Part shown: positions 1 through 64,000 of the stretch, in pieces
How positions within the stretch are numbered: the stretch's first letter is position 1
Layout of the letters: every line of letters begins with the position of its first letter
IMG/VR virus record: IMGVR_UViG_2851938318_000001
Length of the DNA: 64,000 nt
Reading direction: 5' to 3' (one strand)
Origin: a virus
Taxonomy: Duplodnaviria > Heunggongvirae > Uroviricota > Caudoviricetes
The notes under the pieces: generated by a model
What the model was told of the DNA's origin: nothing
Databases searched by the model: none
Seen by the model: only the letters and a program-made list of their open reading frames with translations
Position numbers and translations under genes: made by a program

Positions 1-159
1 TGTTGCAGGCTAATCTCTTAATTTCTTCTTTCATACCAACTCCTAGCTAACGGATGAAAGTATTCTTACAAAAACTTAAGTATGTATCTACTTATCATTT
101 TAGGTGCAATAGTTCTTTATACTAAGATGCCGGGCATATCCTCAGCCCAGCATTCACCT

Positions 160-573
160 TTAATGAGCTACAGCCTCACTGTTGCACATCTTTCTGTAGA
201 CCTGCTTATAACGCTGTAAATCATGAGGATCATTAGGTGCCAACGACTTCGATAGGATTTTGTATACCACCCCTTTTGAAAACATGCCCTTTGGCTTCAT
301 TTCGAGTTCAACAACATATGAGTGATAGCCCACGTATGCACCAAAGCCATTTTTGGCGTTTAATTCACCACACACAAAGCCTGTCACACTCCCATCATCA
401 TGATCAGTCCTGACAAACTTATCTTTCCTAAACATCACCGACGTGGGATCTTTCATATCATCCGCAATTGCCTGTTGGCCCAGAGTAATAGCCTTCTCGT
501 CTGTAGGCTTACACCCAACTAATGCAAACAAAGACAATAAAGCACCTGTTAAAATCAACTTCTTTTTGCTCAT
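160..573 (-). CDS. putative lipoprotein, unknown function
   Basis: 137 aa; N-terminal signal peptide with lipobox LVGC; segment FVCGELNAKNGFGAYVGY resembles MVCGEVNGKNVLNAYTGA in the 45550..46350 lipoprotein. Confidence 0.5.
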   Translation of the reverse strand: MSKKKLILTGALLSLFALVGCKPTDEKAITLGQQAIADDMKDPTSVMFRKDKFVRTDHDDGSVTGFVCGELNAKNGFGAYVGYHSYVVELEMKPKGMFSKGVVYKILSKSLAPNDPHDLQRYKQVYRKMCNSEAVAH

Positions 574-803
574 TTTGACTTCCCTTTATTTATATTTATC
601 GTAGGTATTAGTTAACCAAAACACGAGCCGTGTCACAATAATTCCATAGCTCATTATCTCTATCGGTGATTAATATCACATCAACTTTACAGTCCATAAA
701 TTAAATTATCAAAGCTGACAGATTAACTAAATTTAAGTACCCTTTTCGCACGCTTGACGCTTGCCGCGTCTAAACTATTCATCCCATATCAACAGAAAAA
801 AAC

Positions 804-1949
804 ATGAAATACATAAAACCTTCATCGTTGCTGGCATTAACTTTGCTTTTTAGCTCTGGATTCGTTAACGCAGACAATAAACAAACGCTGATAGAAGCCG
901 CTAACGCAGGTGATACCGCAGCACAAAGTGAGTTAGGGACAAATTATTTGGATGGTGTCAATGGTTTTGATAAGGATGTAGTTGAGGCCAAGAAGTGGAT
1001 TGATCTCGCTGCAGAAAAGGGAGATAAAGTAGCATATTATGCACTTGGAGTTATGTACACATTTGGCGAGGGTGTAGATAAAGACCTAAATAAAGCTGTT
1101 GAGTACTACAAACTTGCGGGGGATGCTCGTGAAGGTAGAGCCTACAACAATCTTGGTGCTATTTATCAAAAGGGGATGCTTGGTAAAGTAGATCATGCAC
1201 TCGCCATTAAATACTTCAAACTAGCCTCTGATGCCGGGTATGTTAAAGCAACTTCAGTTCTTGGGGCGTATTACCAATATGGTAAAGGCGTTCAAAAGAA
1301 TTATAAAAAGGCTTTTACTTATTACAAAAAGGCGGCAGACCAAGGCAGTTCAGAAGCTATGATAGGATTAGGAATACTATACGATGATGGGTTAGGCGTT
1401 AAACGCAATGATGCAGAAGCAGTTAAGTGGTATAAAAAGGCAGCGGAACTTGGAAACGCCGACGCCATAACCAATCTTGGCATTATGTATGAGAATGGGG
1501 AAGGAGTAAAAAAGGACTATAAAAAAGCAGCCGACCTTTATCAGACTGCTTGCAATAAAGGAGAAAAAAGAGGCTGTGAATACATTACTGAACTGAAAGA
1601 AAGCGGAAAATATCGAGTATCTGATTCCAAAGCCAAATCAAAATCAGATGTACAGCGACTTATTGCTAAATCCATTGATAAAGGCGTTAACGCAACTTTT
1701 ACCTGGCAAGGTGATGACGCCACATTCACCGCTAATGGCGGCAAAATTGACTGCACTTTCCTAAAGGATTTTTCAGAGAAAGGAGGCAATCTGGCTACCT
1801 CGTTTGTTTGCACCGATAACGTTCAAATCATCCTGAAGCAATTCAGAGATACCAAGAATGCCTACCTCGCGGTAATGACTGACAACTTCAACACAGAAGT
1901 TAAATCATTTTCGGTCAATGTTTACGTGACTAATACTGGTTCAAACTAA
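804..1949 (+). CDS. secreted Sel1-like repeat (TPR-like) protein
   Basis: 381 aa; hydrophobic N-terminal signal sequence; several tandem ~36-aa repeats with the A-x-x-W-Y-x-K-A-A-x-x-G pattern followed by G-x-x-Y-x-x-G-x-G-V. Confidence 0.7.
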   Translation: MKYIKPSSLLALTLLFSSGFVNADNKQTLIEAANAGDTAAQSELGTNYLDGVNGFDKDVVEAKKWIDLAAEKGDKVAYYALGVMYTFGEGVDKDLNKAVEYYKLAGDAREGRAYNNLGAIYQKGMLGKVDHALAIKYFKLASDAGYVKATSVLGAYYQYGKGVQKNYKKAFTYYKKAADQGSSEAMIGLGILYDDGLGVKRNDAEAVKWYKKAAELGNADAITNLGIMYENGEGVKKDYKKAADLYQTACNKGEKRGCEYITELKESGKYRVSDSKAKSKSDVQRLIAKSIDKGVNATFTWQGDDATFTANGGKIDCTFLKDFSEKGGNLATSFVCTDNVQIILKQFRDTKNAYLAVMTDNFNTEVKSFSVNVYVTNTGSN

Positions 1950-3194
1950 TGCTGCTATGCCTTTTACCTTGCTTAAAAGTTCAAGCTGTCGTGAGTAAGG
2001 TTTTGCGCAATAGTAGGCTTTGATAATCTTCCCCGGTGTCGCATCGCCGGGGTCGAGTCCTTCCTCGCCCAAACACGCAACTTTGACATTAAGACCGATA
2101 CTGGTCAGTCGCCTGGCTGCGGCCATAGTGTTGCGTATAGCTTGCTTTTCACTATCCCACATCATGATCACATTACGTAACCCACGCGCCTTGAGCGTCA
2201 GGAACGCGCCTAACTGATCTTCTGCATCCTGAGTGGTGTTACCAGATAGATGCATCCCGAACGTTCCTATTGGTTCCACGTAATCACGTAATGTTTCTTC
2301 GTCAAAAATAGCTCGTTTAACCCCCATAACATCGAACGCCCCCTCACAGACAACTACAGTCTGTTTGCCGACTGCATTATGGCCGTTGTAGAGAAACTTA
2401 CCTGAAGCTGGAAGCTGCATAGGAAAGAGGTAGCGGCGTTCTGCTGTACCGGTAATGTCTCGTCCCTGAAATGTCTTCATTACCCCATCCAGATCGTAAA
2501 CCGGTATCAGTATTCGCATATCGAATATCTGCCCTTTTACCTGATCTGTATACGGATCTACATAAGCGTGCTTGCCTTCGACGCAGTATCGTAGGTCAAA
2601 ATACTTTGCCATTTCAGGTGATATGTTTCGTTCAACCAGATAGTCTGGAAGACGGCCATCTATAGGAAGCTCGTAATGACGAGGGAGTGCAACTGGCCCC
2701 TCTAACTCGACTGTGCTTGCAAGCACTAGCTCTTCTTTCTTTGGTGCCCACCCCTGGGAAAGAAGGGCGTTCTGCACATATTCCTCGAACTGTCGTCGTG
2801 ATTTGCCGCTGTAGTACTTGAGGAAGACCAGCTTATTGAACTGAATCTCTTCGGGATGATCACCAGCGAAGCATTTACCGACGCCACTGGTCAGATTGAA
2901 ATATACCTTCCAGTTGGAGCTGCCGCATACCGGACACTCCTTGATATTCACTTCACGACCGCGAGTACTCACGCCTCCACGTCGATAAACGATACCTTCA
3001 GTATCCAACCATTGTTCAAAATCTAATTCGGTAATTAGCTCTTTCAGCTCGCTCACGATAATTCCACTTTTAACAGGCAATATTGTGACCAACCTAAATG
3101 TTGATATAACATAAAGGCTCATGTGTTTTTCTTTTGTGGTTTGGCAAAAGAAAAGTTGTTTCACCAATGAATCAAGCGTGGAGGTGTTCTCCAC
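1941..3194 (-). CDS. DNA primase (zinc-ribbon + Toprim type)
   Basis: 417-aa ORF; CPVCGSSNWKVYF...GKCFAGDH zinc-binding motif; Toprim-like VVVCEGAFDVMG; directly downstream of the helicase gene. True start may be the internal Met at 3122. Confidence 0.6.
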   Translation of the reverse strand: MENTSTLDSLVKQLFFCQTTKEKHMSLYVISTFRLVTILPVKSGIIVSELKELITELDFEQWLDTEGIVYRRGGVSTRGREVNIKECPVCGSSNWKVYFNLTSGVGKCFAGDHPEEIQFNKLVFLKYYSGKSRRQFEEYVQNALLSQGWAPKKEELVLASTVELEGPVALPRHYELPIDGRLPDYLVERNISPEMAKYFDLRYCVEGKHAYVDPYTDQVKGQIFDMRILIPVYDLDGVMKTFQGRDITGTAERRYLFPMQLPASGKFLYNGHNAVGKQTVVVCEGAFDVMGVKRAIFDEETLRDYVEPIGTFGMHLSGNTTQDAEDQLGAFLTLKARGLRNVIMMWDSEKQAIRNTMAAARRLTSIGLNVKVACLGEEGLDPGDATPGKIIKAYYCAKPYSRQLELLSKVKGIAALV

Positions 3195-3203
3195 GCTTAT
3201 TTT

Positions 3204-4544
3204 TTAGGTAACGTCTAAGATTCGCTCAATGAAGCGCATTTGTTCGAGGTTTTGTTTAACGCGAATGCTGATCCCTCCCTGCTGGTTACGCGAACCAGCA
3301 AAGTAGAGACGAGCCTCTCCTTTCGCTTCTTCTTCTTCGGTTTTGTTGATCGTTATTACCAGATCAGCAATACGTACTTTTTCGATGTTGTCGGCAGCGT
3401 GCATCATTGTGGCAACTTCTGACGCGCCACCTTCACGGTTTGTTTGCGACGCCGTGATACCAGCAACGTTATGCTTGTCATAAAGAGCACGTAAATCGGT
3501 GTAGATACTACGAATGTTGGCGCGATCATCACGAAGGTCATAACTGGCACGCATCAAATCTGCGTAGTCGACAACAACCATGTCAGGCACCATACCATTG
3601 GCTTTCATACTGTTAAGCATACGGTCCAGATCTGCCGGTGACATACTTCCTGACGGACGCTCAACAACCCACAAACTACCAATCCCCTTAGAGGCTCCCA
3701 ACTCTGCCAACTTACGATGAACTTCATCGCGCCGTTCCACCAACTTGGACATTTCCGTCTCCGACAATCTTGCATCAAAACGGTCGGACAAAATGTTGGT
3801 GTGAACCTCCAGCGAGAGATACAGAACATTGTAGCCAGCAAGCGTTGCGTTTATGGAAAACTCACCCATTGCGGTCGATTTACCGGATTTAGCGAACCCC
3901 ATGAAGAGCACCATTTCGCGCTTTGCCCAGCCTTTTTGGTACAGCAACCTATCGAGAAGAGGGAGTCCAGTTGTAATACTGTTTGGTACATACTCCTCTG
4001 AAGCCTCATATTCACGCGCTTTCAATCGCTCACTTGCGGAGGTGTAGTAGTCATAGATTCCGGTCGCTTCGTTCGATCCAATCTGCTGAACCTTGGCCAT
4101 GATTGCCATCGCCCCCTGAAAGTCGCCCTTCTCTTTCAGTTCAGCAGCCTTAATCAGAGCATCATCAAACGCTACGCTTTTTGCGAAGGTTGATACCTGG
4201 TCAACCATGTACGAGGTATCGGACAATTTTTCTGCAAGGATGCGCTTAAACGCAGCAACAACATCGGCGAATAGTTCCTCACGGATAGTCTTATCGCGTT
4301 TCGCACGCTTAAGCATATCCAGAATTGCAGATGAAGAGGGCGCGCTCTTGTACATACGGTAATAGCCCGAAACCATATTAACCAATATGGCATTGGCCGC
4401 ATTGGCAAATTGGCTAGGCACAACCAGATCTCCCGCACGAGTAAGAAACTCGTGATCACGACAAAAATATGCCGTCAGTCTGTTCTGGAAATCTTCATCA
4501 AACTCTTCGGACAGCCCGCGTCCTGTATGGCAAAGTTCGGTCAT
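3204..4544 (-). CDS. DnaB-family replicative DNA helicase
   Basis: 446 aa; Walker A GFAKSGKST, Walker B-like MVVVDYADL; N-terminal helical domain plus RecA-like C-terminal domain. Confidence 0.75.
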   Translation of the reverse strand: MTELCHTGRGLSEEFDEDFQNRLTAYFCRDHEFLTRAGDLVVPSQFANAANAILVNMVSGYYRMYKSAPSSSAILDMLKRAKRDKTIREELFADVVAAFKRILAEKLSDTSYMVDQVSTFAKSVAFDDALIKAAELKEKGDFQGAMAIMAKVQQIGSNEATGIYDYYTSASERLKAREYEASEEYVPNSITTGLPLLDRLLYQKGWAKREMVLFMGFAKSGKSTAMGEFSINATLAGYNVLYLSLEVHTNILSDRFDARLSETEMSKLVERRDEVHRKLAELGASKGIGSLWVVERPSGSMSPADLDRMLNSMKANGMVPDMVVVDYADLMRASYDLRDDRANIRSIYTDLRALYDKHNVAGITASQTNREGGASEVATMMHAADNIEKVRIADLVITINKTEEEEAKGEARLYFAGSRNQQGGISIRVKQNLEQMRFIERILDVT

Positions 4545-4587
4545 GTGCTTTCCTTTGTTTTTTAAACAAATTGTTTTCTAGTATTAG

Positions 4588-5337
4588 TTAATTAGATAGG
4601 GGATCAATAAACCGCCGTGCTTCTTCCAGTTCTTCTGGAAAGTGGGCGGAAATAAGGCGCTCTGGAACGATTTCCATTAGCCAGATAGCGGAGAAAATTG
4701 CGCGTATGCGCTTGCTGCGAGGGATGGTGCGCAAACGCTCCAGAATCCACTCAAAATAGCTTTCCTGAATCGGGTTGAACTGCATGTCTCCCATATGCTT
4801 AAAGCTAACAAGAGAGTCATCCAGACGGGTTGTTGCGCGTCTGGCTAATTTCTCTTCAAATATCTCAATCAGTTCTGGCTGCCACAAATGCTGTGGGCGC
4901 GGCAGCTTGTCCCACAGCCGTCGTGCAGCTGCGGAAAGAACGGTGGAGATAAAGTAGTCGTATGAGCAGCAATAGCGATCCGCAAACTGGCGTGCTTTCC
5001 ATAGCGACGTTTTATTGGCAGTCGACAACTCCTGATAAGGCAGGCGTTTTAACCCGGTGGTGAACGGAGCTGTTTCAAAGTGTTCGCGACCGTGCGTCAG
5101 CATGATATTTGAGTACTGACGTTTGTATGCCTCCGTAAAAAGACAGGTGGCCATGAGAGGATGCATGTCGCGGTAATCAAACCACTTCGTCTCGAAGAGT
5201 TCAGCCTCGTCTTTACAGCGCGACAAACCAATGTTTTCAGCGACCCACTTGTCCATAACAGCGGTATTCCACTCTGTCATGAAGTCGTACTGGTCGTTGT
5301 CGATGGTATCGAAAAAGATTTGGCTCATGTGGCTCAC
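4588..5337 (-). CDS. hypothetical protein of the replication module (possible initiator or helicase loader)
   Basis: 249-aa ORF immediately upstream of and co-oriented with the helicase gene; no recognisable motif. Confidence 0.4.
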   Translation of the reverse strand: MSHMSQIFFDTIDNDQYDFMTEWNTAVMDKWVAENIGLSRCKDEAELFETKWFDYRDMHPLMATCLFTEAYKRQYSNIMLTHGREHFETAPFTTGLKRLPYQELSTANKTSLWKARQFADRYCCSYDYFISTVLSAAARRLWDKLPRPQHLWQPELIEIFEEKLARRATTRLDDSLVSFKHMGDMQFNPIQESYFEWILERLRTIPRSKRIRAIFSAIWLMEIVPERLISAHFPEELEEARRFIDPLSN

Positions 5338-5444
5338 CTGGTAGGTAGTTACTTACTTATCACAATGAGCGGATGATAGCGACTGGTGGCAGTTTTTGGA
5401 AGTGGAAACGGAAGGGAGTTGTTCTGGTGGTGTCTTTTAAAAGA

Positions 5445-5499
5445 CCTGCTTCCGTATATATTTAATAAGTTACTTATTATTTATATATACAGAAGCAGG
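5445..5499. repeat. 55-bp near-perfect palindrome, copy 1 of 2
   Basis: cctgcttccgtatatatttaataagttacttattatttatatatacagaagcagg; arms contain CTGTATATAT-like half sites; centre carries the TAAGTTACTTATT motif. Confidence 0.8.
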
Positions 5500-5610
5500 C
5501 ATAACTTGTCGTCTTAGACGCCCAGAAGCTCTACACTTTGAGCCTGTTAAATTGATTAAAAACTTATGTGTAAAATAGAACGCATTAGTCAGTAGCTAAG
5601 AGATGCAATA

Positions 5611-6378
5611 ATGGACGATTTATCGGTATACGCGAGATCATTGGATAAGGCTAAATACTATGTTTACTGTCTCTATGATACAGAAGACAAGATGAAAAGA
5701 CCGTTTTACATAGGAAAAGGCAAATCGACTCGTTGTCTCGATCACATCAAGTATCCCGATGACTCTCCCAAATCCATGCGGATCAAAGAACTTTTGGCTA
5801 ATAAAAAATTAGGCATAGATATTCTTCGTCATGGTATGGATGAAACCACAGCCAAACTTGTTGAGGCGACATGCATCGACCTTATGGGGGTCGGAGAGCT
5901 TACGAATAAGGTACGAGGAAGTGGTTCCATGATGGGCAGAATATCACTGGACGCCTACCATCACTTAGTGCTGCAAGAGGAAACTGAAATTGCTCCTGAG
6001 CACGCCGGTCTTGCCTTCCTGCTAAACAGCACCTACAAGTCAGGAATGTCCGCTCTGGCATTATATGAAGCTACGCGTGGCGTATGGGCAAAGGTTCCAA
6101 GAGACGAGAATCTCAAATATGCCTACGCTACATATGGTGGGCTAATAATGGAAGTTTATCAGATTGAATGCTGGGTCAAAGCCGGTTCTCAGCAGTACTT
6201 TACAAGGGATATAGCTCTTGGCCCCGACACAAAACGTTATGAATTTGTTGGCAGAATAGCCGATGAGCATATTAGAAAACTGTATGTAGGCAAATTAATC
6301 AAGAAGCCACCAAGCTACGGTAGCCCTTTTGTGAAGGTTGGGGTGGTTAGGACTGAACATAGTGTTAGCGCGGCATAA
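5611..6378 (+). CDS. GIY-YIG domain nuclease, possible free-standing homing endonuclease
   Basis: 255 aa; N-terminus YVYCLYD...FYIGKGKSTRCLDH fits the GIY-(10-13)-YIG...R...H pattern; lone plus-strand gene between replication and partition modules. Confidence 0.55.
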   Translation: MDDLSVYARSLDKAKYYVYCLYDTEDKMKRPFYIGKGKSTRCLDHIKYPDDSPKSMRIKELLANKKLGIDILRHGMDETTAKLVEATCIDLMGVGELTNKVRGSGSMMGRISLDAYHHLVLQEETEIAPEHAGLAFLLNSTYKSGMSALALYEATRGVWAKVPRDENLKYAYATYGGLIMEVYQIECWVKAGSQQYFTRDIALGPDTKRYEFVGRIADEHIRKLYVGKLIKKPPSYGSPFVKVGVVRTEHSVSAA

Positions 6379-6430
6379 AGCTGACACTGTAGTTATGCAT
6401 TGGCGCAATGTACGCGCCAATGCATGATTT

Positions 6431-6790
6431 TTAACCTTTCTTCATCAACTCTCGTTTGATTTCATCGGTACGCATCGTGACATCGGCAGCGGTGATCGCC
6501 TCATTCAATTTCACGATGTCCTCGATTTCCTGCGGTGACTTCTCTGCCAGATGGAAAATGGCTGCTCGAATCACGTCAGAACGAGTGAACTTCTCGAAGC
6601 GAGGGATGAACTTCATCATCTCCAGCAGTTCGAAGTATTCGTCCTCCAGTGACATTGTGCGGCTTTTAATTTTCTCTTTGCCACGAGTCGGGCGTCCCTG
6701 TGGTCTGACTGGTTGGCGCAAAGGAGTTGTGTTCTTAGCCGGTGCATCAGGCTCTTTGCGCTTTGCTAGGTCACCCATTTTCATGGACAT
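6431..6790 (-). CDS. small centromere-binding partner of ParA (ribbon-helix-helix, ParG-like)
   Basis: 119 aa; basic N-terminal tail then a beta-strand/helix pattern (TMSLEDEYFELLEMM...RSDVIRAAIFHL); start overlaps the parA stop. Confidence 0.5.
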   Translation of the reverse strand: MSMKMGDLAKRKEPDAPAKNTTPLRQPVRPQGRPTRGKEKIKSRTMSLEDEYFELLEMMKFIPRFEKFTRSDVIRAAIFHLAEKSPQEIEDIVKLNEAITAADVTMRTDEIKRELMKKG

Positions 6791-7458
6791 TATTCTTCTT
6801 CCTCCAGACTCAACAGATAATCTACAAATTCTTCAAACTCGGCTTCCGCCTTTTTGTCGCGCTCGCTACCGGTCATTTCAAAGATAGAACGACCAGACTC
6901 TTCCGCATCATCATAGACGTTGCGGTTATATAGATTGACTGGCGCAGACTCGATTCCAAACGTCTCAACAATCTCTTTAGCCGCCAGAATGCGAGACACT
7001 TGTGATGGCAAAGCCGGGCACTGGTTCATGACCGCGCGGACCTTCACTTTATCGTTTACATTGCGAACATTGTCGATAATAGGATCGATGTCACGTAAAG
7101 ATTTCAAATCACGACGCTTAGGACGCAGCGGGATAATGATAACGTCAGCCATCAGCATCGCTTGTCGCTGAATTTCGGAGTCGAAGCCACCAGCATCTAC
7201 CACTACAAACTCAGCTCTACCCTGAAGCGATTTTAGGTGCTTAATGATGTCATCCTGAACGTATGCAAAAGGAATCAGCTCAAGGTCTTCGTTCTGTCGA
7301 CGGTCTTCACACCAGCTCGTTGTCGTGCGCTGAATATCTATATCGGTAATATAAACCTTCTTCTTCTTTTTGACTTTCAGGCAAACGGCAATTTGCTGGG
7401 CAACGGTGGATTTGCCAGGCCCGCCCTTTGTGCCGCCAACCACAAAGATCTTGGTCAT
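6790..7458 (-). CDS. parA: ParA-family partition ATPase (small, type Ib)
   Basis: 222 aa; deviant Walker A GGTKGGPGKST; second motif VVVDAGG. Confidence 0.8.
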   Translation of the reverse strand: MTKIFVVGGTKGGPGKSTVAQQIAVCLKVKKKKKVYITDIDIQRTTTSWCEDRRQNEDLELIPFAYVQDDIIKHLKSLQGRAEFVVVDAGGFDSEIQRQAMLMADVIIIPLRPKRRDLKSLRDIDPIIDNVRNVNDKVKVRAVMNQCPALPSQVSRILAAKEIVETFGIESAPVNLYNRNVYDDAEESGRSIFEMTGSERDKKAEAEFEEFVDYLLSLEEEE

Positions 7459-7633
7459 TGGAGAGTTCCCTTTGCGTATATAATTATCGTCTGAAACAAC
7501 TTGTTTTCTTATATGTGATATAGCCTAAATGCCTACGGCTGCGGTGTAAAGGTTAAATGGTAGGTTGTGATTAACAATTTGAACCGCCCCGGAAATCCTG
7601 GAGACTAAACTCCCTGAGAAAGAGGTAAACAGG

Positions 7634-7960
7634 ATGACTAAAAATACTCGTTTTTCCCCCGAAGTCCGTCAGCGGGCGATTCGTATGGTTCTGGAAAGTC
7701 AGGATGAATATGACTCACAGTGGGCGGCAATTTGTTCCATTGCCCCAAAGATTGGCTGTACGCCGGAGACTCTGCGTGTCTGGGTTCGCCAGCATGAGCG
7801 GGATACCGGGGGCGGTGATGGTGGGCTCACCAGCGCTGAACGTCAGCGTCTGAAAGAGCTGGAACGTGAAAATCGTGAACTGCGCCGCAGTAACGATATC
7901 CTTCGCCAGGCTTCCGCTTATTTTGCGAAGGCGGAGTTCGACCGCCTCTGGAAAAAATGA
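7634..7960 (+). CDS. IS3-family transposase OrfA (HTH)
   Basis: 108 aa; A-run at the orfA/orfB overlap consistent with -1 frameshifting. Confidence 0.85.
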
Positions 7961-8847
7961 TGCCACTGCTGGATAAGCTGCGTGAGCAGTACGGGGTCGG
8001 ACCGGTATGCAGCGAACTGCATATTGCCCCGTCAACGTATTACCATTGTCAGCAACAGCGACATCATCCGGATAAACGCAGTGCCCGTGCGCAGCACGAC
8101 GACTGGCTGAAGAGAGAGATACAGCGCGTATACGATGAAAATCATCAGGTGTACGGTGTGCGTAAAGTCTGGCGTCAGTTGTTACGGGAAGGAATCAGGG
8201 TGGCCAGATGTACAGTGGCACGTCTCATGGCGGTTATGGGACTTGCCGGTGTTCTCCGGGGTAAAAAGGTCCGTACGACCATCAGCCGGAAAGCCGTTGC
8301 CGCAGGCGACCGCGTAAACCGTCAGTTCGTGGCAGAACGACCTGACCAGCTGTGGGTGGCTGATTTTACTTACGTCAGCACATGGCAGGGCTTCGTCTAT
8401 GTGGCGTTTATCATTGATGTGTTTGCCGGATACATCGTGGGGTGGCGGGTCTCATCGTCTATGGAAACGACATTCGTGCTGGATGCGCTGGAGCAGGCGT
8501 TGTGGGCCCGTCGTCCGTCTGGCACCATCCATCACAGCGATAAAGGCTCTCAGTATGTGTCACTGGCCTATACGGAGCGACTAAAAGAAGCCGGATTACT
8601 GGCATCAACAGGGAGTACAGGCGACTCGTATGACAACGCGATGGCTGAGAGCATCAATGGTCTTTACAAAGCGGAGGTAATACACCGTAAGAGCTGGAAA
8701 AACCGTGCAGAAGTGGAACTGGCCACACTAACGTGGGTGGACTGGTATAACAATCGACGATTGCTGGGAAGGCTGGGCCATACTCCTCCGGCAGAAGCAG
8801 AAAAAGCTTATTATGCTTCCATCGGAAACGATGATCTGGCAGCCTGA
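7957..8847 (+). CDS. IS3-family transposase OrfB (DDE catalytic domain)
   Basis: 296-aa ORF in the -1 frame relative to OrfA. Confidence 0.85.
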
Positions 8848-9089
8848 GTTCACAGATAAAACACTCTCCAGGAAACCCGGGGCGGTTCAATTGGCAATCA
8901 TAGCTTGTATTTGTCTGTTGAAAAAAGTAACAATGACCTCTATATTACAAGTACGGTGATATGCCGTACACAATTTGATAATGCACACGTAATGGGCTAT
9001 AGCCTTTTAAAGTAATTTTTGAGTCGAAAACTCAGTTTGAACAGAGGAGATTGATGGCCTTCCTACATCACGGCCATCAGGAGGAATAC

Positions 9090-9359
9090 ATGTCAGCACT
9101 AAAAAAGCAGCGCATCGATTTGAGATTAACCGATGACGATAAAAGCATCATCGAGGAAGCTGCCGCAATGTCTAACCAGAGCATTACTCAGTTTATGGTT
9201 AGCAGTGCATCTGAACGTGCCGTGAAAGTTATAGAGCAACACCGTAGACTAGTTCTGAATGAAGAATCCTGGAATCTGGTTATGGACGCTATAAGCAATC
9301 CTCCGGCACCGAACGACAAGCTGAAACGAGCTGCTGATCGTCTGAAAAGCATGGAGTAG
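9090..9359 (+). CDS. DUF1778-type antitoxin (TacA-like)
   Basis: Start chosen at ATG 9090 preceded by AGGAGG; about 89 aa; immediately upstream of the GNAT toxin gene. Confidence 0.65.
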   Translation: MSALKKQRIDLRLTDDDKSIIEEAAAMSNQSITQFMVSSASERAVKVIEQHRRLVLNEESWNLVMDAISNPPAPNDKLKRAADRLKSME

Positions 9360-9366
9360 TTTACTC

Positions 9367-9888
9367 GTGAGCAATACAACGATAGAGATTTTCTCTGGAG
9401 AGAAAGATTATGATCTAAACGGTTTTGATTGCGGCGAAGAGTCACTAAACGCCTTTTTAGCCAACCACTTAAAAAGGCAGCATGAGGGAAAAATTCTTCG
9501 TGCTTATGTGCTTTGCACTCAAGAAGAAAGGCCAAAAGTGTTAGGATATTACACTTTGTCAGGTAGTTGTTTTGAAAAGGAGTCCTTACCTTCAAGAAGC
9601 AAACAAAAGAAGGTTCCTTATCGGAATGTTCCAAGTGTTACTTTGGGTAGGCTGGCTTTGGACAAGCCCCTTCAAGGTCAAGGATTTGGCTCAATGCTTG
9701 TAACACATGCAATGCGCGTTGTGTACAATGCATCTCTTGCTGTAGGCATTCATGGACTTTTCGTTGAGGCGTTAAATGACAAAGCCAAGGCGTTTTATAA
9801 AAGTTTAGGCTTTATCCAGCTGGTTGGTAACAACGAGCGTTCTTTGTTCTATCCTACAAAATCTATCGAAAAATTGTTCGAAGAATAA
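9367..9888 (+). CDS. GNAT-family acetyltransferase toxin (TacT-like)
   Basis: 173 aa; acyl-CoA-binding motif QGQGFGSMLV; GTG start 8 nt after antitoxin stop. Confidence 0.65.
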   Translation: MSNTTIEIFSGEKDYDLNGFDCGEESLNAFLANHLKRQHEGKILRAYVLCTQEERPKVLGYYTLSGSCFEKESLPSRSKQKKVPYRNVPSVTLGRLALDKPLQGQGFGSMLVTHAMRVVYNASLAVGIHGLFVEALNDKAKAFYKSLGFIQLVGNNERSLFYPTKSIEKLFEE

Positions 9889-10056
9889 TGTGTTCCCCTC
9901 ATTTGAGGGGAACTTCGACATCACCAACCACAAACCCTCTCTCCCATCGTATTGTGAAAAAGGATTTGGCGTTCGGTTTCTTCAGTCATTACATCATTAT
10001 TGCTGATATAGATAGGCTCAGCCCCATCGCAGAACAACACGCTGGCTGTTTGTGGT

Positions 10057-10308
10057 TTAATGACGCACCCACTTATCATACAACTCACGATGAACGGCAG
10101 AAGCATCTTTCTGACGTATTTTACTGCTCGTCTCATTCACCACTTTCACTGTGTTTTGAAGTCGTTTTCTGTCTTCCTGTTTTGCCTTCTCTTCCATTGC
10201 TCGTCGCGCCGCATTCCCGCCCATCGTGTAAGCGCCGACAAGAACGAAAAGAACGGCAGCCAGCGTAATCAAAGCAACTTTTAGCTTTGTCATCAGGCTG
10301 CCTAGCAT
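10057..10308 (-). CDS. spanin-like protein (N-terminal transmembrane helix + charged coiled region)
   Basis: 83 aa; TM segment LKVALITLAAVLFVLVGAY followed by KAKQEDRKRLQ-rich region; last gene of the lysis-like cassette. Confidence 0.4.
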   Translation of the reverse strand: MLGSLMTKLKVALITLAAVLFVLVGAYTMGGNAARRAMEEKAKQEDRKRLQNTVKVVNETSSKIRQKDASAVHRELYDKWVRH

Positions 10309-10309
10309 A

Positions 10310-11029
10310 TTAGACCATCCCTTTCTGGTGTTTTCTTACCTGCGACCAGGCAATGAATCCTGCCACAACAATAGTGGCAATACCGAAGATAATGCGTACT
10401 GTATCCCCGCTAGAGATATGACCTTGTGCTTTATCCATAGCAGCGGAAACCTGCGGCATAACATCGGCCAGCTGCGCCAGACCAATACCTGCTGTAACAG
10501 TTGCGCCTGCGGTTTCTTTAGTTACAGGAACAGCCTTCACGGTTTTCACCGGCTTAACAACGCCAGCTCGACGCAGACCTTCCTCAATAACTTCTGCCGC
10601 ATACCAGGTGTTCAGCGTTTTTAGCGGGCCTCGGCCATTCTCGTGGCGAATGATTGCCTCAACCAAAGGTCGAAGGATGTCGTAATCATGCAGATCGATG
10701 ATCATGTCTGCGGTTACACCAACGGCTTTAGACACCTCATTAATGTAGGCGTCAGTATTGTTTTCATTCGGCGGTGCCCAGCGTTCAATAACTTCACGAA
10801 TGGTATCGATACTTGTGCCGTCTTTTGCGCGACGTTTATCGTGGTAGGTAATTAGAGTCACCGCCAGCGCACGAATCCCCCAAACAGGGTCTTTAAACGT
10901 GCAAAAGCGCGGTTCGTCTGGATTCGCAACCAGACCTTGCCACGGTGATCCTTTATCAAGATTACCGGGGTTATTATTACGAATGCCTCTCGGAGTCTTC
11001 ATCCTTGATCTCCTGTTATTGCAGTCCAC
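10310..11029 (-). CDS. candidate endolysin or lysis-module protein with C-terminal membrane anchor
   Basis: 239 aa; conserved-looking N-terminal GIRNNNPGNL...W segment; C-terminal TM helix IIFGIATIVVAGFIAW; sits between holin-like and spanin-like genes. Confidence 0.35.
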   Translation of the reverse strand: MDCNNRRSRMKTPRGIRNNNPGNLDKGSPWQGLVANPDEPRFCTFKDPVWGIRALAVTLITYHDKRRAKDGTSIDTIREVIERWAPPNENNTDAYINEVSKAVGVTADMIIDLHDYDILRPLVEAIIRHENGRGPLKTLNTWYAAEVIEEGLRRAGVVKPVKTVKAVPVTKETAGATVTAGIGLAQLADVMPQVSAAMDKAQGHISSGDTVRIIFGIATIVVAGFIAWSQVRKHQKGMV

Positions 11030-11351
11030 TTTTTACGCCATACGCGGCTAACCCCAAAAGCAGTGCGGTAATAATGAACGACGTTATTTTAGAAACAATG
11101 CCGCCAAAGAACCCACTTGAGATGGAATCTAACCGGTTAAGGAGTTTGTCCAGATTGGAGTGTTGAATACTATGTTGCGCCGGGGTCATATCACCAAAGT
11201 AGGTTTTCAGCTGATCATTGACCTCCTGGCCAATTTCTTCACGTAGCTCTTTACCTAATTTGCCAACAACCTCCCGAGCAACGATCGCGGCAATACGCTC
11301 AACTTGCTCTGTTGTAACGCCCGCCATCTCGTTCGACATGTTTTCCTCCAT
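11016..11351 (-). CDS. holin-like small membrane protein
   Basis: 111 aa; one C-terminal TM helix ITSFIITALLLGLAAYGV; first gene of the lysis-like cassette. Confidence 0.35.
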   Translation of the reverse strand: MEENMSNEMAGVTTEQVERIAAIVAREVVGKLGKELREEIGQEVNDQLKTYFGDMTPAQHSIQHSNLDKLLNRLDSISSGFFGGIVSKITSFIITALLLGLAAYGVKSGLQ

Positions 11352-11541
11352 GAAAAGTCAAATCGGGATGGCGGATTTATATCACACTTCCCCTTTCAAT
11401 TATAGGTATATACTTACCTACCTATGCATATACCGTTTAACGGCTGTTCAAATTCGTATCTAGTAACTCACTAATATATCCCTATGATTGCGGCTGTGAG
11501 ATCGCATTTTAAACCTCACAGCCATATAAATAATGTCTAAA

Positions 11542-14500
11542 TCAGTTACTTGTTGCCCCAACAGTACCTGCAAATTTCAGCCATTGACCTGACGGACTTC
11601 TATTACTACGGTAGTGATAAACGAGGATTGCGTTTGTAATCCCACCATAGTCAGCTTTGTGTGACGTCGTTAAACGAATTGTATAATCACCGTTAGGTAG
11701 ATTAAAAACTTCGATTATAGATTCTGCTAATTCTACAGCACCAAATCCCGTTATATTGTTGATACTGCCAGCATTGAATCCCATAGCATCGCCAAAGCCA
11801 ATCCAATAACTTTTGCTAAACGCCCCATTTGATTTTAGGTGGCTAATGAATGCGGACAAGCTCATGCCCATATCCCCACCTGAAACAGAGGAAGTTCGCA
11901 CAGTCATGCTTGGAAGAGCACTGCTCTTCACATAGGAACTTAGAAGGTTTGTTACCTCTGTTTTCGTGTAAGCATTAACATTAGCCGCAGTCAAAGTTAT
12001 ATCGGCAGAGCCATCAAACGCCACACCAGCAATTTTCCTTGCTGTCTGCAATTTTGTGGCGGTTGCGGCATTACCAGTAGTGTTCTGGTTCCCATCTGCA
12101 TTCACACCTGGGATGCTGTCTTTTTTAGTATATATCTGAGTCCAGTCCTCTTCGAACCCATAGCCATCACGTGATGAACGGTAATACAATCCACCATTTT
12201 TATAATGCGCTCGGATTTGGAGAGTCCGACAACTACCTACGCCTGTATAAAAATTTGCAACGATATAAGAATCCCCGGAGCGTGTAACATTATACGCACC
12301 TGATTCGGCATTCCACGGGACCGCACCACTAGTATCGGCATAAGTTCCAGTAGCGCGTCGAGCAAAAGCAGATACATTTGCAGCTGTTAGTGTTATATCA
12401 GCAGAACCATCAAAAGACACGCCGCTTATTTTTCTAGCAGTTTGCAACTTCGTAGCTGTTGAAGCATTACCGTTCAAGCTGCCATTTACGCCACCAGTAA
12501 CATTTAGTCCATTACCAATGGACACAGCACCGCTGGTATTGTTAATTGTAATCGGTCGCAAACCGTTCCATGAACCTAATGTGTCTCCTGATGCTGTTAG
12601 CATGAAATATGTGTTCGACCCATCATTACGGATAAAGAACCCAAAGCTACCGTAAGCAATGCGGAAACCATTTGCATATTTTGAAATGATCTCGCCAGAA
12701 GATGTCAAACCTCCAGATAATGTCCCACCGGTAAGAGGTAATGCACCAACGTCAGATGCTGTTGGTTTATTTTTCGTGTTATATACTCTTCGCCATCCTG
12801 GAGAATAATCTGTGCCATTAAATACATAGATAAACTCCGCATTAGTGAGAGCACCAGAGACACTCGTCGTTGTGGCCGTTGTTATACGGATCGTATAATT
12901 GTTTGAGCTACTACCGTTATTAAATACCTCTATAACAGCTCCTGCCAATGGAATAACGCCACAACCAGTTTCACTATTTGGTATGGTTGCACTATTGGCA
13001 TAGGCCCACGCACATCGAGCAATCCATGACTTTGTGTTAAATGCTCCATTATTTTGCAATAACGTCACTAACTGTGCTGTTGTTATTGCTCCGCCATTAC
13101 TTCCTGTAGTTAACCAACCAGTAGGAGATGCCGGGCAACCTATATTTGCTGGCGATAAGGAAATATTTGCCGAGCCGTCAAACGACACCCCATTAATAGT
13201 ACGCGCAGTCTGCAACTTCGTAGCAGTAGCCGCGTTGCCCGTTGTATTCTGATTACCAGTCGTATTAACACCTGGCAAATTAATATTCGCAGTACCATCA
13301 AAGCTCACGCCGCCGATAGTTCTTGCCGTCTGAAGTTTTGTAGCAGTTGCAGCATTACCAGTGGTGTTCTGATTACCCGTAGTATTTACACCTGGAAGGT
13401 TGATATTTGCAGAACCGTCGAAACCAACTCCACCGATAGATCTTGCCGTCTGCAATTTCGTTGCTGTACTTGCATTACCATTTAATGTTCCGGTGATCCC
13501 ACCAGTAACAGACAACGGACCTGAAACTGTTCCTCCGGTTGTTGGCAGTGCACCAATATCTAACGGCGTCGGTTTCTGATGTGTGCTATACATCGTATAA
13601 ACAACACCATCGGTAACGCTGGAAGGCTTACTCGCTGAATATGTTGGCGATGTATAAATAGAAACTGTCGCATTTGCAGTACAATCCCAATGGATATTTA
13701 CACTCGTCGCATAATTGCCAATCTCAACGTAAATATCATATGTATCGCCGGATGTGTTGATCCAGGCGAAATTCGTTAATCCGACAGCTGTACGCTTCCA
13801 CAAAGCCCCGGTAATTCCTTTGGGGTTTCCATTGCCTGCTCGTAGAACCAGTTCTGAAATGCCTGCCTGATGTGGGGAACCGACGTTGTAACCAGCGCCA
13901 CCAATCAATGCGATGTAAACGATGGAACTCGCTTGTGGCATGGTAACCGTAGCCAGTTTGAACCACCCAGCCCCGCCAGAGAAAGACATCGTTACTGAAT
14001 TTAAAGTACCAATATCTTTCGGCGTTAATGTTATATCCGCAGTCAATGCTTTTCCGTTAACTTTTCGGTTAGATGGCACCCTGCTATTCGCATTGTCATT
14101 GGCTGCTTTAACTGCTTTTGGCGTTGCGGCCAGCGATTCACTGGTGCTGTCGACAGCACTGCTAAGTTTCACAACACCTTTGGTGGTAAGGCTTGCGTCT
14201 TCCATCGCAACTGCACCGGCAATCTCTTCAGCACGATCAGCGGCAGCTTCCGCACGGGTCGCAGCGGATTCAGCAGCAGTTTTGCTCTGAGATGCAGCTG
14301 TCGCACTGCCTGCCGCCTCTGTTGCCTTCGTGGATGCCGTTGAAGCACTGCTCTTCGCTGCTGATGCCTGCTTGGTCGCCTCATCTTTTGAAGCGGATGC
14401 TGAGGTGGCTGATGCAGACGCAGAACTTGCAGATTCAGCAGCTGCCGCCTTAGAGGAAGCAGCATTGTCTTCTGAGGTCTTTGCATTTGTTTCAGAGGTT

Positions 14501-15567
14501 TTTGCTGCCGATGCTGAATTTTTAGCAGCTGTAGCCTGACTCGTCGCCTCTGTCGCTTTTGTGGTAGCTGTTGTCGCGGATGACAATGCGCTATCCGCAG
14601 ATTTTCCTGCCGCTGTTGCACTTGATGAAGCACTATCCGCACTTGCTGAGGCTGCACTTGCTGACGCTTCTGCCACAGATTTCGAACTGTTTGCAGACGA
14701 TGCACTCTGTTCGGCTGCCGTTTCAGATGCTTTTGCGTTTGTCTCTGACGTTTTTGCTGCCTTAGAGGAATTTGCAGCTTCTGTTGCCGATGATGCAGCC
14801 GCGTTTGCACTCGATGAAGCGTTAGTCTCTGATGCTTTGGCTGCATCCTTAGATGCAGAGGCACTGGACGCAGATATTGCAGCCTCCGATGCTTTGGTCG
14901 ATGCTACAGACGCTGATTCTGCTGCCGCTTCTTTGGCGGCCTCTGCGTTCGTTTCAGATCTTTTCGCAGCAGTTGCACTCGCACTTGCAGCACTTTGTGA
15001 GGATGCCGCAGCGGATGCACTTTGAGACGCTTGAGATGCTTTTTCTCCAGCGGTATTGGCGCTTTCTGCCGCTGCGGCAGCACTGGCCGCCGCCTCACGA
15101 GCTTTGTCGCCAGCAGCATCAATCGCGTCAGTGTTATTTTTATACCACTCAACGTTTTCGTTGTGCTCGTTGACGATCTGCATTAGCGGCTTAACGGTCA
15201 CTTCTGTACCGTCTTCACGCTCGATTGTCACCTCATCCAGAGCAGTCAACCAACTGCGCATGGACTTTGAATCAGCCGACATACGCGACATTAGTGCAGT
15301 AAAGCGCGCGCTAAACTGTGTTAAGTCGCCTTCATAGGTCGTAATGATTCGGCACGGAACTTCAGACTGAGTTTCGCCGGTATAAGGTTCTGAGAGAACA
15401 ATGTTCGTATCACTGGTTACGCGCTTGATCTCATACAGCTTGTTGTCGGGGCCAATGACGATCATCCCCGGCAACACACCATTAGCTGTTACGTTCCAGG
15501 CTGTTCCAACACCAACGAGAGTATTGCTACCCTGTGTAAATGTGATAGTACCTTCCCTGTACCACAT
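11542..15567 (-). CDS. side tail fiber protein
   Basis: 1341 aa; long Ala/Ser-rich low-complexity region; three tandem tail-fiber repeats GNAATATKLQTARxIGGVSFDGxANINLPGVNTTGNQNTT. Confidence 0.75.
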   Translation of the reverse strand: MWYREGTITFTQGSNTLVGVGTAWNVTANGVLPGMIVIGPDNKLYEIKRVTSDTNIVLSEPYTGETQSEVPCRIITTYEGDLTQFSARFTALMSRMSADSKSMRSWLTALDEVTIEREDGTEVTVKPLMQIVNEHNENVEWYKNNTDAIDAAGDKAREAAASAAAAAESANTAGEKASQASQSASAAASSQSAASASATAAKRSETNAEAAKEAAAESASVASTKASEAAISASSASASKDAAKASETNASSSANAAASSATEAANSSKAAKTSETNAKASETAAEQSASSANSSKSVAEASASAASASADSASSSATAAGKSADSALSSATTATTKATEATSQATAAKNSASAAKTSETNAKTSEDNAASSKAAAAESASSASASATSASASKDEATKQASAAKSSASTASTKATEAAGSATAASQSKTAAESAATRAEAAADRAEEIAGAVAMEDASLTTKGVVKLSSAVDSTSESLAATPKAVKAANDNANSRVPSNRKVNGKALTADITLTPKDIGTLNSVTMSFSGGAGWFKLATVTMPQASSIVYIALIGGAGYNVGSPHQAGISELVLRAGNGNPKGITGALWKRTAVGLTNFAWINTSGDTYDIYVEIGNYATSVNIHWDCTANATVSIYTSPTYSASKPSSVTDGVVYTMYSTHQKPTPLDIGALPTTGGTVSGPLSVTGGITGTLNGNASTATKLQTARSIGGVGFDGSANINLPGVNTTGNQNTTGNAATATKLQTARTIGGVSFDGTANINLPGVNTTGNQNTTGNAATATKLQTARTINGVSFDGSANISLSPANIGCPASPTGWLTTGSNGGAITTAQLVTLLQNNGAFNTKSWIARCAWAYANSATIPNSETGCGVIPLAGAVIEVFNNGSSSNNYTIRITTATTTSVSGALTNAEFIYVFNGTDYSPGWRRVYNTKNKPTASDVGALPLTGGTLSGGLTSSGEIISKYANGFRIAYGSFGFFIRNDGSNTYFMLTASGDTLGSWNGLRPITINNTSGAVSIGNGLNVTGGVNGSLNGNASTATKLQTARKISGVSFDGSADITLTAANVSAFARRATGTYADTSGAVPWNAESGAYNVTRSGDSYIVANFYTGVGSCRTLQIRAHYKNGGLYYRSSRDGYGFEEDWTQIYTKKDSIPGVNADGNQNTTGNAATATKLQTARKIAGVAFDGSADITLTAANVNAYTKTEVTNLLSSYVKSSALPSMTVRTSSVSGGDMGMSLSAFISHLKSNGAFSKSYWIGFGDAMGFNAGSINNITGFGAVELAESIIEVFNLPNGDYTIRLTTSHKADYGGITNAILVYHYRSNRSPSGQWLKFAGTVGATSN

Positions 15568-15660
15568 GTTGAATATGCTCCTTGATTTGGTGGGCTATCC
15601 TTGCCCACCATAAAGTAAGTACCTACTTATTTTTACCGATGTAAATATTTTTTTCTACTA

Positions 15661-18600
15661 TCACAGAAGGCCAATTCTCACTCGGAGGACGTTGTTATCG
15701 TCATAAACGTCAATCCGCTGACCATTTATGACCAATCGCCCATTGCCGCCGCTATTACCGTTAATCTCAAGCGTTCCATTTTTGCCGAACCGCCATCCAG
15801 ATCTACCGCTAACAAAATTGGTAGATTGCAGATCGCCTACTTTTGCATTGGTGATTGTGCCATCCTTGATATACGCACCATTCATATAGGCGATACTGTT
15901 TTCGATAACAAATGGCGTGGTGATCTTCCCGTTAACAGAGTTGACCAAACCAAATCTGTCCGCCTGCACCAAAAACTGAGAAAGACCGGTGGTGTCGATA
16001 CCAAGCGCAATACCGGCAACATACTTCTGCCCTCCGCTCGTTGAAGTCTCCATTTTCAACGTCCACGCGGTTGAGACTTTTTTGTTGGTATCAGCAATGG
16101 CTGTTGCCTGCTGTTGAATTGTCGCGGTATTTCCATCCACCTCTGCTTTCAGAGTATCGATTCGCCCACTTAGAGCATTATCTGCCTGCGTTCTCGCTGT
16201 CGTTTCAGTTGTGACCGCCGCAGAAATGTTGGCTGCTGTTTGAGACTCTAAGTTTGTGATTTGAGTCGCCAGTGCCGCATCTTGCTCTGTACGCGTTTTC
16301 GTTTCGGTTGCTACAGCCGCTTTAATATCCTCTTTGTATTGAGAGGTCAGCTTGGTGATCTGAGATGACAACGCCGAGTCAGCATCAGTTCGAGCCTGCG
16401 TTTCAACTGCAACGGCCGCACTAATATCTTTCGCAGTCTGTGCTTTTAAACTTGAAACCTCTTTTGTTAAAGCGGTATCACCATCTGCACGAGCCGTTGT
16501 TTCTCTGGCAAGAGATGCCTCGAGATCATTAGCTTTTGCTGTAAGAGACGTAATCTGAGTGGACAATGCACTATCGGCATCAGTCCTTGCCTTTGTCTCT
16601 ACAGCAACCGCTGCGGCAATGTCAGTTCCGGTCTGCGCCCGCAGGATGTTAATTTCTCGTGAGAGCGCCTCGTCAGCACTTGCTCTAGCCTCCTGCTCCT
16701 GAGTGATGGCGGCGGATATATCACCGTCAACCTTTGCTTGAAGCTGGTTTATTTGTTTGGCTAAGGCAGAGTCCCCGCTTGCTCGAGCCTCCTGCTCACT
16801 ACGTATTGCAGCAGAAATATCATCATCAACCTTTGCCTGAAGTTGGGTGATCTGGCTTGCCAGAGCCGAATCTTCCGTTGCTCGGGCTTCTTGCTCCTCC
16901 TTAATAGCTGCGACGATATCGTTGCTTACTTTCGACTCAAGCTGAGTGATCTGTGTCGTCAGAGCTTCATCGGCAGATGTACGAGCCTCCTGCTCTGTAC
17001 TAATCGCCGCGCTGATATCTCCTTCAAACTTAGATTGCAGCTGAGTGACACGCTTTGCCAACGCTTCATCGCCATCGGCACGAGCGGTGGACTCTTCCAG
17101 AATACTGGCCTTAATGTCTTCGCCAATTTCTACGCGAATTTCCTCAACCTTCGTGGCCATTGCAGACATATCATCAGCAAAGGTTTTCTGTGTTGTTGCG
17201 ATCTTCGCGTTATTGACCATCTGCTTGTGCTGGTCTTCATCTTGACGAAGAGCCAGGTCAATGTTTGTTTTGGCCAACGCCTCAATGTTCGTAGTCAGCT
17301 CTGCACTTGCACGATCGACCTCTGCAACCGTCTTTTTCATTTCTTCAACGGCAGCGGAGCTTTCCTCTACCGTTGACTGCAACACTTCCAGTTGTTTAGC
17401 GTTTGCAGCATCGCCTTCAACACGAGCCTCGCTTTCCTTAGCAATAAGAGCCGCCGCTTCATCTCTTGCAGCCTTTATTGCCTCGACTGTATTAGCGAGA
17501 GCTTTATCGTGTTCAGATACGGCGTTTTCGATTTCAACAATTGCAGCATCAGTAGCATCAATTTTTTCAAACGCTTCATTGACCTTGTCGATCGTTGCCG
17601 AAACCTCACCTTTAAGCTCGGTTTGTGCGTTCTCCAAAGCATCGCTACGCTCGTTGAATTTTATTTCAAAATCCGCGAGGTTATCGCTGAACTGCTTATC
17701 TAATTCAGCTATATCTTCCTTAACGTCGTTTACCGCCCCCTCCAAAGATTCGACGCTCTGGTTGATATGCTCATTTAACTCGTCAACTGCTTCTTGAGAG
17801 GCTTTGCTGTTGATGTCCTCAAGCAGAGCCTGACCAAGCTCGGAAGATGTAATTTTGCCAGTCAGGAACGACAGTACATCGCGAGTTGTCGCCTCTGTAC
17901 CCAAGTTTGAGTTCGGAGGACTTAACATACCTCGCTTGTTCGATGCTCGAACCCAGTAATACCACGTTTCACTATCCCCAAGACCAGCATGTGTAAAGGT
18001 GGTGCTTGCAGACTCTGCGATCAGTTTCGCCGTATCCAGATTGTTGGTCTGGGATGCGTAAACATTAATGTGATCAAGGTCTACCGAATCTGGATTAACC
18101 CAATTCAGTATCACATTACGATAGTCTCCAACGGCCGTTAATGACGTTGGTGCATCCGGCGGTGTCATTGTGCCCAGCACCTGATAAACGGTACTGATAA
18201 TTTCTGTTTTTTTACCGTTGAATGAAACCGCATACAGTTGGAAGTCGTAGCGTCCATTCTCCGCGACATTAACGATTTCGTATTGCTCTTCGGTTACACG
18301 CGCCGATTGCCAGTTCGATACATTGTTTTCATCAGAACGTCGCCAACTGATCCAATACTCTGGAGATTTCCCTTCCCATGTTGCAGTCAGTTTTACTGAC
18401 AGGTTGCCCGGGCTTGAGAGATAAGTCCCTTCAGTGATTTGCAGATTAGATGGCTTGGAGTAAGTTGGGTCCAATACCGTCGTATTCTGCGGGATCAGCG
18501 TTGCACCATTGTCGATTGCCTCATATTTAGACGGATTGTTCTCAACAGCGGTGATGTCAAAGCTACCCGGCGTTTCCCCCTGCGCGATGTTAACGATGCG

Positions 18601-19530
18601 AACGCGCATAGGTTCGAGGTCTGGTTCTGTAATAGTCCAGACGCCGTTCAAAACAGGCGTTTCAGCCGAAGACAGGGCTTTTGAAAACGTAACTTTTGTT
18701 ATATTTTCGCCAGTTTCAAGAACATCGCGTTCAACGATTTTGCCTTCCTGATTCAGTATTCGAATAAAGCAGCCGCCTTTGGCTAACGACACAGGCGCAT
18801 CGAGTGTGACGCTGTTTTTGGTAAACGCCACAATTCGACCTGAGTTACGTTTGCCTGCGCGATATTTGTTCTGAATCAGAACGGTTTCACCAGGCATCAG
18901 AAATGACGCGTCTAAGCCGGCAGTAAATGTAATTACATCCGACTCCATTCTGGAGGTATATAAAAGCCACAAACCAACTCGGTGAGCCTGCCCTCGGCTT
19001 GTACAGCCAAATGCTACGACTTCTGTTTTACGCTCACCATAACGGCGCATTGCGTCCTGATCTTCGACGTACTCGATGTTTTGCTTATAACCGTCCTCCT
19101 TGTTGTTGTAGGTTACGAGCGCAACGGATGGGCGATCTTTACGCGCAGAACCTTTATAGGTAAACAATCCATCTTTGACGTTAGAGTTGGTAAACATCAT
19201 TACCGGATCTGATGGGCTATCCTGCATGATGTTAACCATCCCACCAGCCCAAAACACCATGCCGCGGAATGCTCCGGCAATATCCTGAATTAGCCGGTAT
19301 GCGTCCTGTCGACTGGTGATCTGCGTATTGATTGCAAAGCGTTTCTCTTTGCCACCAAAGCCATCATCGACCTCTTCGTCACAATATCGACCAATCTGGT
19401 ACAACTGGCCAAGGTCAATCATAGATTCCGACACATACTGACCAAGGCCATATCGAGCATTGGTCAGCAAATCAAAGAGAATCCACGCGGGGTTCGAAGA
19501 AGACAACAGCTTAAAAGTGCCATCCCATAC
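15661..19530 (-). pseudogene. host-specificity (tail tip) protein J, C-terminal fragment, cut by IS insertion
   Basis: Reading frame stays open up to the IS boundary at 19530 and reads V-WDGTFKLLSSSNPAWILFDLL, contiguous with the lambda J-like N-terminal fragment; central coiled-coil repeats (ISAAI/EQEARA). Confidence 0.8.
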
Positions 19531-19572
19531 TGAACCGCCCCGGGTTTCCTGGAGAGTGTTTTATCTGTGAAC

Positions 19573-20463
19573 TCAGGCTGCCAGATCATCGTTTCCGATG
19601 GAAGCATAATAAGCTTTTTCTGCTTCTGCCGGAGGAGTATGGCCCAGCCTTCCCAGCAATCGTCGATTGTTATACCAGTCCACCCACGTTAGTGTGGCCA
19701 GTTCCACTTCTGCACGGTTTTTCCAGCTCTTACGGTGTATTACCTCCGCTTTGTAAAGACCATTGATGCTCTCAGCCATCGCGTTGTCATACGAGTCGCC
19801 TGTACTCCCTGTTGATGCCAGTAATCCGGCTTCTTTTAGTCGCTCCGTATAGGCCAGTGACACATACTGAGAGCCTTTATCGCTGTGATGGATGGTGCCA
19901 GACGGACGACGGGCCCACAACGCCTGCTCCAGCGCATCCAGCACGAATGTCGTTTCCATAGACGATGAGACCCGCCACCCCACGATGTATCCGGCAAACA
20001 CATCAATGATAAACGCCACATAGACGAAGCCCTGCCATGTGCTGACGTAAGTAAAATCAGCCACCCACAGCTGGTCAGGTCGTTCTGCCACGAACTGACG
20101 GTTTACGCGGTCGCCTGCGGCAACGGCTTTCCGGCTGATGGTCGTACGGACCTTTTTACCCCGGAGAACACCGGCAAGTCCCATAACCGCCATGAGACGT
20201 GCCACTGTACATCTGGCCACCCTGATTCCTTCCCGTAACAACTGACGCCAGACTTTACGCACACCGTACACCTGATGATTTTCATCGTATACGCGCTGTA
20301 TCTCTCTCTTCAGCCAGTCGTCGTGCTGCGCACGGGCACTGCGTTTATCCGGATGATGTCGCTGTTGCTGACAATGGTAATACGTTGACGGGGCAATATG
20401 CAGTTCGCTGCATACCGGTCCGACCCCGTACTGCTCACGCAGCTTATCCAGCAGTGGCATCAT
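19573..20463 (-). CDS. IS3-family transposase OrfB
   Basis: 296-aa ORF identical to the copy-1 OrfB. Confidence 0.85.
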
Positions 20464-20786
20464 TTTTTCCAGAGGCGGTCGAACTCCGCCTTCGCAAAAT
20501 AAGCGGAAGCCTGGCGAAGGATATCGTTACTGCGGCGCAGTTCACGATTTTCACGTTCCAGCTCTTTCAGACGCTGACGTTCAGCGCTGGTGAGCCCACC
20601 ATCACCGCCCCCGGTATCCCGCTCATGCTGGCGAACCCAGACACGCAGAGTCTCCGGCGTACAGCCAATCTTTGGGGCAATGGAACAAATTGCCGCCCAC
20701 TGTGAGTCATATTCATCCTGACTTTCCAGAACCATACGAATCGCCCGCTGACGGACTTCGGGGGAAAAACGAGTATTTTTAGTCAT
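20460..20786 (-). CDS. IS3-family transposase OrfA
   Basis: 108-aa ORF identical to the copy-1 OrfA. Confidence 0.85.
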
Positions 20787-20840
20787 CCTGTTTACCTCTT
20801 TCTCAGGGAGTTTAGTCTCCAGGATTTCCGGGGCGGTTCA

Positions 20841-21707
20841 TACCCCAGCGTAAGTGTTACTGGACTCGTTATAGTTTGAAGGTACTCGAATTTTTAGGCC
20901 ACGCACCAGATAAGAGCGAGATGGCATGGTGCTACCGAATTGCTCAGAGTTTACCTTCAATCCAACCAAAACAGAGTTTGGATAGTTCATCGGTGTATCG
21001 ACAATTTCCCCGATTGAATCCACCCATGTATCGTTATAGAGATACTGGCTACTGTTATCATCGGTAATACGGACTACACGAACCTTGTATGCGCGTCCAG
21101 GCTTAGGCAGCTTCAGCTCGTAGCTACGGTAATAAACGCCGGTCTTCTTTGCTGTTAGCTTAATGCCAACGCTTTTTTCACCTTCCGCGACCACATCTAC
21201 AAATGTTGAGTCGCCATTTGCTATCTGGAACTTGTACTCAACAGTCGTACCGTTCGTGTCACCAGTTTTTTTATCTATGCTTCGCAAAGAAGGAAACTTC
21301 ATGATGACACGAACCCGATCAGCTTCATCGTTATCGATTGAAACCGTTACATAATGTGTTTTTTTTAACTGGATATTGACGGATTTAGGCGTTTCAACGA
21401 AATCAAAGCCAGACATTGGAGTCTGGTCTTGTGAACCGTCGCGAAAATCCCATGTGATTCCGCTGAAGTTGGAGGAACCGTCTTCATTTACAATCGGCAG
21501 ATCGTCGATAAAAATAGATCTTGCGCCATTTACTAAGCCGCCAATTACCCCTTCCCCAAGAAGATCGAGGATAGCGGCCATTGCACGAGAATTTACGGTA
21601 TCGTCGGCTTCAACCGGTGTACGGCTGGAGCTTTTGCTGCTTTTTTTACCACCCGCACCGGCAATAAACAGCGGTAGCTTTTTCTTCTTGAACTGTTCCA
21701 TGTTCAA
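20841..21707 (-). pseudogene. host-specificity protein J, N-terminal fragment
   Basis: 289 codons ending ...VPSNYNESSNTYAGV exactly at the IS boundary; the stop codon is supplied by the IS end (TGA of TGAACC). Confidence 0.8.
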
Positions 21708-21718
21708 AAAATCCTTGT

Positions 21719-22312
21719 TTACATTAGCTGGTCAATCGTGATTGAAGAACTCACAACCTGTGAGCCAACCAGAATTTCCTCGCCATAGATAAGTTGTACT
21801 GGGTTGCCCTGGTTTTCTGTATTTTGAGGGCCGTCGAAATAATAAGAGTTCGAGTTATCTGCCTGTCTCACACTTTCGTTAGTGGCTTGCGGCGATATGA
21901 TTTGTGATATGCCGCCCATCATCAGTGACAAACCGAGAGGTGCTAAAGCAGGCATCACTACCGCCGATACAACCAACAAAGCGGCCCCTACTACCGTCTG
22001 AAACCACCCAAAAGCAGATCCACCGCTTCCTCGCGGAACAGGTGTAATGCGGATTTTGGCAATGTTGTCAGACTGCCCCATCATCTGATATTCACTTTCG
22101 TCAACAGACCACTTGTGGCCCTGTTTATTGGTGATCTGGATGTGGTAACTGTCATAGGTTTTGATATTGCGCTTCATCCATGCTTTAAACCCAGGCTTGT
22201 TGGCTTCAATTAAATCCAGAGCCTGTTTTGTATTGCGCACCTTTAGATGCCAGTGGCGACCAAAATGTTTAGCCATAGGGCCGCCAAGCTGCACATGAAC
22301 TAACTCAGACAC
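21719..22312 (-). CDS. tail assembly protein I-like
   Basis: 197 aa; C-terminal hydrophobic Gly/Ala-rich segment; position between K-like and J-like genes as in lambda. Confidence 0.75.
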   Translation of the reverse strand: MSELVHVQLGGPMAKHFGRHWHLKVRNTKQALDLIEANKPGFKAWMKRNIKTYDSYHIQITNKQGHKWSVDESEYQMMGQSDNIAKIRITPVPRGSGGSAFGWFQTVVGAALLVVSAVVMPALAPLGLSLMMGGISQIISPQATNESVRQADNSNSYYFDGPQNTENQGNPVQLIYGEEILVGSQVVSSSITIDQLM

Positions 22313-23124
22313 GTCTCATCTCCCTTGAGCAAGTCTCTGTGACGCAAGTGATGCGTCGTATGTTTCTGATACATTCCGCCGTAATAAGCACGACAACTAA
22401 GGCGGTCGATCTGGTGATGAAGAATCATTCCATCGCCGATATAAACCGCGCAGTGGTCAGGCATTTTCCCGTATTGGATAAAGAAGATGTCCCCACGTTG
22501 AGGCTCTGTTCCGGGCGCAAGACGCACCAATCCCTCGTTACGGTAGTTCTGATCGAGAATGTCGTTATCGCCGGTGTACCACGATGGAATATGCAGGTGT
22601 GCGTTCGGGTTTAGTTCGACGTTAAACTCACGCTTCAAATAGTCCCGACACAACATCCAGCAATCGAATACGCCAAATACATACGGTCTGCCCAGGTATG
22701 GCATTTCGAAACCATCAGGTGTGATCACATTCATCTCGCTAAAATGGAAAGGGGCATCTCCCTCAACATTCTTGCGAATAGCCAGAATCATCCACGGAAC
22801 TTCCGTCGCTTCGCAGCCTGCACGATCGGCATCAGATGCTTCTGCTGATTCATCAGTATGTGAATGCCAGATTGCGATAACATCACCCGCATCCTCTGCC
22901 GCCATAATGTCGTCAACGTGCATTACAAAAGTGTTCTGCTGGTTCTCCGAAACATTTCGCGCTTCCATAAAGCGATATTTGTCGCCATTAGTTCTAACCA
23001 GAAAGCCACACGCTTCATTAGGGTAGCGATTTATGGCGCAGAGATAGATTTGCTGCATAACGTCAGAGCCAAGCTCAGGGATTGCTTTATTACCCATACC
23101 GCGTAGCTCCAATAAATCCGCCAA
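22300..23124 (-). CDS. tail tip assembly protein K-like (JAB/MPN + NlpC/P60 domains)
   Basis: 274 aa; JAB-like EACGF...HSHTDES motif and Cys/His NlpC-like C-terminal part. Confidence 0.75.
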   Translation of the reverse strand: MADLLELRGMGNKAIPELGSDVMQQIYLCAINRYPNEACGFLVRTNGDKYRFMEARNVSENQQNTFVMHVDDIMAAEDAGDVIAIWHSHTDESAEASDADRAGCEATEVPWMILAIRKNVEGDAPFHFSEMNVITPDGFEMPYLGRPYVFGVFDCWMLCRDYLKREFNVELNPNAHLHIPSWYTGDNDILDQNYRNEGLVRLAPGTEPQRGDIFFIQYGKMPDHCAVYIGDGMILHHQIDRLSCRAYYGGMYQKHTTHHLRHRDLLKGDETCLS

Positions 23125-23820
23125 AATGGATCACACCGTCGGCAAAATAATTTCGACGCGCATTACAGGCGTCATAACGTTTTGTGCAGTAATCCGCACC
23201 AGACATAGACGTCTGCTGGTTATTTTTGTCGAAATATGGACCGGTATAGCCGCATTCTGGCCCTCGGTATTTCCACGGGCAGGTGTTTTTAATGATCTGA
23301 CGATACGGCAGTTGCACCCCCATCAAATCGAACACACTGGACAATTCAAACTCGACAACCTGATGAGTTTCGAGAGTTTTCTGTTCGATAAACCACATTT
23401 CATCCGGGAAATGTTGGTTTGGATCTGCTGTTGGGTTGCCGTCTTAAAATTAACGGCATCGAGGAAGCGAGCCAGCGTCATCTTGCGAATAATGCGGCAG
23501 CCAACAAGATCGTCGTTCGCCTGAACTTCCGCAGAGACGGTTCCGGCAAAGTTCGATACCTGAATTTTTGGACGTGGCAACGTTCCCTGGCCAGTTTTGT
23601 CAAAGCCTGATGCTTTGATTGGCCACGGCTCGTATGTCACTCCTTGCCAGACGACCGGTTGCATCAGTTCGTTTGTTCCGGCGTGGAAGAATAACTTCCC
23701 CCCTGAAGTTGTGTTCGACATATCCAGTACGAACAACTCAATGAGTGCAGAGGGAGATAAGCTCTGAATATCAGCTTTAATTCCCATTGTTTCATCCTTG
23801 AAATAAGTAGGCGCTAACAT
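23090..23820 (-). pseudogene. minor tail protein L-like, frameshifted
   Basis: Two overlapping ORFs (23323..23820 and 23090..23398) each match half of a lambda L-like protein; frames differ by one nt and join inside an A4/T4 run at about 23441..23452. Confidence 0.75.
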
Positions 23821-23869
23821 CCTGTCAGCGCCACAATGATAGTAAATTAGTACTTACTTATCCAGATGC

Positions 23870-24205
23870 TTAAGCCTCAAATACTTGTCTGAATGGAGCG
23901 GTTAATACTGCGTACCCTTGATATCGCTTGACCGTATGACTGTCGCATACAACTACAATCCGTTTTCCTCTTGGATTAACCCAATAGAACGACTCAACGC
24001 CTGCTCGCTCAGTCAGGAAGTCATCGATTGCATTAATTTCGTTGTATGATCTGGTAAAGGTTAACGACCATTCTTCTTTAATACGATTAAGACCTTGAGC
24101 CTGTCGCTGCTCGTAGTCATCACCAAAATTAAGTACCGTTACATTCGGTTTTACGCTTTTTTCAGATTCGTAATCTGGATACCAATTAAACGTTTGTCTT
24201 TCCAT
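23870..24205 (-). CDS. minor tail protein M-like
   Basis: 111 aa; position between tape measure and L. Confidence 0.7.
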   Translation of the reverse strand: MERQTFNWYPDYESEKSVKPNVTVLNFGDDYEQRQAQGLNRIKEEWSLTFTRSYNEINAIDDFLTERAGVESFYWVNPRGKRIVVVCDSHTVKRYQGYAVLTAPFRQVFEA

Positions 24206-24247
24206 CTCACATCCTTGTGAGACTGCCCCGGTCGGGGCAGTCGATAG

Positions 24248-27200
24248 TTAGTTACGTTGAGTGTTTGGGTTGAGTGATCCGCCAGGGCGTTTCTCTTGCG
24301 CGATAGTCTCAAGCGCGATTGCTTTCATCCGTTGAGCGGCATTGTTCCATATGCTTTCTGTATCGCCGGATTCAGTTGTGCTACCGTCACTATGGACGTT
24401 GATCTCAATTGATACCGGAGAAAGAACATTTCCTCCTCCACTCATACCATCGGTACTGAGCGTTACAGGGATTGTTCGACCATCAGGCAATGGAACATAC
24501 GCCTCATTCATAGAACCTTCCCCAAACAACGCTAATTGAGGCGAGTTAGCAATACCGCCTTTCTGGTATGCCCGGAGCGGGATCACGCCGTCTTTTCCGA
24601 ATATTCCTCCATTTGCAAACTTCGGGATTGCAGGAATGCCTTTAGTTCCGTCAGCCACACTGCTGGTTGTGGTTTTAGCAGAGCTTGATGTCACACTATC
24701 GAAACCACCGCCAGCCCAAGCTGAAACAAGACCAGATGCAACCGTTGCTCCAAAACTCAACCACTTATTACCAGAGCCGGAAGCATTAGCTCCAAGCATT
24801 GCAAACGCGGCAGACAGCGCGCCGGTAACAGAGCTGAGGTTCTGCATCGAGAAGATGGAGTCCTTCACGGCTTTTGTCTCGGCATCTTTGGCTTCAGTAC
24901 TATCAAATAGCCCTGATACCCAGCTACCAATCGCATTTGTTGCAGTGCCAATTGCGCTGGTGGTCTGCTGTGTTGTTTGCCCCAATCCAGTTACCGAACT
25001 GGACGTCTCCTTCGTGGCTTCTCCTACCGACTTGTCACCGTTAACAGTGTTGCCCATTCGTACCCCTTGATTGGCAACGGCGGAAGCAACCCCGGTCAGC
25101 AAATTACCACTCTGTGAACTACCAGCTGCGGTGGTTCCCATCCCCAACATGTTCATTAGAGGCAGCGTGATCTGCGACTTCACGACCATATTGGTGATAT
25201 CTTTCAAAATGGACTGAGACAGGCTGGAGAAGCTCATCTTCCCGTTAATAACGAAATCAGTCAGGACATCAGTTAAGCCACTAAACAAATCAGTCCAGGT
25301 GCTTTCGATCTGCTCTGCCAGGTTTTCGTATTCCAGTGCCAACTTCTGCGTCGCAGTCCCCGTCTCTTTAATAAGCGCGGTATTGCCAGCAGCAATAAGT
25401 TGATTGATTTTCTTTGTATAAAGCGCCACGACTTTAGGATCAGACGCCTTATCACGAAGTTCTATCAACGCTTTGAGATTGCGGTTGTAGGTGTCTTCGA
25501 AATCAGCAACTTTCTCTTCACGAGACGGCGTATAGCCAGCACTAATAATGGAATCTGATTCCGGTGCCCAAGTGGAGATCATCTGCTCAACATTGCGGCG
25601 ATTAAACATCTCGCGATATTCAGGTGTCGCATTTTTGAGGTCTTCAAGACGTTTTTTCGCCTTGTCGATCATCTCTTGAGTGATGAACTCGTTAGGAACC
25701 GCATTAGCCAAATCTGTCAGCGATTTCGTTGTATCGCGAAGAGACTGATCAAACGATACCGTAGCCTTAGAGCTTTCACCCATTTGCCCCATAAGCTGAT
25801 CGGCCTTGTCCAGAGCCTTCTGGTATCCGGCTGCCAGTTTCTGTTGCGCTGCCTGTTCCTTCTTGGCCGCACGCTGCGAGGCGTTAGCTGATCGTTGGGC
25901 TGCTTTCTCGGCGGCTGCGGCATCCTGTTCACGAGCTTTAGTCAGTGCGGCAATGGCTGCGGCACGCTCTTCATCGCTCATTTTCTCCAGAGAGCTGGCG
26001 CTGGATGCTTTCTGCAAATTAAGCTGCGTCTTGAGTTGTTTAGGCCCAATAATCGGCTTACCTTCGAAGTCCATCATCGGAGTGCCGTCAGGCAGAGTAC
26101 GCTGATAAGTCGCAGAATCCATCTGGTTTCGCATATATTGCGCCAGCGCCTTCTGAGCTGCTTTATCAGTTGTACCTAACCCCAGAACATCTCCATTGAT
26201 TGACACTAAGCCATTACCACTTTTGGCCGCGTTATCCCTCTTAAACTCTGCCTGAGTCAGTTCCTGAGCAACGACTTCCAAATGCTCCTGATAGCCACGA
26301 ATACTTCCTTGCAGTTTCTGAATCTGCTCGGTATTTCCTTCCTTTTTCGCTTTTTCAAGCTGATCATTAAGAGTCGCGATTTGCTTCTCGGTCGCATTCT
26401 TACGAGAAGAAAGTGAATCAACCAGTTTTTGCGCAGGCTCCAGATAGCTTTTGTTTACCGTTTCACGTAACGGTGCCAATAGCTTGTTCTTTTCGTCATC
26501 CGAAAGTGAACCGTCATCCTTGATTTTCTGGATTTTCTCCAGAGCCTCCTGACGAGCTTTCACGAACGTTGCCGCAAAGTCTCTATTCTCTTCGAGTATT
26601 TTCTCTATCTGGGATTCTGCCGTCTCTTTTGCCAGACGTTTGGCTACAGCCAAATCCCCTCTGGCAATAGTTTCATTGGTTTCATCGCGTTTCTTACGAA
26701 GTTCATTTAGCTCATTTTCTATTCGCTTACGTTCATCATGATTAATCTTTACTGTAGTTCCGGCCATACCCGGCCCATAAACCACCTTTTCGCCAGATTT
26801 TAACTCTTGTTCCTTTTGCGTGATTTGTTGCTCAAGACGCGCTTTATACTCGGCCATCTGTGCACGTTTAGCCGCCGTCATCGCTTCTGGTATTTTCCTA
26901 ATCTCGTCAACGACCTTTGAAGTTTCGCTACGAAGCATGGTCATATACGTGATTAAGCCAGCAACAGCGGTCATTGCAGCAGTGAAAACAAAACCTATCG
27001 GATTCGCCGCAATAAACGCAGTCAGGCCAGCAAAAGCGCCTTTAAGCCCCGTAATCGCCCCACGGATGGCGAAAATAAGAGAGGGGATCGGAGCCAGCCC
27101 CATACGTGCCGCACGATTGAATCGAGTTACTGCTGTAGCGCCGAGGTTAAATGGAGTCTGTATGGCGGTCGCCATCGTGGCAAAGGTGCTAACCATCTGG

Positions 27201-28828
27201 CTGCCAGCACCAACTACCCCCATGATCCCTGCTCGCATCAGTTTGAACGCAACCATCGCGGCCACGACCTTACCGAGATTAATTACCAGCTCTTGGTTCT
27301 TTGCTAACCATTGAGCAAGCTGACGCAACCCATCGATTGCCGTCGTTAACCCCGAACCTAAAGAATTGGCAAACGAAATCCCTTCGGCGCTATTCATGAT
27401 TGAAGCCAGTTCTTTCATCCCCTTTGATAGAGAATCCAGATATCCGGCCTGACCAACTCGATCAGCAAATAACGTGAATGACGTCTGAAGTTGCGCCAGC
27501 GCACCTGTGTAGGTTTGCATCATGTCTTTCGCTGCGTTCTCGTTCTCCGCACGCAGACCAACAAACATCAGAGACAACGCCTGTTTTGCCTCAACCGTAC
27601 CGCTGGCAACAGCTTTAGTCAGTTCCCCCATAGTGATGCCTGCGGCATCTGCCATTGCCTGCATCGCGTTAGGAACGGCTTCACCTAATTGCTGACGTAG
27701 CTCTTCCATTGACACAACGCCCTTACCGGACATCTGCTGAACGGCCACAGCCGCACGTTTCAACAGCTCACTATCACCACCAAAACGAGCAACGGAGTCC
27801 ACCAGCGCCTTCAGAGAACCATCGGTTGGATCTAAGCCAGCAGAACGAAACTTCACGAAGGAATCTGTTAACGCCTGCATCGCGAACGGCGCATTTTGAG
27901 CCATGTCTACGATGTACTTCATATCATCAGCGGCAGCCTGGCCAGGGTTGGACTTCTCCTTATTCAACCCTCGAAGCATCACCCGCATACGTTCCATTTC
28001 GGCCGCAGCTTCAACAATAGGCTTCTGCCACCCAAACATGATGTCAGTAACCGTTCTGGCTGCATCTCCGATCTCGCCAAGCAGGAAAATGTTGCCACGA
28101 AGGCCAGAGAACATACCTCCTTCGTTATTTTTACCGCTGTGACCAGAAGCGCCGCTACGCTGCCCGCTACCACCATCGCCACTTCCAGATGTACGAACGC
28201 GTACCGGCTTGCTAATCAGTTGCTGACGTCCGATAACTTCGTCCATCTGCTCACGAACCTTTTTCAGTCCCTCGGCAGCCTGACTCGTTGTGACCCCCCA
28301 ATTACTGAGTCGCTTCGTCGTGGTATTAAGGCGCGTATTCATGCCACTCACGGACGCAGATGCTTCTTTGACCTCCGTTCCAAAGCGGCTTGCGCTTTTG
28401 CTTGCATAGGTCGCCCAATCAGAGAAATCATTTAGCTCTGATTGCACTTTACGTAATGACGCAGTGAGTTTATCTACTGAAGAAGTTGTCGTATCGACGC
28501 GCTCAATCAGGGCTTTAAGACCAGAATTGAGGCTGGTGATGTTGCCACGCATTTTACGCGTAGCATCTGAAGCAAGCTCAAAACCGGCAGCTACATCCTG
28601 TAGTTTATCTGCCGTAGAATCGAGCTTGCTTTCCAGAACGCCAATGATACGGGCGACCGAACCCAAAGAGCGTTCAAAGGTTTGGATTTTTTGAGCAGGC
28701 TTTGTTACCTGCTCACCAAATCGAGTAAGCAGTTTCCCCGCACGATCGATTGACGCTGTAAACTGTTTGTCTTCCAGCGACAGGATAAACTCTACGTTTT
28801 GTGACATTCCCTTGTCATCCTCTGCCAA
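24248..28828 (-). CDS. tail tape measure protein
   Basis: 1526 aa; long alpha-helical and Gly/Ala-rich hydrophobic segments; position downstream of the G/G-T chaperone genes. Confidence 0.85.
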   Translation of the reverse strand: MAEDDKGMSQNVEFILSLEDKQFTASIDRAGKLLTRFGEQVTKPAQKIQTFERSLGSVARIIGVLESKLDSTADKLQDVAAGFELASDATRKMRGNITSLNSGLKALIERVDTTTSSVDKLTASLRKVQSELNDFSDWATYASKSASRFGTEVKEASASVSGMNTRLNTTTKRLSNWGVTTSQAAEGLKKVREQMDEVIGRQQLISKPVRVRTSGSGDGGSGQRSGASGHSGKNNEGGMFSGLRGNIFLLGEIGDAARTVTDIMFGWQKPIVEAAAEMERMRVMLRGLNKEKSNPGQAAADDMKYIVDMAQNAPFAMQALTDSFVKFRSAGLDPTDGSLKALVDSVARFGGDSELLKRAAVAVQQMSGKGVVSMEELRQQLGEAVPNAMQAMADAAGITMGELTKAVASGTVEAKQALSLMFVGLRAENENAAKDMMQTYTGALAQLQTSFTLFADRVGQAGYLDSLSKGMKELASIMNSAEGISFANSLGSGLTTAIDGLRQLAQWLAKNQELVINLGKVVAAMVAFKLMRAGIMGVVGAGSQMVSTFATMATAIQTPFNLGATAVTRFNRAARMGLAPIPSLIFAIRGAITGLKGAFAGLTAFIAANPIGFVFTAAMTAVAGLITYMTMLRSETSKVVDEIRKIPEAMTAAKRAQMAEYKARLEQQITQKEQELKSGEKVVYGPGMAGTTVKINHDERKRIENELNELRKKRDETNETIARGDLAVAKRLAKETAESQIEKILEENRDFAATFVKARQEALEKIQKIKDDGSLSDDEKNKLLAPLRETVNKSYLEPAQKLVDSLSSRKNATEKQIATLNDQLEKAKKEGNTEQIQKLQGSIRGYQEHLEVVAQELTQAEFKRDNAAKSGNGLVSINGDVLGLGTTDKAAQKALAQYMRNQMDSATYQRTLPDGTPMMDFEGKPIIGPKQLKTQLNLQKASSASSLEKMSDEERAAAIAALTKAREQDAAAAEKAAQRSANASQRAAKKEQAAQQKLAAGYQKALDKADQLMGQMGESSKATVSFDQSLRDTTKSLTDLANAVPNEFITQEMIDKAKKRLEDLKNATPEYREMFNRRNVEQMISTWAPESDSIISAGYTPSREEKVADFEDTYNRNLKALIELRDKASDPKVVALYTKKINQLIAAGNTALIKETGTATQKLALEYENLAEQIESTWTDLFSGLTDVLTDFVINGKMSFSSLSQSILKDITNMVVKSQITLPLMNMLGMGTTAAGSSQSGNLLTGVASAVANQGVRMGNTVNGDKSVGEATKETSSSVTGLGQTTQQTTSAIGTATNAIGSWVSGLFDSTEAKDAETKAVKDSIFSMQNLSSVTGALSAAFAMLGANASGSGNKWLSFGATVASGLVSAWAGGGFDSVTSSSAKTTTSSVADGTKGIPAIPKFANGGIFGKDGVIPLRAYQKGGIANSPQLALFGEGSMNEAYVPLPDGRTIPVTLSTDGMSGGGNVLSPVSIEINVHSDGSTTESGDTESIWNNAAQRMKAIALETIAQEKRPGGSLNPNTQRN

Positions 28829-29200
28829 ATATTTGCATCAGTTGCTCTTTGGCGTCAGGGTCTGCCTTATCCTGGCTTGGATCGTAGACTTTATCTGTTA
28901 CGACTGGTCTTCCAATCCTGAGTTGCAAACCCTCCATGAACGCCTTCACAGCCTCGCCATCCGCCTGGGACGCACGAGCGACTTGTAAGTTGCGGACATC
29001 CTCTTCCGCACGCAGACGGTCTATATTGCGACTGAGCATCCAGAACATCGTGAGAGGGATGTTCAATAGCTCTAATGGCGACACAGCGTAGTGAGCAACT
29101 ACACGACTGAAATAGAATCCGAGATCTATTGAAACGGTCCTTGTCCCGGATTCATCGCGGGAAATTACTTTGCCCCTTCGCCAGCCGCTTTTTCGTTTTC
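28815..29200 (-). CDS. T-frame extension of the tail assembly chaperone (G-T -1 frameshift product)
   Basis: ORF in the -1 frame relative to G; frame stays open through the 3' end of G (checked codon by codon 29085..29198). Confidence 0.45.
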
Positions 29201-29482
29201 TTCATCAATCACTTCCATAGCGAAGGTGAAGATCTGCTGGAGTTGCGGAACAGTCAGTTTTTCAAGAACTTCGTCAGGTACTGAAGGGATAACCTTACGA
29301 ACCAGATCTGCATAAGCTGTCACTTGCTCAACAGGAGACATGTTCATGAGATCTTTACCTTCCATCTGCTTGATGGAAACGAACAGACCTACCGTCATTT
29401 CAACGATGGGATATTCCTGACCGCCAAATTTGATGCTTTTCTTCGGAGGCAGAATGGAATCGAGATCGAGTAATTTGGTCAT
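29165..29482 (-). CDS. tail assembly chaperone G-like
   Basis: 105 aa acidic protein between major tail and tape measure genes; ends ...EKAAGEGAK over an A-rich stretch. Confidence 0.6.
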   Translation of the reverse strand: MTKLLDLDSILPPKKSIKFGGQEYPIVEMTVGLFVSIKQMEGKDLMNMSPVEQVTAYADLVRKVIPSVPDEVLEKLTVPQLQQIFTFAMEVIDEENEKAAGEGAK

Positions 29483-29537
29483 TGGTTAAAATCCTTTTAA
29501 AAGAGAGGCCCATCCTGAGCCTCTGCTTAATTACTGA

Positions 29538-30284
29538 TTAATCTGCGGGGTTAATCGTTACTGACTTAGTAGCCTTCTTAGAACCGCTATTGCTGGTGAA
29601 GGAGATGTTTGCAGTACCCTGCGCCACACCACGTACCAGACCCGTTTGATCTACCGTGGCCTTTTCCTGGTCTTCGGATTCCCAAACACCGGTTTTGTCT
29701 GCGGCATCAGCTGGAGTGATTTCGGCTGTCAGTTGCACAGTTTCTCCAGCTTTTACGGTTGGAGATTCCGGTGTGATCGACACAGTTTTTACCGGTTTGG
29801 GACCGCTCATTTTGCCCAGAACGCCTTCATCATCCGGGTATGCGCTGAACTGAACAGAGAACACACGAACATCATCAGACTGGTAGGTCATAGTGAAGTT
29901 GCCCGCGGTTGCCGCTTTCGGAATGGTCAACACATAGTCGGTGGTGTCCTGCGGAGTCAGAACCAGCTCCTTCGCCACATCGATCAGGTTGACGCCCTGT
30001 GCAGATGTGATCGTGACAGAGTTGTCATCTTCGCTCAGAGTAGAACCGGGCATCAGGTCAACCATGTTTTGGAGTACAGACTCAGCCAGAGGCGCGGTGA
30101 TGGTAATGTTGCGCCCCTGAACTAATTCGGAAATTACGGTCTGCCCCAACTGATCGACGGTGACTTTCAGCGTTTCAGTGGCTACTTCAACCTGAACACC
30201 ACCTTTGGTGTAACCCAAATCCACACCACCAAACGACACCTTACAGGCACCAAGTTTGATGTTTTTTACATGGGTATTAGACAT
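29538..30284 (-). CDS. major tail protein with C-terminal Ig-like domain
   Basis: Start placed at ATG 30284 (AAGGAG 10 nt upstream); C-terminal Ig-like segment VKTVSITPESPTVKAGETVQLTAEITPAD; the ORF could extend to 30320. Confidence 0.65.
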   Translation of the reverse strand: MSNTHVKNIKLGACKVSFGGVDLGYTKGGVQVEVATETLKVTVDQLGQTVISELVQGRNITITAPLAESVLQNMVDLMPGSTLSEDDNSVTITSAQGVNLIDVAKELVLTPQDTTDYVLTIPKAATAGNFTMTYQSDDVRVFSVQFSAYPDDEGVLGKMSGPKPVKTVSITPESPTVKAGETVQLTAEITPADAADKTGVWESEDQEKATVDQTGLVRGVAQGTANISFTSNSGSKKATKSVTINPAD

Positions 30285-30358
30285 TGATGGAAAACTCCTT
30301 TTTCCGTTAATTCTACGCATTCATTGCGCTAATGGTAAGTATATACTTACCTATTGAC

Positions 30359-30715
30359 TTAATTCAATAAATAGCCAGCAAATTCAACAGGAATGCCTGC
30401 TTCTATTAATGCCCCATCATTTTTGGGATAAATGATTGGCATCGCCATCGGTCGTACAAGTCGAAAATAAACACCACCAGATTCCGTTTCCTCTACTGGA
30501 AACATCTCAATGATTTTATTGGCTTTCTCAACCGTCGTAGTAATTGACGAACCACGCACAATGATTGTGAATGATTCGTGATAAAAGCCCTGTAGCTCAT
30601 GATCGATGCAGATGCCGGTATTTGGGTTAATAAGCAAGACGCCAGATTTCACATTGGCAGGCAAGTAGTGACAGAAAATGTCAGTCCCGACCGTGCCAAT
30701 CTTTGCCTTCTGCAT
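30359..30715 (-). CDS. tail terminator / tail completion protein
   Basis: About 119 aa from internal Met 30715; position just upstream of the major tail gene. Confidence 0.45.
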   Translation of the reverse strand: MQKAKIGTVGTDIFCHYLPANVKSGVLLINPNTGICIDHELQGFYHESFTIIVRGSSITTTVEKANKIIEMFPVEETESGGVYFRLVRPMAMPIIYPKNDGALIEAGIPVEFAGYLLN

Positions 30716-30743
30716 CAAACTTGCAAACGCTTCGATAAACACA

Positions 30744-31217
30744 TTAACCTCTCGTAAAACCGGCTTTTCTGGCAGCCTCAAGAATCGCTTCTGAGAACTG
30801 CTTCTCGCTAATTTCCACCGCTCTTTCCAGAAAGTGTGGCCCAACACGAGGTTTAACACCGGCAATTGGTGGATTTGTCACGTTCTTCATTCGAGAAAGA
30901 TAACCGAGTCGATATTTACCCAGCTCCATGTACTTAGCATAGTCACCTACTTCTACGCCCGGATGCCCCTGACGTGGTTTTGCTCCAGACACAGAAAGCT
31001 CAATGCGCAGCCCTGAATAACCTTCTTTAATCACCCTGGCAAAGATAGCTGTCTCCAGAGATCCGGTTTCCAGCGGAGCCATTGCACGGCTGAGACGCTC
31101 AACCAAACGCGCCAGCTTTTCCATGTCCCGAATAAGATATCGCTTAAATGCTTTCTGGCTGTTGTTGAGTCTATTCCCCGCACGTTTGAACTGATGCGCA
31201 TCGTATTTCAGACCCAT
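30744..31217 (-). CDS. head-tail connector / tail completion protein
   Basis: 157 aa; position only. Confidence 0.4.
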   Translation of the reverse strand: MGLKYDAHQFKRAGNRLNNSQKAFKRYLIRDMEKLARLVERLSRAMAPLETGSLETAIFARVIKEGYSGLRIELSVSGAKPRQGHPGVEVGDYAKYMELGKYRLGYLSRMKNVTNPPIAGVKPRVGPHFLERAVEISEKQFSEAILEAARKAGFTRG

Positions 31218-31552
31218 ATATTCGCCCCCACTTCAAGATGCCCAGGTCTTCCTCGTAGCCCCCAGCGACGATGAACACTGGACACCTTTAATTTTTGACC
31301 TTCAAGGATCAGCACATCATCAAGTTGTACAGCCGCTTCTAAAGGGACAACTAACACAGCATCAAACAACTCCAGACTCGCCTTACCACGGCTACCAGAG
31401 CTATCAGCACGAACTGACGATTTCTCATTACTCTGTTCGAACTTAACCACGCCGACATTCGTCTTCCTGACGAATTGCAATTGCGCCTCGCCGTAAACGT
31501 TCTTTGCGCCAAAGCGGTAGATCGCAATTTCTGTTTGCCATGAAATATTCAT
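31208..31552 (-). CDS. head-tail joining protein
   Basis: About 114 aa from ATG 31552 with GGGAGAGAG upstream; position only. Confidence 0.35.
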   Translation of the reverse strand: MNISWQTEIAIYRFGAKNVYGEAQLQFVRKTNVGVVKFEQSNEKSSVRADSSGSRGKASLELFDAVLVVPLEAAVQLDDVLILEGQKLKVSSVHRRWGLRGRPGHLEVGANIWV

Positions 31553-31631
31553 GCTCTCTCCCTGTTGTTGTCGGTCGCTCTCATTACTGGCCAAAAACCA
31601 TTTCGACCAAAAGTAAATAATGCGACTAGCG

Positions 31632-32465
31632 TTACGCACGGCGAACAATCATACGGTTGTTAATGTAACTGACCAGCAAGCGCCAGGTACTGCGAGCCAC
31701 ATGCACGTTTGCAGCTTTACCGGTACGGTACATGTTGGTTGTTTCACCGATGGACTCTGACAAAATGCCATCTTCTCGTGCTGCGGCAACATCATTGCCA
31801 TTTGCGATCTCACACGCTTCGTTGACAACGGCAAGCATCAACGCTTCTTTGAAGTAGTCAGGGAACTCTTCAAACTTCTCCTGCGTCATCTTTTCCCAAT
31901 CGACTAAATCATGCCGGTACGCTCCGTCTGCTCCCCACGGAATGTCATACACATTCAGCATATTTTGAGGGCGATCGTATCGGTCAAAGTCGATACGTAG
32001 AATTTTGCGGATTGAGAACGGTAAAGTTTTAATTCGTCTGGTAGCCTCAATGAGACGCTTGCGCATTAAGCCTTCACCATCCGACAGCAAAGTGTCCCCA
32101 TTCAGCATATCGATCGCCTGCATTTGAGCATCAGCGACAGTTGCAAACGACTGTTCTGGTATCGACAGTTCAAAACTATTCAGCAGAACATACATTTGCC
32201 GCTCTTCATGCGTCAGACCCGATGCAACAGCCTTCACAATGACGTACCGCAGATCGCGTTCTTTCTCAGAGAGCAGGTTATATTCAGCCGACACGACAAC
32301 CGGAATCGACATTTGCCCGCTGGTAATTTCTAGCGGCTCGCCATCAACGAGAATAGCCCCGGTGCTGTCCTTTACTGTGTAGGTGGCAGATTCGATATCC
32401 AGCACGTTGAAGGCAAATGAAAGAGAAACAGCTTCACCGCTACGATACGAGTCGATCTGCGCCAT
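31632..32465 (-). CDS. hypothetical head-tail module protein
   Basis: 277-aa ORF between capsid and tail genes. Confidence 0.35.
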   Translation of the reverse strand: MAQIDSYRSGEAVSLSFAFNVLDIESATYTVKDSTGAILVDGEPLEITSGQMSIPVVVSAEYNLLSEKERDLRYVIVKAVASGLTHEERQMYVLLNSFELSIPEQSFATVADAQMQAIDMLNGDTLLSDGEGLMRKRLIEATRRIKTLPFSIRKILRIDFDRYDRPQNMLNVYDIPWGADGAYRHDLVDWEKMTQEKFEEFPDYFKEALMLAVVNEACEIANGNDVAAAREDGILSESIGETTNMYRTGKAANVHVARSTWRLLVSYINNRMIVRRA

Positions 32466-32899
32466 TACTCACCGCCTTGTGCTTTCAGGATGCCTTCAAT
32501 CATCTCGACAATTCCTTTCGCTTTAACACCAACCTGATTACCAATAACTCGTAGACCGGCAATACCTTCGTTGTCTGCAATGGACTCCAGCTCTTCTCGT
32601 GTGAAAGTCTGGATCTGTTTGGCCGGTTCATCTGGTGTCCCACGTTTCATTGGCACAATGTCAGGCGCTACTGGCTCTGTAATCAGGTCTGCGGCCAATT
32701 CACCACGATCACTGTATGCGGCAGATGGGGAAACATTTTTTCCCTCTACTGTTGACGCTCGCATTGATGCACAAATTCTCTGCTGATCGATAAAAGGCAA
32801 CTCCGCTACGGATACCCCGTTCTCGAACTGAACGCCGCACAGCATTCCCGAATAACCGGAAAATTGCGGTTCTAATAAAACAATTTTTGCTGGTTTCAT
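32465..32899 (-). CDS. hypothetical head module protein
   Basis: 144-aa ORF, start overlapping the stop of the upstream gene. Confidence 0.35.
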   Translation of the reverse strand: MKPAKIVLLEPQFSGYSGMLCGVQFENGVSVAELPFIDQQRICASMRASTVEGKNVSPSAAYSDRGELAADLITEPVAPDIVPMKRGTPDEPAKQIQTFTREELESIADNEGIAGLRVIGNQVGVKAKGIVEMIEGILKAQGGE

Positions 32900-32943
32900 A
32901 ACGCTTTCTCTCCACTTGGGCGGCTTTCGCCGCCCAATATCGG

Positions 32944-33864
32944 TTATTCCTGTGCGGCAGTGACCTCTACGGTCGCTGTCGCTTTGTGGCTACCATCTTG
33001 TGTAGTAACCTCGATTGTGGCAGTGCCAGCCGCAACACCAGTTACAACACCGGTTTCGCTGTCCACCGTTGCAAACTCGGTATTTTTGGATTCCCAAGTA
33101 ACGGTTTTATTTGTGGCTCCTACCGGCTCGACATTTGCGGTCAGCTGAACAGTTTTGTTTGCCTCAACGGTTGTGCTATTTGGGTCGATTTCGACACCAG
33201 TAACAGCCACAACAGGCGCAGTTACTTCCACCGTTGCAGTTGCCTTTTTGCTGCCATCTTGGGAAACGATCTCAATCGTCGCAGTGCCAACTTCTACACC
33301 AGTTACGTTCCCGCTCTGGTCTACCGTTGCCTTATCTTCATTTTTGGAAGACCAGGTAACAGCCTTATTCGTCGCATTTGACGGCTGAACATTCGCTTTC
33401 AGACTGACTGATTTTCCTTTCTCAACAGAGGTTGAGTCTGGCGTTACCGTTACGGATTGAACGGCTACCGGATTTACGGTGACTTCCACTGAAGCGGAAA
33501 GCTGGGTTTCCTGATCAGTTGCAGTAATTTTTACTTTGCCTGGGGCTACGCCAGTTACTAATCCAGTGCCGTTAACGGTTGCAATTTGATCATTGGCTGA
33601 CTTCCAGGTGAATGAACTGGCACTCTTACCCATAGTAATACCTGCACTAAGTTGAACAGTTTTCCCAACCAAAACTGACGGTGAAGCCGGGGTTATGTTT
33701 ACGGATTGGGAGAAGGGAACCGCCTGCAAACAAGCAGATAGCTGACTTTGTTGTCGCTCGGTTAAAGGTTCATCGGAGATAGAATTGGTAAATCCGGCAC
33801 GGCACATATGCCCCGTAAAATCCGAAAATGCCTCTTCCGTAATCTTCATCTTTTGTTCTGGCAT
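32944..33864 (-). CDS. Ig-like (Big_2-type) repeat protein, probable capsid decoration
   Basis: 306 aa; three to four tandem ~80-aa Ig-like repeats (e.g. VTVTPDSTSVEKGKSVSLKANVQPSNATNKAVTWSS); immediately downstream of the capsid gene. Confidence 0.6.
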   Translation of the reverse strand: MPEQKMKITEEAFSDFTGHMCRAGFTNSISDEPLTERQQSQLSACLQAVPFSQSVNITPASPSVLVGKTVQLSAGITMGKSASSFTWKSANDQIATVNGTGLVTGVAPGKVKITATDQETQLSASVEVTVNPVAVQSVTVTPDSTSVEKGKSVSLKANVQPSNATNKAVTWSSKNEDKATVDQSGNVTGVEVGTATIEIVSQDGSKKATATVEVTAPVVAVTGVEIDPNSTTVEANKTVQLTANVEPVGATNKTVTWESKNTEFATVDSETGVVTGVAAGTATIEVTTQDGSHKATATVEVTAAQE

Positions 33865-33937
33865 TTCTCGCTCCTACAAAAAGGGTGGGCGTATAGCCCA
33901 CCCTTTAACATAGATAATTACTTATCTACTGCACTGA

Positions 33938-34813
33938 TTAAATTTTTACATTGGTCAGTGCAGCGATAGCCTTATCGTGCTTATTCGCCAGAGAGCAGTA
34001 CCACTTCACACGGGTACGTACTGCGTCTTTGTTCTGTACAGTACCAATGTTTTCAACAACGATACCTGCGTTGTCGCCGCCATACAGACCAGTAACGCCG
34101 TTCTCTTCTGACAGATGCAGGCAGTAGATGCTTGCTTTGCCAGAATCGGTCGGGATGAAGTCGTTGATGATGAACGGAACGCCGTTGTGACACAGCATCG
34201 GACGACCGAAGTTCTCCATCATGATTTCAGACGGACCTACGTTTACTGTACGCAGCAGCGCACGGTAAGCACGCAGGTGCTCTGAACGCATCATGATGCA
34301 GTCAGCACCAAGATCTTTCACCGCATCGACCAGTTCGTCGAACATGGAGAAAGTCATAGATGCACCTGCGATGTCGATCTTCTGATCTTCATGCATCAGG
34401 CGTGGAATACCGTCGAACGCTTTGTTGTTGGAGCTGGAGTCACCCAAAATCAGGTTGCGGCGGAACGCACGAGCCAGACCTTTAACTTTCTGACGAACCT
34501 GAATAGCCAACTGGTTATTGGTGTCGGCCATAGTGGTTGCCAGGAATTTATCAACGTCTACGTCACCAGCCAGAATACGCAGTTTCGCAACGCATTCTTC
34601 GAAGGTTGCTGCACCTTCAGGGATGGTGTCGTTAACGTCGATGAAGGTAGCTTCACTCAGCGTTTTTTCACGGTTGTACAGATATGCCTTTGAATTAATT
34701 TTCATAAAAGGCAAGATGGCAAACAGGTCATCGCGATCGATGATAGTTTCGATCACACCCTGTTCAAGTTCGTTGTTAGACAGCTTTTCAGCTTCTTCAC
34801 GCAGTAATGGCAT
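33938..34813 (-). CDS. major capsid protein
   Basis: 291 aa; position directly after the scaffold gene. Confidence 0.6.
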   Translation of the reverse strand: MPLLREEAEKLSNNELEQGVIETIIDRDDLFAILPFMKINSKAYLYNREKTLSEATFIDVNDTIPEGAATFEECVAKLRILAGDVDVDKFLATTMADTNNQLAIQVRQKVKGLARAFRRNLILGDSSSNNKAFDGIPRLMHEDQKIDIAGASMTFSMFDELVDAVKDLGADCIMMRSEHLRAYRALLRTVNVGPSEIMMENFGRPMLCHNGVPFIINDFIPTDSGKASIYCLHLSEENGVTGLYGGDNAGIVVENIGTVQNKDAVRTRVKWYCSLANKHDKAIAALTNVKI

Positions 34814-34838
34814 CTATCAATTCCCTTTGATTTAGATG

Positions 34839-35726
34839 TTACTTAAGTCCAATTTTCCCCAGACCGGAGGCCAACTTATCCATAGTCGACTTGTTCTTCG
34901 GTTGGGATATTGTGTAGGTCGATTTGGAATGTGAGCCTACACCCTGCTTGGCTTCGCTACGCATCAATGCGTCAGCTTCCGGATCTGCCCGCACAATGCG
35001 TTCAATCGCGGATTCAAACGGCAACGGCTTACCTTCACCGTCAACCAGAACAGCTCGTTCTTTATGACCTGCCGGTTTGTCATAACCCACTACGCTACCG
35101 TCTTCACCCACTTCAAAATGAGAACCGTAGATCACGCGGGCTTTTGCCGGAGTCATCAGAACTTTGTCACGTAGGAAGAGAGAGTTACTGAAGGAAGCGC
35201 CCACGGTCATCTCGACTAATTGAGATTTCAGTGATGCGTTTTCACTTTCCAGTGCTGCATAACGTTCGTCACGCTGTGCCAGCTCTGCCTGGTGTGCTTC
35301 GATCATCTGTTTTTTAACAGCATCGAACTCACCACGACGCTCCAGTTCAGCTTGCTCCGCCTCACGACGTGCATTTTCTGCGGCCTGTTCAGCTTCTAAA
35401 AGCTGGCGAGCACGCGCCGGGTCGATATCACCGTACTGAGCAAGCTGATCGGCCAATGTGCGCTCTTTCTCTTTGCGCTTCATGTTCTCTTTCAGCAGTT
35501 CAGCACCAGCTTTCTTGGTTTTACGAAGTTCGGCCAGTAACTCTTCATGAGTCATGCCAGCGTATTCGTCATCACCCTTCGGCTGCTCTTTTTGTTCACC
35601 CTGTTTGTCAGGATTTTGTGTACTCTGCTCATTATCAGCAGCTACACCGCCAGCGCCTCCACGCTCATGCGCTTCAGCAACATTCATCAGACCACGACGG
35701 GCCAAAAGCATTTGCCACAGTTTCAT
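34839..35726 (-). CDS. scaffolding protein
   Basis: 295 aa; Glu/Ala/Arg/Gln-rich predicted coiled coil; between portal and capsid genes. Confidence 0.6.
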   Translation of the reverse strand: MKLWQMLLARRGLMNVAEAHERGGAGGVAADNEQSTQNPDKQGEQKEQPKGDDEYAGMTHEELLAELRKTKKAGAELLKENMKRKEKERTLADQLAQYGDIDPARARQLLEAEQAAENARREAEQAELERRGEFDAVKKQMIEAHQAELAQRDERYAALESENASLKSQLVEMTVGASFSNSLFLRDKVLMTPAKARVIYGSHFEVGEDGSVVGYDKPAGHKERAVLVDGEGKPLPFESAIERIVRADPEADALMRSEAKQGVGSHSKSTYTISQPKNKSTMDKLASGLGKIGLK

Positions 35727-35747
35727 AAAAATTCCCTTTGTTACTTA

Positions 35748-37322
35748 TCACTCGTTCTCTTGAGTAGATGAGTCCCCATTCCCTCGGGGTTGATCTTGCC
35801 CGCTTTCTTGGGCCGCGCCTTGATCATAAGTAAGTACTGACTTATTTTCAAGGGTATTTAGATCATTTTTTGGCGGAAAATTCAAGAGATCTTTATCAAA
35901 TTCCTTCTTCATCGCCTCAGTGATGTTCGGGAAAATCTTCTCAATAAGCATTTCCATCTGGTGACGACGTACAGAGTCCGGTGCCTGGAGTAATGACAGT
36001 TTCTCGGCAACAGAAAATTCATCAGTAAGGCCACGAATATCAAAACTTTCTGGATACGCAATTAAAGAGTGGTCTTCGTCCAGATCTACCCCCATCCATT
36101 TCGCAACCAGTAGCATGATTTGGCGTTCAGCCCTTTCCAGACGCTCTGCTTTTGTGACAAGCAAGCTATTTACACGCTGGAAGTCATACATTTTTGCGGC
36201 ACCAGATGAGTTATCGATTCCCTGTGCGTTGTCCTGCTTCGTTCGCTCACCAGCTACACCAACTGAATGGTAGATTTCGTTAATCACCGTCTTAATCGTA
36301 GTGATGATCATCTGAGCTTGTTTCGGGTCTGGTGACAGATAAAACGGCTGGTTTCCACCTTCAGAATCGTAGGTGAAGACTCGCTTTGTGCCCATTTCAA
36401 GCACTTTAGTGTGGTTTTCATCACCAGGTAAAAGCGACTGTACCGGTATAGCCAACTGGCTAAATGTCTGATCCTGAATAATGGCATCAAGGTTTGACAG
36501 ATAGTTTGCAACCGCACGATCAAGATAAGCGATATCATCGATCAACGATGGGCTGAAATACGGTGATTCGCTTTCTCCAATACAATCAACAGGAAACACA
36601 GGAACTACGCCGAGATTATGCGCACCGCTATCCTCTAAAATAACTTTTGCCTGACGGCGACCTGCTCCACCAGCGCCCTTCTTCACTTCCTCACGGAACA
36701 GATACCACTCGTTTTGTGTCCACAGACGATAACGTTGGTATTCCTGACCTGTAGAAGTAAAAGGATCTGCGTCATCACGAGCGACTTCCACAATTAACGC
36801 CCACAACATATTCCCGTCGTCGTCCCATGCCACATCCAGCATTTGCTGAGGTGAAATCCAGTAGGCGTAGGCGCGAGCATCTTTCTTTTTCTCGTCAGCT
36901 ACTGACTCAACATCACCACTCATCGTGCTATCGACAACAACCCATATGCGACCGTAAATAGACGACTGCAAATCAATAGCGGCCATAAATGAGTCAATAG
37001 AGGCATTCTGGCGGGTCGCACGTTTCCAGAAATTGCGGATCTGCTCTGGTGCCTCTTCGATATTTCTATGAATGTCTTCTTTAAAGAGATATTTGTTGAT
37101 GAGGTTTACCACCTCACGAGTGTGGTTGAAGCGATAAGCACGCTCAACTCGCTCCTTAAACTCCTGATCTCCCTCTTTAAAGTAACGAAAGATATTGTCT
37201 GTAAACCAACCACGCCCGCCAGCGTAAGTGCTGGCGAGGAAGTCCCAATGTTCTTTTTTCTTTTCGTATTCCGGGTGGCGTCGCGCCACCAGATCCTTAA
37301 TTTGTTTGTCGTTCAATTCCAT
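35748..37322 (-). CDS. portal protein
   Basis: 524 aa; position immediately downstream of the terminase large subunit. Confidence 0.65.
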   Translation of the reverse strand: MELNDKQIKDLVARRHPEYEKKKEHWDFLASTYAGGRGWFTDNIFRYFKEGDQEFKERVERAYRFNHTREVVNLINKYLFKEDIHRNIEEAPEQIRNFWKRATRQNASIDSFMAAIDLQSSIYGRIWVVVDSTMSGDVESVADEKKKDARAYAYWISPQQMLDVAWDDDGNMLWALIVEVARDDADPFTSTGQEYQRYRLWTQNEWYLFREEVKKGAGGAGRRQAKVILEDSGAHNLGVVPVFPVDCIGESESPYFSPSLIDDIAYLDRAVANYLSNLDAIIQDQTFSQLAIPVQSLLPGDENHTKVLEMGTKRVFTYDSEGGNQPFYLSPDPKQAQMIITTIKTVINEIYHSVGVAGERTKQDNAQGIDNSSGAAKMYDFQRVNSLLVTKAERLERAERQIMLLVAKWMGVDLDEDHSLIAYPESFDIRGLTDEFSVAEKLSLLQAPDSVRRHQMEMLIEKIFPNITEAMKKEFDKDLLNFPPKNDLNTLENKSVLTYDQGAAQESGQDQPRGNGDSSTQENE

Positions 37323-37348
37323 TTGAATAACCTTAGATAATTACTTAC

Positions 37349-38605
37349 CTATCGAGAACCACCAAGAATAACACGGTTTTTGACTGGATACCTACGATGT
37401 ACTGGATAGCCCAATGCGTCTGCACTATGCTCAATGCCACCTGTCTTATCCATATCTCGTGTTCCAGGCTTGTAGATGACCTTTTCCAGTGAATCAATCA
37501 AATGCTTGCACTTCGGATCGATATACAGCCGGATATCTCCAGATGCGGTCATCAGCATTCGGTTAACAGCATTAACACGATCCGCAATTGGCGGGTGCTT
37601 TTTCGAATAATCGACACGTAAGAATCCCTTCTCTTTGAATATGTCTACGTCAGACTCCCCGCGAGCATGTTGGCGATAAGCACCTGCCGGATCTGGAAAT
37701 ACCGTTATCTGTGATTTCCAGCGCCAGAAGCGCCTCTCAAGCTCATCACAAACCTCTGCCGTGTTAGAGGAAAAGAGCACCAATTCATCAATTGCCCATA
37801 GCTCACCATTTGGCTGAGGTTGCAAAATTACGGAAGACATCGGGTCAATGTTGAAGTCCTGTCCTACCCATATAGGCAACCGAGGGTTGAACTGAAGCGG
37901 TTTAACATGCACGTTTCGATCGAACGGGTAGTAAACGCGCCCGGACATATTTTCAAAGCTGGCCAGGTACTCCTGAGCGAACGATTTAGGGTCCATATCG
38001 TTCTTAGCAGCTTCAATTTCCGCCGTAGGCACAAACGGCGAATCAGCAGTTACAAACTGCCAGCTCTTCCACTGTCCCTTTCTTTGCAGCTCTACGTTCT
38101 GGCCTATAGTCCACAGTTTGTGAAATTCCGAGAAGCCTTTTGGCGTACCAATAATCAGTGCACCGCCGCGTGTCGATGAAAGAGTAGGTCGTAACACCTT
38201 GTACCAGGTGTCAGCCTTCATATCCTGAAATTCATCAAGCACTACAAAATGCAACGCTACGCCGCGCAGAGTGTCAGGTTTATCAGCTCCTTTGAGGGCG
38301 ATCTCCGAACCGTTCTTCAACACGATTGTCATCGTGGTGTCGTTCTTTTTCCTAACCCACTTACGGGGCAGAACTTCCTGTAGATCGTCCCACAAAATCT
38401 GGCGAGCCATCTGGTAAGTAGGAGCGACATACCAGACCCTTTGCTTTTTTTCCTTTGCCGCCGCACGAATAATAGTGGAGATCGACAACCGGGATTTTCC
38501 CCAGCGTCGACCAGCACAAACAACTTTAAATCGATGCGGAGACTGGAAGACTTTCATCTGTCCAGAATGCAGTTGCACAAGACTGAGCGAGGACGGGATT
38601 GCCAT
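37349..38605 (-). CDS. terminase large subunit
   Basis: 418 aa; Walker A-like GRRWGKS, Walker B-like FVVLDEFQD; start overlaps the small-subunit stop. Confidence 0.8.
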   Translation of the reverse strand: MAIPSSLSLVQLHSGQMKVFQSPHRFKVVCAGRRWGKSRLSISTIIRAAAKEKKQRVWYVAPTYQMARQILWDDLQEVLPRKWVRKKNDTTMTIVLKNGSEIALKGADKPDTLRGVALHFVVLDEFQDMKADTWYKVLRPTLSSTRGGALIIGTPKGFSEFHKLWTIGQNVELQRKGQWKSWQFVTADSPFVPTAEIEAAKNDMDPKSFAQEYLASFENMSGRVYYPFDRNVHVKPLQFNPRLPIWVGQDFNIDPMSSVILQPQPNGELWAIDELVLFSSNTAEVCDELERRFWRWKSQITVFPDPAGAYRQHARGESDVDIFKEKGFLRVDYSKKHPPIADRVNAVNRMLMTASGDIRLYIDPKCKHLIDSLEKVIYKPGTRDMDKTGGIEHSADALGYPVHRRYPVKNRVILGGSR

Positions 38606-39237
38606 TATTCGTCCTCCCCTTCACTTCCATCATCTGTCGCATCAAATTCGCTTAGAGCTTCTTCTTCCAACGTCTCAAGCAATTCGTCATCGATGATTTC
38701 AGGCTCGTCGTCTTCCTGACGTAATTTCGCCACCTGGGAAGGCGTAAGCTCACCAAATACCAGGTTCGGAATTTCTTCCTCGTCATTTTCCGCATGATCC
38801 ATGCCCAATGCTTTGGACGAAACTTCAAAGCATTTTGCAAGGGTATTACTGGCTCTCTGTAAGCTCTTGAGAGAACCCTCAATCGCCCCTAAAGGCTTAC
38901 CCTCACGTTTGGCCGTAGTGACTTCGACCATCACCATCTGCCCCAACGCATACGCCCAGCCGTCATAACGTGTACGACGTTCTTCTATCTTTTCCGCACG
39001 GGCTTTAGCGCGAAGCTCTGCGTCAGATTTAAGAGACTCACGAACCATCTTCCCAACAGAGTCCGCGCCTTTCTCTAATCCTCGCTTTTTGAAATGTCTG
39101 GAGAGTGTTTCACGACGAATGCCGTACTCTTCCTCCAGCTTTGAGAGTGTATATTCGCCTGACGTCCATTTGGCTTCAGCTTCGGCCCACTCCGCTGGTG
39201 TCAGGCGAGTTTTTACCTCGTCTTTTTCGACAGTCAT
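38605..39237 (-). CDS. terminase small subunit (putative)
   Basis: 210 aa; N-terminal helix-turn-helix-like region and highly acidic C-terminus. Confidence 0.5.
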   Translation of the reverse strand: MTVEKDEVKTRLTPAEWAEAEAKWTSGEYTLSKLEEEYGIRRETLSRHFKKRGLEKGADSVGKMVRESLKSDAELRAKARAEKIEERRTRYDGWAYALGQMVMVEVTTAKREGKPLGAIEGSLKSLQRASNTLAKCFEVSSKALGMDHAENDEEEIPNLVFGELTPSQVAKLRQEDDEPEIIDDELLETLEEEALSEFDATDDGSEGEDE

Positions 39238-39354
39238 AGATCCCTCTAAAACACACAGAGCGCGTCCATGCGCTCTAAAACAACTTGTTTACTGCATCTG
39301 CTAACCAACTTGTTTTCTGGTGTGTCTAATTAGGTCTGGGCATGTCTTACTAAG

Positions 39355-39411
39355 CCTGCTTCTGTATATATATTTAATAAGTTACTTATTATTTATATAT
39401 ACAGAAGCAGG
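39355..39411. repeat. 57-bp palindrome, copy 2 of 2
   Basis: cctgcttctgtatatatatttaataagttacttattatttatatatacagaagcagg; nearly identical to 5445..5499. Confidence 0.8.
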
Positions 39412-39435
39412 TCTTTAAATAACGTCCCAGACCGA

Positions 39436-39702
39436 TTACATCACCAGTAACTTCGCTTTGGCTCGACCTAAAGTGGTTAACCCAAGAGTCCGGCGGTGAT
39501 AGCGATTGTCACTGCGTTGGCGCGTATGCCCTTTCTCCACCAGCCCCTTTTTTATCAGAGCGCGAATTGAGAACTGGATACTTTGCTTTGTTGTCTTGTA
39601 CGGCAAAACTTCAAGCAATTCGTCCAGATCAAGTAGATGACCTCGCTCATAACCGAGATTGAGCGTTTTGATGATGTCCTTTTGTTTGTCGGTTAACGTC
39701 AT
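39436..39702 (-). CDS. small winged-helix DNA-binding protein
   Basis: 88 aa, basic; last gene of the ParB/ATPase operon. Confidence 0.4.
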   Translation of the reverse strand: MTLTDKQKDIIKTLNLGYERGHLLDLDELLEVLPYKTTKQSIQFSIRALIKKGLVEKGHTRQRSDNRYHRRTLGLTTLGRAKAKLLVM

Positions 39703-39711
39703 GGCAAATCC

Positions 39712-40602
39712 TTATGCCGGTAAAGCAATTTCTAACGGTTTATCCAAAGGTTGTTTGTCGAATGCCAGCAGTGGCAGCGTGTCAGGCAGTCGACGACCAA
39801 AGTCAGGGTTTCGATACACACCATACAACGGAGACGTAAAGCTCAGGTTGTGAATGTCCTTGAGCAGCTTCACAATGCTGGCCTCGTCCACCAGACTGTC
39901 GGCAATGTCCTGAATCGTCGTGCCACGATTCCGCCCAGCTTTTGCCAGGGAACTGTTCTTGTGGTAGTCCGCCACCAGATCACGCAGTGCACGGCGACGA
40001 CGTGACTCGCTCATTGCGAACAACTCTTTGACGATCGCCTCGTTATCACCCGGGTCGGAGCGGAAATGGCGCTGGAACACACGCAGTGCACTTTCATAGC
40101 TCTTCGGTCGCTCAGGGCGGATGAACTTGAACCCTGCTTTCATGGCGAAGGGATTGTATTTGCTCATCGAGGATTGGATCTCAATGATTGGCCGGTCATG
40201 CATCCTGCTAACCAGGTTAATCATTCGATAAGAGACGCCTACGCCACGGTACTGAGTATCCACAACTGAGCGGCTGATCACCGCAAAGTTGTTATTCACG
40301 TACCGGCCCCAGTACTGGTTAGCCACGGTGGTATTGGTGGTTGGTTTCAACTTAGGAAACATGCGATGGCGAGGTGCCAGCAGAAGTTTCGGGTAAGCCA
40401 TAACCACGACGCCCACCAGACGGTCATCCAGTTCGCAGCGATAGTATGTTGGCGCGAAAGGTTTGCCGTCTGTTTTGTAGTGAAGCGACTTAAGAGCGTG
40501 CCAGTCCTCTACAGTTCCCTTTGTGACAGTCATTCGCTCCAGAAAGTCCAGATGACGCGGAAACTCTTCAGGGCGGTAGCGTTTAATGATGATGTCCGTC
40601 AT
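39712..40602 (-). CDS. GNAT-like protein (putative acyltransferase fold)
   Basis: 296 aa; motif ISRSVVDTQYRGVGVSYRMINL resembles the GNAT acyl-CoA loop; start overlaps the ATPase stop by 4 nt. Confidence 0.35.
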   Translation of the reverse strand: MTDIIIKRYRPEEFPRHLDFLERMTVTKGTVEDWHALKSLHYKTDGKPFAPTYYRCELDDRLVGVVVMAYPKLLLAPRHRMFPKLKPTTNTTVANQYWGRYVNNNFAVISRSVVDTQYRGVGVSYRMINLVSRMHDRPIIEIQSSMSKYNPFAMKAGFKFIRPERPKSYESALRVFQRHFRSDPGDNEAIVKELFAMSESRRRRALRDLVADYHKNSSLAKAGRNRGTTIQDIADSLVDEASIVKLLKDIHNLSFTSPLYGVYRNPDFGRRLPDTLPLLAFDKQPLDKPLEIALPA

Positions 40603-41264
40603 GAATGGACCTCATCATAACTACCATTGTGATATTCCACCTTCACGCGTTCTTTGTAGTGCTTGGTGATCTGCATATCCGGGCGCAGCGCGTTCTTCAG
40701 GTCTTCGTGAGTCGTCGCCACCATTACCGTCGCACCAACCTTTCGAGCGGCACGCTGGAGGTTAGATGCCACAACCTGAGCGGTTACACGGTCTAGAACA
40801 GCACCGAACTCGTCAGCAGCCCACACTTTAGCGCCTGACTCAATCAGTTTGGCAATCTTGAGACGATATTTCTGACCGTCTGACATTTCAGAAGGCTTGC
40901 GAACAAACAGATATGCATCGTTCAGACCAGCCATAGATAACAACCCAAGCGCATCGCTGGTCGTTTTGCCCAACTGATCGATGACGTTAACCTCATTATC
41001 GAAGGTAAAATCATCGATGGAGGCTACAGACAGCCCTTCATCCTTCATCTGGCGTTGCAGCTCGCGCAACACAACGGATTTACCTGAACCGGATTGGCCG
41101 GTGATGTACACCACATCGCCCTGCTTCACTTCCAGCTCCAGATTGTCGTAAAGCGTCCACTCTTTTTCGTCCAGGCCAAGCCCGAACGACTCAGCGATTT
41201 CCAACGTGCGCGTGGTTTTATTTACGCGTGTCTGAAACGATACGTTGATGATGTATTTACTCAT
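40599..41264 (-). CDS. ABC-type P-loop ATPase (stand-alone)
   Basis: 221 aa; Walker A GQSGSGKS, signature-like MSDGQKYRL, Walker B VWAADEF, H-loop TTHE. Confidence 0.65.
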   Translation of the reverse strand: MSKYIINVSFQTRVNKTTRTLEIAESFGLGLDEKEWTLYDNLELEVKQGDVVYITGQSGSGKSVVLRELQRQMKDEGLSVASIDDFTFDNEVNVIDQLGKTTSDALGLLSMAGLNDAYLFVRKPSEMSDGQKYRLKIAKLIESGAKVWAADEFGAVLDRVTAQVVASNLQRAARKVGATVMVATTHEDLKNALRPDMQITKHYKERVKVEYHNGSYDEVHS

Positions 41265-41929
41265 GCAGCCATCTCCCCGGAAGAGATCTTCTCCGCATAT
41301 GCCACAAATGCGTCTACCCCGCTTTCTCCCGTCATTTCTTCCATATGGGCAAGCAAATCACCAACAACAATGGCAGAGCCAGCAGGGAGCGTTTTAAAGC
41401 CCAATACGTCGACAACACGTACTTCTTCCGCTGCAACTTCACGACTGATCTCGGTGTGTTCATCCTTCTGTCGTTTAGTTTCTTCGCCAAGATCGATAAC
41501 TAGCGAGTCGGTGTCCATTTCTTCTGTCATACTGCCAACGAGAACATTCAACTCACGCTCTTCAAAGCCGAAAACCTCGATATCGTCCAGAACAAGCGAC
41601 TCAAGCTCTTTCTGTAGCTTAATTGCATCGTAATCAATGCTGGCAAGTCGGTTATCTTCAAGGCGCTTCGCACGAACCTCGTCATCACTGAGATCATCGC
41701 GAACAATAACCGGTACGCGCTCAAGTCCAGCAAAAATTGCAGCCTCACGGCGGCCGTGGCCAGTAATAATTACGTCGTTCTTATCGACCGTAATTGGCTG
41801 GTCAAATCCGCGCTTTTTAATGGCTGCGGCCAGATCTCGGATCTGCTGTTCATCATGCTTTTTGGCATTCATCTCATAGGGAATAAGATCTGCCGGGTCG
41901 CGATATACGATTTCAAACTTTTTGGTCAT
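41261..41929 (-). CDS. ParB/Srx-domain protein 1
   Basis: ParB box-II-like ITGHGRREAAIFAG; start taken at Met 41929, sharing one nt with the upstream stop. Confidence 0.65.
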   Translation of the reverse strand: MTKKFEIVYRDPADLIPYEMNAKKHDEQQIRDLAAAIKKRGFDQPITVDKNDVIITGHGRREAAIFAGLERVPVIVRDDLSDDEVRAKRLEDNRLASIDYDAIKLQKELESLVLDDIEVFGFEERELNVLVGSMTEEMDTDSLVIDLGEETKRQKDEHTEISREVAAEEVRVVDVLGFKTLPAGSAIVVGDLLAHMEEMTGESGVDAFVAYAEKISSGEMAA

Positions 41930-42627
41930 TACATACGCTCCTTGTAGTAGTCGACCAGCCACACCAGAGCCTCACCAGCGTTCTCCATTTCATTACCGGT
42001 GTTAATAGCCTGCTCTTTGATGATGTTTTTTATGGTTTCTGCAACACGATCTGACGCATCGAAAGTTACTTTGAAGCGCATGGTCTGATGTTCCGCCCCC
42101 ACACGTTCGGTTTTCTCTCGTTTGTCGGTATCGACAGGCTCATCACTACCACGAGACAACGCCTCCAGTGCTTCAAGGTCGATTGCCGCCTCTTTTGCTA
42201 AAACCATCGAGATTTCGTCGTCATACGGGGCGATTTCAGACAGTTGATAGTCAAGTTCTGACTGAATTTCTTCAATGAAGCGTTGCAATGCGATTTGGTC
42301 GTCTTCACCGTATCGCTCGTTGTCCACCAGTGACATCTGTTTAGCTACGACATCGCTAATTTTGCCCACAGAAAGCACCGGAACCGTTGAAATTCCTTGC
42401 TCAATAGCAGCACGCCAGCGATGTTCGCCGCCGAGGATTTCAAAAAATCCATCTTCAAGTTCACGAGCCAAAATTGGCTTAAAAAAGCCCAATTTTTCGA
42501 TAGAACCTTTCAGTTTTTCAAAATTCTGCGCACCAACCGAATTGGTGTTCCAGGTATTCGGGCGAAGGTTGGCAACATCAACCTGCAAAATCGTGATTTT
42601 TACATCCATTTTATTGCTACAATCCAC
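41929..42627 (-). CDS. ParB/Srx-domain protein 2
   Basis: 232 aa; ParB box-II-like ILGGEHRWRAAIEQGI; first gene of the operon; phage palindromic motif at 42627..42648. Confidence 0.65.
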   Translation of the reverse strand: MDCSNKMDVKITILQVDVANLRPNTWNTNSVGAQNFEKLKGSIEKLGFFKPILARELEDGFFEILGGEHRWRAAIEQGISTVPVLSVGKISDVVAKQMSLVDNERYGEDDQIALQRFIEEIQSELDYQLSEIAPYDDEISMVLAKEAAIDLEALEALSRGSDEPVDTDKREKTERVGAEHQTMRFKVTFDASDRVAETIKNIIKEQAINTGNEMENAGEALVWLVDYYKERM

Positions 42628-42691
42628 TAAGTAATTACTTACTTATTATAATAGCCAAATAACATACAAAAGGCACTAAGGAAAGAGGTTT

Positions 42692-44251
42692 ATGACTGTT
42701 CGGATTGTATCTAACGCAGTAAATGCGCTTATTTCTGGCGCAGATGACAAGGTAAAGCAACTGGTGCAGCAAATGTTGAGCTACGAAGTCGAGACTGGCG
42801 ACTGGAAGGGCACAAGCACGATGTTCAACTGGAGTAAAAACTCGTTCCCTGCTGGCTTTGCCAAGCCTGTAGCAGCGAACTTGAACAAGGCGGGCATCAA
42901 ATGTGTTCATATCCGCAAAGACAAAGCCCCGGCGCTTGGTAAACCAAATCCGGCGGTTAACCCATTCCCATACAATCCTGATTATGCGTATCAGGATCAG
43001 ACTGTGGAAACACTGGTTCGAGAGGGAATGATGATTGCGCAGATCGCTACTGGTGGCGGGAAATCTAATGTTGCCTGCAAAGCAGCTGCACGTATCGGTC
43101 GAATGACATTATTTTTAACAACCCGCTCTGTTCTGATGTTTCAGATGGCCGAAAACTTCCAGAGATCCATCGACTACCGCGCCGAAAATGGCGAACCGTG
43201 GTTAAAAGACCAAAAGGTTGGAGTAATTGGCTCGGGTGAGTTCCAGGTATCACGACATATCAACGTCGCTACAGTTCAAACTCTTGCAAGTTTCCTTGAA
43301 GAACCACCACGCGATGCAACTCCAGATAAGAAAAGCTACCACCTCAAACGTCGGGAGTTGGTGAAACGCTTCCTTTCAAGTGTCTCTCTTCTTATTCTGG
43401 AAGAGGCGCATGAGTCTTCAGGCTCTAATTTCTATGACATTGCCAGATTATGTGCGAACGCAGACTATCGCCTGGCGCTTACGGCAACGCCGTTCATGAA
43501 GGATTCTACGGAAGCCAACATGCGTCTGATGGCTGTAGCCGGGCGAATTGAAATAAAAGTCACGGAAAAGTACCTGATTGATAGAGGAATTCTGGCAAAG
43601 CCATACTTCCTTTATCATAAAGTTGCCTACAAACCGGACGAGGTCAGAATCAAGGCAGAACTTGCTAACAAACACCTCAATTTTAGAGTAGGTATGAGCA
43701 CTGCCTACCAAAAGGCTTATCAGTTGGGGATCGTGTATAATTTGGGACGTAACGAGGCCATTGTGCGCGAAGCATTGCTCTATAAGCAACACTCTCTCAA
43801 CTGCATGACTCTGGTTCGTCTTAAACGCCACGGGCAAATCCTGATGGAGATGATGAAGGAGTCCGGTCTTAGAGTTGACTTCATCTATGGGGAATCGAAC
43901 CAGGCGACAAGGCAAGCAAAGCTGAACAGTTTAGCGTCTGGTGAAATAGATGTTTTAATAGGCTCGACTATTCTGGATGTCGGTGTTGATGTGCCAAGCG
44001 TTGGTGCGGTCATTCTTGCTGGTGGCGGGAAAGCAGAAGTTGAAATGAGACAACGTGTCGGTCGTGGCTTACGAGCCAAGAAGAATCAGGCAAACGTGTG
44101 TTTTATCACTGATTTCATTGACATTAGCAACAAATACCTGTTGTCTCACTCTTATGAGCGAAAACACATCATCGACACTACACCTGGCTTTGCAGAAGGT
44201 GTATTGCCAATTGATGGCACATTCGATTTTGGAGTTCTGAAACGAGATTAG
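42692..44251 (+). CDS. SF2 DEAD/DEAH-box family helicase
   Basis: 519 aa; motif I TGGGKS, motif II LEEAHE, motif III LTATP, motif VI QRVGRGLR; ATG preceded by AAGAGG. Confidence 0.75.
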   Translation: MTVRIVSNAVNALISGADDKVKQLVQQMLSYEVETGDWKGTSTMFNWSKNSFPAGFAKPVAANLNKAGIKCVHIRKDKAPALGKPNPAVNPFPYNPDYAYQDQTVETLVREGMMIAQIATGGGKSNVACKAAARIGRMTLFLTTRSVLMFQMAENFQRSIDYRAENGEPWLKDQKVGVIGSGEFQVSRHINVATVQTLASFLEEPPRDATPDKKSYHLKRRELVKRFLSSVSLLILEEAHESSGSNFYDIARLCANADYRLALTATPFMKDSTEANMRLMAVAGRIEIKVTEKYLIDRGILAKPYFLYHKVAYKPDEVRIKAELANKHLNFRVGMSTAYQKAYQLGIVYNLGRNEAIVREALLYKQHSLNCMTLVRLKRHGQILMEMMKESGLRVDFIYGESNQATRQAKLNSLASGEIDVLIGSTILDVGVDVPSVGAVILAGGGKAEVEMRQRVGRGLRAKKNQANVCFITDFIDISNKYLLSHSYERKHIIDTTPGFAEGVLPIDGTFDFGVLKRD

Positions 44252-44253
44252 TT

Positions 44254-44532
44254 ATGAGCGAAAAGAAAACAACTTATTGCCAAGTGGCATTGTCTGATAA
44301 AGCCAATGAAAAACTTGGAAAATTTCAAATAAAACTCAAAGAGAAAAAAATCAAGATGTCTAAGGCTGAAGTTATCAATGCCATTCTGGAGACGATGACT
44401 ATGGCTGAATTTGACAAAGTCACATCTGCCGTTGGGGTTTCCGCTAAGACGCGTGAGAAAATCATGCGCATCTATGAGAACTCCAATATGACAAAAAAAG
44501 ATCTAGAGGAAATACTGAGCAGGTTGCCGTAA
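44254..44532 (+). CDS. hypothetical small protein
   Basis: 92-aa Lys-rich ORF starting 3 nt after the helicase stop. Confidence 0.4.
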   Translation: MSEKKTTYCQVALSDKANEKLGKFQIKLKEKKIKMSKAEVINAILETMTMAEFDKVTSAVGVSAKTREKIMRIYENSNMTKKDLEEILSRLP

Positions 44533-44597
44533 CATTTCATATTTACCCCCTATCTACTAAATCTATGATGTGCTCACTTGTTAGAAAGGAGCACATC

Positions 44598-45164
44598 ATG
44601 AGTTGGTTAAAAGAATTATCATTTGTTGACACCACTGGCGCTAAGAAAAATCATTCTTTCTGGAAAGTCAGCGATCCTTCTGATTTTCTTGTTGGTGCTA
44701 ATGCTGCTTTTGAATTGCTTAACTTTTATCAACGTTATCCTGAAATGAAACACAGTCCACTCCTGTACAGAATAACAAACGATATGAATAGGTCTGGTTT
44801 ATTATCAAGTGAGTCAGCGAAAGGCTTTTTTAGCAAAATTACGCCTCACATATCATTCGATGCAGCAAACGAAATTGATTATCTATCCACAAAATCTCAA
44901 GAACAATTATCTGTGCCACCTGAGAAAAAAGAAAGACGAATTGCCAGCATTGAAAATATATCGAAAGAGCTTCGCACAACAACGTTGAGGCTGCTGAACT
45001 TTCTTACGCTACTTAATTGGATAGATGATCAAACATTGATTCCATCAACCGATGCGTTGGATAACAGAGTCCTTAGGCTGAACAAAAAATCGCAATTTGG
45101 TTTTGTGTTCACCAAAAAAGGTGAAGATTTAATCAAAAGAAAATATAGATTATTGAATGATTAA
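44598..45164 (+). CDS. hypothetical protein
   Basis: ATG 44598 preceded by AAAGGAG; AT-rich codon usage. Confidence 0.4.
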   Translation: MSWLKELSFVDTTGAKKNHSFWKVSDPSDFLVGANAAFELLNFYQRYPEMKHSPLLYRITNDMNRSGLLSSESAKGFFSKITPHISFDAANEIDYLSTKSQEQLSVPPEKKERRIASIENISKELRTTTLRLLNFLTLLNWIDDQTLIPSTDALDNRVLRLNKKSQFGFVFTKKGEDLIKRKYRLLND

Positions 45165-45549
45165 TAGTCTACATGCAGGTGTATGAGAGCACCTGCATGT
45201 GACATTCATCACATTTTTGAATGTATATACCTTCGGCTGAAAAAAGATCTTGATAGGCTGAATGATATTTGTAGGCTTCGCCTCCGAAGAAATTCGGAGG
45301 ATATATGCGACAATTTATAAAAACGTGTGACCTAAGAAATATAGTAGATGATATTGCATGTGATGAAATTAGCAAAAAAGAGAAGAACAAAAACGCCAAT
45401 TAACGCTATCTACCTATAAATCTGAAGAGTTCAATAGGATACATATCTGAAACACGCCCTCGACAATACCAAAAAGATTTGTCGAGGGCGTCGGGCTTTC
45501 CCTATGTCTGAACGATTAAATTTTACAGCAATTAAATATTTTGTATATG

Positions 45550-46350
45550 TTATTCTTCTGGTGGTACGACAAAATCGTCGAGCTTATTCTTTTCGTCCCG
45601 AAGCAACCTGATTTCTTCTTCTGTTATGCATTTGTCATAATCTGTTTGTTCAGAATGGCACAGCGCAACTGCGAATGGATAGCCGGTGTAAGACAGCCCT
45701 CTAACAGGTTCTAATTCACCGTTGTCTTTTTTCCTAAATTTGTAAAAGTCAGGAGTGTCATAATTGGTGACGCTAACAAGAGCATATTTATCATTTTCTC
45801 TTGCATACACTTCACTAACACCTCTCGATTCTCCCAACTCTCTACTCACATATGTCGAATCACTTGCAGCATCAAACACAGCCTGACCTAATGGAGTTTT
45901 TTTTAAATCATCTATTTTCTCTTTTTCTTTCCTGATTTTAGATTCGTTTTCCAGATAAAGTTTCACACCATTTTCTTTACATGCTAGATTTTGGCGTTCA
46001 AAACGTAATCGTTCACTTGCCGAGTTGGTACTTTTATCCATTGTAACGAATACAATCGGGTTACGTTCACGAACATCAAAGATGTGTGCATTGAATGCGG
46101 TCGCACCTGTATAGGCGTTCAAGACGTTTTTGCCATTCACCTCTCCACATACCATATATGAATAGCTATTTTCACCTAACTGAATAGCTCGCATATTCGT
46201 GAACCGACCAGCATCAGGATCTAGCAGTGTAGAGCGAATATCCTTTTCAACTAGATTTATGACTCGCTCTTCATCAGAATCACAACCTGTTAATAGTAAA
46301 GCCGCTATTAACAATGCTAATGAGTATTTTTTATTCACCCCATTCTTCAT
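45550..46350 (-). CDS. putative lipoprotein
   Basis: 266 aa; signal peptide with lipobox LTGC; shares a domain with the 160..573 lipoprotein. Confidence 0.5.
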   Translation of the reverse strand: MKNGVNKKYSLALLIAALLLTGCDSDEERVINLVEKDIRSTLLDPDAGRFTNMRAIQLGENSYSYMVCGEVNGKNVLNAYTGATAFNAHIFDVRERNPIVFVTMDKSTNSASERLRFERQNLACKENGVKLYLENESKIRKEKEKIDDLKKTPLGQAVFDAASDSTYVSRELGESRGVSEVYARENDKYALVSVTNYDTPDFYKFRKKDNGELEPVRGLSYTGYPFAVALCHSEQTDYDKCITEEEIRLLRDEKNKLDDFVVPPEE

Positions 46351-46452
46351 GAAACTTATTCCATAATCAATTTTTGGTGGAATGTACGGTTAGTCTGTCT
46401 ACGCATCATAGAGATGTATATAATGACCAAAAAAGACTTAAAAAGGTAGACT

Positions 46453-46974
46453 ATGGTTAAAGACATCACCTACGGCATACCGGCTGAAGTCTGGCCGCGA
46501 GACTACGAACATGCTGAAAACATACTTATGTTCTGGCGGAAGAACAACATTCCTGTAAGAGTCACGCTTGAAGACGGTCAGGTGTTTTGCATGTACGTTC
46601 AGGGGACAATGCCTTCCCGCAATAAGCTAGATTTATGCCCGCTTCCATATGATAAAGAAAATCGTATAAGACTCCCACTTGAGCGCATTAGCACAATTGA
46701 ATCAGGTGTAATCGATGGCATTGCTCGCGAGTTCAAAGGTAGGCTAACAATACATCCAGACTATGTTGACAATCAGCCATCACGCCGTGACTTTTTTGCG
46801 ATATGTCGCAAGGCTTATCAAAACGACCAATCTATAAGGGTCTACATGGCAGACGGTCGTGAAATAGAAGGGGTGTCAAGAGGCGTTGATGCTTGCCAGG
46901 TCACTCTTAAGTTAGAAGACGGCAGAAAAATACTTGTTTTCTTCGATTGGGTTGAACGAATCCTTCCTTTTTAA
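46453..46974 (+). CDS. hypothetical protein with an internally duplicated domain
   Basis: 173 aa; two similar halves (IPVRVTLEDGQVF / IRVYMADGREIEGV). Confidence 0.4.
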   Translation: MVKDITYGIPAEVWPRDYEHAENILMFWRKNNIPVRVTLEDGQVFCMYVQGTMPSRNKLDLCPLPYDKENRIRLPLERISTIESGVIDGIAREFKGRLTIHPDYVDNQPSRRDFFAICRKAYQNDQSIRVYMADGREIEGVSRGVDACQVTLKLEDGRKILVFFDWVERILPF

Positions 46975-47269
46975 ATCTATAAGGGTAATAACCGGCTAAG
47001 TCCGGTTATTATTTTACATGCCATTCATTTAAAACTCTTTCAATGCTACGCTGTATAAATATATAAGGTTAAAAGCCTGAATTGATTATTTATTTAGGGA
47101 ACACCTTCGACGATCTCGCTTTTATTTCTAGGACTTTCATCCCTGCAAAAAATTTAAAAAAAACACTTGCAATCTTTTTTCACGTATCGATAATTGAACT
47201 CGTCGAAAGCGAGCTAGCTAACGACAGTAAAAAATAAATTCATTTTAATTTTTCGTAAGGATGTCCATC

Positions 47270-47920
47270 ATGGCTAACATTATCATTTCTAAAAAATCCA
47301 TCATTGAAGCTGCTTCCATTGTATCCGATGAACTGCGCGAAAAAGCAGATCTGGCAACTCAAACATATAACGAACATTATAAAAATGGTACGCACACTAA
47401 AGCAGACAAAGCAAATATGCAAGCTGCGACCACTAAACTTGCTTACTTCATCAACAACGTTGTAAACGCTGTTGAAGACGAAAAATTATGCTCTGTTTTC
47501 TACTATGCAATTAAAGCAAGCAAACAAGCGCCAGAAGTATTTTTCCGTGATGCAATGACTAATAGTTATTCACTGGAAAAACTGGTTTATCTGGTTAAAT
47601 CCATTAAAGCTGGTAAATGTGTTTATTCCGTCGCTGATATGTCAGGATCTCGTGTATTCGCTTTAATCGATATGATTAACGACGAGATCGACACGTTCAC
47701 CAATGGCGCTGTTTTCGATTTAATGAATGAAGCTAAAAAAGCGTGTGAAATTAAATTGGACGCTGGATATACTCAAGCCAACCAGTTGATCAATCTTTGC
47801 GAACGTCTCGGACTTGTTGAAAAAGTCAAAGGAGCTGGGAGCGCCAAAGCTGGTACGCAGCAATATCGCTTCATTAAAAATGATTTCTACAATTATTTAG
47901 CTGATGCTTTCAAAGCGTAA
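47270..47920 (+). CDS. hypothetical protein
   Basis: Start placed at second ATG (47270), 9 nt after TAAGGA; hairpin gcgcccactttgggcgc follows the stop. Confidence 0.4.
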   Translation: MANIIISKKSIIEAASIVSDELREKADLATQTYNEHYKNGTHTKADKANMQAATTKLAYFINNVVNAVEDEKLCSVFYYAIKASKQAPEVFFRDAMTNSYSLEKLVYLVKSIKAGKCVYSVADMSGSRVFALIDMINDEIDTFTNGAVFDLMNEAKKACEIKLDAGYTQANQLINLCERLGLVEKVKGAGSAKAGTQQYRFIKNDFYNYLADAFKA

Positions 47921-47942
47921 TTAATGGAATCAAGCGCCCACT

Positions 47943-48173
47943 TTGGGCGCTTTAAAGGAGCTTTCAAAAATGGTCAGCTATGACAAGATCCGCGCGGAAT
48001 ATCGCGCAAAGTATCGCGCTTATAAACTGGAATTAATCGATGATTTGATCGCGCAACGCGACCAATTAAATTTTACGTTTTCTGATTTGCTTAACAGTAA
48101 ACGAGATTGTAAGCGTAAACGTGAATATTTACGTTTAAGCGCATTAATCGGAAAACTGCAAAATTCTATTTAA
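47943..48173 (+). CDS. hypothetical small basic protein
   Basis: 76-aa ORF, Arg/Lys-rich. Confidence 0.35.
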   Translation: MGALKELSKMVSYDKIRAEYRAKYRAYKLELIDDLIAQRDQLNFTFSDLLNSKRDCKRKREYLRLSALIGKLQNSI

Positions 48174-48193
48174 TTTTTTTAAGGAGCTTAATC

Positions 48194-48421
48194 ATGGTTA
48201 TTTTCATCTCTGGCGTAAATATCAATAATCATACTCTTGTTTATGATATTGCTGGTTTAGCTGGATATGCTCTAAGTTCTGAAGTGGTTGATGAAACAAC
48301 GTTTAAAATAAACATCAATGACGTAGAACATAGAGCGCGCGTAGGAATCAATGAAGCTGATGTTACTTTAATGCTTCAAGAATTTTTAAACGCTGGCTTT
48401 AATATTCACTTAGAAAAATAA
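48194..48421 (+). CDS. hypothetical small protein
   Basis: 75-aa ORF followed by a strong terminator. Confidence 0.35.
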   Translation: MVIFISGVNINNHTLVYDIAGLAGYALSSEVVDETTFKININDVEHRARVGINEADVTLMLQEFLNAGFNIHLEK

Positions 48422-48428
48422 AAACAAT

Positions 48429-48453
48429 AGCGCCCACTATGGGCGCTTTTTTT
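48429..48453 (+). terminator. rho-independent terminator closing the plus-strand accessory genes
   Basis: Hairpin agcgcccactatgggcgct followed by a T7 run; a second hairpin cgcgccaatgatggcgcg plus T-run lies at about 48476..48500. Confidence 0.6.
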
Positions 48454-48736
48454 CGTTTCCAATACTCCCACCATAACGCGCCAATGATGGCGCGTTTTTT
48501 ATTGTCTTTAACTCACTCCAACAACATAAAAATAAGCACCAAAATAACGCCATAGACGCGCTTTTATATCCTTGCCAGTACATACCCATTACTTAACACA
48601 TTAACGCGCTTAAAACGCGTTATAGCGCATAGTTAATCATTGGCTTTTAGTCTTGCTATGTAATCCGCGTTTAATTGTCGGCGCGGATCGGCATTTTGTG
48701 TTGTTCTGTATCCGCTCGCGTATTATGTGCGCGTGA

Positions 48737-49020
48737 TTTTTCACATAATCACACCACTTAATCACGTATGTGATTACGCTACGAAAGAAATCTGGATGTC
48801 TCAGGCGACGAAAGTCATCATAATTTTCCCCGCTCGCCTGTCCGACAACCGCTGGTTGGATTCCACCAGCTTCCCGATGTTTTTTCTACACAAAGGCGAA
48901 TGCAGCCGTTTCCCGAAAAAATCCTGGCCGTTCCCCGTCGGCTCATGAATACGTTCCTCGCCGTTTCTGAAAATTTCCCTGCGGCAGCTGGTGGCTATAG
49001 AGAAAGGGCCGTTTCTGGCC
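48737..49020. repeat. iteron-like direct repeat cluster 1 with a DnaA-box-like site
   Basis: GCCGTT(T)CC cores at 48905, 48927, 48960 and 49008 (22-, 33-, 48-bp steps); TTTTTCACA at 48737..48745. Confidence 0.5.
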
Positions 49021-49030
49021 CTCTTCTCAG

Positions 49031-49513
49031 TTACACGCCATCAAGGATGTGGATGCGGTTGCTTGCGTATACATTCAGCATAAAGTTAGCGCAAAACAGT
49101 TTCCATGTGTCAACGCCAGCGGTATACGTAATATTTTTGCATTTAATTGCATTGTTGGCGATCCGCATCCCCTGCGATACTGCTTCATCGTCGGAAAATT
49201 TGAACGACGATTGAGTTTTAATCCAGACAGAAATCTGCGTAGCGAACTCAATCAGCTTGGACTGGCAGAATCGCCCGGAGCGCACCGGAAAGACGAACGT
49301 TCCGAATCCAGAATTTACCACATACGCTTTCTCAAATACCCGCGAGTAACGACGATTACCAATGATGTCACGTGCAATAATGCATTTTTCTTGTGCTGAC
49401 AGTTCTACCGTCTCATTGTCGCGCCATGCACCAAGTACTCGTTTTTCAATGTCAGAGAACGTTACAGCGATATTGCCATGTGCGGGTGCGTTTACAGTAG
49501 CGATAAAATTCAT
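49031..49513 (-). CDS. hypothetical protein (early small-gene array)
   Basis: 160-aa ORF; conserved AAACAA-N-TTGTTTTCTT element at 49535..49570 upstream. Confidence 0.45.
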   Translation of the reverse strand: MNFIATVNAPAHGNIAVTFSDIEKRVLGAWRDNETVELSAQEKCIIARDIIGNRRYSRVFEKAYVVNSGFGTFVFPVRSGRFCQSKLIEFATQISVWIKTQSSFKFSDDEAVSQGMRIANNAIKCKNITYTAGVDTWKLFCANFMLNVYASNRIHILDGV

Positions 49514-49717
49514 GATTAATTCCTTATCGTAAATAACAAATTGTTTTCTTGTTGTTGTTAATTATCGCTGTACGAATAAGGCGTCAAAGTTGAAAACTAC
49601 GGTAGCCGGACGGGAACAGGTGGGTTTGTCGGTTGCCTGGAGGTAAGAGGTTGGTGTTTTTAGCCTGCGGGAAACAAGATGGTCATTTAAGGCCACCAGC
49701 ATTGGTGGCCTTATTCT

Positions 49718-49999
49718 TTAGTGGAGTAGAGCGATGTCGATGGTATCCCCTGAATCATCCACACGGATCATCAGCATGGCGAAGGCGTTTAGTGGATAAC
49801 TGGCGTGCCATTCAGGGAAGCGGTCATCTCGCATGAAGTCAGCAATGTCGTAAACGCAGCCCTCAAAGTGGAAGAATCGCGTGCTTACCTGCTCGTCATA
49901 ATCCACATGATCCATTTCTTGCTGTTCTGTTTCCGGCAAGTCCAGCCATGATTCGAGGAATACATTTTGTGCTTTGGTGGTAATGGTGAAATCAGTCAT
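49718..49999 (-). CDS. hypothetical small protein (array member)
   Basis: Start at second Met (49999), 7 nt after AGGA; N-terminal 19 codons lie in a 57-bp repeat shared with 50482..50540. Confidence 0.45.
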   Translation of the reverse strand: MTDFTITTKAQNVFLESWLDLPETEQQEMDHVDYDEQVSTRFFHFEGCVYDIADFMRDDRFPEWHASYPLNAFAMLMIRVDDSGDTIDIALLH

Positions 50000-50191
50000 G
50001 AGCATATCCTAACTGCGTAAACATGTTGTTTTCTTGTTGGTGTAATTATCGCAGTGTAGATAAGGCATAAAAGAAGTTAATACAGGCTGAATACGCAAGA
50101 AAGGTTCTGGAAGTTGATAGCTAGGTTTCAAACTAACCTTCGGTTATTAAAAGTCATTTAAGGCCACCAGCGTTAACTGGTGGCCTATATC

Positions 50192-50455
50192 TCATTGCTT
50201 TCGATGTGCTGCAACGAACTCTTTCAACGTTTCTAGCGCATGATAAAGACCGACGATATTTGAGCCGTAGTCGATGCAAACAGGGGAAAGTGATGTCTTC
50301 CCGTCGTGCGATGAATATGCCGATGTGGTAGTTGCAGGGTAATCGTGGCGATAGCAAACCGCAGTTTTTGGGTGTCGCAGATACGCTATCCCTCTTTCAA
50401 GATCATAAATTGCGCGTCGCAGGTCATGCTCCTGCGCTCTGGTCAATTTTGCCAT
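50192..50455 (-). CDS. hypothetical small protein (array member)
   Basis: About 87 aa from Met 50455. Confidence 0.4.
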   Translation of the reverse strand: MAKLTRAQEHDLRRAIYDLERGIAYLRHPKTAVCYRHDYPATTTSAYSSHDGKTSLSPVCIDYGSNIVGLYHALETLKEFVAAHRKQ

Positions 50456-50469
50456 CGTAATACTCTCAC

Positions 50470-50730
50470 TTAATGCGGCAAAGCCAGCCATGATTCGAGG
50501 AATACATTTTGTGCTTTTGGGGTAATGGTGAAATCAGTCATCGTGCCCCCCATCTCCTGCAACTGTGCAACGGTGATATCTGGACACAGCCCGTCGATCC
50601 ACACCCACACGTCAATGATGCTGTCACCGGCTTCAAAATGGTGAAATGCGCGCTCAAGCTGCTGATTGTTATCCACAGGCTCATTTGCTAGCTGCGCCCA
50701 GATTTGCTGGACTTGAGTAATAGTTTTCAT
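50470..50730 (-). CDS. hypothetical small protein, apparently chimeric
   Basis: 86 aa; last 24 codons (TMTDFTITPKAQNVFLESWLALPH) are a copy of the N-terminus of the 49718..49999 product; SD AGAGGA upstream. Confidence 0.45.
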   Translation of the reverse strand: MKTITQVQQIWAQLANEPVDNNQQLERAFHHFEAGDSIIDVWVWIDGLCPDITVAQLQEMGGTMTDFTITPKAQNVFLESWLALPH

Positions 50731-50843
50731 CTGCTTTCCTCTTGTTTTCTTGTTGTTGTAATTATCGAAGTTTAGATAAGGCAGAAAATAAATTGTTATC
50801 GGGCATAAGAAAATGGCGCGGTTTACGCGCCATTCAAAGAGGA

Positions 50844-51239
50844 TTAAGCGAATACGCTTTCAGGGATTAAGGTGTCGGCAGGAATGCCAGAGGTAATGCG
50901 CAGGCCGTACTGACCAATCCAGGTGGTGCTGGTGTTCAGGCTGGAGGTGAATACGGAATTAACCATACTCATCATGGTTTCAAACACCTCTTCATCAACC
51001 TGGCGGAAGTAGTTCTCGATTTTCAGCAGCAGTGGGTCAGTTGCATCGAGAATGGACTGGTATTGAGTCGCGTACTCGCCGCCGGAGGCATCACCTTTAC
51101 GCACGATCGTACTGGCCTGGACTTCGGCACCAGTTTCGGTGTTGTACGTAACAACGGTGATTTTTGCCACATTCTTACCTTCGGCAGTTTCAGAGGCATA
51201 GTAAACATCAACTGTCAGTTTTTCGCGTTTAACGGTCAT
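50844..51239 (-). CDS. hypothetical protein
   Basis: 131-aa ORF; palindromic motif gtaggtatgtacttac at 51283..51298 upstream. Confidence 0.4.
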   Translation of the reverse strand: MTVKREKLTVDVYYASETAEGKNVAKITVVTYNTETGAEVQASTIVRKGDASGGEYATQYQSILDATDPLLLKIENYFRQVDEEVFETMMSMVNSVFTSSLNTSTTWIGQYGLRITSGIPADTLIPESVFA

Positions 51240-51365
51240 TTCACTCTCCGTAGTGTATTGGTTATTTTTCTATTTTATAGTCGTAGGTATGTACTTACAA
51301 TACAAAAAAGCCCCGTAAGGATGGCGGGGCTGTCGTACTGTCGACTAATTACCACTTGCACATTA

Positions 51366-51707
51366 TCAGGCTATTGCCATCACTGATGCTCTCTGAATTT
51401 CTTGCTGGGCCACGCGGTTAACTTCCATCAAAGCCAGTTCGAGCTGATGTTCCGGCCACATTCTTTGAAATGCCACCCAGCCTTTTCCACGCTGGCGGCG
51501 AACATTCATTACATAACGAGTAAAGGTGTTTTTATCGAAAGACACCGCGGTTTCACGGAACAGACGAATAGAGGTTCCATTGGCAACGATGTCCAGCAAA
51601 GTTAATTGAGCAACCAGTGCAGGCTTCTCTTTTCTCTTCTGGTCTTTGTCCAGACCAAGAACCAATGATTTTTTCATCACAACTCCGTAAACAACTTGTT
51701 TTCTCAA
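51366..51707 (-). CDS. hypothetical basic protein
   Basis: 113-aa ORF; conserved upstream element at about 51700..51720. Confidence 0.35.
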   Translation of the reverse strand: MRKQVVYGVVMKKSLVLGLDKDQKRKEKPALVAQLTLLDIVANGTSIRLFRETAVSFDKNTFTRYVMNVRRQRGKGWVAFQRMWPEHQLELALMEVNRVAQQEIQRASVMAIA

Positions 51708-51830
51708 TGGCGTAAATAATACCAGTAAGAAAACGGCTACAAAGCATATTGATCAGGTGCATGAGCGATATGCAGGTTCTTCCCTGCGGCTACAGATTAA
51801 GTTAAGCCAGCAATGCTGGCTTAGATTGGT

Positions 51831-52181
51831 TTACGCGAATACCTCAAGAAACTCCTGAACGTCCCAATGCTGGACGAGGTGAAGATAGACCTTAGAAATC
51901 ACGTCATTCTCGCTATCGCATGTGAAGTAGTACTTCTGGCTGCGGTTGTATGTGTCCACACAAAATTCGCTCATATCCATAAAGTCAGCATCTTCACCCA
52001 GGTCGCAAATCATCAAAGCAGGTGCGTCATCACGAGTCATCAGCTCAAGCACCCACCGCGAATTGATCAGAGTGGAAGACCAACCTTCTAACTCATAAAA
52101 CTGATCAAACTCTTTTTGAGTTAATTTCTTGATTTGGTTGATGTCGATATGTGCAAACATAAAGCAATCCTTAAACAACAT
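51831..52181 (-). CDS. hypothetical acidic protein
   Basis: 116-aa ORF; conserved upstream element at 52176..52210. Confidence 0.4.
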   Translation of the reverse strand: MLFKDCFMFAHIDINQIKKLTQKEFDQFYELEGWSSTLINSRWVLELMTRDDAPALMICDLGEDADFMDMSEFCVDTYNRSQKYYFTCDSENDVISKVYLHLVQHWDVQEFLEVFA

Positions 52182-52334
52182 GTTTTCTTGTTGGTGTTAT
52201 TATCGTAATAACGCACAGGCGAAAAAGGATTTTATTCCGGTGAATGTGGTTTTGGCAGTGAGTTTTCAGGTTCAGTACCGAGTACACTTTTTACATTATT
52301 CTGATTTAGTGGCCGAAGGTGGCTGGTGGACAGA

Positions 52335-52652
52335 ATAATCCTCTCCCCGAAAACCTACTGAAATCGATTGTGACCCGCTGACTGTCTGGCACAATTACGC
52401 TGTAGCTGGGCATTCAGAGGGAATCCAGCGGTAAGCAAGTCCGCCTGCACGTGAGCGCCTCTCTTCTTCCCGCACATTGCAGGTGGGTAGCCGCAACTCT
52501 CCCTCTCGCTATACCGGTACGCCGCCGTTCCTGAACCGGCATTGAGCCTTTTCCCGAAATCCACACAGGCAACTCGACCGTTTCCCTGAAAACCTCCAGC
52601 CGTTCCCAAAGGCAACCCAGCCGTTTCTGTAGCGGGATGCAGCCTTTCCCCT
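52335..52652. repeat. iteron-like direct repeat cluster 2
   Basis: GCCGTT/GCCTTT cores at 52524, 52546, 52578, 52599, 52620 and 52642 (mostly 21-22-bp steps); related ctccccgaaaacc at 52335. Confidence 0.55.
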
Positions 52653-52789
52653 GTATGGACCGAAGGCTGACCGTAGGGGTGTTACGGGGGATAAAATCAG
52701 GAGTTGAATAAATACGAAAAAGGAGGCGACCCCCCTCCTTCCCTCCCCACTTATACATACCTGGCTTCTTCGCTATACATGTTGTGTTT

Positions 52790-53560
52790 TCTTCGTGTTT
52801 TATCTGTCTCAACCTCTCTATAGGCGTTAATGCTCACACCTTCCAGAACGTTCTATACGGCGACTAATTCTGTTGGTGAATTGGGTGTGTTGTTCTCTCT
52901 GTCGGTGTAAATGGTTTCGTTAGTTTTGCGGTGGTTCTTCTGTGGGATGTTCTCGTCGTTTTGGTGATTGTTCTTCTCCGTGTATGGAGTAAAGGCAGGT
53001 GGGCGATTCCTTTCGTTATTGTGTTTGAGTTGTTTGTCTGGAGTGTGTGAAGGGCTTTTGTAGTTATTCGTGTATTGGGTAATGGCGTTTCCCGTGATTG
53101 TTATGTTTCGTGTCTTTTGGGATTGAGAGAATCCTTGCGGTTACAGGCTTCGTTGGGGTTTCAGTGATTCTGGTGTTTCTTCGCTGTTTGGGTAATGGCG
53201 TGTCGTGGGTATCGCGCGTATGGAAGTTTCGAATTGCCTGTGAAAGTTAGGTTGGTTGTCCGGTAGCCTGCCATAAAGAGGTTGGTTGTTTTTGGAATGG
53301 CATATGTGTTATTTGGTTGTTTTGTTATACCTGAAAATAAGTTGTTTATATGGTTGTGTAACGCAACGGGAGCGATTTTGAGCGTGTGTTTTTGTTGGTA
53401 GTGTGTTTGGTCGTCTGTGGTGAAAATTGGACGCTGTGGCGCTGTCTGCTGCGTAGAATTACGGGTATAAGCAGTGATGTGTGAAAACGTCAATTTTTTA
53501 GACCAAATCGGGTGAAAGCGTTGATGTTTCGTTGATCTGTTATTCAGTTGTTTTCTTATT
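52790..53560. other. ORF-free GT-skewed tract (candidate non-coding RNA or origin-associated region)
   Basis: About 770 bp rich in G and T on the plus strand with short degenerate repeats (gggtaatggcgt twice; ggttggttgt several times); bounded by upstream-element-like sequences at 52787..52815 and 53536..53560. Confidence 0.4.
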
Positions 53561-53690
53561 GGTATAAACAACTATAACCTATTGATATTTAAGGATGTGA
53601 TTGCAGGTATAGAATGGGGGTAGTGGCGATCAACGGATTCTTATAGAAAAGAATCAAATTGTGACCGCCATTATCAATGAGTTGCAACCG

Positions 53691-54260
53691 TTAGTTGTTC
53701 AGATAAACATTTGGAACACGGACGTAGAAGTTCCTGTCGCCGGTAAGTTCCAGAGTAATGTTAATGTCATTACCATTGTCTAGTGTAGCCGTTGCTCTAT
53801 AGAACTTATCCGTCACCTTGTCCTCTATTGTCACCTTCATACATTTTGGTGCAGTCGAACCGTTATTCTCTTTCAGAATAGTTGTCACGAGAGGGCAGGC
53901 TGCTTCTTCAAGAGCAACCTCGTCCTTGTGTGGGATGCCGATGAAGATAACCCAAGCCAGCGACGCAACGATTATGATAAATGGCACTCTGCTGCCTTTT
54001 GTAATAGTCGCGCGCTTCCAGAGATAGACAGGCAGGAGGAATACCCCCCATAGAATTGAAGGTGGTTCACAGCCAGACTCCGATAGAGCCATTCTGTCAG
54101 CTACTAACAAACCGATGGTAGTTACACCCCCAATTATAATAGCGTAATTGGTATACTCTTCCGGCGATACTCCAAAGAAGAAAGGCATGAACGCTAGAAT
54201 CCACGCATAAATGTTATTCAGAGGTTTTGTTTGTTGGTTCTGGGTTTCCATCACATCCAT
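53691..54260 (-). CDS. hypothetical membrane protein
   Basis: 189 aa; about four predicted TM helices then a soluble C-terminal domain. Confidence 0.45.
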   Translation of the reverse strand: MDVMETQNQQTKPLNNIYAWILAFMPFFFGVSPEEYTNYAIIIGGVTTIGLLVADRMALSESGCEPPSILWGVFLLPVYLWKRATITKGSRVPFIIIVASLAWVIFIGIPHKDEVALEEAACPLVTTILKENNGSTAPKCMKVTIEDKVTDKFYRATATLDNGNDINITLELTGDRNFYVRVPNVYLNN

Positions 54261-54413
54261 TCCATCACATAAAAATCGCGTTTATATATTATCAATTTTC
54301 TCACTTGTATAACCTAAATACGCATCCGTTTATCAATCCACCTTCCACAAACATCAGCTTTAGCTATGAAAAATAACAATCTCAAAGTGAAAACCATTAT
54401 CATAGGATAACGA

Positions 54414-54599
54414 TTAGATGAGATGGTCTAATTCATCATCTATCATTGCTTTAACACTTGAGTCATTAACCCCGTATTGATTTATGAACCGTTTCAGCTC
54501 CGGTGAAAACTGAAGGTAGATATCGTGAGCGTTTTTCACTGTAGGTTCAACGCCACGCATTTCAAGCGCCTTTAGTAGATATGAGTCTTCTTTAAGCAT
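54414..54599 (-). CDS. hypothetical small protein
   Basis: 61-aa ORF. Confidence 0.3.
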   Translation of the reverse strand: MLKEDSYLLKALEMRGVEPTVKNAHDIYLQFSPELKRFINQYGVNDSSVKAMIDDELDHLI

Positions 54600-54635
54600 A
54601 AATTCTCCGTTGTCTAGTATGAAGCGATTGCCGGA

Positions 54636-54944
54636 TTACCATTGCCAGCACTCTAGCCCTTCAACGACCGGTGCACCACAATCAAAATGTACAGAGTCAA
54701 AGCCTACATCAAGTACTTTCTGAATGTTCGCAATCGCGCCCTCGGATATACCATATCGACGCAACTCATCTTTCCAGTCATCGTCCTGTAACCCAGCGTG
54801 GACAATGCAACCGTACTCAATTTGTGAAACCCAATCCAGCTCATTGCTTGCGATCATGAATCGGCGAGCATCTTCCTCTGATGTATGAGATGAGCTGATC
54901 AATGCCACCTGGTAGGCTTGGGTAATGTTCAACATTTCAACCAC
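54636..54944 (-). CDS. hypothetical small acidic protein
   Basis: 102-aa ORF; conserved upstream element at 54950..55010. Confidence 0.4.
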   Translation of the reverse strand: MVEMLNITQAYQVALISSSHTSEEDARRFMIASNELDWVSQIEYGCIVHAGLQDDDWKDELRRYGISEGAIANIQKVLDVGFDSVHFDCGAPVVEGLECWQW

Positions 54945-55042
54945 TCCAAAACAAGTTGTTTTCTTATGTGGTTTATTATCTCCATCAACAAAAGGCAGAA
55001 AACAAATTGTTTTAGGTACTGTGTAAATCAGAAGGGATTGTG

Positions 55043-55075
55043 TCTATATGAAAATGCCCGGCGTGTTGCCGGGCA
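55043..55075 (-). terminator. probable metG terminator
   Basis: Hairpin atgcccggc-gtgtt-gccgggcat just downstream of the metG stop, followed on the minus strand by a short T-rich run. Confidence 0.5.
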
Positions 55076-55096
55076 TTGCGAAGAGAGGTTGTTTAA

Positions 55097-57130
55097 TTAC
55101 TTAACCTGGTGGCCAGGTTTAGCACCAGCATCCGGGCTTAACAGGAAGATATCTTTCCCGCCGGGGCCAGCAGCCATCACCATGCCTTCAGAGATACCGA
55201 AGCGCATTTTACGTGGTGCCAGGTTAGCCACCATAATGGTGTGACGACCAATCAGTGCCTGTGGATCTGGATAAGCGGAACGGATGCCTGAGAAGACATT
55301 ACGCTTTTCACCACCGAGATCCAGCGTCAGGCGAAGCAGTTTGTCAGAACCTTCTACAAACTCTGCGTTTTCAATCAGCGCCACGCGCAGGTCAACTTTG
55401 GCGAAGTCGTCAAAGGTGATAGTTTCCTGAATCGGGTCGTCAGCCAGTGGGCCAGTTACCGGTGCGGCTGTGGCTTTCACTTCTTCTTTGGATGCTTCCA
55501 CCAGTGCTTCAACCTGCTTCATATCGATGCGGTTATACAGTGCCTTGAACGGATTCACTTTATGGCCCAGCAGCGGTTGCTGGATACCATCCCAGGTCAG
55601 TTCTGTATTCAGGAATGCTTCTGCACGTTCAGTCAGTTTCGGCAGTACCGGCTTCAGGTACGTCATCAGCACGCGGAACAGGTTAATGCCCATAGAGCAA
55701 ATCGCCTGCAGATCGGCATCGCGTCCTTCCTGCTTCGCCACCACCCACGGAGCCTGTTCATCGACATAGCGGTTAGCCAGGTCAGCCAATGCCATGATTT
55801 CACGGATAGCTTTACCAAATTCGCGGCTTTCCCACGCTTCACCAATCACTTCAGCGGCATCAGTGAAGGTTTTGTACAACTGCGGGTCAGCCAATTCGCT
55901 TGCCAGCACGCCGTCAAAACGCTTGTTGATAAAGCCCGCATTACGAGAGGCCAGGTTAACCACTTTGTTCACGATATCGGCATTCACGCGCTGAACGAAA
56001 TCCTCCAGGTTGAGATCGATATCATCAATGCGCGAAGAGAGTTTCGCAGTGTAGTAGTAACGCAGGCTGTCGGCGTCAAAATGATTCAGCCAGGTGCTGG
56101 CTTTAATAAAGGTGCCGCGAGACTTGGACATCTTCGCGCCGTTCACCGTCACATAGCCGTGAACAAACAGGTTGGTCGGCTTGCGGAAGTTGCTGCCTTC
56201 CAGCATGGCAGGCCAGAACAGGCTGTGGAAGTAAACAATATCTTTACCGATGAAGTGGTACAGCTCGGCGGTGGAGTCTTTCTTCCAGTATTCATCGAAG
56301 CTGGAGGTGTCGCCGCGTTTGTCGCACAGATTCTTGAAGGAACCCATGTAGCCAATCGGCGCGTCCAGCCAGACGTAGAAATATTTGCCCGGTGCGTTCG
56401 GAATTTCAAAACCGAAGTACGGCGCATCGCGGGAGATATCCCACTGTTGCAGACCAGATTCAAACCACTCCTGCATTTTGTTTGCCACCTGCTCCTGCAA
56501 CGCACCGCTGCGGGTCCATGCCTGCAACATTTCGCTGAAAGAAGGCAGATCAAAGAAGAAGTGTTCGGAATCACGCATTACCGGCGTAGCACCAGAAACT
56601 ACCGATTTCGGCTCGATCAGTTCAGTAGGGCTGTATGTCGCGCCGCAGACTTCACAGTTATCGCCGTATTGATCCGGCGCTTTACATTTCGGGCATGTGC
56701 CTTTCACAAAACGGTCCGGCAGGAACATGCCTTTTTCCGGGTCGTACAGCTGAGAGATGGTGCGGTTTTTAATAAAACCGTTCTCTTTCAGGCGAGTATA
56801 GATAAGCTCGGACAACTGACGGTTCTCTTCGCTGTGCGTCGAGTGATAGTTGTCATAGCTGATGTTAAAGCCTGCAAAATCAGTCTGGTGTTCCTGACTC
56901 ATTTCGCCAATCATCTGTTCCGGTGTGATACCAAGCTGCTGTGCTTTCAGCATGATCGGTGTGCCGTGGGCATCGTCGGCACAGATGAAATTAACCTCGT
57001 GGCCGCGCATTCGCTGGTAACGAACCCAGACATCAGCCTGGATGTGCTCCAGCATATGGCCGAGGTGGATTGAGCCGTTAGCGTACGGCAGCGCGCACGT
57101 CACCAGAATTTTCTTCGCGACTTGGGTCAT
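55097..57130 (-). CDS. metG: methionyl-tRNA synthetase
   Basis: 677 aa from [26 protein letters not shown] (HIGH motif), KMSKS motif present; the 720-aa track ORF has an N-terminal extension upstream of the real start. Confidence 0.95.
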
Positions 57131-57287
57131 AGTAGGCATTACTTCTTTGTAGTGAAAAGGGGCTTGATAGTAACAAAATGGCCTTATGTCTGCCATGTGA
57201 TAACAGCATTTCTCATAAATGATTAAATGCCGTAGCTGGAGTACACTACAAGGCGACAATTGCGCAAATTAAAATAAAGGAGACGGG

Positions 57288-58388
57288 ATGAGCGAGTCCA
57301 AATCGCCGGATGCCCTGAGAGCAATGGTAGCCGGTACGCTGGCTAATTTTCAGCACCCAACCCTGAAACACAATCTGACTACGCTTAAAGCGTTACACCA
57401 TGTTGCGTTGATGGATGACACACTGCATGTCGAACTAATCATGCCTTTCGTGTGGAATAAGCCTTTTGAAGACCTGAAAGAGCAATGTAGTGGTGATCTG
57501 CTCCGTATCACTGGCGCAAAGGCTATTGACTGGAAGCTGTCGTACAACATTGCCACGCTTAAGCGCGTCAAAAACCAACCAGGCATTAATGGCGTGAAGA
57601 ACATTATCGCCGTCAGCTCAGGCAAGGGCGGCGTTGGTAAATCCTCCACGGCGGTAAACCTGGCACTGGCGTTGGCTGCTGAAGGTGCGAAAGTTGGTAT
57701 TTTGGATGCCGATATCTACGGGCCATCAATTCCAACCATGCTTGGCGCGGAAAACCAACGTCCAACCTCACCGGACGGTACTCACATGGCACCGATTATG
57801 TCTCATGGACTGGCAACCAATTCAATTGGTTATCTGGTAACTGACGACAATGCGATGGTGTGGCGTGGTCCGATGGCGAGCAAGGCGTTAATGCAGATGT
57901 TGCAGGAAACTCTATGGCCTGATCTGGACTATCTCGTTCTCGATATGCCGCCGGGTACTGGTGATATTCAGCTGACGCTGGCGCAGAACATTCCTGTAAC
58001 TGGTGCTGTTGTGGTAACTACGCCGCAAGATATCGCGCTGATCGATGCGAAGAAAGGCATTGTGATGTTCGAAAAAGTCGAAGTGCCGGTACTGGGTATC
58101 GTCGAAAACATGAGTGTGCATATTTGCAGTAACTGCGGTCATCACGAGCCAATTTTTGGCACCGGTGGCGCACAGAAGCTGGCCGAGAAATACAACACGC
58201 AGTTGTTAGGCCAAATGCCACTTCATATCTCTCTTCGTGAAGATCTGGATAACGGAACACCAACCGTTATTAGTCGTCCAGATAGCGAATTTACGGCTAT
58301 TTATCGTGACCTCGCAGATCGCGTTGCTGCCCAAATGTATTGGCAAGGTGAAGTAATACCTGGCGAAATCGCATTCCGCGCAGTGTGA
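57288..58388 (+). CDS. apbC: iron-sulfur cluster carrier ATPase Mrp/ApbC
   Basis: 366 aa; deviant Walker A SGKGGVGKSS; CxxC near the C-terminus; divergent from metG as in E. coli. Confidence 0.9.
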   Translation: MSESKSPDALRAMVAGTLANFQHPTLKHNLTTLKALHHVALMDDTLHVELIMPFVWNKPFEDLKEQCSGDLLRITGAKAIDWKLSYNIATLKRVKNQPGINGVKNIIAVSSGKGGVGKSSTAVNLALALAAEGAKVGILDADIYGPSIPTMLGAENQRPTSPDGTHMAPIMSHGLATNSIGYLVTDDNAMVWRGPMASKALMQMLQETLWPDLDYLVLDMPPGTGDIQLTLAQNIPVTGAVVVTTPQDIALIDAKKGIVMFEKVEVPVLGIVENMSVHICSNCGHHEPIFGTGGAQKLAEKYNTQLLGQMPLHISLREDLDNGTPTVISRPDSEFTAIYRDLADRVAAQMYWQGEVIPGEIAFRAV

Positions 58389-58414
58389 TAAAAAGGTGGT
58401 GCAATGCACCACCT
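58389..58414 (-). terminator. rho-independent terminator after the UmuD'-like gene
   Basis: Hairpin aggtggtgca-t-tgcaccacct followed on the minus strand by TTTTTAT. Confidence 0.5.
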
Positions 58415-58425
58415 AAACAGTTCTC

Positions 58426-58815
58426 CTACATCACAGGACAATCATCAAACTCGCCACTTCTTGCGTCGTTGATAATGTGAGTGATCACACCAAACACGGC
58501 ATTGCTGCCCGTGCATCCATCATCATCCTTTGGCAATGCTTCCTTCTTACCAGTTCTTAAATCCTCCAGATGCTGACGTGGATACTTCCGGTATCTTTTT
58601 ACGCGATATTCCCCATCCAGAGCACATACAAGAAGAGATCCATCAACAGGAGTGAGTGAGGAATCGACCACCAGCAATGCACCCTGCAATATTCCCTCAC
58701 GATGATGGCTGTCTGCCGCCCTCATGAAGTAGGTCGCTGAAGGATGTCTAATTATCTGCTGATCAAGAGAAATACGGCTCTCAGCATAATCCGCCGCAGG
58801 AGAAGGGAAGCCCAT
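58426..58815 (-). CDS. UmuD'-like S24 peptidase-fold protein (lacks the N-terminal arm and Cys-Gly cleavage site)
   Basis: 129 aa starting MGFPSPAADY, matching the start of processed UmuD'; conserved Ser (AADS) and Lys (YRVKRY); in-frame TAA four codons upstream of the ATG; SD AGAGG. Confidence 0.65.
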   Translation of the reverse strand: MGFPSPAADYAESRISLDQQIIRHPSATYFMRAADSHHREGILQGALLVVDSSLTPVDGSLLVCALDGEYRVKRYRKYPRQHLEDLRTGKKEALPKDDDGCTGSNAVFGVITHIINDARSGEFDDCPVM

Positions 58816-58831
58816 AATACTCGCCTCTTAA

Positions 58832-58851
58832 TACTGTATATACATACAGTA
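58832..58851. promoter_or_regulatory. LexA box (SOS operator)
   Basis: TACTGTATATACATACAGTA: perfect CTGT-N8-ACAG palindrome just upstream of the SD and ATG of the UmuD'-like gene. Confidence 0.75.
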
Positions 58852-59477
58852 TATGTTGAAGCTATATATTTTTGAACTCTATCTCTTAAAAAAGATGTTA
58901 ATAAGATGCTAACTATTGAAAGGCATAAATATATACAATTCCAACAAACGTTATTTTTAACAAATTTTTTCTCTCTGTTGACTTTTGCGAAAGCCTTGTC
59001 TGGCCTAAATTGCGCGGAAGCTACTTTTTCCTTCCTGAGTTATCCACAGAGTTATGCACTTGCATGCATAACCTATACACACTATCTTAATTCGCAAGAC
59101 ACTGATGTTGCGGTATTGAAGGTTCATTGGGTTAAAAATAGACATTAAAAAGCCCAGTTGACTAGGCTGGGCTTTTTAAAAGGAAACAGAGTTTGCGGCT
59201 CTGTTCCTGAGCCATAAGTATCTGGCGACTGAATTAAGATTAACCGAATGTACTGGATTCATCAAGAAACGTTGAGTGGTCATACCAGGTAATAATGACC
59301 ATTTACTAAACATCGTTGTTCTCAAAGAAGATTTAAGTCCAGGTTTTTGGTGACTCTAAAACCTTACCTTAACTCGAAATCGTGCCGTAAGTATCTGGCG
59401 ACTACAGATATTGCAACTGCAAAGGCAAGCCCAAAGGTATTTGCAGCTAGGCGCGATAAAACTAAGTGAGGCCTGTT

Positions 59478-59561
59478 ATGGTTAACTTACTGTTCAAAAT
59501 CGTGCCGCCGATGTTCGCGATTATCAAAGCGATCATTGAGTACGTAAACCAGCGTCCATAA
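59478..59561 (+). CDS. small hydrophobic peptide (27 aa), candidate small membrane protein or type I toxin
   Basis: ATG 59478 with GTGAGG 7 nt upstream; MVNLLFKIVPPMFAIIKAIIEYVNQRP; terminator hairpin after the stop; too short for the ORF track. Confidence 0.35.
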   Translation: MVNLLFKIVPPMFAIIKAIIEYVNQRP

Positions 59562-59574
59562 CGCTAGTTGCTAC

Positions 59575-59608
59575 AGGCCCCATCAAGAGCATGGGGCCTC
59601 TTTATCGT
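59575..59608 (+). terminator. rho-independent terminator
   Basis: Hairpin aggcccca-tcaagagca-tggggcct followed by CTTTAT. Confidence 0.5.
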
Positions 59609-59616
59609 ACTATTGC

Positions 59617-60243
59617 TTATTTTTTACGGACTGAGTTGTTCACTGCTCTGGCAATCTTCTCCCGCAATTGCTGCGTTCCGTGGTACTGAACCGCAATATC
59701 TCTCAACTCGTTCACCAGTTCTCGAATCTGGTGATCTTTAAGCTCATTATTTGGGTGATGGGTAACAACTCTGGTTAATTCACCCTTGTCTTTTGCTCTT
59801 ACGTATGCAGCTCTTGTGCATTCGACCCATGTATTACCGCCTACATTAACTTCGTAGATTAGGCTGGACTTATCTGTCAATTCGGAACAAATACGGGCCG
59901 TGGTCTGGCAACTAGAGCATTCGCAGTTATCGCGGAAACCGTGATCTACCGGTCGAGAAAGAGGTTTAACTTTTTCATCCAACTTCATCACAGCATCGTG
60001 ATAAGCGTTCCAGCCGTCATCTTTACCAAGTTGATAAATCTCTGAAGGCTCCATGTAGTCTATATCGCAACCTTCTTCATCCGATCTATCTGGTCGCTTC
60101 CCTGGTAATCGCTCATAAAAACGATTTCTGTCTCGACGTTCGGCTCTCAGTGCTAACGCAAGAAGTTGCTCAAGCGAGGTATTTGCACCAGCAATAATTT
60201 CATTGAGAATATCTTCTGTGAGATCTTTCGCTACCGTGCTCAT
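59617..60243 (-). CDS. hypothetical prophage protein
   Basis: 208-aa ORF with several Cys pairs (CECSSC). Confidence 0.4.
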   Translation of the reverse strand: MSTVAKDLTEDILNEIIAGANTSLEQLLALALRAERRDRNRFYERLPGKRPDRSDEEGCDIDYMEPSEIYQLGKDDGWNAYHDAVMKLDEKVKPLSRPVDHGFRDNCECSSCQTTARICSELTDKSSLIYEVNVGGNTWVECTRAAYVRAKDKGELTRVVTHHPNNELKDHQIRELVNELRDIAVQYHGTQQLREKIARAVNNSVRKK

Positions 60244-60623
60244 TTATCTCTCTCAGTATGTTGCGATGGCGTAAATTTGACGACATCAAATATTTTGGAT
60301 GGCATCAACTTTATCCGCGAGCTTAGTTCGGCTCTTCTCTGTAATGCGGTTAATAATGTTTTCGTTCTGACGCCTTCGTGTATCCTCATCCCTGGCACAA
60401 GAACTACATCGCAGGGGAGATGCTCAGGTGACAAATCATTTTGGGCATCGCTAATCAGTCGTGTAATCTCTCTTTCAAGCCGACCGCCTAGCTCTGTTTT
60501 AGTGCAATGTTCTGACCAATCGCCAGCCTCAAGCAGCGCGAGAATGCTTAAAATATCGTCCAATAGATCAGTGGTATTATCGACTTCCTTCTGAAACTCA
60601 CCGGCTACTGATTTATGCATCAT
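60240..60623 (-). CDS. hypothetical prophage protein
   Basis: 127-aa ORF with overlapping start/stop to its neighbours. Confidence 0.4.
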   Translation of the reverse strand: MMHKSVAGEFQKEVDNTTDLLDDILSILALLEAGDWSEHCTKTELGGRLEREITRLISDAQNDLSPEHLPCDVVLVPGMRIHEGVRTKTLLTALQRRAELSSRIKLMPSKIFDVVKFTPSQHTERDK

Positions 60624-61537
60624 TCGTCATCCTCATCCGAGTCATCCTCATCACAGGATGAGAGTAGTGGGTTAGTCATTCGCCCTACTTGAGTGGCGTA
60701 GCCACGCCGACAGAGATTGCGCAGCACACTGTATATTTCGAACATCTCGGTTCGTTCATCGCCAACATCAAGCTCAGATGCTATAGCGTGGCATTCAGTC
60801 GCGAGAGCCGATATTTTCTGAAATAACTCTGCATTATTCACTGTTCGACTCCTGCGGCGTTCTGGTAGTGGCATCCAGTGTGTGACATTGCTAATCAGAC
60901 CATATTCATTAGTTTGAGGATGGTTGCCGTTATCGTCTCCGTATTTAAGACTCTCCATAAAGCCATAATGCCTATCACCATTAACGCTCACAAAGCCGTA
61001 ATAAGCTGGTATAACGCCGATCTCACACGTAATCAGCAAAGGAAAACCAGTTCTCCAATTTAACTCGCCGATTACAGGCATTCGCTCACTACAGCTTATC
61101 CAACCATCCTTAATGCAATTATCTTGACTCTGAAGCATAGCGGCACGACAGGCGTTCCAGCCTCTCACCTCTGCAATAGCGGCAACAGCATCAACCGCGT
61201 ACATGCTAAGAGGATTAGGCATTGGTTTTTCTTCCGGTACTACTGGCACTGGAGGGGCGGCGTATACTTCAATTGTCCCATTATCAATAGGCCATTCTCC
61301 ATCCTTGAGGTAGTCACTTGTGCCGTCAACTTGCTGTTCTGCAATGTGGAATGCACCTATTGGTTTTGCCTCAAGCGAGGCCAGTGCAATTCGTGCCAGT
61401 TTTAGATCTCGTGCAACCATCTCAATAACAACTTTGCAGTCCGCACCTTCTTTACTAACACGTCCTTTCAAGTCTTCCAGATAACTAACGCTTTCGCGTG
61501 CATGGGAGATTAACTGTTCTTTGGTTAAGGTGGTCAT
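60620..61537 (-). CDS. DUF551-like prophage protein
   Basis: 305 aa; C-terminal region with the HWMPLPE motif I associate with DUF551-type prophage proteins. Confidence 0.45.
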   Translation of the reverse strand: MTTLTKEQLISHARESVSYLEDLKGRVSKEGADCKVVIEMVARDLKLARIALASLEAKPIGAFHIAEQQVDGTSDYLKDGEWPIDNGTIEVYAAPPVPVVPEEKPMPNPLSMYAVDAVAAIAEVRGWNACRAAMLQSQDNCIKDGWISCSERMPVIGELNWRTGFPLLITCEIGVIPAYYGFVSVNGDRHYGFMESLKYGDDNGNHPQTNEYGLISNVTHWMPLPERRRSRTVNNAELFQKISALATECHAIASELDVGDERTEMFEIYSVLRNLCRRGYATQVGRMTNPLLSSCDEDDSDEDDE

Positions 61538-61722
61538 TAGGCAGCTCTCTCAACAACAAGCAATTCGTCGTAGTCATAATCCGTTTCGGAACCATCCGTA
61601 CCGAACAGAGTCACTTTGTCACCTTCCATCCAGAAAGATTTAACCGCACATCGTTTGCCTTTAGATGTTATGACCACATCACCTGGGGTTACATCTTCAG
61701 CGCGAACTTCTACTGTTCTCAT
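61537..61722 (-). CDS. hypothetical small prophage protein
   Basis: About 61 aa from internal Met 61722. Confidence 0.3.
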   Translation of the reverse strand: MRTVEVRAEDVTPGDVVITSKGKRCAVKSFWMEGDKVTLFGTDGSETDYDYDELLVVERAA

Positions 61723-62263
61723 AATGCTGACCCTCTTTGGTGAAAACGCCTGATGCAATACTGTTTATGATGCTGTCAGTACAGGGAGTAGAAAGCTGGG
61801 CATCTCCAGCTATTTTCATGACTTCGACATTCGCATATCGAATACCGAGGTGTATCAGACCTGCTATACCTGACTTAAGTCGAACATTTTCCATAAACAG
61901 ATCCTTTTCCCGCTGTTTAACGGTCTCCAGCTCAACACGCAGTTTCTCAAGCGTTAGGGCCATCTCTACGTTCTCCTGCTCAAGACGTCGGATGTGTTGC
62001 TGTCTTTTATCCAGTTCGTCCAGCAGTGCAATCACATCGGGATCACTATCATCAACTACTGTTACGCGTGATTTTTCATAATGTTCGTCTGCAAAAGTAC
62101 GCCCTATCTTAAAATATCCGTCATCACTCTCACCGGAACAGGCATAAACAACATGTGCTCCAGATATGCGCTGTATTGACATTTCCTCGCCACAAACAGA
62201 GCATTTAGGCGCTGGTTTTGGTGAATAACGTTCACGTAACGTCAGGTAGTAAATCTCATTCAC
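61697..62263 (-). CDS. coiled-coil prophage early-region protein (Ead/Ea22-like)
   Basis: 188 aa; CxxC near N-terminus and a long heptad-like coiled coil. Confidence 0.4.
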   Translation of the reverse strand: MNEIYYLTLRERYSPKPAPKCSVCGEEMSIQRISGAHVVYACSGESDDGYFKIGRTFADEHYEKSRVTVVDDSDPDVIALLDELDKRQQHIRRLEQENVEMALTLEKLRVELETVKQREKDLFMENVRLKSGIAGLIHLGIRYANVEVMKIAGDAQLSTPCTDSIINSIASGVFTKEGQHYENSRSSR

Positions 62264-62715
62264 TGTTTATTTCCTGTACGAAGCTCAGCGGCAAAAGCTA
62301 CTGCGTGATCATGATGTTCAAGTGTGTATGCGCACTCAGCAAACATCTCCACGCCCTGCGCACGTACTTCAGCCAGAAAAGCATCGGTGGCTGGAGTCTC
62401 CGTTAATTCGCTAACCCAATTATCTCCGTGTTCCTCGGCACACATCGCATCGAATGCTCGCTCAGATTCTTTCAGGGCTGCATTCTCCGCCGCTAATGCG
62501 TCTCTCTGCGCCCGCAACTTCTCAATTTCAGCAGCCATGTAGTAACCAACCATAGCGAAGACGGCAAAAGAGTTGTCTGCCTCATCAGGCGACACTGAGG
62601 CCATTAGCAGGCCATCGTAAAAATCGTGACTCCCATTGGTGATCGCCACCGCATAGGAGTCGTGGTTCTCGCGCTTGTGAATGAGAACTACGGGATTTTC
62701 GATTTTGTTACTCAT
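62260..62715 (-). CDS. coiled-coil prophage early-region protein (Ead/Ea22-like)
   Basis: 151 aa; central coiled coil EIEKLRAQRDALAAENAALKE. Confidence 0.4.
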   Translation of the reverse strand: MSNKIENPVVLIHKRENHDSYAVAITNGSHDFYDGLLMASVSPDEADNSFAVFAMVGYYMAAEIEKLRAQRDALAAENAALKESERAFDAMCAEEHGDNWVSELTETPATDAFLAEVRAQGVEMFAECAYTLEHHDHAVAFAAELRTGNKQ

Positions 62716-62853
62716 GTGTTTTTCTCTTCTTTGCTGTTACATAAGCACTACCAAGTGCTGGTTTATTTTCACAAATAAGAAAAGGTAGAAAACAATTTAT
62801 TTAAGGCCATAAGTTATGGCCTTTATTTATTCATGCAGAAGGATTTGTAGCGC

Positions 62854-63234
62854 CTAATTGCCGTATAAAATGGGTTGAGGTGCTTGCCAGTAAGCTCCAC
62901 CGTCCCATGTGAACCCCATGCGAATAAGAGTGTTTATTGCGGCTTTGGTAGACTCTGATTCGACGCTGACTTTTCGAAACTCTTGAACCTCTTTCGCCAA
63001 CTTGTATGTAATTGTGCAGGGGACGATTGCAGCCCAGCCTTTCTCATGACTGTTAATGACCATCTGGATGTGACCATCCAGAATAGGTTGATCAGGCATG
63101 TTATTGAAAACGTCTGCCTGTTTTTGAATGTGAAGAAAAAGCCTTGCCAGCTCCATTTGCTCACTACGAGACAAGGGATTATCAAGAGGGCTTTTTGCAA
63201 AAGCTGCTATACGCTGTGCATCAATGCCAAACAT
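62854..63234 (-). CDS. hypothetical prophage protein
   Basis: 126-aa ORF. Confidence 0.35.
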   Translation of the reverse strand: MFGIDAQRIAAFAKSPLDNPLSRSEQMELARLFLHIQKQADVFNNMPDQPILDGHIQMVINSHEKGWAAIVPCTITYKLAKEVQEFRKVSVESESTKAAINTLIRMGFTWDGGAYWQAPQPILYGN

Positions 63235-63938
63235 CAGCGCACCTCACCATCTTTATGGCTGGAGTTAACTTCCGTCATTAAATGTCTGACGTAATCGACA
63301 AGAGAGCCGCCTGGTGGAATCTGGCATTCCTCAACTAACTGGAAGTAGATATCCGCTGCATTACGTGTATTGCTACCCGCGCATATTCTTTCTTCCCGAA
63401 GTGCATGAAGCTCGTTGATCAAACGGTCACACTCTCCGTTACGCTGATCCACAACAGCCTCAAGTTCTGCGACGCGTTCACCTGGCGTCTTACCTTCTTT
63501 GCGTTGGATGGTAACGACGAAATCGCCAATTGCAGGGACGTTGTAATCCAGCTCAAGGTAGTTTTTGGCACCGCTGCGGACGAACTCACCCGCGAACATG
63601 GTGGCGAACATCGCAGAGGCCACTTCGCCGTTGAAAAGTGACTCCAGATCTAACGGAGTCCCGGCAGCAAGAGCCTCTTTTGCTGTATCCATTGCATCCA
63701 TGAACCGATCAAACTCACTAGCGCGCTTTTCCAGGTCTTTCCATTGCTCGCTCCAACGTTTGGCAACGAAGTCTATGAATGTTTTCGCGGATTCATCAAA
63801 ATTCCCCTCAAACTTAACGATGCCTTTATCAATAATGATCTGGCCTACCGCATCCTCTGCATAACCTTTCAATGTAAACTTGAAAGGAAAATCAGAATGG
63901 CCTGTGACGTTAAAATGCTCTAACTGGAGGTTGTTCAT
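63234..63938 (-). CDS. hypothetical prophage protein
   Basis: 234-aa ORF; phage palindromic motif taagtaagtatttacctat at 63982..64000 upstream. Confidence 0.4.
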   Translation of the reverse strand: MNNLQLEHFNVTGHSDFPFKFTLKGYAEDAVGQIIIDKGIVKFEGNFDESAKTFIDFVAKRWSEQWKDLEKRASEFDRFMDAMDTAKEALAAGTPLDLESLFNGEVASAMFATMFAGEFVRSGAKNYLELDYNVPAIGDFVVTIQRKEGKTPGERVAELEAVVDQRNGECDRLINELHALREERICAGSNTRNAADIYFQLVEECQIPPGGSLVDYVRHLMTEVNSSHKDGEVR

Positions 63939-64000
63939 GTGTTTTTCTCTTATCGTTTAGTTACTACATTCTTACACAAATTAAGTAAGTATTTACCTAT

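Follow-up and report, generated by a model that had tools for sequence, protein, structure and literature searches.

Two IS629/IS1203 copies in the SSU5/Cyrano-like phage-plasmid pRM9131-1, one of which splits the tail-tip gene J

Abstract

Two identical, inverted copies of IS629/IS1203 in the phage-plasmid pRM9131-1 very probably derive from two separate insertions, one of them probably near-neutral (copy 1) and the other splitting the tail-tip gene J (copy 2), as part of the ordinary decay of an SSU5/Cyrano-like phage-plasmid. The stretch analysed, hereafter the window, comprises 64,000 nucleotides of plasmid pRM9131-1 (NZ_CP028430.1) from a bovine E. coli isolate. Each IS copy retains its own target-site duplication, and IS-free relatives provide the empty sites. 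Inactivation of J by copy 2 is the main predicted functional consequence of the pair.

Results

Identity of the plasmid and its relatives

On its synteny and sequence similarity to SSU5 and Cyrano, present across repA, parA and the siphovirus structural genes, pRM9131-1 is an SSU5/Cyrano-like phage-plasmid. It shares IncFIB-type repA, parA and the parA partner gene with the group of Salmonella phage SSU5, the E. coli LF82 phage-plasmid Cyrano/pLF82 and pHCM2, and the order of lysis cassette, tail fibre, J-I-K-L-M tail genes and tape measure is common to SSU5-like phage-plasmids. The segment is 96-98% identical to Cyrano-type plasmids, and Cyrano makes virions (PMC9928086). Unlike its SSU5-like relatives, pRM9131-1 features six IS629 copies and one IS91, splits in J, in a 5'-3' exonuclease, in an SbcC-like ATPase and in nrdA (the last carrying the IS91), one inversion and one 3.6-kb deletion. 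An IS has also inserted into dnaE, ~10 nt from its 5' end. IS elements are likewise found in tail genes of related SSU5-like plasmids from E. coli. Literature searches found nothing on RM9131, or on IS629 in connection with both inversion and target-site duplication.

Anatomy of the insertion sequences and their target sites

Copies 1 and 2 are the only IS629 copies within the window (Table 1). The repeat finder returned arms of 1310 nt, 100% complementary and 10,641 nt apart, and string comparison gave an exact reverse complement; a perfect repeat of 1310 bp is far beyond chance. The element falls within the ~1.2-1.5 kb of the IS3 family and has the 5'-TG...CA-3' ends of that family, with terminal inverted repeats of 25 bp (TGAACCGCCCCGG..., 88% matched). 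Its orfA and orfB overlap, as in the -1 frameshift arrangement of IS3-family members, and carry the label 'programmed frameshift' in RefSeq. Over 1310 bp, both copies are 100% identical to IS1203-annotated elements of O157:H7 and other STEC genomes, while the matching copies in Stx-phage records, labelled IS629, are ~99.8-99.9% identical; the IS629/IS1203 assignment rests on these annotated genome and phage copies. The element itself is the same as in O157:H7 and other STEC, and only the two insertion sites are new.

At the empty sites, pMB3825A_2 and phage Cyrano have ATT and TAC once each, with no other difference across either junction, which agrees with the 3-4 bp target duplications of the IS3 family. 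The pre-insertion state, whose reconstruction from IS-free relatives had been proposed in an earlier note on this DNA, could be rebuilt at the exact sites. Repeat finder, string comparison and flank reads all bear out that note's description of two identical inverted copies, each with its own matching duplication. IS629 is known to transpose by a copy-out-paste-in mechanism, with a circular intermediate and 3-bp duplications (PMC9943667; bioRxiv 10.1101/2023.06.07.543989).

Table 1. Features in and around the IS pair, in window coordinates.
Feature	Position	Strand	Details
ParA partner ORF	6431-6790		119 aa; downstream of parA
parA	6790..7458	-	222 aa; MipZ, AAA_31, CbiA; PHROG ParA-like 4.2e-51
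Conserved parA control block	7459..7565	-	ATG to -107; wholly retained beside parA
Dispersed palindrome AAACAAnTTGTTT	7494-7506		inside parA control block; over-represented in window
Target-site duplication ATT, copy 1	left 7577-7579, right 8890-8892		flanks AACAATT-IS-ATTGGC
IS629/IS1203 copy 1 (IS3 family)	7580..8889	+	repeat finder, Pfam, Rfam, RefSeq annotation
Copy 1 IRL	7580-7604
Copy 1 orfA	7634-7960	+	HTH_Tnp_1
Copy 1 ALIL frameshift pseudoknot	7915-8031		Rfam, 121.5 bits
Copy 1 orfB	7957-8847	+	DDE transposase; rve, 9.3e-28
Copy 1 IRR	8865-8889
Candidate toxin-antitoxin promoter TTGAAA-17-TATATT	8918-8946	+	10/12 consensus; putative function
Palindrome GTACGG-N7-CCGTAC	8951-8969	+	after candidate toxin-antitoxin promoter
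TacA-like antitoxin	9090-9359	+	TacA1, 5.7e-26
GNAT acetyltransferase toxin	9367-9888	+	GNAT families ~1e-7; KacT annotation in Cyrano
Lysis cassette	9921..11351	-	PHROGs and Cyrano annotation
Rz1-like	9921-10136	-	overlaps Rz
Rz	10057-10308	-	Rz-like spanin PHROGs on Rz/Rz1, 7e-25 and 1.3e-24
Endolysin	10310-11002	-	PHROG 3.4e-88
Holin-position gene	11016-11351	-
Side tail fibre gene	11542..15567	-	1341 aa; Gp34_trimer domain
J 3' fragment	15661..19530	-	~1289 codons, without native start codon; Phage-tail_3 and Phage_Tail_Tip domains
Target-site duplication TAC, copy 2	left 19528-19530, right 20841-20843		flanks CCCATAC-IS-TACCCC
IS629/IS1203 copy 2	19531..20840	-	inverted relative to copy 1; IRR end 19531, IRL end 20840
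J 5' fragment	20841..21701	-	~287 codons; FNIII-A_GpJ domain; RefSeq pseudogene gpJ, missing C-terminus

Copy 2 and the tail-tip gene J

Copy 2 interrupts J after codon 286 (codon 286/287) with the IS in sense orientation, and the reading of the 5' fragment ends ...YAGV at the TGA that closes the IS (20840-20838). Removal of copy 2 yields an intact J of 1575 aa that matches its Cyrano counterpart at 99.4% identity. In lambda-like siphoviruses, J forms the tail tip and serves in tail assembly; therefore infectious virions should no longer form and, by analogy with those phages, the split has probably stopped their production by pRM9131-1.

Inactivation of J by copy 2 received too little weight in the earlier note.

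Copy 1 and the region upstream of parA

The parA product, with the N-terminus MTKIFVVGGTKGGPGKST and the deviant Walker A motif GGTKGGPGKST, has the features of a small, type Ib-like Walker ATPase. Its 119-aa neighbour downstream has no Pfam match and belongs to a PHROG of unknown function. Upstream of parA no centromere was identified, but there is a conserved 107-nt block, near-identical in SSU5, pM160133_p3, pSCU-306-2 and pMB3825A_2, with homology stopping at ACCTAY. Its conservation spans three upstream contexts, that of SSU5 and two others from E. coli; in two of the three, a terminator-like hairpin and T-run, as read by eye, come before the block. Since conservation extends to -107 and the hairpin lies beyond in these two contexts, the parA promoter/operator should lie inside the block.

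Copy 1 lies in the 318 bp that separate the parA operon from the divergently oriented tacA-like/GNAT toxin-antitoxin operon, 14 nt from the distal edge of the block, where a variable cargo slot adjoins. The 122 bp previously reported between copy 1 and parA fits the position of the parA ATG at 7458 (-), with 121 nt between. Because copy 1 is 14 nt beyond the conserved block, parA regulation is probably intact, and the disturbance of parA regulation or of a centromere-like site that had been suggested is unsupported. The candidate toxin-antitoxin promoter on the other side is intact and begins 29 nt from the IRR end of copy 1. Lying just outside the parA block and at this distance from the promoter, copy 1 therefore probably has next to no effect on the maintenance of the plasmid.

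Contents of the bracketed segment

Profile searches and the Cyrano annotation recovered in the 10.6-kb segment the contents previously listed for it, namely a toxin-antitoxin pair, lysis genes, a tail fibre and the 3' part of J. The antitoxin (TacA/DUF1778) lies directly upstream of the GNAT toxin with a gap of 7 nt, and from this TacAT/KacAT-type order the two genes are predicted to form a pair. The GNAT toxin has an S101P substitution, in line with the ~0.7% background divergence of that block.

Rearrangements within and beyond the pair

The segment and both its flanks are collinear on one strand with pMB3825A_2 (whole-plasmid synteny). With this collinearity and with each copy keeping its own duplication, no inversion has occurred between copies 1 and 2 since insertion, as the earlier note had argued; what is absent is a net inversion, as an even number of inversions would leave no trace. 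The structure of pRM9131-1 is based on one assembly.

Rearrangement is evident elsewhere on the plasmid. Copies C and F, an inverted pair outside the window, have swapped duplications (ACT/AAC versus AGT/GTT), and the arc that they bound is inverted relative to pMB3825A_2. The breakpoints share the 3-bp sites 13797-13799 and 110236-110238 of pMB3825A_2, the halves of an SbcC-like pseudogene adjoin copies C and F respectively, and the LF82 gene order supports the arrangement of pMB3825A_2 as ancestral. Copy A, also outside the window, abuts the 3.6-kb deletion, where LF82 positions 1379-5021 are missing, while copy B has the 3-bp duplication TTC. Since inverted copies C and F of the same plasmid did invert, it is reasonable to regard the segment between copies 1 and 2 as poised for inversion. 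Deletion between these copies, proposed alongside, is not supported, because homologous recombination between inverted repeats leads to inversion and not to deletion.

The complete E. coli genomes (5,426) were searched with each IS and its 500-bp flanks as queries. The source record alone matched and the next-best coverage, 57-58%, equals the IS alone; within this set, neither insertion occurs outside pRM9131-1. Neither inverted isomers nor sister plasmids were found among them, and IS-flank junctions outside the source record were absent both from this set and from PLSDB.

Discussion

Alternative explanations

Disruption of the par locus by copy 1, through the loss of a promoter/operator or a centromere-like site and with stability now resting on the toxin-antitoxin modules, is unlikely. 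It draws on the short distance to parA (121 nt), on an insertion point midway through an imperfect 20-bp palindrome (TGATTAACAATTGGCAATCA), and on a weak sigma-70-like match (TTGCCA-16-TACCAT, 9/12), present only in the IS-free allele, which copy 1 splits; moreover, the centromeres of type Ib par loci are often upstream of parA. However, conservation ends at -107 with, in two contexts, the hairpin and T-run beyond it, which places the promoter probably inside the block, and the other upstream contexts lack both the palindrome and the -35 element that copy 1 splits. Promoter-like matches occur in near-chance numbers (4 found against 1.7 expected), and the isolate maintains the plasmid. Copy 1 would not be neutral if the split match or the palindrome were a real clade-specific parA or centromere element. 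The promoter scan yielded weak matches throughout; the 9/12 match was given little weight as a promoter candidate, its -35 not being conserved in the other contexts.

The pair and its segment could also be read as a composite transposon, inserted or mobile as a unit and mobilising the toxin-antitoxin, lysis and tail-fibre genes, given that two identical IS flank a cargo which includes an addiction module and that composite transposons with inverted IS copies exist (Tn5, Tn10). The geometry is indeed alike, with identical inverted IS arms around a cargo, but in pRM9131-1 the two IS inserted independently, the cargo belongs to the site and the copy-out-paste-in chemistry differs. Instead of one outer duplication shared around foreign cargo, ATT borders the pair on one outer side and TAC on the other, with a separate duplication for each IS, and the cargo keeps its ancestral position and orientation, collinear with IS-free relatives. 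No record of PLSDB or of the 5,426 E. coli genomes besides the source contains even one of the IS-flank junctions, and the IS-cargo-IS unit was not encountered at other locations in these collections. Furthermore, both outer ends of the unit are IRL, whereas the circle junction of IS3-family elements (IS911, IS3) usually joins IRR to IRL. A composite origin, rejected on the separate duplications and the synteny, is extremely improbable, and there is no evidence for the mobilisation of the segment that the earlier note had envisaged. As for an assembly artefact, a 117-kb replicon with six identical 1.3-kb repeats could be hard to assemble, with copies left misplaced or collapsed, but all four junctions fit the empty sites to the base, with proper 3-bp duplications. 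Copy B, and copies C and F after the flank swap, fit as well, and misassembly would not yield consistent duplications; the probability of such an artefact is close to negligible.

Decay of a phage-plasmid

Under the preferred reading of two separate insertions, both copies would presumably have been supplied by the strain's own IS629 pool. Copy 1 entered the spacer between parA and the toxin-antitoxin genes, outside the parA control block, and copy 2 entered J in sense, leaving an N-terminal fragment that ends at the IS TGA. A virion-defective pRM9131-1 would then persist as a plasmid by means of repA, parA and the toxin-antitoxin modules. Copies 1 and 2 are part of a six-copy load which has already given rise to one inversion (C/F) and one deletion (copy A).

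A more elaborate reading, in which the IS in J acts as a reversible virion off-switch and copies 1 and 2 delimit a 10.6-kb segment invertible at low frequency, is very unlikely. If it held, precise excision of the IS, which IEE could promote in STEC hosts, for instance, would bring back an intact Cyrano-like J, and pRM9131-1 would be locked in the plasmid state until excision, while inversion of the segment could uncouple the tail-fibre and lysis genes from late transcription.

Pfeifer and Rocha reported in 2024 that phage-plasmids often carry transposases, whose integration may disable genes, and that a phage-plasmid becomes a plasmid when its phage functions are lost (PMC10879196). Compared with the IS-mediated decay described there, pRM9131-1 is at an early stage, with a single clean insertion in J, reversible by precise excision.

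Conclusions

The decay of pRM9131-1 is ordinary mobile-element decay of an already known kind; it involves no new system and opens no new mechanism or question. Its value lies mainly in annotation, with the window representing a decaying SSU5-like phage-plasmid from bovine E. coli, in which the lesion that matters functionally is the predicted inactivation of J and not the insertion upstream of parA. pRM9131-1 also provides a base-resolved case of IS629 insertion, inversion and deletion in one replicon, and damage by IS629 is a route by which phage-plasmids may turn into plain plasmids.

Two independent IS629/IS1203 insertions

The plasmid pRM9131-1 (NZ_CP028430.1; 117,123 bp, IncFIB), of which the window is the reverse strand, is carried by E. 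coli RM9131 from cattle faeces (Salinas, California) and, judged from its sequence, is an SSU5-like phage-plasmid. Identity to the window region is 96-98% in phage Cyrano (pLF82) and in numerous 107-114-kb plasmids from E. coli and E. albertii, as against ~82% in Salmonella phage SSU5. Both pRM9131-1 and its relative pMB3825A_2 carry metG and apbC.

The repeat finder returned a single inverted pair, whose arms of 1310 nt each are 100% complementary and enclose 10,641 nt, with the genes from the TacA-like antitoxin to the J 3' part (see table); by direct string comparison the copies are exact reverse complements, and a search of the window for a third found none. The flanks read ...AACAATT-IS-ATTGGC... 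at copy 1 and ...CCCATAC-IS-TACCCC... at copy 2, so that 3 bp, ATT and TAC respectively, are directly duplicated. In the position of the copies, in their duplications and in the 121 nt between copy 1 and the parA start, the earlier note is confirmed. Each copy has imperfect terminal inverted repeats of 25 bp starting TGAACC (repeat finder), and is 100% identical to elements that carry the annotation "IS3-like element IS1203 family" in genomes of O157:H7 and other STEC; identity to the IS629-annotated copies of Stx-phage records is ~99.8-99.9%. Of 5,426 complete E. coli genomes, 4,252 have the element. IS629, the commonest IS in O157, is known to inactivate genes and to generate deletions, and is excised with the help of IEE (PMC9943667); IEE-responsive elements transpose by copy-out-paste-in via a circular intermediate (bioRxiv 10.1101/2023.06.07.543989).

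Features of the window and IS629 copies of pRM9131-1 (strands of copies A-F refer to the record)
Feature	Window	NZ_CP028430.1	Strand	Remarks
LEM-3-like GIY-YIG protein gene	5611-6378		+	adjoins par operon
parA ATG	7458		-	
parA control block	7459-7565			
orfA	7634-7960			transposase HTH domain
orfB	7957-8847			overlaps orfA; rve/DDE domain, Pfam 9.3e-28
ALIL frameshift pseudoknot	7915-8031			full length; Rfam 121.5 bits, gathering score 50
Toxin-antitoxin promoter match	8918-8946			TTGAAA-17-TATATT
TacA-like antitoxin, GNAT toxin	9090-9888		+	
Rz1-like and Rz spanins, endolysin, holin-position gene	9921-11351		-	
Tail fibre	11542-15567		-	1341 aa
J 3' part	15661-19530		-	
J 5' fragment	21701-20841			
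AAACAAnTTGTTT sites	4564, 7494, 39278, 39303, 50019, 51689, 52173, 53335, 54949, 55000			13 nt each
Copy A		1349-2658	+	flanks AAG, CTA; no matching duplication
Copy B		3996-5305	+	flanks TTC, TTC; matching duplication
Copy C		12664-13973	-	flanks AGT, GTT; no matching duplication
Copy D (window copy 2)	19531-20840	77707-79016	+	flanks GTA, GTA; matching duplication
Copy E (window copy 1)	7580-8889	89658-90967	-	flanks AAT, AAT; matching duplication
Copy F		111615-112924	+	flanks ACT, AAC; no matching duplication

The pre-insertion sites, which the earlier note had proposed to seek in IS-free relatives, were recovered in pMB3825A_2 and Cyrano. These have one ATT and one TAC at the two sites and match the window over both junctions save for one substitution ~95 nt from junction 2, which identifies the copies as simple, independent insertions. 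Among the 5,426 complete genomes, only the source record carries the IS with its 500-bp flanks, none of the others covering more than 58%, and in PLSDB 100% coverage was reached by the source record alone; both insertions are private to pRM9131-1.

Rearrangement by IS629

In whole-plasmid BLAST, the bracketed segment and both flanks are collinear with pMB3825A_2 on one strand, the blocks overlapping by a few bases per insertion site as expected from target duplication and chance extension. An odd number of inversions between copies 1 and 2 is thereby excluded, in line with the earlier reading of the matched duplications. Arrival of the pair as a composite transposon was rejected, the outer flanks (ATT and TAC) being unlike and the cargo native to its site. 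Of the inversion, deletion and mobilisation for which the segment had been considered poised, inversion is reasonable, having a precedent in the same plasmid, but deletion is not expected between inverted copies and no mobilisation is evident; both outer ends are IRL. Deletions could instead arise between copies in direct orientation (D with A, B or F; E with C), events that would divide the circle in two and probably cost the plasmid its par or replication functions.

The precedent lies among the six identical IS629 copies of pRM9131-1. The flanks of copy F are the reverse complements of those of copy C, with the 3-bp duplications swapped. Synteny with pMB3825A_2 shows that the repA-containing arc, which runs from 112925 across the origin to 12663, has been turned round with respect to the remainder of the plasmid, with copies C and F as its breakpoints. 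Positions 13797-13799 and 110236-110238 of pMB3825A_2 are each common to two pRM9131-1 junctions. The LF82 plasmid, with the order dnaE-AAA-CobT and an intact SbcC-like gene, supports the pMB3825A_2 arrangement as ancestral; in pRM9131-1 the halves of an SbcC-like ATPase pseudogene adjoin copies C and F. An inversion between two IS629 copies has thus been completed and has split the ATPase gene; copy C is now bounded by an ancestral insertion site that falls within dnaE, ~10 nt from its 5' end. Copy A, next to repA, replaces 3.6 kb (LF82 positions 1379-5021, including an SPFH-domain gene) and has non-matching flanks, as is typical where an IS has been associated with deletion of the adjoining DNA. 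A 5'-3' exonuclease gene is interrupted by copy B, and nrdA by an IS91-family element (NZ_CP028430.1 17041-18867).

Copy 1 and the parA control block

Copy 1 sits in the 318-bp spacer between the divergent parA and toxin-antitoxin operon, and had been suspected of disturbing parA regulation or a centromere-like site. The parA upstream region was aligned across four contexts, pMB3825A_2 (with the toxin-antitoxin neighbour), SSU5, pM160133_p3 and pSCU-306-2, which are near-identical from the ATG to -107, end at ACCTAYCAT and share no homology beyond. In contexts with a co-directional upstream gene, a hairpin and then a T-run, terminator-like when read by eye, precede this block; if transcription does end there, parA must have its promoter and operator within the block. 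Copy 1 lies 14 nt past the distal edge, where the region meets a variable cargo slot, and the best toxin-antitoxin promoter match and an adjoining palindrome, GTACGG-N7-CCGTAC, are intact. With the conserved block kept, copy 1 outside it and the promoter match preserved, disturbance of parA appears unlikely, and the conservation analysis lends the earlier suspicion no support. As caveats, copy 1 splits a weak 9/12 sigma-70-like match (TTGCCA-16-TACCAT) and has entered the middle of an imperfect palindrome of 20 bp, TGATTAACAATTGGCAATCA (equivalent to window 7569-7588). Both features are peculiar to the clade that bears the toxin-antitoxin module, and the palindrome occurs only in relatives that have this module upstream of parA.

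The block is nearly 100% conserved between the E. coli plasmids and SSU5, although the whole region is only ~82% identical, and holds two CATTTA-centred direct repeats, TACCATTTAACC and TAGGCATTTAGGC, which could be partition-protein sites. It also contains the 13-nt palindrome AAACAAnTTGTTT (7494-7506); counted by strand, the window has 16 matches to it, spread over 10 loci, where chance would give 0.27. Most loci have an ATAAT-like hexamer and AGAA before the motif and an ATG ~12-40 nt downstream, an arrangement that resembles a common promoter-operator module on which a phage-plasmid regulator would act. At the position of the LEM-3-like gene, Cyrano and pSCU-306-2 have other genes, which marks another variable cargo slot.

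Within the segment, the GNAT toxin (9367-9888) differs from the common allele by S101P (codon 9667-9669), a residue just ahead of the QGQGFG acetyl-CoA loop; the amount of change is in line with background divergence. Diverged internal direct repeats occur in the J 3' part (99-nt units, 64-72% identical, 16672-17067) and the tail-fibre gene (120-nt and 67-nt units, 11998-13401 and 14470-14788), and probably represent repeated structural domains.

Disruption of J and phage-plasmid decay

RefSeq flags gpJ as a pseudogene missing its C-terminus. The J 5' fragment reads into the IS and stops at the terminal TGA of the element itself; once the IS and one TAC are taken out, the ORF again spans 1575 aa, is free of other lesions and is 99.4% identical to J of Cyrano, a reported virion producer (PMC9928086), and 99.5% to that of pMB3825A_2. 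The lesion is recent and in principle reversible by precise excision. Copy 2 is in sense orientation relative to the late operon and may have polar effects on the downstream tail-fibre and lysis genes.

Nothing is new in the IS, the plasmid family or the kinds of IS-mediated change, and the IS copies and J pseudogene are annotated in the pRM9131-1 record; what is added is limited to the reconstruction at base level, the mapping of the limits of the parA control block, and the finding that copies C and F mark an inversion and copy A a deletion. The tail tip of lambda-like siphoviruses is built from J-type proteins, which also bear the host specificity. With J split, we infer that pRM9131-1 would no longer make infectious particles. 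Related SSU5-like plasmids of E. coli likewise have IS elements in tail-fibre, J or tape-measure genes. Phage-plasmids are reported to carry transposases frequently and to turn into plasmids when phage genes are lost (PMC10879196).

Follow-up and report, generated by a model that had tools for sequence, protein, structure and literature searches.

An AtaRT/KacAT-type toxin-antitoxin operon as probable exchangeable cargo beside the partition genes of an SSU5-like phage-plasmid of Escherichia coli

The closest described relatives of the toxin-antitoxin (TA) pair considered here are two chromosomal systems, AtaR-AtaT of Escherichia coli O157:H7, located between livJ and panM (structures 6GTS, 6AJM and 7CHD), and KacAT of Klebsiella pneumoniae (5XUN and 5ZGN). 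[quoted passage not shown] The family has already been described in considerable structural detail, with crystal structures of the toxin, the toxin-antitoxin complex, the operator complex and the tRNA complex. In the case of AtaT, the G108D substitution blocks binding of acetyl-CoA, mutation (singly or in groups) of a set of residues running from L27 to L136 lowers toxicity, and K165 contacts tRNA in the structure (PMC7595197). For KacA, residues R8, D10 and R12 read the operator, and mutating them abolishes or weakens binding (PMC6698736). Conditional cooperativity has been shown for KacAT only.

The TacAT systems of Salmonella likewise join a GNAT toxin that acetylates aminoacyl-tRNA to an antitoxin of the DUF1778 family, but TacT1-3 are only 24-28% identical to the toxin described below. 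In the phylogeny of these enzymes, TacT1-3, AtaT2 and GmvT fall in the Gly-specific clade D, whereas the AtaT/KacT branch belongs to clade A (Bikmetov et al. 2022, PMC9177977).

A phage-borne member of the AtaT/KacT branch has been named in the literature. Phage Cyrano (pLF82) is an SSU5-like phage-plasmid that makes virions and is maintained at about 5.5 copies in each cell (PMC9928086). Its gene CYRAN_26 carries the annotation 'KacT acetyltransferase-type toxin' and CYRAN_27 that of 'putative antitoxin'; both are listed as morons whose transcription in the lysogen exceeds the background of the surrounding prophage genes, the tabulated values being 35 and 60 (PMC9928086). A literature search for experimental work on the pair of pLF82/Cyrano, or on GNAT TA systems of SSU5-type phage-plasmids, returned annotation and transcript data only. 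The locus examined here has thus already been named for Cyrano, and the family to which it belongs is thoroughly characterised. It is read here as a type II GNAT/DUF1778 TA operon of the AtaRT/KacAT branch, carried as exchangeable cargo next to the partition genes on an E. coli phage-plasmid that resembles SSU5, a reading to which a probability of roughly 85% is assigned.

The operon and its control region

The window, meaning the whole stretch of 64,000 nucleotides that was analysed, matches plasmid pRM9131-1 of the bovine E. coli strain RM9131, a close relative of pLF82/Cyrano, with 100% identity over the 15 kb compared. The features in and around the pair are as follows.

7566-9928, no strand assigned: variable cargo slot between the parA and spanin genes, holding IS629 and the TA cassette
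7580-8889, plus strand: IS629/IS1203 (IS3 family), 1310 bp, delimited by alignment with Cyrano, its transposase reading towards the operon
8918-8946, plus strand: sigma-70-like promoter TTGAAA-N17-TATATT, matching the consensus at 10 of 12 positions, predicted promoter of the operon
8951-8969, no strand assigned: predicted operator GTACGG-N7-CCGTAC, an inverted repeat starting 4 nt past the -10 hexamer
9079-9084, plus strand: Shine-Dalgarno sequence AGGAGG, 5 nt 5' of the antitoxin ATG, as read from the sequence
9090-9359, plus strand: antitoxin gene, start codon ATG at 9090 and stop codon at 9357-9359, 89 aa, DUF1778/TacA family
9367-9888, plus strand: toxin gene, GTG start codon, 173 aa, GNAT of the AtaT/KacT branch
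9667, plus strand: single-nucleotide difference in the toxin gene, C in place of the T of Cyrano, changing residue 101 from Ser to Pro
9892-9913, no strand assigned: hairpin GTTCCCCTCA/TGAGGGGAAC with perfect 10-bp arms, between the toxin stop at 9888 and the spanin stop at 9921

The two genes lie on the same strand with the antitoxin first, and are separated by 7 nt (9360-9366), and the GGAG at 9353-9356 could plausibly serve as the ribosome-binding site of the toxin gene. An earlier, sequence-only reading of this DNA had placed both ORFs, the AGGAGG and the acetyl-CoA loop motif QGQGFGSMLV where they are found on re-reading the sequence, and had given the correct length of 173 aa for the toxin; its gap of 8 nt has to be shortened to 7 nt, and the toxin start codon is GTG and not ATG. 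Gene order and protein sizes are those of AtaRT (88-89 aa and 173-175 aa), where the corresponding gap is 6 nt. The antitoxin can also be read from a TTG codon at 9051 to give a protein of 102 aa, the start adopted in the record of Cyrano. RefSeq starts the gene at the ATG at 9090, and this is also where similarity to AtaR and KacA sets in.

Upstream of the pair, a scan found one strong sigma-70-like site, the predicted promoter at 8918-8946, followed closely by the predicted operator. KacA4KacT2 was crystallised on the DNA AAATGTACGGTTATTAACCGTACATGA (PMC6698736), and chromosomal ataR is preceded by TGTACGGTGACATACCGTACA; the half-sites and the 7-nt spacer are common to both of these sequences and to the inverted repeat at 8951-8969. 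The same layout is evident in a diverged allele from an Enterobacter phage-plasmid, in which TTGAAA-N17-TATAGT is followed by TGTACGG-N7-CTGTACA. Such an arrangement strongly suggests that expression of the operon would be autoregulated by the antitoxin-toxin complex.

The leader that separates the operator from the antitoxin ATG is about 120 nt long, in contrast to about 25 nt in ataRT. Folding of a 148-nt leader RNA yielded a z-score of -0.28, and hence no significant structure. An 8-bp inverted repeat is present within the leader at 9052-9079. At the other end of the operon, the hairpin at 9892-9913 has a terminator-like score on the minus strand, while its plus-strand side is without a T-run; the TA transcript may end at this hairpin.

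Variable gene content between parA and the lysis genes

The pair is oriented against the genes on either side of it. It diverges from parA (6790-7458, minus strand) and converges with the spanin, endolysin and holin genes, which are also found on the minus strand from position 9921 on. Homology to the related elements SSU5, pECOH89, pHD8642-1 and pHCM2 ends at 7559-7565 and resumes at 9929-9939, and what lies between these points differs from one element to the next. In SSU5 and pECOH89, it consists of two unrelated genes that lie on the backbone strand and have no known function, whereas in pHCM2 of S. Typhi it is a single 183-aa gene. In the case of the Enterobacter element pHD8642-1, the slot is occupied by a diverged DUF1778/GNAT pair, the antitoxin being 87% and the toxin 63% identical to the proteins described here. 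Searches of the alternative slot genes of SSU5, pECOH89 and pHCM2 against Pfam gave no matches, and PHROGs lists them as of unknown function.

That genes are present, absent or replaced at one fixed position, while the flanks are kept, supports the interpretation of the pair as accessory cargo, or a 'moron', of SSU5-like phage-plasmids. The sequence-only reading had proposed acquired cargo from the orientation of the pair opposite to the phage backbone, and had set it between an IS element and a lysis cassette. The neighbours are indeed an IS element upstream (7580-8889) and lysis genes from 9921, and the proposal of cargo is borne out by relatives that keep the flanks and carry other genes in the slot. 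Base composition alone gives no support for a recent acquisition, since the GC content of the operon (42.1%, against 46.6% for the window) falls at the 13th percentile and is no outlier.

Over 1071 bp, the locus is 99.9% identical at the nucleotide level to that of Cyrano, where it occupies the same place between parA and Rz1 (Misson et al. 2023). Unlike the plasmid examined here, Cyrano has no IS629 upstream of the pair and encodes Ser at toxin residue 101, in addition to its antitoxin being annotated from the TTG codon. At 90% identity or more, the locus is present in 144 PLSDB plasmids, 130 of which are non-mobilizable, and in 151 of 5426 complete E. coli genomes, on a plasmid in all 151. 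By rough figures, 139 of the 240 Escherichia plasmids that match a segment of the backbone carry the pair. The proteins are labelled in RefSeq as a GNAT family N-acetyltransferase and as a DUF1778 or TacA-family antitoxin.

In this plasmid-borne distribution the pair differs from AtaRT, and no chromosomal copy of the allele was found in the 5426 E. coli genomes. The chromosomal ataRT genes, at about 66% nucleotide identity to the pair, occur at 1626 chromosomal places in the same genomes (~30%); the search for ataRT-related sequences in complete E. coli gave 1924 matching records in 1853 genomes, or 71 more records than genomes. It is conceivable that chromosomal AtaR could cross-neutralise the phage-plasmid toxin.

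Toxin and antitoxin compared with AtaRT and KacAT

When compared with the sequences in the PDB, the toxin aligns from end to end and without indels with AtaT (6gts, E 6.9e-79) and KacT (5zgn_C, E 1.9e-74), with identities of 69% to chromosomal AtaT and 68% to KacT. Searches against Pfam gave matches to GNAT families, and searches of the pair against NCBIfam gave no specific model above cut-off, with only generic sub-threshold hits (RimI and other GNAT enzymes). An AlphaFold2 model of the toxin built with 47 homologues has a mean pLDDT of 91.7 and superposes on KacT and AtaT with TM scores of 0.94-0.95 (Foldseek, PDB), KacT being the best structural match (TM 0.94). Toxins that acetylate tRNA (KacT, AtaT, TacT1-3, GmvT, AtaT2 and 7BYY) account for all of the top 38 Foldseek matches in the PDB, after which there is a gap down to generic GNATs such as RimI, with a TM score of 0.50. 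The toxin belongs to the AtaT/KacT branch (clade A) and not to the TacT branch.

As there are no indels between the two toxins, AtaT numbering was used directly. The acetyl-CoA loop QGQGFGSMLV corresponds to residues 103-112 (QGQGFG, 103-108, fitting the Q/R-x-x-G-x-G/A pattern of GNATs), and both G108 in this loop and the catalytic Y144 of AtaT are kept. Excluding these two, 13 of the 18 AtaT residues that have been mutated or seen as contacts (PMC7595197) are identical in the toxin, namely L27, F30, H34, R37, S76, S78, K79, K81, K82, Y85, R95, L136 and K165. This comparison covers the basic residues of helices alpha1 and alpha3 that bind the acceptor stem of tRNA, as well as the aminoacyl pocket. 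The remaining five differ (A26S, R40E, N41G, R71K and K77R), R71K and K77R being conservative, and the acetyl-CoA loop itself differs by W107F. [quoted passage not shown] Because of the differences from AtaT just named, the tRNA preference may not be the same. The toxin in this window also carries a private change, S101P.

The antitoxin matches the Pfam family TacA1/DUF1778 (PF08681) with an E value of 5.7e-26 over 79 of 80 profile positions, and aligns from end to end with KacA (E 6.6e-42, 80% identity) and AtaR (E 1.3e-40, 76% identity) among PDB sequences. For both proteins, similarity of this degree lies far outside what chance would give. The antitoxin has a ribbon-helix-helix at its N terminus, while its C-terminal part is the one that binds the toxin. 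The KacA residues in contact with DNA, R8, D10 and R12, are identical in the antitoxin, and M65 and I68 are also conserved. Differences from KacA include R77, essential for neutralisation by KacA, which is Lys here as in AtaR, and Q70, which is Asn here. The earlier assignment of the two ORFs as a GNAT toxin and a DUF1778 antitoxin is upheld by sequence, by the structure model and by the operator, and an alignment with characterised GNAT toxins, as that reading had proposed, finds the catalytic residues conserved (G108 and Y144, together with the 13 further residues listed above).

The role of the module and the Pro101 allele

The mechanism by which the pair would act can be set out by analogy with AtaRT and KacAT, from which each of the following steps is taken. 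With acetyl-CoA as the donor, a dimer of the toxin would acetylate charged tRNAs at their alpha-amino group and thereby block translation. The C-terminal part of the antitoxin would wrap the toxin, blocking both the binding of acetyl-CoA and dimerisation, and a T-A2-A2-T heterohexamer would bind the GTACGG-N7-CCGTAC operator to repress the operon. As in these relatives, the toxin would inhibit growth and the antitoxin would neutralise it. The pair may in addition stabilise the low-copy plasmid prophage by post-segregational killing, as with phd-doc, the classical addiction module of phage-plasmid P1, which is of an unrelated protein family and analogous in role only.

An addiction role is judged to be the most likely one because the element is a low-copy plasmid prophage. 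Judging from its context, the pair can reasonably be regarded as a plasmid addiction module, as the sequence-only reading had proposed, in that it adjoins parA, that every one of its 151 E. coli occurrences is plasmid-borne, and that the replicon is of low copy number.

Two features of this particular plasmid bear on whether the module may still function in this way. The first is the IS629 element (labelled 'IS3-like element IS1203 family transposase' in RefSeq), which is flanked by a 3-bp target duplication, ATT, at 7577-7579 and 8890-8892. Lying upstream of the TA promoter, with 28 nt left before the -35 hexamer, the insertion could change expression of the operon. Among 72,556 PLSDB plasmids, the IS629 junction is found in one, pRM9131-1. 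A second copy of IS629 in the same plasmid interrupts tail gene J.

The second feature is the Pro101 allele of the toxin. The C at 9667 is the sole difference from Cyrano in 1071 bp, and places a proline two residues before Q103, at the start of the acetyl-CoA loop. Pro101 is found on five contigs, compared to at least 1000 for Ser101, and all of the Pro101 contigs examined carry the IS629 junction, one of them being a short-read contig that opens on the final 28 nt of the element. Among 120 representatives of homologue clusters, residue 101 is Ser in 57, Arg in 25, Asp in 15, Thr in eight, Asn in five, and Glu, His and Ala in three each; none of the 120 has Pro at this position. The S101P change could weaken the toxin.

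It is possible, although unlikely, that the module is decaying in this plasmid, with S101P weakening or abolishing the activity of the toxin, perhaps having been selected after IS629 disturbed expression, and with addiction lost as a result. Consistent with such decay are the rarity of Pro101, its absence from the homologues, its standing as the only change from Cyrano, and its association with an insertion at one and the same junction that other PLSDB plasmids lack. Natural alleles that resemble nulls also exist in the family (among the 120 representatives, G108D in one and loss of Y144 in three), and the interruption of tail gene J indicates that damage is accumulating in the same plasmid. 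However, position 101 is variable, and in the AlphaFold2 model is found not in a strand but in the turn between strand 87-98 and helix 107-123 (beta4-alpha3). With an HMM of the 120 homologues, the Ser101 protein scores 331.2 bits and the Pro101 protein 329.0 bits, a penalty of about 2 bits that is too small for S101P to be called inactivating. In addition, neither ORF is broken, the promoter and operator sequences are likewise whole, and IS629 and the nucleotide change share one clonal lineage, such that their co-occurrence may represent hitch-hiking.

Several prophage-borne TA systems have been proposed to act in anti-phage defence. For the pair considered here, a main role in abortive infection, or in the exclusion of competing elements, would fit a variable slot of a temperate phage-plasmid, which is a typical site for defence and accessory genes, and would also fit the transcription of the Cyrano pair in the lysogen. 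Toxins that target tRNA are known immune effectors (PMC12409363 and PMC11559606). Such a role in place of addiction is nonetheless improbable. No PADLOC model matched either protein (E values up to 0.01) or any of the genes that replace the pair in the slot of relatives, and a literature search found no defence phenotype for systems of the AtaRT/KacAT type. The adjacency of parA and the plasmid-only occurrence (151 of 151 in E. coli) fit maintenance, although defence and addiction are roles that can coexist.

More speculatively, the slot between parA and the lysis genes may be a dedicated exchange site for GNAT/DUF1778 pairs, where toxins diversify faster than antitoxins, perhaps to escape chromosomal AtaR. 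By the same scheme, IS629 and S101P would represent linked disarming steps in the present plasmid, which, with tail gene J lost, would be turning from a phage-plasmid into a plain plasmid; this reading as a whole is considered improbable.

The suggestion that the toxin is an ordinary GNAT, either RimI-like or modifying a small molecule, that happens to lie beside a small DNA-binding protein, finds some basis in the weak sub-threshold NCBIfam matches to RimI and other GNATs and in the generic RefSeq name, but is effectively refuted by the full-length 69% identity to AtaT with tRNA-binding residues kept, by structural neighbours that are exclusively toxins (RimI having a TM score of 0.50), and by the DUF1778 partner 7 nt upstream together with a KacAT/AtaRT operator.

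Taken as a type II TA operon of the AtaRT/KacAT branch, the pair is an ordinary one, and nothing found here alters what is known of that family. For annotation, the value of the comparison is that the pair can be labelled as a tRNA-acetylating TA system of the AtaRT/KacAT type, as opposed to a generic GNAT and DUF1778 protein. The slot between parA and the lysis genes, as a site of cassette exchange, is a minor point for follow-up, and the plasmid, with its rare allele of the toxin and two insertions of IS629 of which one breaks a tail gene, provides a small case study of phage-plasmid decay. More broadly, the pair helps to explain how low-copy phage-plasmids of this family, which occur in about 3% of the complete genomes of E. 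coli, may persist.

Genes beside the partition and lysis functions

The site upstream of the partition genes is occupied in the window by a gene with a nuclease domain, and a small gene adjoins parA itself:
5611-6378, plus strand: LEM-3-like GIY-YIG nuclease-domain gene (Pfam E-value 5.5e-07)
6431-6790, minus strand: 119-aa gene, overlapping the parA stop by 1 nt

Related phage-plasmids have other genes at the GIY-YIG site: pECOH89, pHD8642-1 and pHCM2 each have a DUF2971 gene, and the SSU5-like Cyrano has yet another gene, a hypothetical one. The site is a second variable slot. In the case of the 119-aa gene, the Cyrano record names its counterpart a 'RelE/ParE putative toxin'. The window gene has no Pfam match, and its PHROG match is only to a family of unknown function; its position suggests that it encodes the small protein that binds the centromere and partners ParA, and not a toxin.

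In the lysis cassette, a frame for the outer-membrane spanin Rz1 overlaps the 3' end of Rz (10057-10308):
9921-10106, minus strand: Rz1, 61-aa product (MLLPFIVSCMISGC...) with a lipoprotein-type Cys

The Rz1 of the Cyrano record starts further in and is only 39 aa long, and the RefSeq annotation of pRM9131-1, from E. coli RM9131, includes no Rz1 gene.

Paired insertion sequences and the tail gene J

A second IS629 lies inside the homologue of J, the tail host-specificity gene of Cyrano (4728 nt), which it splits ~860 nt from the J start:
19531-20840, minus orientation: second IS629 copy, with a TAC duplication

With J split in this way, the phage-plasmid is probably incapable of forming infective virions. 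This copy and the one at 7580-8889 are mutually inverted, with 0 differences over 1310 bp. The two copies bound ~10.6 kb in which the toxin-antitoxin pair, the lysis cassette, the tail-fibre gene and most of J are located, and this bracketed segment could be a candidate for inversion or for movement as a composite unit.

Variation and distribution of the toxin-antitoxin branch

Among 120 cluster representatives of the toxin branch, one carries G108D, the classical substitution that inactivates AtaT, and in three others Y144 is replaced (by H, G or S). These replacements indicate that alleles predicted to be toxin-null segregate in nature within the AtaT/KacT branch. The leader between operator and antitoxin gene also differs: the diverged allele of pHD8642-1 (L005, Enterobacter) has a tandem array of CTGAAAA-type heptamers at about 1545-1640 of L005, whereas in the window leader the sole related motif is TCGAAAACT, near 9026-9034.

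Pairs of the same branch occur elsewhere in E. coli, for instance at the following loci:
E. coli O157:H7 chromosome (L007), between livJ and panM: chromosomal ataRT
E. coli plasmid p10044802_1 (L008), 2512-3315: plasmid-borne DUF1778/GNAT pair

Chromosomal ataRT, which roughly 30% of complete E. coli genomes carry, has operator half-sites in common with the phage-plasmid pair; cross-talk between the two, whether regulatory or neutralising, is conceivable. The p10044802_1 pair is 69% (toxin) and 79% (antitoxin) identical to that of the window, and adjoins a RepB replication gene and a decayed vapBC pair. As p10044802_1 is a non-phage plasmid, the branch to which the window pair belongs thus circulates on several plasmid types.

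Follow-up and report, generated by a model that had tools for sequence, protein, structure and literature searches.

SAR endolysins such as Lyz of phage P1 and R21 of phage 21, together with pinholins, can achieve lysis with a membrane-tethered enzyme that carries a Gly/Ala/Thr-rich hydrophobic segment, and without a canonical large-hole holin. A comparison with these systems has been drawn for the endolysin ORF39 of the Hafnia phage Enc34, whose catalytic domain has been crystallised (PDB 7Q47) and which is muralytic in the form ORF39deltaC (Cernooka et al. 2022, PMC8943055). In this domain Glu131 is catalytic, Trp79 and Tyr95 position the substrate, and kinship to GH73 and GH23 is seen solely in the three-dimensional core; the same authors saw the architecture as one that Chi-like phages share only with some of their relatives, and SSU5 is not mentioned in their paper (PMC8943055). 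The M4Lys protein of BSPM4, a phage of Salmonella, degrades peptidoglycan to glucosaminidase-type products and lyses E. coli cells without holin or Sec but with a requirement for its TMD, and removal of its last 13 residues abolishes lysis (Bai et al. 2020, PMC7143992). For a further endolysin, that of Siskin, an N-in/C-in topology was predicted by its authors. Finally, LysAP of the Acidovorax phage AP1 has been described as a 'C-terminal SAR endolysin', whose C-terminal TMD is needed for lysis from within (PMC8879335).

The window analysed here, a stretch of 64,000 nucleotides, corresponds at 100% DNA identity to the E. coli plasmid pRM9131-1, an SSU5-like phage-plasmid, and is 99.1% identical to phage Cyrano and 82% identical to SSU5. 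Within it we identified a region that we take, with a probability of close to nine in ten, to be an SSU5-type phage-plasmid's late lysis cassette, in which gene 2 would encode an endolysin of the Enc34/M4Lys type and genes 3 and 4 a two-component spanin (Table 1). All the lysis genes lie on the minus strand, and the cassette stands directly downstream of the tail-fibre gene. An earlier note, made from the sequence of the window, had described three co-oriented genes, for proteins of 111, 239 and 83 aa, each with one membrane segment. The three reading frames are present on the minus strand, at 11016-11351 (111 aa), 10310-11029 (239 aa, from a GTG) and 10057-10308 (83 aa). These three genes are real and hydropathy profiles agree with the segments proposed, placed C-terminally in gene 1, strongly and C-terminally in gene 2 and N-terminally in gene 3, but the count fell one short, as a fourth gene, for an o-spanin lipoprotein of 71 aa, had been missed at 9921-10136.

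For each of the four genes, identity and homology are established by sequence comparison. Their orthologues are genes 026-030 of SSU5 and 22-25 of Cyrano, and in both records the cassette is already annotated as holin/endolysin/Rz/Rz1, although the Cyrano Rz1 annotation begins downstream of the lipobox and the SSU5 record holds two alternative Rz1 models. The 1.7-kb lysis region is present in 407 plasmid and six phage records, and dN/dS values relative to SSU5 are low, at 0.028, 0.027, 0.21 and 0.17 for genes 1 to 4 respectively, indicating that these are real genes and not chance reading frames; all four are under purifying selection. The arrangement is shared in part with Enc34, with which the cassette has in common the C-terminal two-helix membrane domain of the endolysin and an overlapped Rz/Rz1 pair. 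In contrast, the upstream gene is here unrelated to that of Enc34 and bears a C-terminal transmembrane helix, and the host element is a phage-plasmid of about 110 kb, as opposed to a 60-kb Chi-like siphovirus. Compared with Chi and M4Lys, the cassette opens with another gene and its i-spanin is only weakly similar.

Table 1. Features of the lysis region, with positions in the window.
Feature	Position	Strand	Basis or remark
Gene 1, tail-anchored membrane protein, phrog_5093	11016..11339	-	107 aa; longest ORF to 11351, 111 aa
Gene 1 C-terminal transmembrane segment, residues ~77-102	11034..11111	-	Kyte-Doolittle windows up to 2.0
Gene 1 HxxxH motif, His56 and His60	11160..11174	-	alignment of 28 sequences
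Gene 2, predicted Enc34/M4Lys-type endolysin	10310..11002	-	230 aa; longest ORF from GTG 11029, 239 aa
Gene 2 predicted catalytic domain, PHA02564-type, residues 1-150	10553..11002	-	7Q47 alignment; includes GIRNNNPGN motif
Gene 2 Trp75	10778-10780	-	aligned to Enc34 Trp79
Gene 2 Tyr86	10745-10747	-	aligned to Enc34 Tyr95
Gene 2 Glu121, putative catalytic residue	10640-10642	-	aligned to Enc34 Glu131
Gene 2 linker (151-161) and proximal segment (162-194)	10421..10552	-	PVTKET motif reaches residue 163
Gene 2 distal transmembrane helix (~199-221) and basic tail	10313..10408	-	Kyte-Doolittle up to 2.07
Gene 3, predicted i-spanin (Rz-like), 83 aa	10057..10308	-	phrog_1026 'Rz-like spanin', E 7e-25
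Gene 3 N-terminal transmembrane segment, residues ~8-28	10225-10287	-	Kyte-Doolittle up to 2.4
Gene 4, predicted o-spanin lipoprotein (Rz1-like), 71 aa	9921..10136	-	phrog_1275 'Rz-like spanin', E 1.3e-24
GC-rich hairpin, putative bidirectional terminator	9892..9913	-	terminator-like scan, 9 pairs, 6 G-C

The strongest assignment concerns gene 2. Its likely start is the ATG at 11002, which has an AGGAG Shine-Dalgarno sequence at 11010-11014 and is the start used in Cyrano and SSU5. The product is identical in amino-acid sequence (100%) to the Cyrano 'Endolysin', and matches phrog_873 'endolysin' with an E-value of 6.5e-89. When the three proteins listed in the earlier note were scanned against Pfam and NCBIfam, noise alone was returned, with no match above noise of gene 2 to the GH24, GH19, SLT, Amidase_2/3 or Peptidase_M15 profiles, in agreement with the remark in that note that it could recognise no motif of the known lysozyme, amidase or transglycosylase families; these scans therefore neither support nor exclude a lytic function. 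In a phmmer search of the PDB, residues 3-151 of gene 2 matched 7Q47 with an E-value of 6.8e-54. The earlier note had also proposed a structure search of the 239-aa protein, and in a Foldseek search with the AlphaFold (AF2) model 7Q47 was the only significant match (E 4.6e-16, TM 0.81); the pLDDT of the model is 84-97 for residues 31-150 and 57-78 for residues 1-30. The catalytic domain is about 59% identical to that of Enc34 ORF39 over 150 residues, with the Glu, Trp and Tyr kept, and the corresponding W75, Y86 and E121 are invariant across 35 homologues.

The homology extends beyond the catalytic domain, as the alignment of gene 2 with Chi gp38, at 55% identity, spans 228 of its 230 residues (99%) and takes in the linker, the two helices and the basic tail. 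Thus, by comparison of sequence and predicted structure, gene 2 is assigned as a membrane-anchored endolysin of the Enc34/M4Lys type, much as the earlier note had suspected in proposing a membrane-tethered endolysin of an uncommon family for the middle gene. The N-terminal, all-helical PHA02564 domain would be a glycosidase related to the lysozyme fold, with Glu121 as the catalytic residue and Trp75 and Tyr86 holding the substrate. Gene 2 is a full-length homologue of Chi gp38, which belongs to the group that contains M4Lys, and the experiments on M4Lys are the best guide to its function. By analogy with the homologues studied, the protein would be expected to be muralytic, with cleavage of the N-acetylglucosaminidase type, and to bring about lysis for which its TMD, but neither a holin nor Sec, is required. 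Domains of the Enc34 type were found in about 800 phage records.

The C-terminal region of gene 2 has the features of the family's membrane domain, in which a weak proximal helix is followed by a distal helix that is hydrophobic and then by a basic tail. The proximal segment is rich in Gly, Ala and Thr and weakly hydrophobic, with a SAR-like composition; residues 164-183 have a mean Eisenberg hydrophobicity of about 0.5, and no Kyte-Doolittle window reaches 1.4. The AF2 model contains helices at 162-170 and 182-194, of low confidence (pLDDT 40-50), and a helix at 199-226. Across the 35 homologues P159, T161, E163, G174, Q177 and P183 are invariant, and the protein ends in VRKHQKGMV, a tail with a net charge of +3. 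We found no N-terminal Sec-exported signal-anchor-release segment, residues 1-150 being free of any hydrophobic stretch. Gene 2 resembles SAR endolysins in its membrane tether and in its Gly/Ala/Thr-rich segment, but differs from them in its C-terminal anchor, in the lack of an N-terminal signal and in its catalytic fold, and its homologue M4Lys is Sec-independent. LysAP, of about 227 aa, likewise has a C-terminal TMD, and a single-transmembrane protein of about 111 aa is encoded upstream of it; however, its E/D/T triad is of the T4-lysozyme type, placing it in an enzyme family other than that of gene 2, and it is reported to be Sec-dependent and to work with a holin of the holin 2_3 superfamily (PMC8879335).

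For the route of the enzyme to the cell wall, we tentatively favour, at somewhat short of even odds, a mechanism in which the membrane module would insert as an N-in/C-in hairpin, as predicted for the Siskin endolysin, and would therefore keep the enzyme on the cytoplasmic side of the membrane. The module might then act like a fused holin of the class-II type, with the triggered lesion giving the tethered enzyme access to the peptidoglycan; the timing of lysis could be set or modulated by the 107-aa protein encoded upstream, and the spanin encoded by genes 3 and 4 would subsequently fuse or disrupt the outer membrane. Of the forms of M4Lys, the isolated TMD is bacteriostatic, the isolated EAD harmless and the full-length protein lytic, and azide does not block lysis (PMC7143992), which is the behaviour expected of a holin combined with a cytoplasmic endolysin. 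The position of the basic tail, C-terminal to the distal helix, and the SAR-like composition of the proximal segment also favour the hairpin and fused-holin model, as does a metagenomic homologue in which all three active-site residues have been lost and the membrane module retained. Similarly, a separate multi-transmembrane holin gene is missing from the Enc34-type cassettes sampled but present in several phrog_5093 cassettes whose endolysins are soluble, with the qualification that small neighbours with two transmembrane segments were called holins on size and segment count alone and that a PHROG holin match was obtained in just one. Against the hairpin, the proximal segment falls below the score of a transmembrane helix (Kyte-Doolittle <1.4) and has low AF2 confidence, and the fused-holin mechanism would not account for the passage of a still-tethered enzyme through the lesion to the murein.

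The most serious alternative, which we consider less probable, keeps the same cassette but a different export, in which gene 2 would span the membrane once through its C-terminal helix in an N-out/C-in orientation, with the catalytic domain periplasmic, tethered and restrained until membrane depolarisation releases or activates it, and with the 107-aa protein acting as a pinholin. Such a topology, with a single TMD and a periplasmic enzyme domain, is the one that Phobius and Phyre2 predicted for M4Lys (PMC7143992), and a SAR-like or pinholin scenario was raised by the authors of the Enc34 study (PMC8943055). The +3 tail beyond the distal helix satisfies the positive-inside rule in this orientation, and LysAP, with another catalytic domain and a C-terminal TMD, co-operates with its holin (PMC8879335). 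However, lysis by M4Lys is unaffected by the SecA inhibitor azide and does not need the upstream gene (PMC7143992), and the N-out/C-in arrangement leaves the PVTKET linker and the proximal helix, which is conserved, without a role. A protein so oriented would resemble a SAR endolysin with its anchor at the opposite end.

Gene 1 probably begins at the ATG at 11339, which agrees with the annotated starts in Cyrano and SSU5 and has a GGAGG Shine-Dalgarno sequence at 11345-11349, whereas the ATG at 11351 has none. The protein is 99% identical to that of Cyrano and 95% identical to that of SSU5, and matches phrog_5093 (E 2e-68), which is listed as 'unknown function'; Pfam gave no match and no holin family. 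It has a charged N-terminal domain and a single transmembrane segment, after which only the five residues KSGLQ remain, and the AF2 model is an unbroken helix over residues 53-103. This differs from the layout of canonical holins, in which one or more TMDs are accompanied by a highly charged hydrophilic C-terminal tail. The 'holin' label in the Cyrano and SSU5 records is thus one of position only, and of the lysis functions that the earlier note read from gene order, those of endolysin and spanin are borne out by homology while that of holin stays a matter of place.

We additionally sampled the gene neighbourhoods of phrog_5093 members in about a dozen contigs, a small set, and found the family at the head of lysis cassettes, next to the endolysin, with four different endolysin types. 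Its members directly precede endolysins of the Enc34, Peptidase_M15_3 and GH108 types, and in one case a holin gene separates the member from a phrog_669 endolysin that follows. In an alignment of 28 sequences the only invariant positions are Gly49 (11193-11195), His56 and His60. When the 107-aa protein was used in a word-indexed homology search, SSU5-like copies alone were recovered, more distant relatives being reached only by exhaustive profile search; tblastn of two distant members against isolated phages likewise returned SSU5-like phage-plasmids only, such that no studied phage has the family, and we found no experiments on phrog_5093 members in the literature on the endolysin family and on SSU5. 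Two upstream proteins of other Enc34-type cassettes were compared with the family. Chi gp37 showed no relationship by BLAST or hhalign, and for a 99-aa tail-anchored protein encoded upstream in an Alcaligenaceae prophage, hhalign aligned the F-x-D-x-x-P-x-x-H-x-x-x-H motif with an insignificant probability of 0.3%, so that homology is unproven. Taken at its furthest, the fused-holin reading would have the cassette work without a free-standing canonical holin, the two-helix module making the lesion as a class-II-holin-like domain and phrog_5093 forming a new class of holin or lysis-timing protein; we regard this full set of claims as doubtful.

Genes 3 and 4 are assigned by homology as an overlapped two-component spanin, consisting of an inner-membrane Rz-like protein and an outer-membrane lipoprotein. 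Gene 3 has the N-terminal transmembrane helix and charged helical periplasmic domain of an i-spanin, the membrane segment being followed by 55 charged residues and the charged helix ending in a KWVRH motif. Its similarity to Chi gp39 is weak (29% identity, E 0.015). For an i-spanin the protein is short, but homologues of similar length stand behind the endolysin in Chi and in elements from Pasteurella, Providencia and Alcaligenaceae. Gene 4 shares 80 nt with the 3' end of gene 3, read in another frame, and encodes a signal peptide, MRRAVKYVRKMLLPFIVSCMISG, that leads into the lipobox cysteine (ISG-C, with Cys24 at 10065-10067), both being features of an o-spanin. It is 51% identical to Chi gp40 (E 2e-17), and a census of spanins lists those of SSU5, with the SSU5 o-spanin in the Chi family. 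The GC-rich hairpin lies 8 nt past the Rz1 stop codon, between the cassette and a convergent GNAT toxin gene. Its role as a bidirectional terminator is only suggestive, because sigma-70 promoter and terminator scans of the region gave no more sites than expected from shuffled sequence; we likewise claim no promoter in the gap at 11352-11541.

A different possibility is that the cassette of pRM9131-1 has fallen silent as part of a prophage in decay and has no current function, which we consider improbable. The plasmid contains seven copies of IS1203 and one of IS91, with insertions in the gpJ tail-tip gene, in nrdA and in the genes for an exonuclease and an SbcC-like ATPase, and productive use of the cassette in this host may therefore never occur. 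However, the four lysis reading frames are intact and 99-100% identical to those of Cyrano, which was deposited as a phage genome, their ribosome-binding sites are kept, and the insertions look recent, with the two copies in the window 100% identical. Finally, we reject as very improbable the reading of gene 2 as a virion-associated (structural) peptidoglycan hydrolase for infection, with the true endolysin elsewhere, which draws on the occurrence of its type of catalytic domain in SP6/K1F-like gp16 internal core proteins, in a D3112-like 'virion protein', in tape-measure proteins and at the N-terminus of Gp29 (PDB 9vvp), and on the filing of phrog_873 under 'head and packaging', but runs counter to the architecture of gene 2, which is small, stand-alone and C-terminally membrane-anchored, to its position between the holin-position gene and the spanin pair, and to the lysis of cells from within by its full-length Chi-like-group relative M4Lys (PMC7143992). 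The earlier note had named a non-lytic family for the middle gene, with an endolysin elsewhere, as the outcome that would overturn its proposal; no such family emerged, and among the products named in two independent whole-element annotations, those of Cyrano and of pRM9131-1 (PGAP), there is no other endolysin.

The proposal that the enzyme is tethered to the membrane and belongs to an uncommon endolysin family is thus correct but already known, and is not a discovery, since the family has been described: publications of 2019-2022 had reported this type of endolysin, together with its structure and its unusual anchor at the C-terminus. The records of SSU5 and Cyrano already name the lysis genes, whereas RefSeq/PGAP labels those of pRM9131-1 'hypothetical protein' and omits Rz1, and the same holds for hundreds of SSU5-like phage-plasmids from E. 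coli, Salmonella, Klebsiella, Enterobacter and other hosts. With these labels, and with no Pfam model of the catalytic domain, automated screens can therefore be expected to go on flagging such elements as endolysin-less.

The Enc34-type endolysin is accordingly not confined to Chi-like phages, and would be the lysis enzyme of a large and clinically relevant group of phage-plasmids. The SSU5-type cassette, in which the same endolysin and spanin module stands behind a different first gene, offers a natural comparison for how a C-terminally anchored endolysin reaches the wall. If the doubtful reading of a cassette without a free-standing holin were true, phrog_5093, with its invariant Gly and HxxxH motif, would be an unrecognised class of holin or timing regulator that extends across at least four unrelated endolysin families.

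We confirmed by ORF calling the three same-strand reading frames proposed as a lysis-like cassette in an earlier note made from sequence alone. The three genes are real, but a fourth, encoding a lipoprotein, had been overlooked. Start-codon context places the gene 1 start at ATG 11339 (107 aa), separated by 5 nt from an upstream GGAGG, the alternative ATG at 11351 having no Shine-Dalgarno sequence, and the gene 2 start at ATG 11002 (230 aa), separated by 7 nt from an upstream AGGAG; both are the starts annotated in related phages. By hydropathy, the 107-aa protein has a single TM segment at its extreme C-terminus, and the 83-aa protein has an N-terminal one. In the 230-aa protein, residues 1-150 are free of hydrophobic segments, residues from about 164 to 183 are weakly hydrophobic and rich in Gly, Ala and Thr, and a strong TM segment spanning about 199-221 leads into a basic tail (VRKHQKGMV). 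Gene 4 lies in a different frame and overlaps the 3' end of gene 3 by 80 nt; a GC-rich hairpin follows gene 4, with a convergent toxin gene opposite. Values of dN/dS against SSU5 were 0.028 for gene 1, 0.027 for the endolysin, 0.21 for Rz and 0.17 for Rz1, and all four genes are, by this comparison of sequences, under purifying selection.

Coordinates of the cassette, its surroundings and the features compared in other loci
Feature	Position	Strand	Remarks
Gene 1, longest ORF	11016-11351	minus	111 aa
Gene 1, Gly49 and HxxxH pair	11160-11195		residues 49-60
Gene 2 (endolysin), longest ORF	10310-11029	minus	239 aa, GTG start
Gene 2, Glu121	10640-10642		
Gene 2, linker region	10421-10552		residues 151-194
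Gene 3 (Rz)	10057-10308	minus	83 aa
Gene 4 (Rz1)	9921-10136		71 aa; textbook lipoprotein signal MRRAVKYVRKMLLPFIVSCMISG|C
Hairpin	9892-9913		GC-rich
Toxin-antitoxin pair	9051-9888	plus	
IS1203, first copy	7580-8889		1310 bp
IS1203, second copy	19531-20840		1310 bp; breaks gpJ-like gene
gpJ-like tail-tip gene, two parts	20838-21707 and 15661-19506		
Tail-fibre protein	11542-15567	minus	1341 aa
Rz1 model, Cyrano (L001)	3022-3141		39 aa
Two nested Rz1 models, SSU5 (L002)	2956-3186		
gp37, phage Chi (L003)	1650-1988		
Endolysin homologue, metagenomic contig (L015)	3368-4063		

The 1.7-kb cassette region shows 100% identity to the E. coli RM9131 plasmid pRM9131-1, 99.1% to Escherichia phage Cyrano and 82% to Salmonella phage SSU5, identifying the element as an SSU5-like phage-plasmid; 407 plasmid records match the region in total. 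The Cyrano and SSU5 records label these genes holin, endolysin, Rz and Rz1, the cassette lies directly after the tail-fibre gene in both phages and in the window, and 'a holin and an endolysin' are listed in a genome announcement on SSU5-like plasmids. In pRM9131-1, PGAP calls genes 1-3 'hypothetical protein' and leaves Rz1 uncalled. The Cyrano Rz1 model begins downstream of the lipobox and yields a product without a signal peptide, and the SSU5 record holds two nested models; the sole reading that gives a lipoprotein is the 71-aa one, whose n-region is basic and whose lipobox reads ISG|C.

The lysis cassette, along with the tail-fibre genes and a toxin-antitoxin pair, lies between two inverted, 100% identical IS1203 (IS3-family) copies, through which the bracketed segment could become inverted. 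One copy interrupts the gpJ-like gene, and IS1203 or IS91 copies break other pRM9131-1 genes (exonuclease, SbcC-like ATPase and nrdA), so that this phage-plasmid is probably defective as a phage. The KacAT/TacAT-like pair, convergent with the cassette, consists of a DUF1778 antitoxin and a GNAT acetyltransferase toxin, labelled 'KacT acetyltransferase-type toxin' in Cyrano. The N-terminal third of the tail-fibre protein is of low complexity and rich in Ala and Ser, and a 'GNQNTTGNAATATKLQTAR...GV.FDG.A.I' repeat occurs in the protein several times; the Cyrano record notes the protein as a P1 S tail fibre homologue, and the PGAP version in pRM9131-1 is shorter.

For the middle gene, neither Pfam nor NCBIfam returned a match, which explains why no familiar lytic motif had been recognised; the suggestion of a membrane-tethered endolysin of an uncommon family was right, with support from matches to phrog_873, 7Q47 and Chi gp38. 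In PHROGs, the product matches phrog_873 'endolysin' (E 6.5e-89), with weaker matches to lytic domains within tail and internal virion proteins, and its residues 3-151 align in the PDB with 7Q47_A, the Enc34 (Hafnia phage) endolysin catalytic domain (E 6.8e-54). An AlphaFold2 model from 35 homologues (pLDDT 84-97 over residues 31-150) was submitted to Foldseek, a check the earlier note had proposed, and the sole significant PDB match was again 7Q47 (E 4.6e-16, target-normalised TM-score 0.81, 59% identity). The Enc34 enzyme has a catalytic Glu131 and conserved Trp79 and Tyr95 (PMC8943055), and the window equivalents, Glu121, Trp75 and Tyr86, show no variation in the 35-sequence alignment. Chi gp38 is 55% identical to the gene 2 product end to end, an alignment that takes in the linker, the two helices and the basic tail. 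Residues P159, T161 and E163 (a PVTKET motif), G174, Q177 and P183 of the linker do not vary among the Enterobacterales, Pasteurellaceae and Alcaligenaceae homologues, which implies that the linker would be not a loose tether but a region with a specific interaction or conformational role. The same catalytic domain also forms the N-terminus of PDB 9vvp chain L (Gp29, 1295 aa; E 6e-22) and occurs in SP6/K1F-like gp16, D3112-like virion proteins and some tape-measure proteins, indicating that the fold serves both as endolysin and as virion-borne entry lysin.

We found no second lysin among the 126 annotated features of Cyrano, and no lysozyme, amidase or transglycosylase among the 143 PGAP features of pRM9131-1, where the sole peptidase-like entry is a lambda-K-type 'C40 family peptidase' tail protein. 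Neither annotation thus contains a real endolysin elsewhere, the finding that the earlier note had named as counting against its reading. The case that the element probably encodes a single endolysin is strong but not exhaustive, as it covers the products named in the two annotations and takes their hypothetical proteins as labelled.

The 83-aa protein matches phrog_1026 'Rz-like spanin' (E 7e-25) and the 71-aa lipoprotein phrog_1275 'Rz-like spanin' (E 1.3e-24). The lipoprotein is 51% identical to Chi gp40 and the window Rz is weakly similar to Chi gp39, in agreement with a published spanin census that assigns the SSU5 o-spanin to a Chi family with members from Chi, SSU5, Enc34 and other phages, and lists the SSU5 i-spanin with the ungrouped overlapped i-spanins. 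Distant full-length endolysin homologues were identified in Pasteurella, Providencia and Alcaligenaceae elements, each followed immediately or at a short distance by a comparably short Rz that has a conserved (R/K)xxWxR motif at its end, and the Alcaligenaceae locus also has an SGC-lipobox lipoprotein, as do Chi and SSU5. Thus, the endolysin and the short Rz travel together, with the o-spanin where it is readable. We additionally noted that Chi gp37, a protein with an N-terminal TM helix encoded 5' of the endolysin, carries the RefSeq label 'Rz-like spanin' (phrog_7686), which is probably an annotation error. Its homologues are putative holins in the Siskin and Enc34 papers (Enc34: PMC8943055), and the corresponding ORF_37 in the M4Lys study was not lytic alone and delayed lysis slightly (PMC7143992).

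Gene 1 is the least secure assignment of the cassette. It matches no Pfam family, belongs to a PHROG (5093) listed as 'unknown function', is restricted to SSU5-like phage-plasmids among roughly 50,000 phage records, and is unrelated to the gene upstream of the endolysin in Chi and Enc34, whose product has an N-terminal TM helix. An exhaustive profile search recovered 56 cluster representatives; all 28 aligned relatives fall in phrog_5093 and none matches Pfam. In all of them a charged N-terminal helix is separated, by a break at FGDMT, from a long second helix leading into a C-terminal TM segment. The gene 1 product has no charged C-terminal tail of the kind usual in holins. Only Gly49, His56 and His60 are invariant in the 28-sequence alignment (Asp71 nearly so). 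The invariant glycine and the HxxxH histidines sit on a single helix some 20 residues N-terminal to the membrane segment, suggesting a putative metal-, pH- or partner-binding site.

Neighbourhoods were inspected for nine distant members, the window and a Providencia plasmid. The phrog_5093 gene follows tail-fibre or other tail-region genes in all contigs reaching upstream, and is 5'-adjacent to endolysins of four families: Enc34-type (window and comparison loci L011 and L015), Peptidase_M15_3 (L013, L017/L018, L023 and probably L025, M15-like by sequence only), GH108 with PG_binding_3 (L024), and phrog_669 (L019, a phrog_8226 holin gene intervening). This is good evidence, through guilt by association, for a role of phrog_5093 in lysis. 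A small 2-3-TM holin-like gene is also present in several soluble-endolysin cassettes (L016, L017, L019, L023) and absent from the Enc34-type cassettes sampled. The L015 endolysin homologue, from a metagenomic SSU5-like contig, shares 40% identity with the gene 2 product. It has Y, Q and Y in place of W75, Y86 and E121, respectively, and its GIRNNNPGN motif is degenerate; the linker and two-helix membrane module are well conserved, and the 6-kb locus showed no substitute endolysin. The homologue may be an enzyme that has lost catalysis and is kept for its membrane module; retained despite the replaced active site, the module appears to be under selection independent of catalysis.

The Enc34 endolysin is muralytic on permeabilised E. 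coli, Pseudomonas and Hafnia, and its C-terminal two-helix membrane domain renders the full-length protein toxic (PMC8943055). M4Lys, from phage BSPM4 of the Chi-like group, degrades purified peptidoglycan to N-acetylglucosaminidase-type products, is by itself sufficient for E. coli lysis, is not blocked by azide, and loses lytic ability without its TMD or its last 13 residues, the TMD by itself being merely bacteriostatic (PMC7143992). From these matches and homologue experiments, the cassette comprises a glycosidase-type endolysin with a C-terminal membrane anchor module and an overlapped Rz/Rz1 spanin. By analogy, lysis from within would need the TMD, with Sec and a separate holin dispensable in vitro.

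We tentatively favour (at about 45%) a model in which the two-helix module, which may resemble pinholins such as S21 68, would insert as an N-in/C-in hairpin, hold the enzyme at the cytoplasmic face and act like a fused class-II-holin-like domain. The main rival, an N-out/C-in, tethered periplasmic enzyme with the gene 1 product as pinholin, we consider less likely. That rival is the one discussed by the M4Lys and Enc34 authors (PMC7143992, PMC8943055), and AP1 LysAP, whose catalytic domain is unrelated, has been given a comparable model (PMC8879335). The hairpin model is suggested by the basic tail C-terminal to the distal helix, the SAR-like Gly/Ala/Thr composition of the proximal helix, and the azide result, which fits a short-loop helical hairpin that does not need SecA. 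A TMD bacteriostatic alone, an enzyme harmless alone and a lytic fusion together match the phenotype of a holin with a cytoplasmic endolysin. Enc34-type cassettes also lack a separate multi-TM holin, and the L015 homologue has lost Trp75, Tyr86 and Glu121 yet keeps the module.

The enzyme family, its structure, the unusual anchor and the cassette annotation are already in the literature and GenBank. The window contributes not a discovery but a useful comparison, in which a different first gene accompanies the same endolysin/spanin module, for the question of how Enc34-type endolysins reach the cell wall.

Follow-up and report, generated by a model that had tools for sequence, protein, structure and literature searches.

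How did the J-type tail-tip gene of a phage-like element come to be cut in two by an insertion sequence, and what does the break mean for the element that carries it? The window analysed here, a stretch of 64,000 nucleotides, is part of plasmid pRM9131-1 (NZ_CP028430.1), a closed circular record of 117 kb from the bovine E. coli RM9131. We favour, with a probability of about 0.88, a simple transposition of IS629 into the J gene of an SSU5-related phage-plasmid, which would have lost its tail tip and been kept in the cell as a plasmid.

The interrupted J gene and its empty site

The two parts of J lie directly against the inserted element (Table 1), and the coordinates of the element, the ends of both fragments and the GTA duplication reported in the earlier note all proved correct to the base. 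The N-terminal fragment ends with the residues NTYAGV, at which point the TGA that opens the element halts translation immediately. The C-terminal fragment picks up as V-WDGTFKLLSSSNPAWILFDLL at 19530 and reaches its stop at 15661. The gene is split after Val287, and removing the element and one GTA in silico restores a single J frame that runs from the ATG through 1575 codons and has zero internal stops. The N-terminal open reading frame itself opens at TTG 21707, and RefSeq places the start at ATG 21701, which is likely to be the start of J rather than the TTG. That the gene had been described as split exactly in frame is nothing special: the duplicated triplet happens to match codon 287, which is a 1-in-3 chance.

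Table 1. Coordinates in the window of the interrupted J gene, the IS629/IS1203 copies and the neighbouring tail genes.
Feature	Position	Strand	Details and evidence
IS629/IS1203 (IS3 family)	19531..20840	minus, same orientation as J	1310 bp, complete
Target-site duplication adjoining IRL	20841..20843	minus	GTA (TAC on plus)
Target-site duplication adjoining IRR	19528..19530	minus	GTA (TAC on plus)
IRL	20816..20840	minus	TGAACCGCCCCGGAAATCCTGGAGA
IRR	19531..19555	plus, read inward	TGAACCGCCCCGGGTTTCCTGGAGA
IS orfA, 108 aa	20460..20786	minus	HTH_Tnp_1 (Pfam, E=2.4e-12)
IS orfB, 296 aa	19573..20463	minus	rve DDE core (Pfam, E=9.3e-28), HTH_21, rve_3
ALIL pseudoknot over the orfA/orfB overlap	20389..20505	minus	Rfam RF01497
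Second IS629 copy	7580..8889	plus	100% identical; duplication ATT
TipJ 5' fragment, codons 1-287	20841..21701	minus	translation; FNIII-A_GpJ at residues 102-236 (Pfam)
TipJ 3' fragment, codons 287-1575 + stop	15661..19530	minus	translation, Pfam, RefSeq, structure alignment
I-like gene	21719..22312	minus	lambda gene order
K-like gene	22300..23097	minus	JAB+NlpC/P60
L-like gene	23090..23787	minus	Phage_tail_L; 1-nt deletion in window
M-like gene	23870..24205	minus	Phage_min_tail

At the empty site, four relatives (pN1131_1, phage Cyrano, pSCU-306-2 and the plasmid of strain 3385) have only one GTA, in the context ...GCTGGGGTATGGGATGGC..., which makes the GTA repeat a genuine target-site duplication rather than a coincidence. 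The simple transposition proposed in the earlier note is thus borne out by the 3-bp duplication and by the comparison with relatives having an uninterrupted site. We considered recombination at the J copy of IS629 and rejected it, since the triplet is identical on either side and the two flanks directly adjoin one another in the relatives. The repaired J differs at 6 of 1575 residues from the intact J of pN1131_1 and at 9 of 1575 from that of Cyrano, and no further lesion was found. These small distances show that the element is the sole lesion of J, and the near-identity to intact homologues suggests that the insertion is recent.

The identification of the gene as a J-type tail tip is upheld by its domains, its alignments and its neighbourhood. 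Pfam recognises FNIII-A_GpJ (PF24801, E=1.5e-29), Phage-tail_3 (PF13550, E=1.6e-33) and Phage_Tail_Tip. Residues 18-860 align with the solved lambda gpJ (8iyk_J residues 3-836, E=4.7e-116) and with the tail-fibre/tip protein of the F2-pyocin (E=8.8e-132), and the insertion point falls within this aligned block. The M-L-K-I-J gene order, which sits after the tape measure gene (1520 aa), is the same as that of lambda and of the F-type pyocin tips. The 3' fragment contains Phage-tail_3, fn3, long Ala/Glu-rich repeats (coiled-coil-like) and a C-terminal Phage_Tail_Tip. The J of pRM9131-1 has 1575 aa, against 1132 aa for lambda gpJ (PDB 8iyk and related), and unlike the latter it is interrupted and has a run of Ala/Glu-rich repeats, about 560 residues long, that separates the fn3 region from Phage_Tail_Tip. 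Judging from these homologies, J would form the tail tip and set receptor specificity; lambda J is needed for starting tail assembly. In gene L of the same block, none of the records searched carries the 1-nt variant of the window; comparison with the public record shows a difference of one homopolymer base there (TTTTAAAG vs TTTTAAG, at 23400-23500 of the window).

The IS629 element and its copies on the plasmid

The assignment of the element to the IS3 family, also made in the earlier note, could be narrowed to IS629/IS1203. Besides the transposase domains listed in Table 1, the ALIL pseudoknot matches RF01497 over the full length of the model with 121.5 bits (gathering score 50), and the full element is 99.7-100% identical to copies that bear the name IS629 in the annotation of O157:H7 Stx2 phages. 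Its termini (TGAACCGCCCCGG...CCGGGGCGGTTCA) are imperfect inverted repeats of the form 5'-TG...CA-3' and agree at 22 of the 25 terminal bases. The window has four matches to a 25-mer pattern of these ends, where 100 shuffles lead one to expect 0, and they are both ends of the J copy and both ends of the second copy. There is an A6 run at the end of orfA, and orfB is joined to orfA by a predicted programmed -1 frameshift; RefSeq annotates the pair as a 'programmed frameshift' CDS (WP_171877072.1, 'IS3-like element IS1203 family transposase'). The structure is fully like that of the IS629/IS1203 elements of E. coli O157:H7, other STEC and Shigella in length, ends, orfA/orfB, ALIL and 3-bp duplication; only the target, the J gene of an SSU5-related phage-plasmid, is peculiar to pRM9131-1. 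The target duplication of IS629 is 3-4 bp, and in four O157:H7 strains 62% of the IS629 locations are within prophages or prophage-like elements (PMC3271280).

Including the copy in J, pRM9131-1 carries a burst of six IS629 copies that are 100% identical, of which three retain intact 3-bp duplications (GTA in J, TTC and ATT). The second copy of the window has an AAA ATPase gene on one side and a DUF1778/GNAT toxin-antitoxin pair on the other. Two others, at positions 12664 and 111615 of the record, have reciprocally swapped flanks, which indicates that they recombined and produced an inversion. The damage is not confined to J: there are the five further identical IS629 copies and one IS91-family element, several of which break genes, and the IS-broken genes besides J are those for a 5'-3' exonuclease, an AAA ATPase and RNR alpha. 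An open reading frame of 296 aa (39712..40602) was considered as a further IS orfB on account of its size and was rejected in view of its annotation as a hypothetical protein and its lack of IS ends.

An SSU5-related phage-plasmid

The earlier note had assumed an integrated prophage. The setting is instead extrachromosomal: pRM9131-1 carries repA, two ParB-family genes, AAA ATPases and toxin-antitoxin pairs, together with virion genes (terminase, portal, capsid, tape measure and tail tip, with J broken and L frameshifted in the window). In the virion and early regions it matches phages Cyrano, PhiR41_1 and CMS-2020a at 94-98%, and compared with SSU5-related phage-plasmids it shows a nucleotide identity of 94-98% across 25 kb and of 98.5% within J. 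Among 5,426 complete E. coli genomes we found 240 matches to J, all plasmid-borne and none in chromosomes. The pSLy3/SSU5 supergroup of Pfeifer et al. reportedly takes in the Cyrano/pLF82-type E. coli phage-plasmids. Like its relatives Cyrano/pLF82, PhiR41_1 and CMS-2020a, pRM9131-1 is a circle of about 110 kb with repA, partition genes and a siphovirus virion module. What sets it apart from them is its load of six IS629 copies and one IS91-family element, together with several genes that are broken and an inversion brought about by IS copies; at 117 kb it is also bigger than most of them. When the six IS copies are subtracted its length is 109,254 bp, and the relatives range from 106 to 113 kb. 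We conclude that pRM9131-1 is an extrachromosomal SSU5-related phage-plasmid near Cyrano/pLF82 and not an integrated prophage, the likeness to SSU5 itself being taken from the literature (PMC9928086). Cyrano/pLF82 reportedly exists as a plasmid of about 5.5 copies per cell and makes siphovirus particles (PMC9928086). Infectious virions upon induction are documented for Cyrano in the literature, an ability that pRM9131-1 is predicted to have lost.

The insertion is already known from public annotation: RefSeq marks the element, and it lists gpJ as a pseudogene with a missing C-terminus. In the E. coli and plasmid collections the interrupted allele occurs in one record only, NZ_CP028430.1; the 37-base junction between J and the element is absent from the genome, metagenome and viral contig collections, and a search of the literature on the strain found no paper that mentions RM9131. 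The insertion is thus real but ordinary, and of little import beyond bookkeeping.

Consequences for the phage and the plasmid

A simple transposition would account for the locus as follows. IS629/IS1203 would have entered codon 287 of J by ordinary IS3-family transposition, duplicating GTA, as a recent part of the IS629 burst, and the gain of insertion sequences would have enlarged a phage-plasmid of about 109 kb to 117 kb. J is cut to 287 residues, and the other 1288 codons, which cover what is left of the conserved hub region together with the repeat stalk and the C-terminal tip-fibre domain, lack a start for translation. A tail tip could then not be assembled, and no infectious virions would be expected. 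The element would persist by plasmid replication and segregation, for which it has repA, ParB-type partition genes and toxin-antitoxin pairs that account directly for such persistence. We therefore infer that tail assembly and infectivity were lost and that pRM9131-1 is maintained without virion production; the claim of the earlier note that the element is defective as a phage yet maintainable gains strength from the plasmid context. We see in pRM9131-1 a clear case of a phage half eroded by insertion sequences in an element that its plasmid half retains in the cell, and it should not be counted among active phages.

Several other readings have to be weighed against this one. With six identical repeats of 1.3 kb on the plasmid, an assembler might have misplaced a copy into J, and the one-base discrepancy in gene L indicates base-level errors in at least one version of the sequence. 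A wrong repeat join, however, would not double the very triplet that four relatives have once and leave the flanks of J seamless, and the assembly is a closed circle whose length without the IS copies fits that of the relatives; we consider such an artefact extremely improbable. It is also very unlikely that the split gene still works, the 287-residue N-terminal fragment and a separately translated C-terminal fragment building a functional tip. From TTG 19506 the C-terminal fragment stays open for 1281 codons, and RefSeq lists an ordinary CDS from TTG 19470, so that some expression of it is possible, and the element is co-oriented with J, making read-through transcription conceivable. Yet the break lies inside the block aligned continuously to lambda gpJ and the F2-pyocin tip and not at a domain linker, a direct reading of the sequence reveals no obvious ribosome-binding site upstream of 19470, and a TGA and a TAA stand between orfB and the in-frame remainder of J. 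Moreover, J is a single gene in all 161 inspected records holding most of it, except where an insertion sequence interrupts it. We regard the RefSeq CDS of the C-terminal fragment as a remnant and not as a gene. The lesion might instead be reversible, if in a host carrying the IS-excision enhancer (IEE) the occasional clean excision of IS629 restored J in a subpopulation releasing infectious phage. IEE-mediated excision requires an active transposase, and the element is complete, with transposase and frameshift signal intact by sequence; its 3-bp duplication is also intact, so that clean excision would rebuild J. STEC that carry IEE can excise IS3-family elements cleanly: IEE drives the simple excision of IS629, IS1203 and IS600, and lacZ was restored in O121:H19 (PMC9397093). 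IEE excision of IS3-family elements in STEC is also described elsewhere (PMC9943667). The defect in J may therefore not be absolute at the population level. Nevertheless, the genes for the 5'-3' exonuclease, the AAA ATPase and RNR alpha are broken by insertion sequences too, and reversion would need to extend to these lesions and to the inversion unless they are tolerated. We saw no sign of selection on such switching, and we consider this reading quite unlikely.

The family of plasmids bears on a further question, namely whether J is a preferred or selected target, the loss of the tail tip being favoured on the way from phage-plasmid to domesticated plasmid. Including pRM9131-1, J is interrupted in 6 of the 161 records holding most of it, at six separate positions: nucleotide 866 in pRM9131-1 and about 400, 1472, 1518, 3902 and 4491 in at least five relatives (pSCU-306-2, p19KM1803_1, the strain 3385 plasmid, pEC7518-111k and pTW10722_119). 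The elements are IS1203 (twice), other IS3-family elements (three, one ISEc52 and two annotated 'IS3 family transposase') and IS100. The differing positions and mostly different elements indicate independent events and not shared ancestry. As a control for a hotspot, we looked for insertion-sized gaps in evenly spaced samples of family plasmids: 2 of 42 had one in J (4.7 kb), and 3 of about 50 had one in the terminase-to-I block (17.5 kb). This excess in J over the neighbouring virion genes, about 3-fold per kb, is not significant (P=0.15-0.23), and we make no claim that J is a hotspot. The loss of J does not save the host from lysis on induction, so its benefit is not obvious, and selection or preference for this target seems quite unlikely despite the six independent interruptions. 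A broader version, in which the interrupted J is a reversible off-state that clean excision would undo in rare cells of an IEE-positive STEC host, IS traffic toggles the element between plasmid-only and infectious states, and the hits in the family reflect such toggling or selection for tail loss, is highly unlikely. Phage-plasmid typing should expect IS-broken virion genes in a few percent of the members of the family. In the relatives with an interrupted J, as in pRM9131-1, the gene is knocked out by an insertion sequence and the remaining tail cluster is in place.

The IS629 copy in gene J

The element inside J spans 19531..20840 (1310 bp), from a minus-strand reading of 19400..21000 and scripted slicing. 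Its termini, TGAACCGCCCCGG...CCGGGGCGGTTCA, match end to end at 22 of the first 25 bases, and the element-end pattern occurs at four sites in the window (both ends of this copy and both ends of the copy at 7580..8889), against none in 100 shuffles. Its two ORFs, of 108 aa (HTH_Tnp_1) and 296 aa (HTH_21 and the rve DDE core; Pfam), overlap under an ALIL frameshift pseudoknot (Rfam, 121.5 bits, full-length model match). Along its full length it shares 99.7-100% identity with elements that carry the IS629 annotation in O157:H7 Stx2 phages, and RefSeq names it IS3-like, with an IS1203-family transposase and programmed frameshift. The HTH and rve ORFs and the pseudoknot are common to IS629, and the 3-bp duplication lies within the published 3-4 bp (PMC3271280). 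The element has every testable defining feature of IS629/IS1203, in agreement with the IS3-family call of the earlier note. In four O157:H7 strains, 62% of IS629 locations are within prophages or prophage-like elements (PMC3271280).

The 5' frame of J ends in ...NTYAGV and is closed immediately, because the IS ends start with TGA. The 3' frame restarts at V-WDGTFKLLSSSNPAWILFDLL and runs to the stop at 15661. With the element and one GTA removed, J reads through from ATG 21701 as one uninterrupted frame of 1575 codons; TTG 21707, previously used as the start, is merely the ORF opening. That GTA is also a codon is a coincidence expected one time in three. The orfB stop is in frame with the J remainder; a TGA and, three codons on, a TAA lie between them (19531..19575, minus), and therefore no transposase-J fusion is made.

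We aligned both J flanks with pN1131_1, phage Cyrano, pSCU-306-2, and the strain 3385 plasmid, which lack the element at this position. The site is empty in all four (...GCTGGGGTATGGGATGGC...), with a single GTA, and the window's flanks overlap by exactly these three bases, which is the classic proof, by empty site, that the insertion was simple. The earlier note had described a simple transposition with a 3-bp target duplication; this description holds, as do all its coordinates and sequence statements upon strand reading, slicing, and end-pattern search. The note was accurate and its interpretation sound. The insertion is a routine event and was already known from public annotation: RefSeq has both the IS and, flagged as a gpJ pseudogene, the 5' fragment. 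The 3' fragment appears there as an ordinary CDS from the internal TTG 19470 (15661..19470, minus; 'phage tail tip fiber protein', WP_249942480.1) without a pseudogene-fragment flag, which is an annotation remnant.

Coordinates of features of J, the window, and pRM9131-1, and of IS insertions in J of other plasmids
Feature	Position	Strand	Details
FNIII-A_GpJ	residues 102-236 of repaired J		Pfam
Phage-tail_3	residues 358-521 of repaired J		Pfam
fn3	residues 745-824 of repaired J		Pfam
Phage_Tail_Tip	residues 1423-1557 of repaired J		Pfam
Target-site duplication	20841..20843 and 19528..19530		GTA (TAC on plus), abutting both element ends
ATT-flanked IS629 copy	7580..8889	plus	intergenic, 100% identical; flanks 7577..7579 and 8890..8892
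Inverted IS629 pair	NZ_CP028430.1 12664-13973 and 111615-112924		outside the window (fetched stretches L009, L011)
metG	55097..57130	minus	full-length methionine--tRNA ligase gene
apbC	57288..58388	plus	iron-sulfur carrier gene, divergent from neighbouring metG
'Repressor of phase-1 flagellin' gene	46453..46974	plus	annotation; FljA-like, 173 aa, accessory region
IS in p19KM1803_1	J nt ~400		1331 bp, IS3 family, 5-bp overlap
IS in pSCU-306-2	J nt ~1472		~1305 bp, IS3 family
IS in pTW10722_119	J nt ~1518		IS100
IS in strain 3385 plasmid	J nt ~3902		1250 bp, ISEc52 (IS3-family)
IS in pEC7518-111k	J nt ~4491		IS1203, opposite orientation

Probable consequences for the tail tip

The identification of J as a J-type tail-tip gene is confirmed by its Pfam domains, by an unbroken alignment of residues 18-860 to the solved lambda gpJ (E=4.7e-116) and to the F2-pyocin tip protein (E=8.8e-132), and by the M-, L-, K-, and I-type genes and the tape measure gene that lie upstream in the lambda order. 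The plasmid protein (1575 aa) is longer than that of lambda because a long Ala/Glu-rich repeat region precedes the C-terminal tip domain. Repaired J differs from the intact J of pN1131_1 at 6 residues and from that of Cyrano at 9, with neither indel nor stop, and the IS is therefore the sole lesion in the gene. Its insertion is probably recent.

In lambda, J is required for the start of tail assembly. The best explanation is a simple transposition of IS629/IS1203 that cuts J short after residue 287 and deprives the other 1288 codons of a start at the junction, with the predicted result that no tail tip can be built; plasmid functions would keep the whole element going afterwards. It is very unlikely that an assembly artefact put the IS into J, since a misjoin is unable to make a precise duplication with seamless flanks. 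Function of J in two pieces is unlikely, given that the insertion point, between ...NTYAGV and WDG..., falls within a well-conserved stretch of the gpJ/F2-pyocin hub alignment and that none of the relatives inspected has a naturally split gene. Restoration of J by clean excision is conceivable: the copy is intact, and clean excision of IS3-family elements driven by the IS-excision enhancer restored lacZ in STEC O121:H19 (PMC9397093), but several other lesions would persist.

Across 64 kb, the window differs from NZ_CP028430.1 at exactly one base. At ~23443-23446 the record's run TTTTAAAG is one A shorter in the window; this frameshifts the L-type minor tail gene (23090..23787, minus) and splits it into two ORFs (23323..23820 and 23090..23398). 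This deletion matched no record in E. coli or plasmid collections, and could be either a sequencing error at the homopolymer in one of the versions or a genuine second lesion of the tail genes.

The plasmid and its other IS copies

An integrated prophage is ruled out, as the window is part of the circular plasmid pRM9131-1 (117,123 bp; NZ_CP028430.1 positions 34546..98546, reverse strand) of E. coli RM9131, from cattle faeces in Salinas, California. Across 5,426 complete E. coli genomes, every one of the 240 J matches is on a plasmid of ~100-120 kb. Identity to phages Cyrano, PhiR41_1, and CMS-2020a is 94-98% across a 25-kb stretch that takes in the tape-measure, head, and packaging genes and their neighbours. 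Cyrano (pLF82) is an SSU5-like phage-plasmid of ~5.5 copies per cell that produces DNase-protected genomes and siphovirus particles, increased by ciprofloxacin (PMC9928086). The repA, two ParB-family, AAA ATPase, and toxin-antitoxin genes of pRM9131-1 directly explain how it can persist despite the broken tail gene. The plasmid also carries a FljA-like gene and metG/apbC, a chromosomal-type pair that is unusual plasmid cargo.

The full plasmid, reassembled from four fetched pieces, has six copies of the element, 100% identical across 1310 bp. Three retain intact 3-bp duplications: TTC (within a 5'-3' exonuclease gene that is thereby split), GTA (in J), and ATT. The ATT copy has an AAA ATPase operon (6790..7458, minus) on one side and, on the other, a DUF1778/GNAT toxin-antitoxin pair (9090..9888, plus), whose antitoxin gene lies ~200 bp downstream of the copy; the insertion may disturb the promoters of either. 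The inverted pair has reciprocally exchanged flanks (AAC/ACT versus ACT/AAC), the signature of an inversion through IS-IS recombination, spanning the plasmid's repA side. Next to this pair lie the two halves of one AAA ATPase gene, and their separation by ~17 kb across the record origin fits such an inversion. The copy beside repA lacks a target duplication, suggestive of a deletion or rearrangement close by. The gene for ribonucleotide reductase alpha is split by an IS91-family element. This element, the copy beside repA, and the copy in the exonuclease gene are the IS damage sites outside the window at NZ_CP028430.1 1349-2658, 3996-5305, and 16037-20180 (stretch L009). Without the six copies, pRM9131-1 would measure 109,254 bp, near the size of its relatives. 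The J insertion thus belongs to a recent burst of IS629 insertions, although the copy in J has taken no part in recombination.

J interruptions in related plasmids

IS elements also interrupt J in five other plasmids (fetched stretches L002, L003, L004, L007, and L008), at differing positions and mostly by different elements, and these are independent events. With pRM9131-1, at least 6 interrupted genes occur among the 161 records that cover most of J. We compared J (4.7 kb) with the terminase-to-I block (17.5 kb) in evenly spaced plasmid samples: J was interrupted in 2/42 plasmids, and the block had insertion-sized gaps in 3 of ~50. The per-kb enrichment of J over these neighbouring virion genes, ~3, is not significant (Poisson P=0.15; conditional binomial P=0.23), and we therefore claim neither a hotspot nor selection. 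According to a recent preprint, resistance-bearing ISEc9 insertions in SSU5-group elements stay out of the structural gene region (10.1101/2025.09.12.675607), which fits with hits in virion genes being rare and probably disabling. In two relatives, H66 (NZ_JBXSFF010000003.1) and H92 (NZ_CP081702.1), the J match is in two pieces, ~100 bp short of the 4734-base query and with no annotated IS; these look like in-frame length variants.

Follow-up and report, generated by a model that had tools for sequence, protein, structure and literature searches.

A frameshifted gpL-type tail gene in a phage-plasmid of Escherichia coli with an IS-interrupted J gene

The L gene of the phage-plasmid analysed here is a frameshifted pseudogene of the lambda gpL family. 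A single base has been lost from a run of three, and a protein that relatives make from one open reading frame is spread over two. The deletion, in an E. coli phage-plasmid that belongs to the pRM9131-1 lineage and is probably SSU5-like, is very probably a real mutation, and a very recent one, and leaves an ordinary pseudogene. It joins an older lesion, the interruption of the tail gene J by IS1203. Positions refer throughout to the window, that is, the whole 64,000-nucleotide stretch of DNA that was analysed.

The gpL-family gene and its two frames

Gene L lies on the minus strand. The region was examined on both strands, and the three minus-strand frames were translated. The 5' part (23323..23787, minus) starts at ATG 23787, reads 115 native codons, continues through 39 out-of-frame codons and stops at TGA 23325..23323. 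The 3' part (23090..23443, minus) lies in the -1 frame and holds codons 116-232 (DGNPTADPNQ...GATRYG) followed by TAA; the cysteines at 170, 179, 201 and 208 are all in this part. No single uninterrupted full-length L ORF was found in the window, the 1-nt deletion and the premature TGA at 23325..23323 standing in its way. The split is a deterministic fact of the sequence, to which a chance test does not apply.

The first-pass annotation had described an ORF at 23323..23820 that reads ...ARFLDAVNF and then leaves its frame, and a neighbouring frame that carries on to a cysteine-rich C-terminus. Translation bears out both descriptions. The native part of the ORF ends in ...RKMTLARFLDAVNFK (...ARFLDAVNFK), and the 39 residues that follow bear no resemblance to the family; the -1 frame is opened by GAC at 23443..23441, directly after a TAA, and runs DGNPTADPNQHFPDEMWFIEQ...NTCPWKYRGPECGY...YCTKRYDACN...GATRYG to its stop at 23090. 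The two frames join at the plus-strand c-tt-aaaa-tt, 23443..23451, inside the range of about 23441..23452 that had been proposed. The true start is likely to be ATG 23787 rather than the ATG at 23820: AGGA is found 9 nt upstream, and the 232-aa form is the one in RefSeq; no record was found of the 165-aa form that would begin at 23820. The predicted truncated product thus has 154 aa, 115 of them native and 39 aberrant.

That this is an L-type minor tail gene, as had also been claimed, is evident from profile and structure matches. Against PF05100 (Phage_tail_L), with a cut-off of 25 bits for a profile match, the 5' ORF scores 138.6 bits (profile positions 3-93 of 206), the 3' frame 144.7 bits (106-206 of 206) and the restored protein 322.5 bits (3-206). 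Two further matches come from the intact homologue: to lambda gpL (8iyk_L), with E 4.5e-44, and to the baseplate hub protein of an F2-pyocin. Lambda gpL (PDB 8iyk chain L) is about 40% identical to the protein here over residues 12-228, has the same length as the restored form (232 aa) and occupies the same position, in an M-L-K-I-J module after the tape measure gene. The order tape measure-M-L-K-I-J was established in the window from ORFs, Pfam matches and the annotation of pRM9131-1. What sets L here apart from its lambda counterpart is the split caused by the 1-nt deletion after codon 115, which leaves no more than the N-terminal half to be translated in the native frame.

In lambda, gpL and gpJ together form the conical tail tip, and gpL's C-terminal domain binds a [4Fe-4S] cluster through Cys173, Cys182, Cys205 and Cys212 (PMC10721106). 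In the alignment to 8iyk_L these four residues are matched by Cys170, Cys179, Cys201 and Cys208 of the restored protein. The four aligned C-terminal cysteines, which mark a putative Fe-S domain, are all 3' of the frameshift.

The genes on either side, all on the minus strand, are intact. Upstream of L is an M-like minor tail gene (23870..24205; PF05939, 117.6 bits, and the pRM9131-1 annotation). Downstream is a K-like gene with JAB and NlpC/P60 domains in Pfam (22300..23097), whose ATG at 23097 overlaps the natural stop of L (ATGGGTAA). This K-like gene has a GGAG of its own upstream of that ATG; its expression therefore need not depend on translation of L. An I-like tail assembly gene of 197 aa follows (21719..22312), identified from the ORF list and the pRM9131-1 annotation.

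Mutation or sequencing error

At the affected site AATTTTAAAGAC of the relatives has become AATTTTAAGAC in the window. In the alignment, the plasmids pRM9131-1 and pNT1F31-113kb and the phage Cyrano all have AATTTTAAAGACGGC where the window has AATTTTAAGACGGC. What is missing is one A of a coding-strand AAA; the plus strand reads TT at 23444..23445 (the coding AA of AAG) and TTT in the relatives. Adding one A at this place yields exactly the 232-aa protein WP_000511445.1. The first-pass annotation had placed the frameshift in a homopolymer run. One base of a run has indeed been lost, but the run is short: three bases, AAA, adjoining a T4 run. The simplest mechanism would be replication slippage in the short TTTTAAAG tract, turning AAA to AA after codon 114. 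Translation would then retain Lys115 (as AAG) and proceed through 39 wrong codons to the stop, giving a protein that would lack residues 116-232, and with them the conserved DGNP...WFIEQ segment and the putative four-cysteine Fe-S domain.

The closest relative is pRM9131-1 (NZ_CP028430.1), from the bovine E. coli RM9131. The whole window (64,000 bases) aligns to 98546..34546 of its reverse strand without a mismatch, and the single gap in the alignment is the missing base in L; the two are otherwise base-for-base identical, the IS1203 insertion in J included. Across L, identity to the window is 98-99.6% in about 200 further plasmids and in 4 phage records. The phages are isolated ones (Cyrano, PhiR41_1 and two CMS-2020a records), which match the L region at 98-99%; unlike the window, the SSU5-like phage-plasmids and phages of E. 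coli, these among them, have AAA and a single L ORF of 232 or 243 aa. More widely, in 1,697 phage records an undivided stretch of coding sequence accounts for at least 80% of the L protein. The deleted allele is carried by none of the 201 complete E. coli plasmids and none of the 177 PLSDB records that match the site (the window's own record is absent from the RefSeq complete-genome and PLSDB collections searched), and is therefore the derived one. An exact 37-mer of the deleted allele has no match in IMG/VR, the JGI metagenomes or the GTDB representative genomes.

Two metagenome scaffolds, ERZ28659719 (L021:450-1162) and ERZ28587822 (L024:1-671), also seemed to have a split L; these were set aside as assembly artefacts, not independent lesions, the alignment revealing 10-N scaffolding gaps with a 4-base duplication. 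Such N-gaps yield false L fragments in protein collections.

The same distribution can be turned against the mutation. The first-pass annotation had offered a real lesion and a sequencing error as alternatives, and on the second of these the plasmid's true sequence would be AAA, with L intact, and the window's assembly would hold a consensus indel error. Taken by itself, the pattern of no substitutions and one indel in 64 kb resembles residual long-read error: the sole difference from pRM9131-1 is an indel in a base run, of the kind that such sequencing typically leaves behind, and no annotated complete record shares it. On the other side, a run of three bases is not a usual site for consensus error, and a single error in 64 kb would be an unusually clean error profile.

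Public read sets supply the evidence that largely decides for a real mutation. The Logan assembly of SRA run SRR7826944, made separately and from k-mers, holds the exact 154-aa truncated L product. The deleted L is on a contig of 18,583 bp that is reported from two samples. Of its sequence, 12,974 bases were read, and these are 100% identical to window positions 20814..33787, the deletion included. The contig ends 27 nt inside IS1203, as a de Bruijn assembly built from accurate reads at k=31 would on reaching a multicopy repeat. The presence of the deleted allele in this assembly is strong evidence against an error of long-read consensus. The contig might share its isolate, or even its reads, with the window's assembly; in that event it would still exclude long-read consensus error, yet it would not be a biologically independent observation of the allele. 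Independent sequencing with one base more in the run had been put forward as the outcome that would restore a single ORF. Such a base is present in the sister plasmids, pRM9131-1 and the one assembled from SRR28419906, whereas SRR7826944 carries the window's deletion. An artefact is accordingly unlikely, and a real deletion is the reading followed below. The case also illustrates that suspected homopolymer errors can be checked against public read-set assemblies even where the original reads are not to hand.

Recoding at the junction

A real deletion need not abolish the gene if ribosomes can cross the junction. Some L function would be left if translation slipped by -1 at U_UUU_AAG, or if it reinitiated at UGAUG to give L in two pieces; a leaky L of this kind would act as a phase-variable-like switch in tail production rather than being a pseudogene. 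There is some material for the idea. A -1 shift after AAG (...NFK-DGNP...) would recreate the wild-type protein exactly; the stop codon that ends the 5' ORF shares bases, at 23325..23321, with an AUG in phase with the 3' frame; and the downstream RNA folds slightly better than its shuffles (z = -2.06).

Against this, the two-frame layout occurs in 0 of 378 relative records, so that no adaptation to it has evolved. AAU_UUU_AAG_ACG, the zero-frame reading, contains no canonical X_XXY_YYZ heptamer; in the -1 frame, a TAA directly before GAC leaves a window of one codon; tRNA-Lys would have to re-pair on UAA with a first-position mismatch; and the sole structure found, the one with z = -2.06, is a weak long-range stem. 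Reinitiation would give a 77-aa product from which residues 116-155 would remain absent. A rescue of L would, moreover, be inconsequential with J split. Neither a conserved two-frame layout nor a slippery heptamer with a downstream stimulator, the marks of programmed frameshifting, was found at the L junction, and programmed frameshifting was rejected: the layout is unique to the clone, the heptamer is missing, the window is one codon wide and the structure is weak. Recoding of any sort, leaky or programmed, is thus most improbable, and L is best read as a pseudogene.

The TGATG overlap itself (premature TGA and native-frame ATG, 23325..23321, minus) looks fortuitous. Gene callers respond to it by emitting a 77-aa C-terminal 'L'.

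The tail module of lambda does include a gene pair with two overlapping frames, that of the G/GT tail assembly chaperones, which are joined by a -1 frameshift, and in this outward respect the split L is similar. The G/GT arrangement is conserved across relatives and relies on a slippery site; the split of L occurs in this clone alone and lacks a canonical heptamer. Two small ORFs of the window, 29165..29482 and 28815..29084, lie upstream of the tape measure gene and resemble the G/T chaperone pair; the downstream frame is open in -1 across the end of the first ORF. A candidate -1 frameshift lies at about 29165..29172 (minus), GCA_AAG_UAA, with A_AAG at the stop; it would join ...GEGAK to VISRDESG.... 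It carries no annotation in pRM9131-1.

Order of the lesions and decay of the phage half

The first-pass annotation had counted L as a second lesion of the tail module besides J, and this holds: J is interrupted by IS1203, a 1310-bp element of the IS3 family, at 19531..20840 (minus), with a 3-bp target duplication, TAC, at 19528-19530 and 20841-20843. The 5' fragment of J (20838..21701, minus) has 287 codons, its TGA being supplied by the IS1203 terminus; the 3' remainder (15661..19530, minus) is back in frame after the duplicated GTA codon. A second copy of IS1203 is present in the window at 7580..8889, flanked by a 3-bp target duplication, ATT.

The IS1203 insertion in J is exactly the same in pRM9131-1 as in the window, and the junction was found in no complete E. 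coli genome or PLSDB plasmid other than pRM9131-1. The 287-aa J::IS1203 fusion product is also present in the Logan assembly of SRR28419906, on a contig that is identical to the window save for AAA in L. A match of the 287-aa fragment to an ENA scaffold was discarded as evidence for the IS junction; it reflects only a contig end, at 97% identity. As the junction occurs together with an intact L, in pRM9131-1 and SRR28419906, the insertion in J is older than the deletion in L. The deletion must be extremely recent, since no substitution accompanies it in 64 kb.

The element is an E. coli phage-plasmid of about 117 kb, and all 218 E. coli matches to the L region are on plasmids of about 100-120 kb. 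pRM9131-1 carries repA, ParB-family genes, terminase, portal, capsid and tail genes (a complete siphovirus module) and dfrA51, a gene defined from SSU5. The probable SSU5/pHCM2-like placement rests on this gene content, on dfrA51 and on the plasmid and phage relatives. With seven copies of IS1203, one IS91 and several other split genes, pRM9131-1 is an element already decaying, eroded by IS expansion.

The window also contains metG (methionine-tRNA ligase) and apbC (an Fe-S cluster carrier), genes of chromosomal type, at 55098..58389. About 200 plasmids of the same family have the pair, at 95-99% identity; it is therefore a family trait, not a recent capture. The company of an Fe-S carrier and an L protein that putatively binds an Fe-S cluster may be coincidence, or the two may be linked.

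L is required in lambda for assembly of the tail tip. By analogy, the 154-aa product should be unable to build one, and the function of L would be lost. The consequences for the element are probably small. The IS1203-split J would already have prevented the formation of infectious virions, so that selection would no longer have acted on L, and the deletion that followed is for this reason expected to be selectively neutral. It would then be the second hit, itself without effect on fitness, to a phage half of the phage-plasmid that was already decaying.

The outcome is ordinary, a well-known tail gene turned recently into a frameshift pseudogene, and the deletion matters little beyond annotation. 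There, L calls for the label of a frameshifted pseudogene, and the element should be entered as a defective phage-plasmid that carries two lesions in its tail genes. The pair of lesions does offer a cleanly ordered snapshot of decay at near-zero divergence, IS1203 in J and then a point deletion in L, and this order is in line with the decay of phage-plasmids into plain plasmids that is known already.
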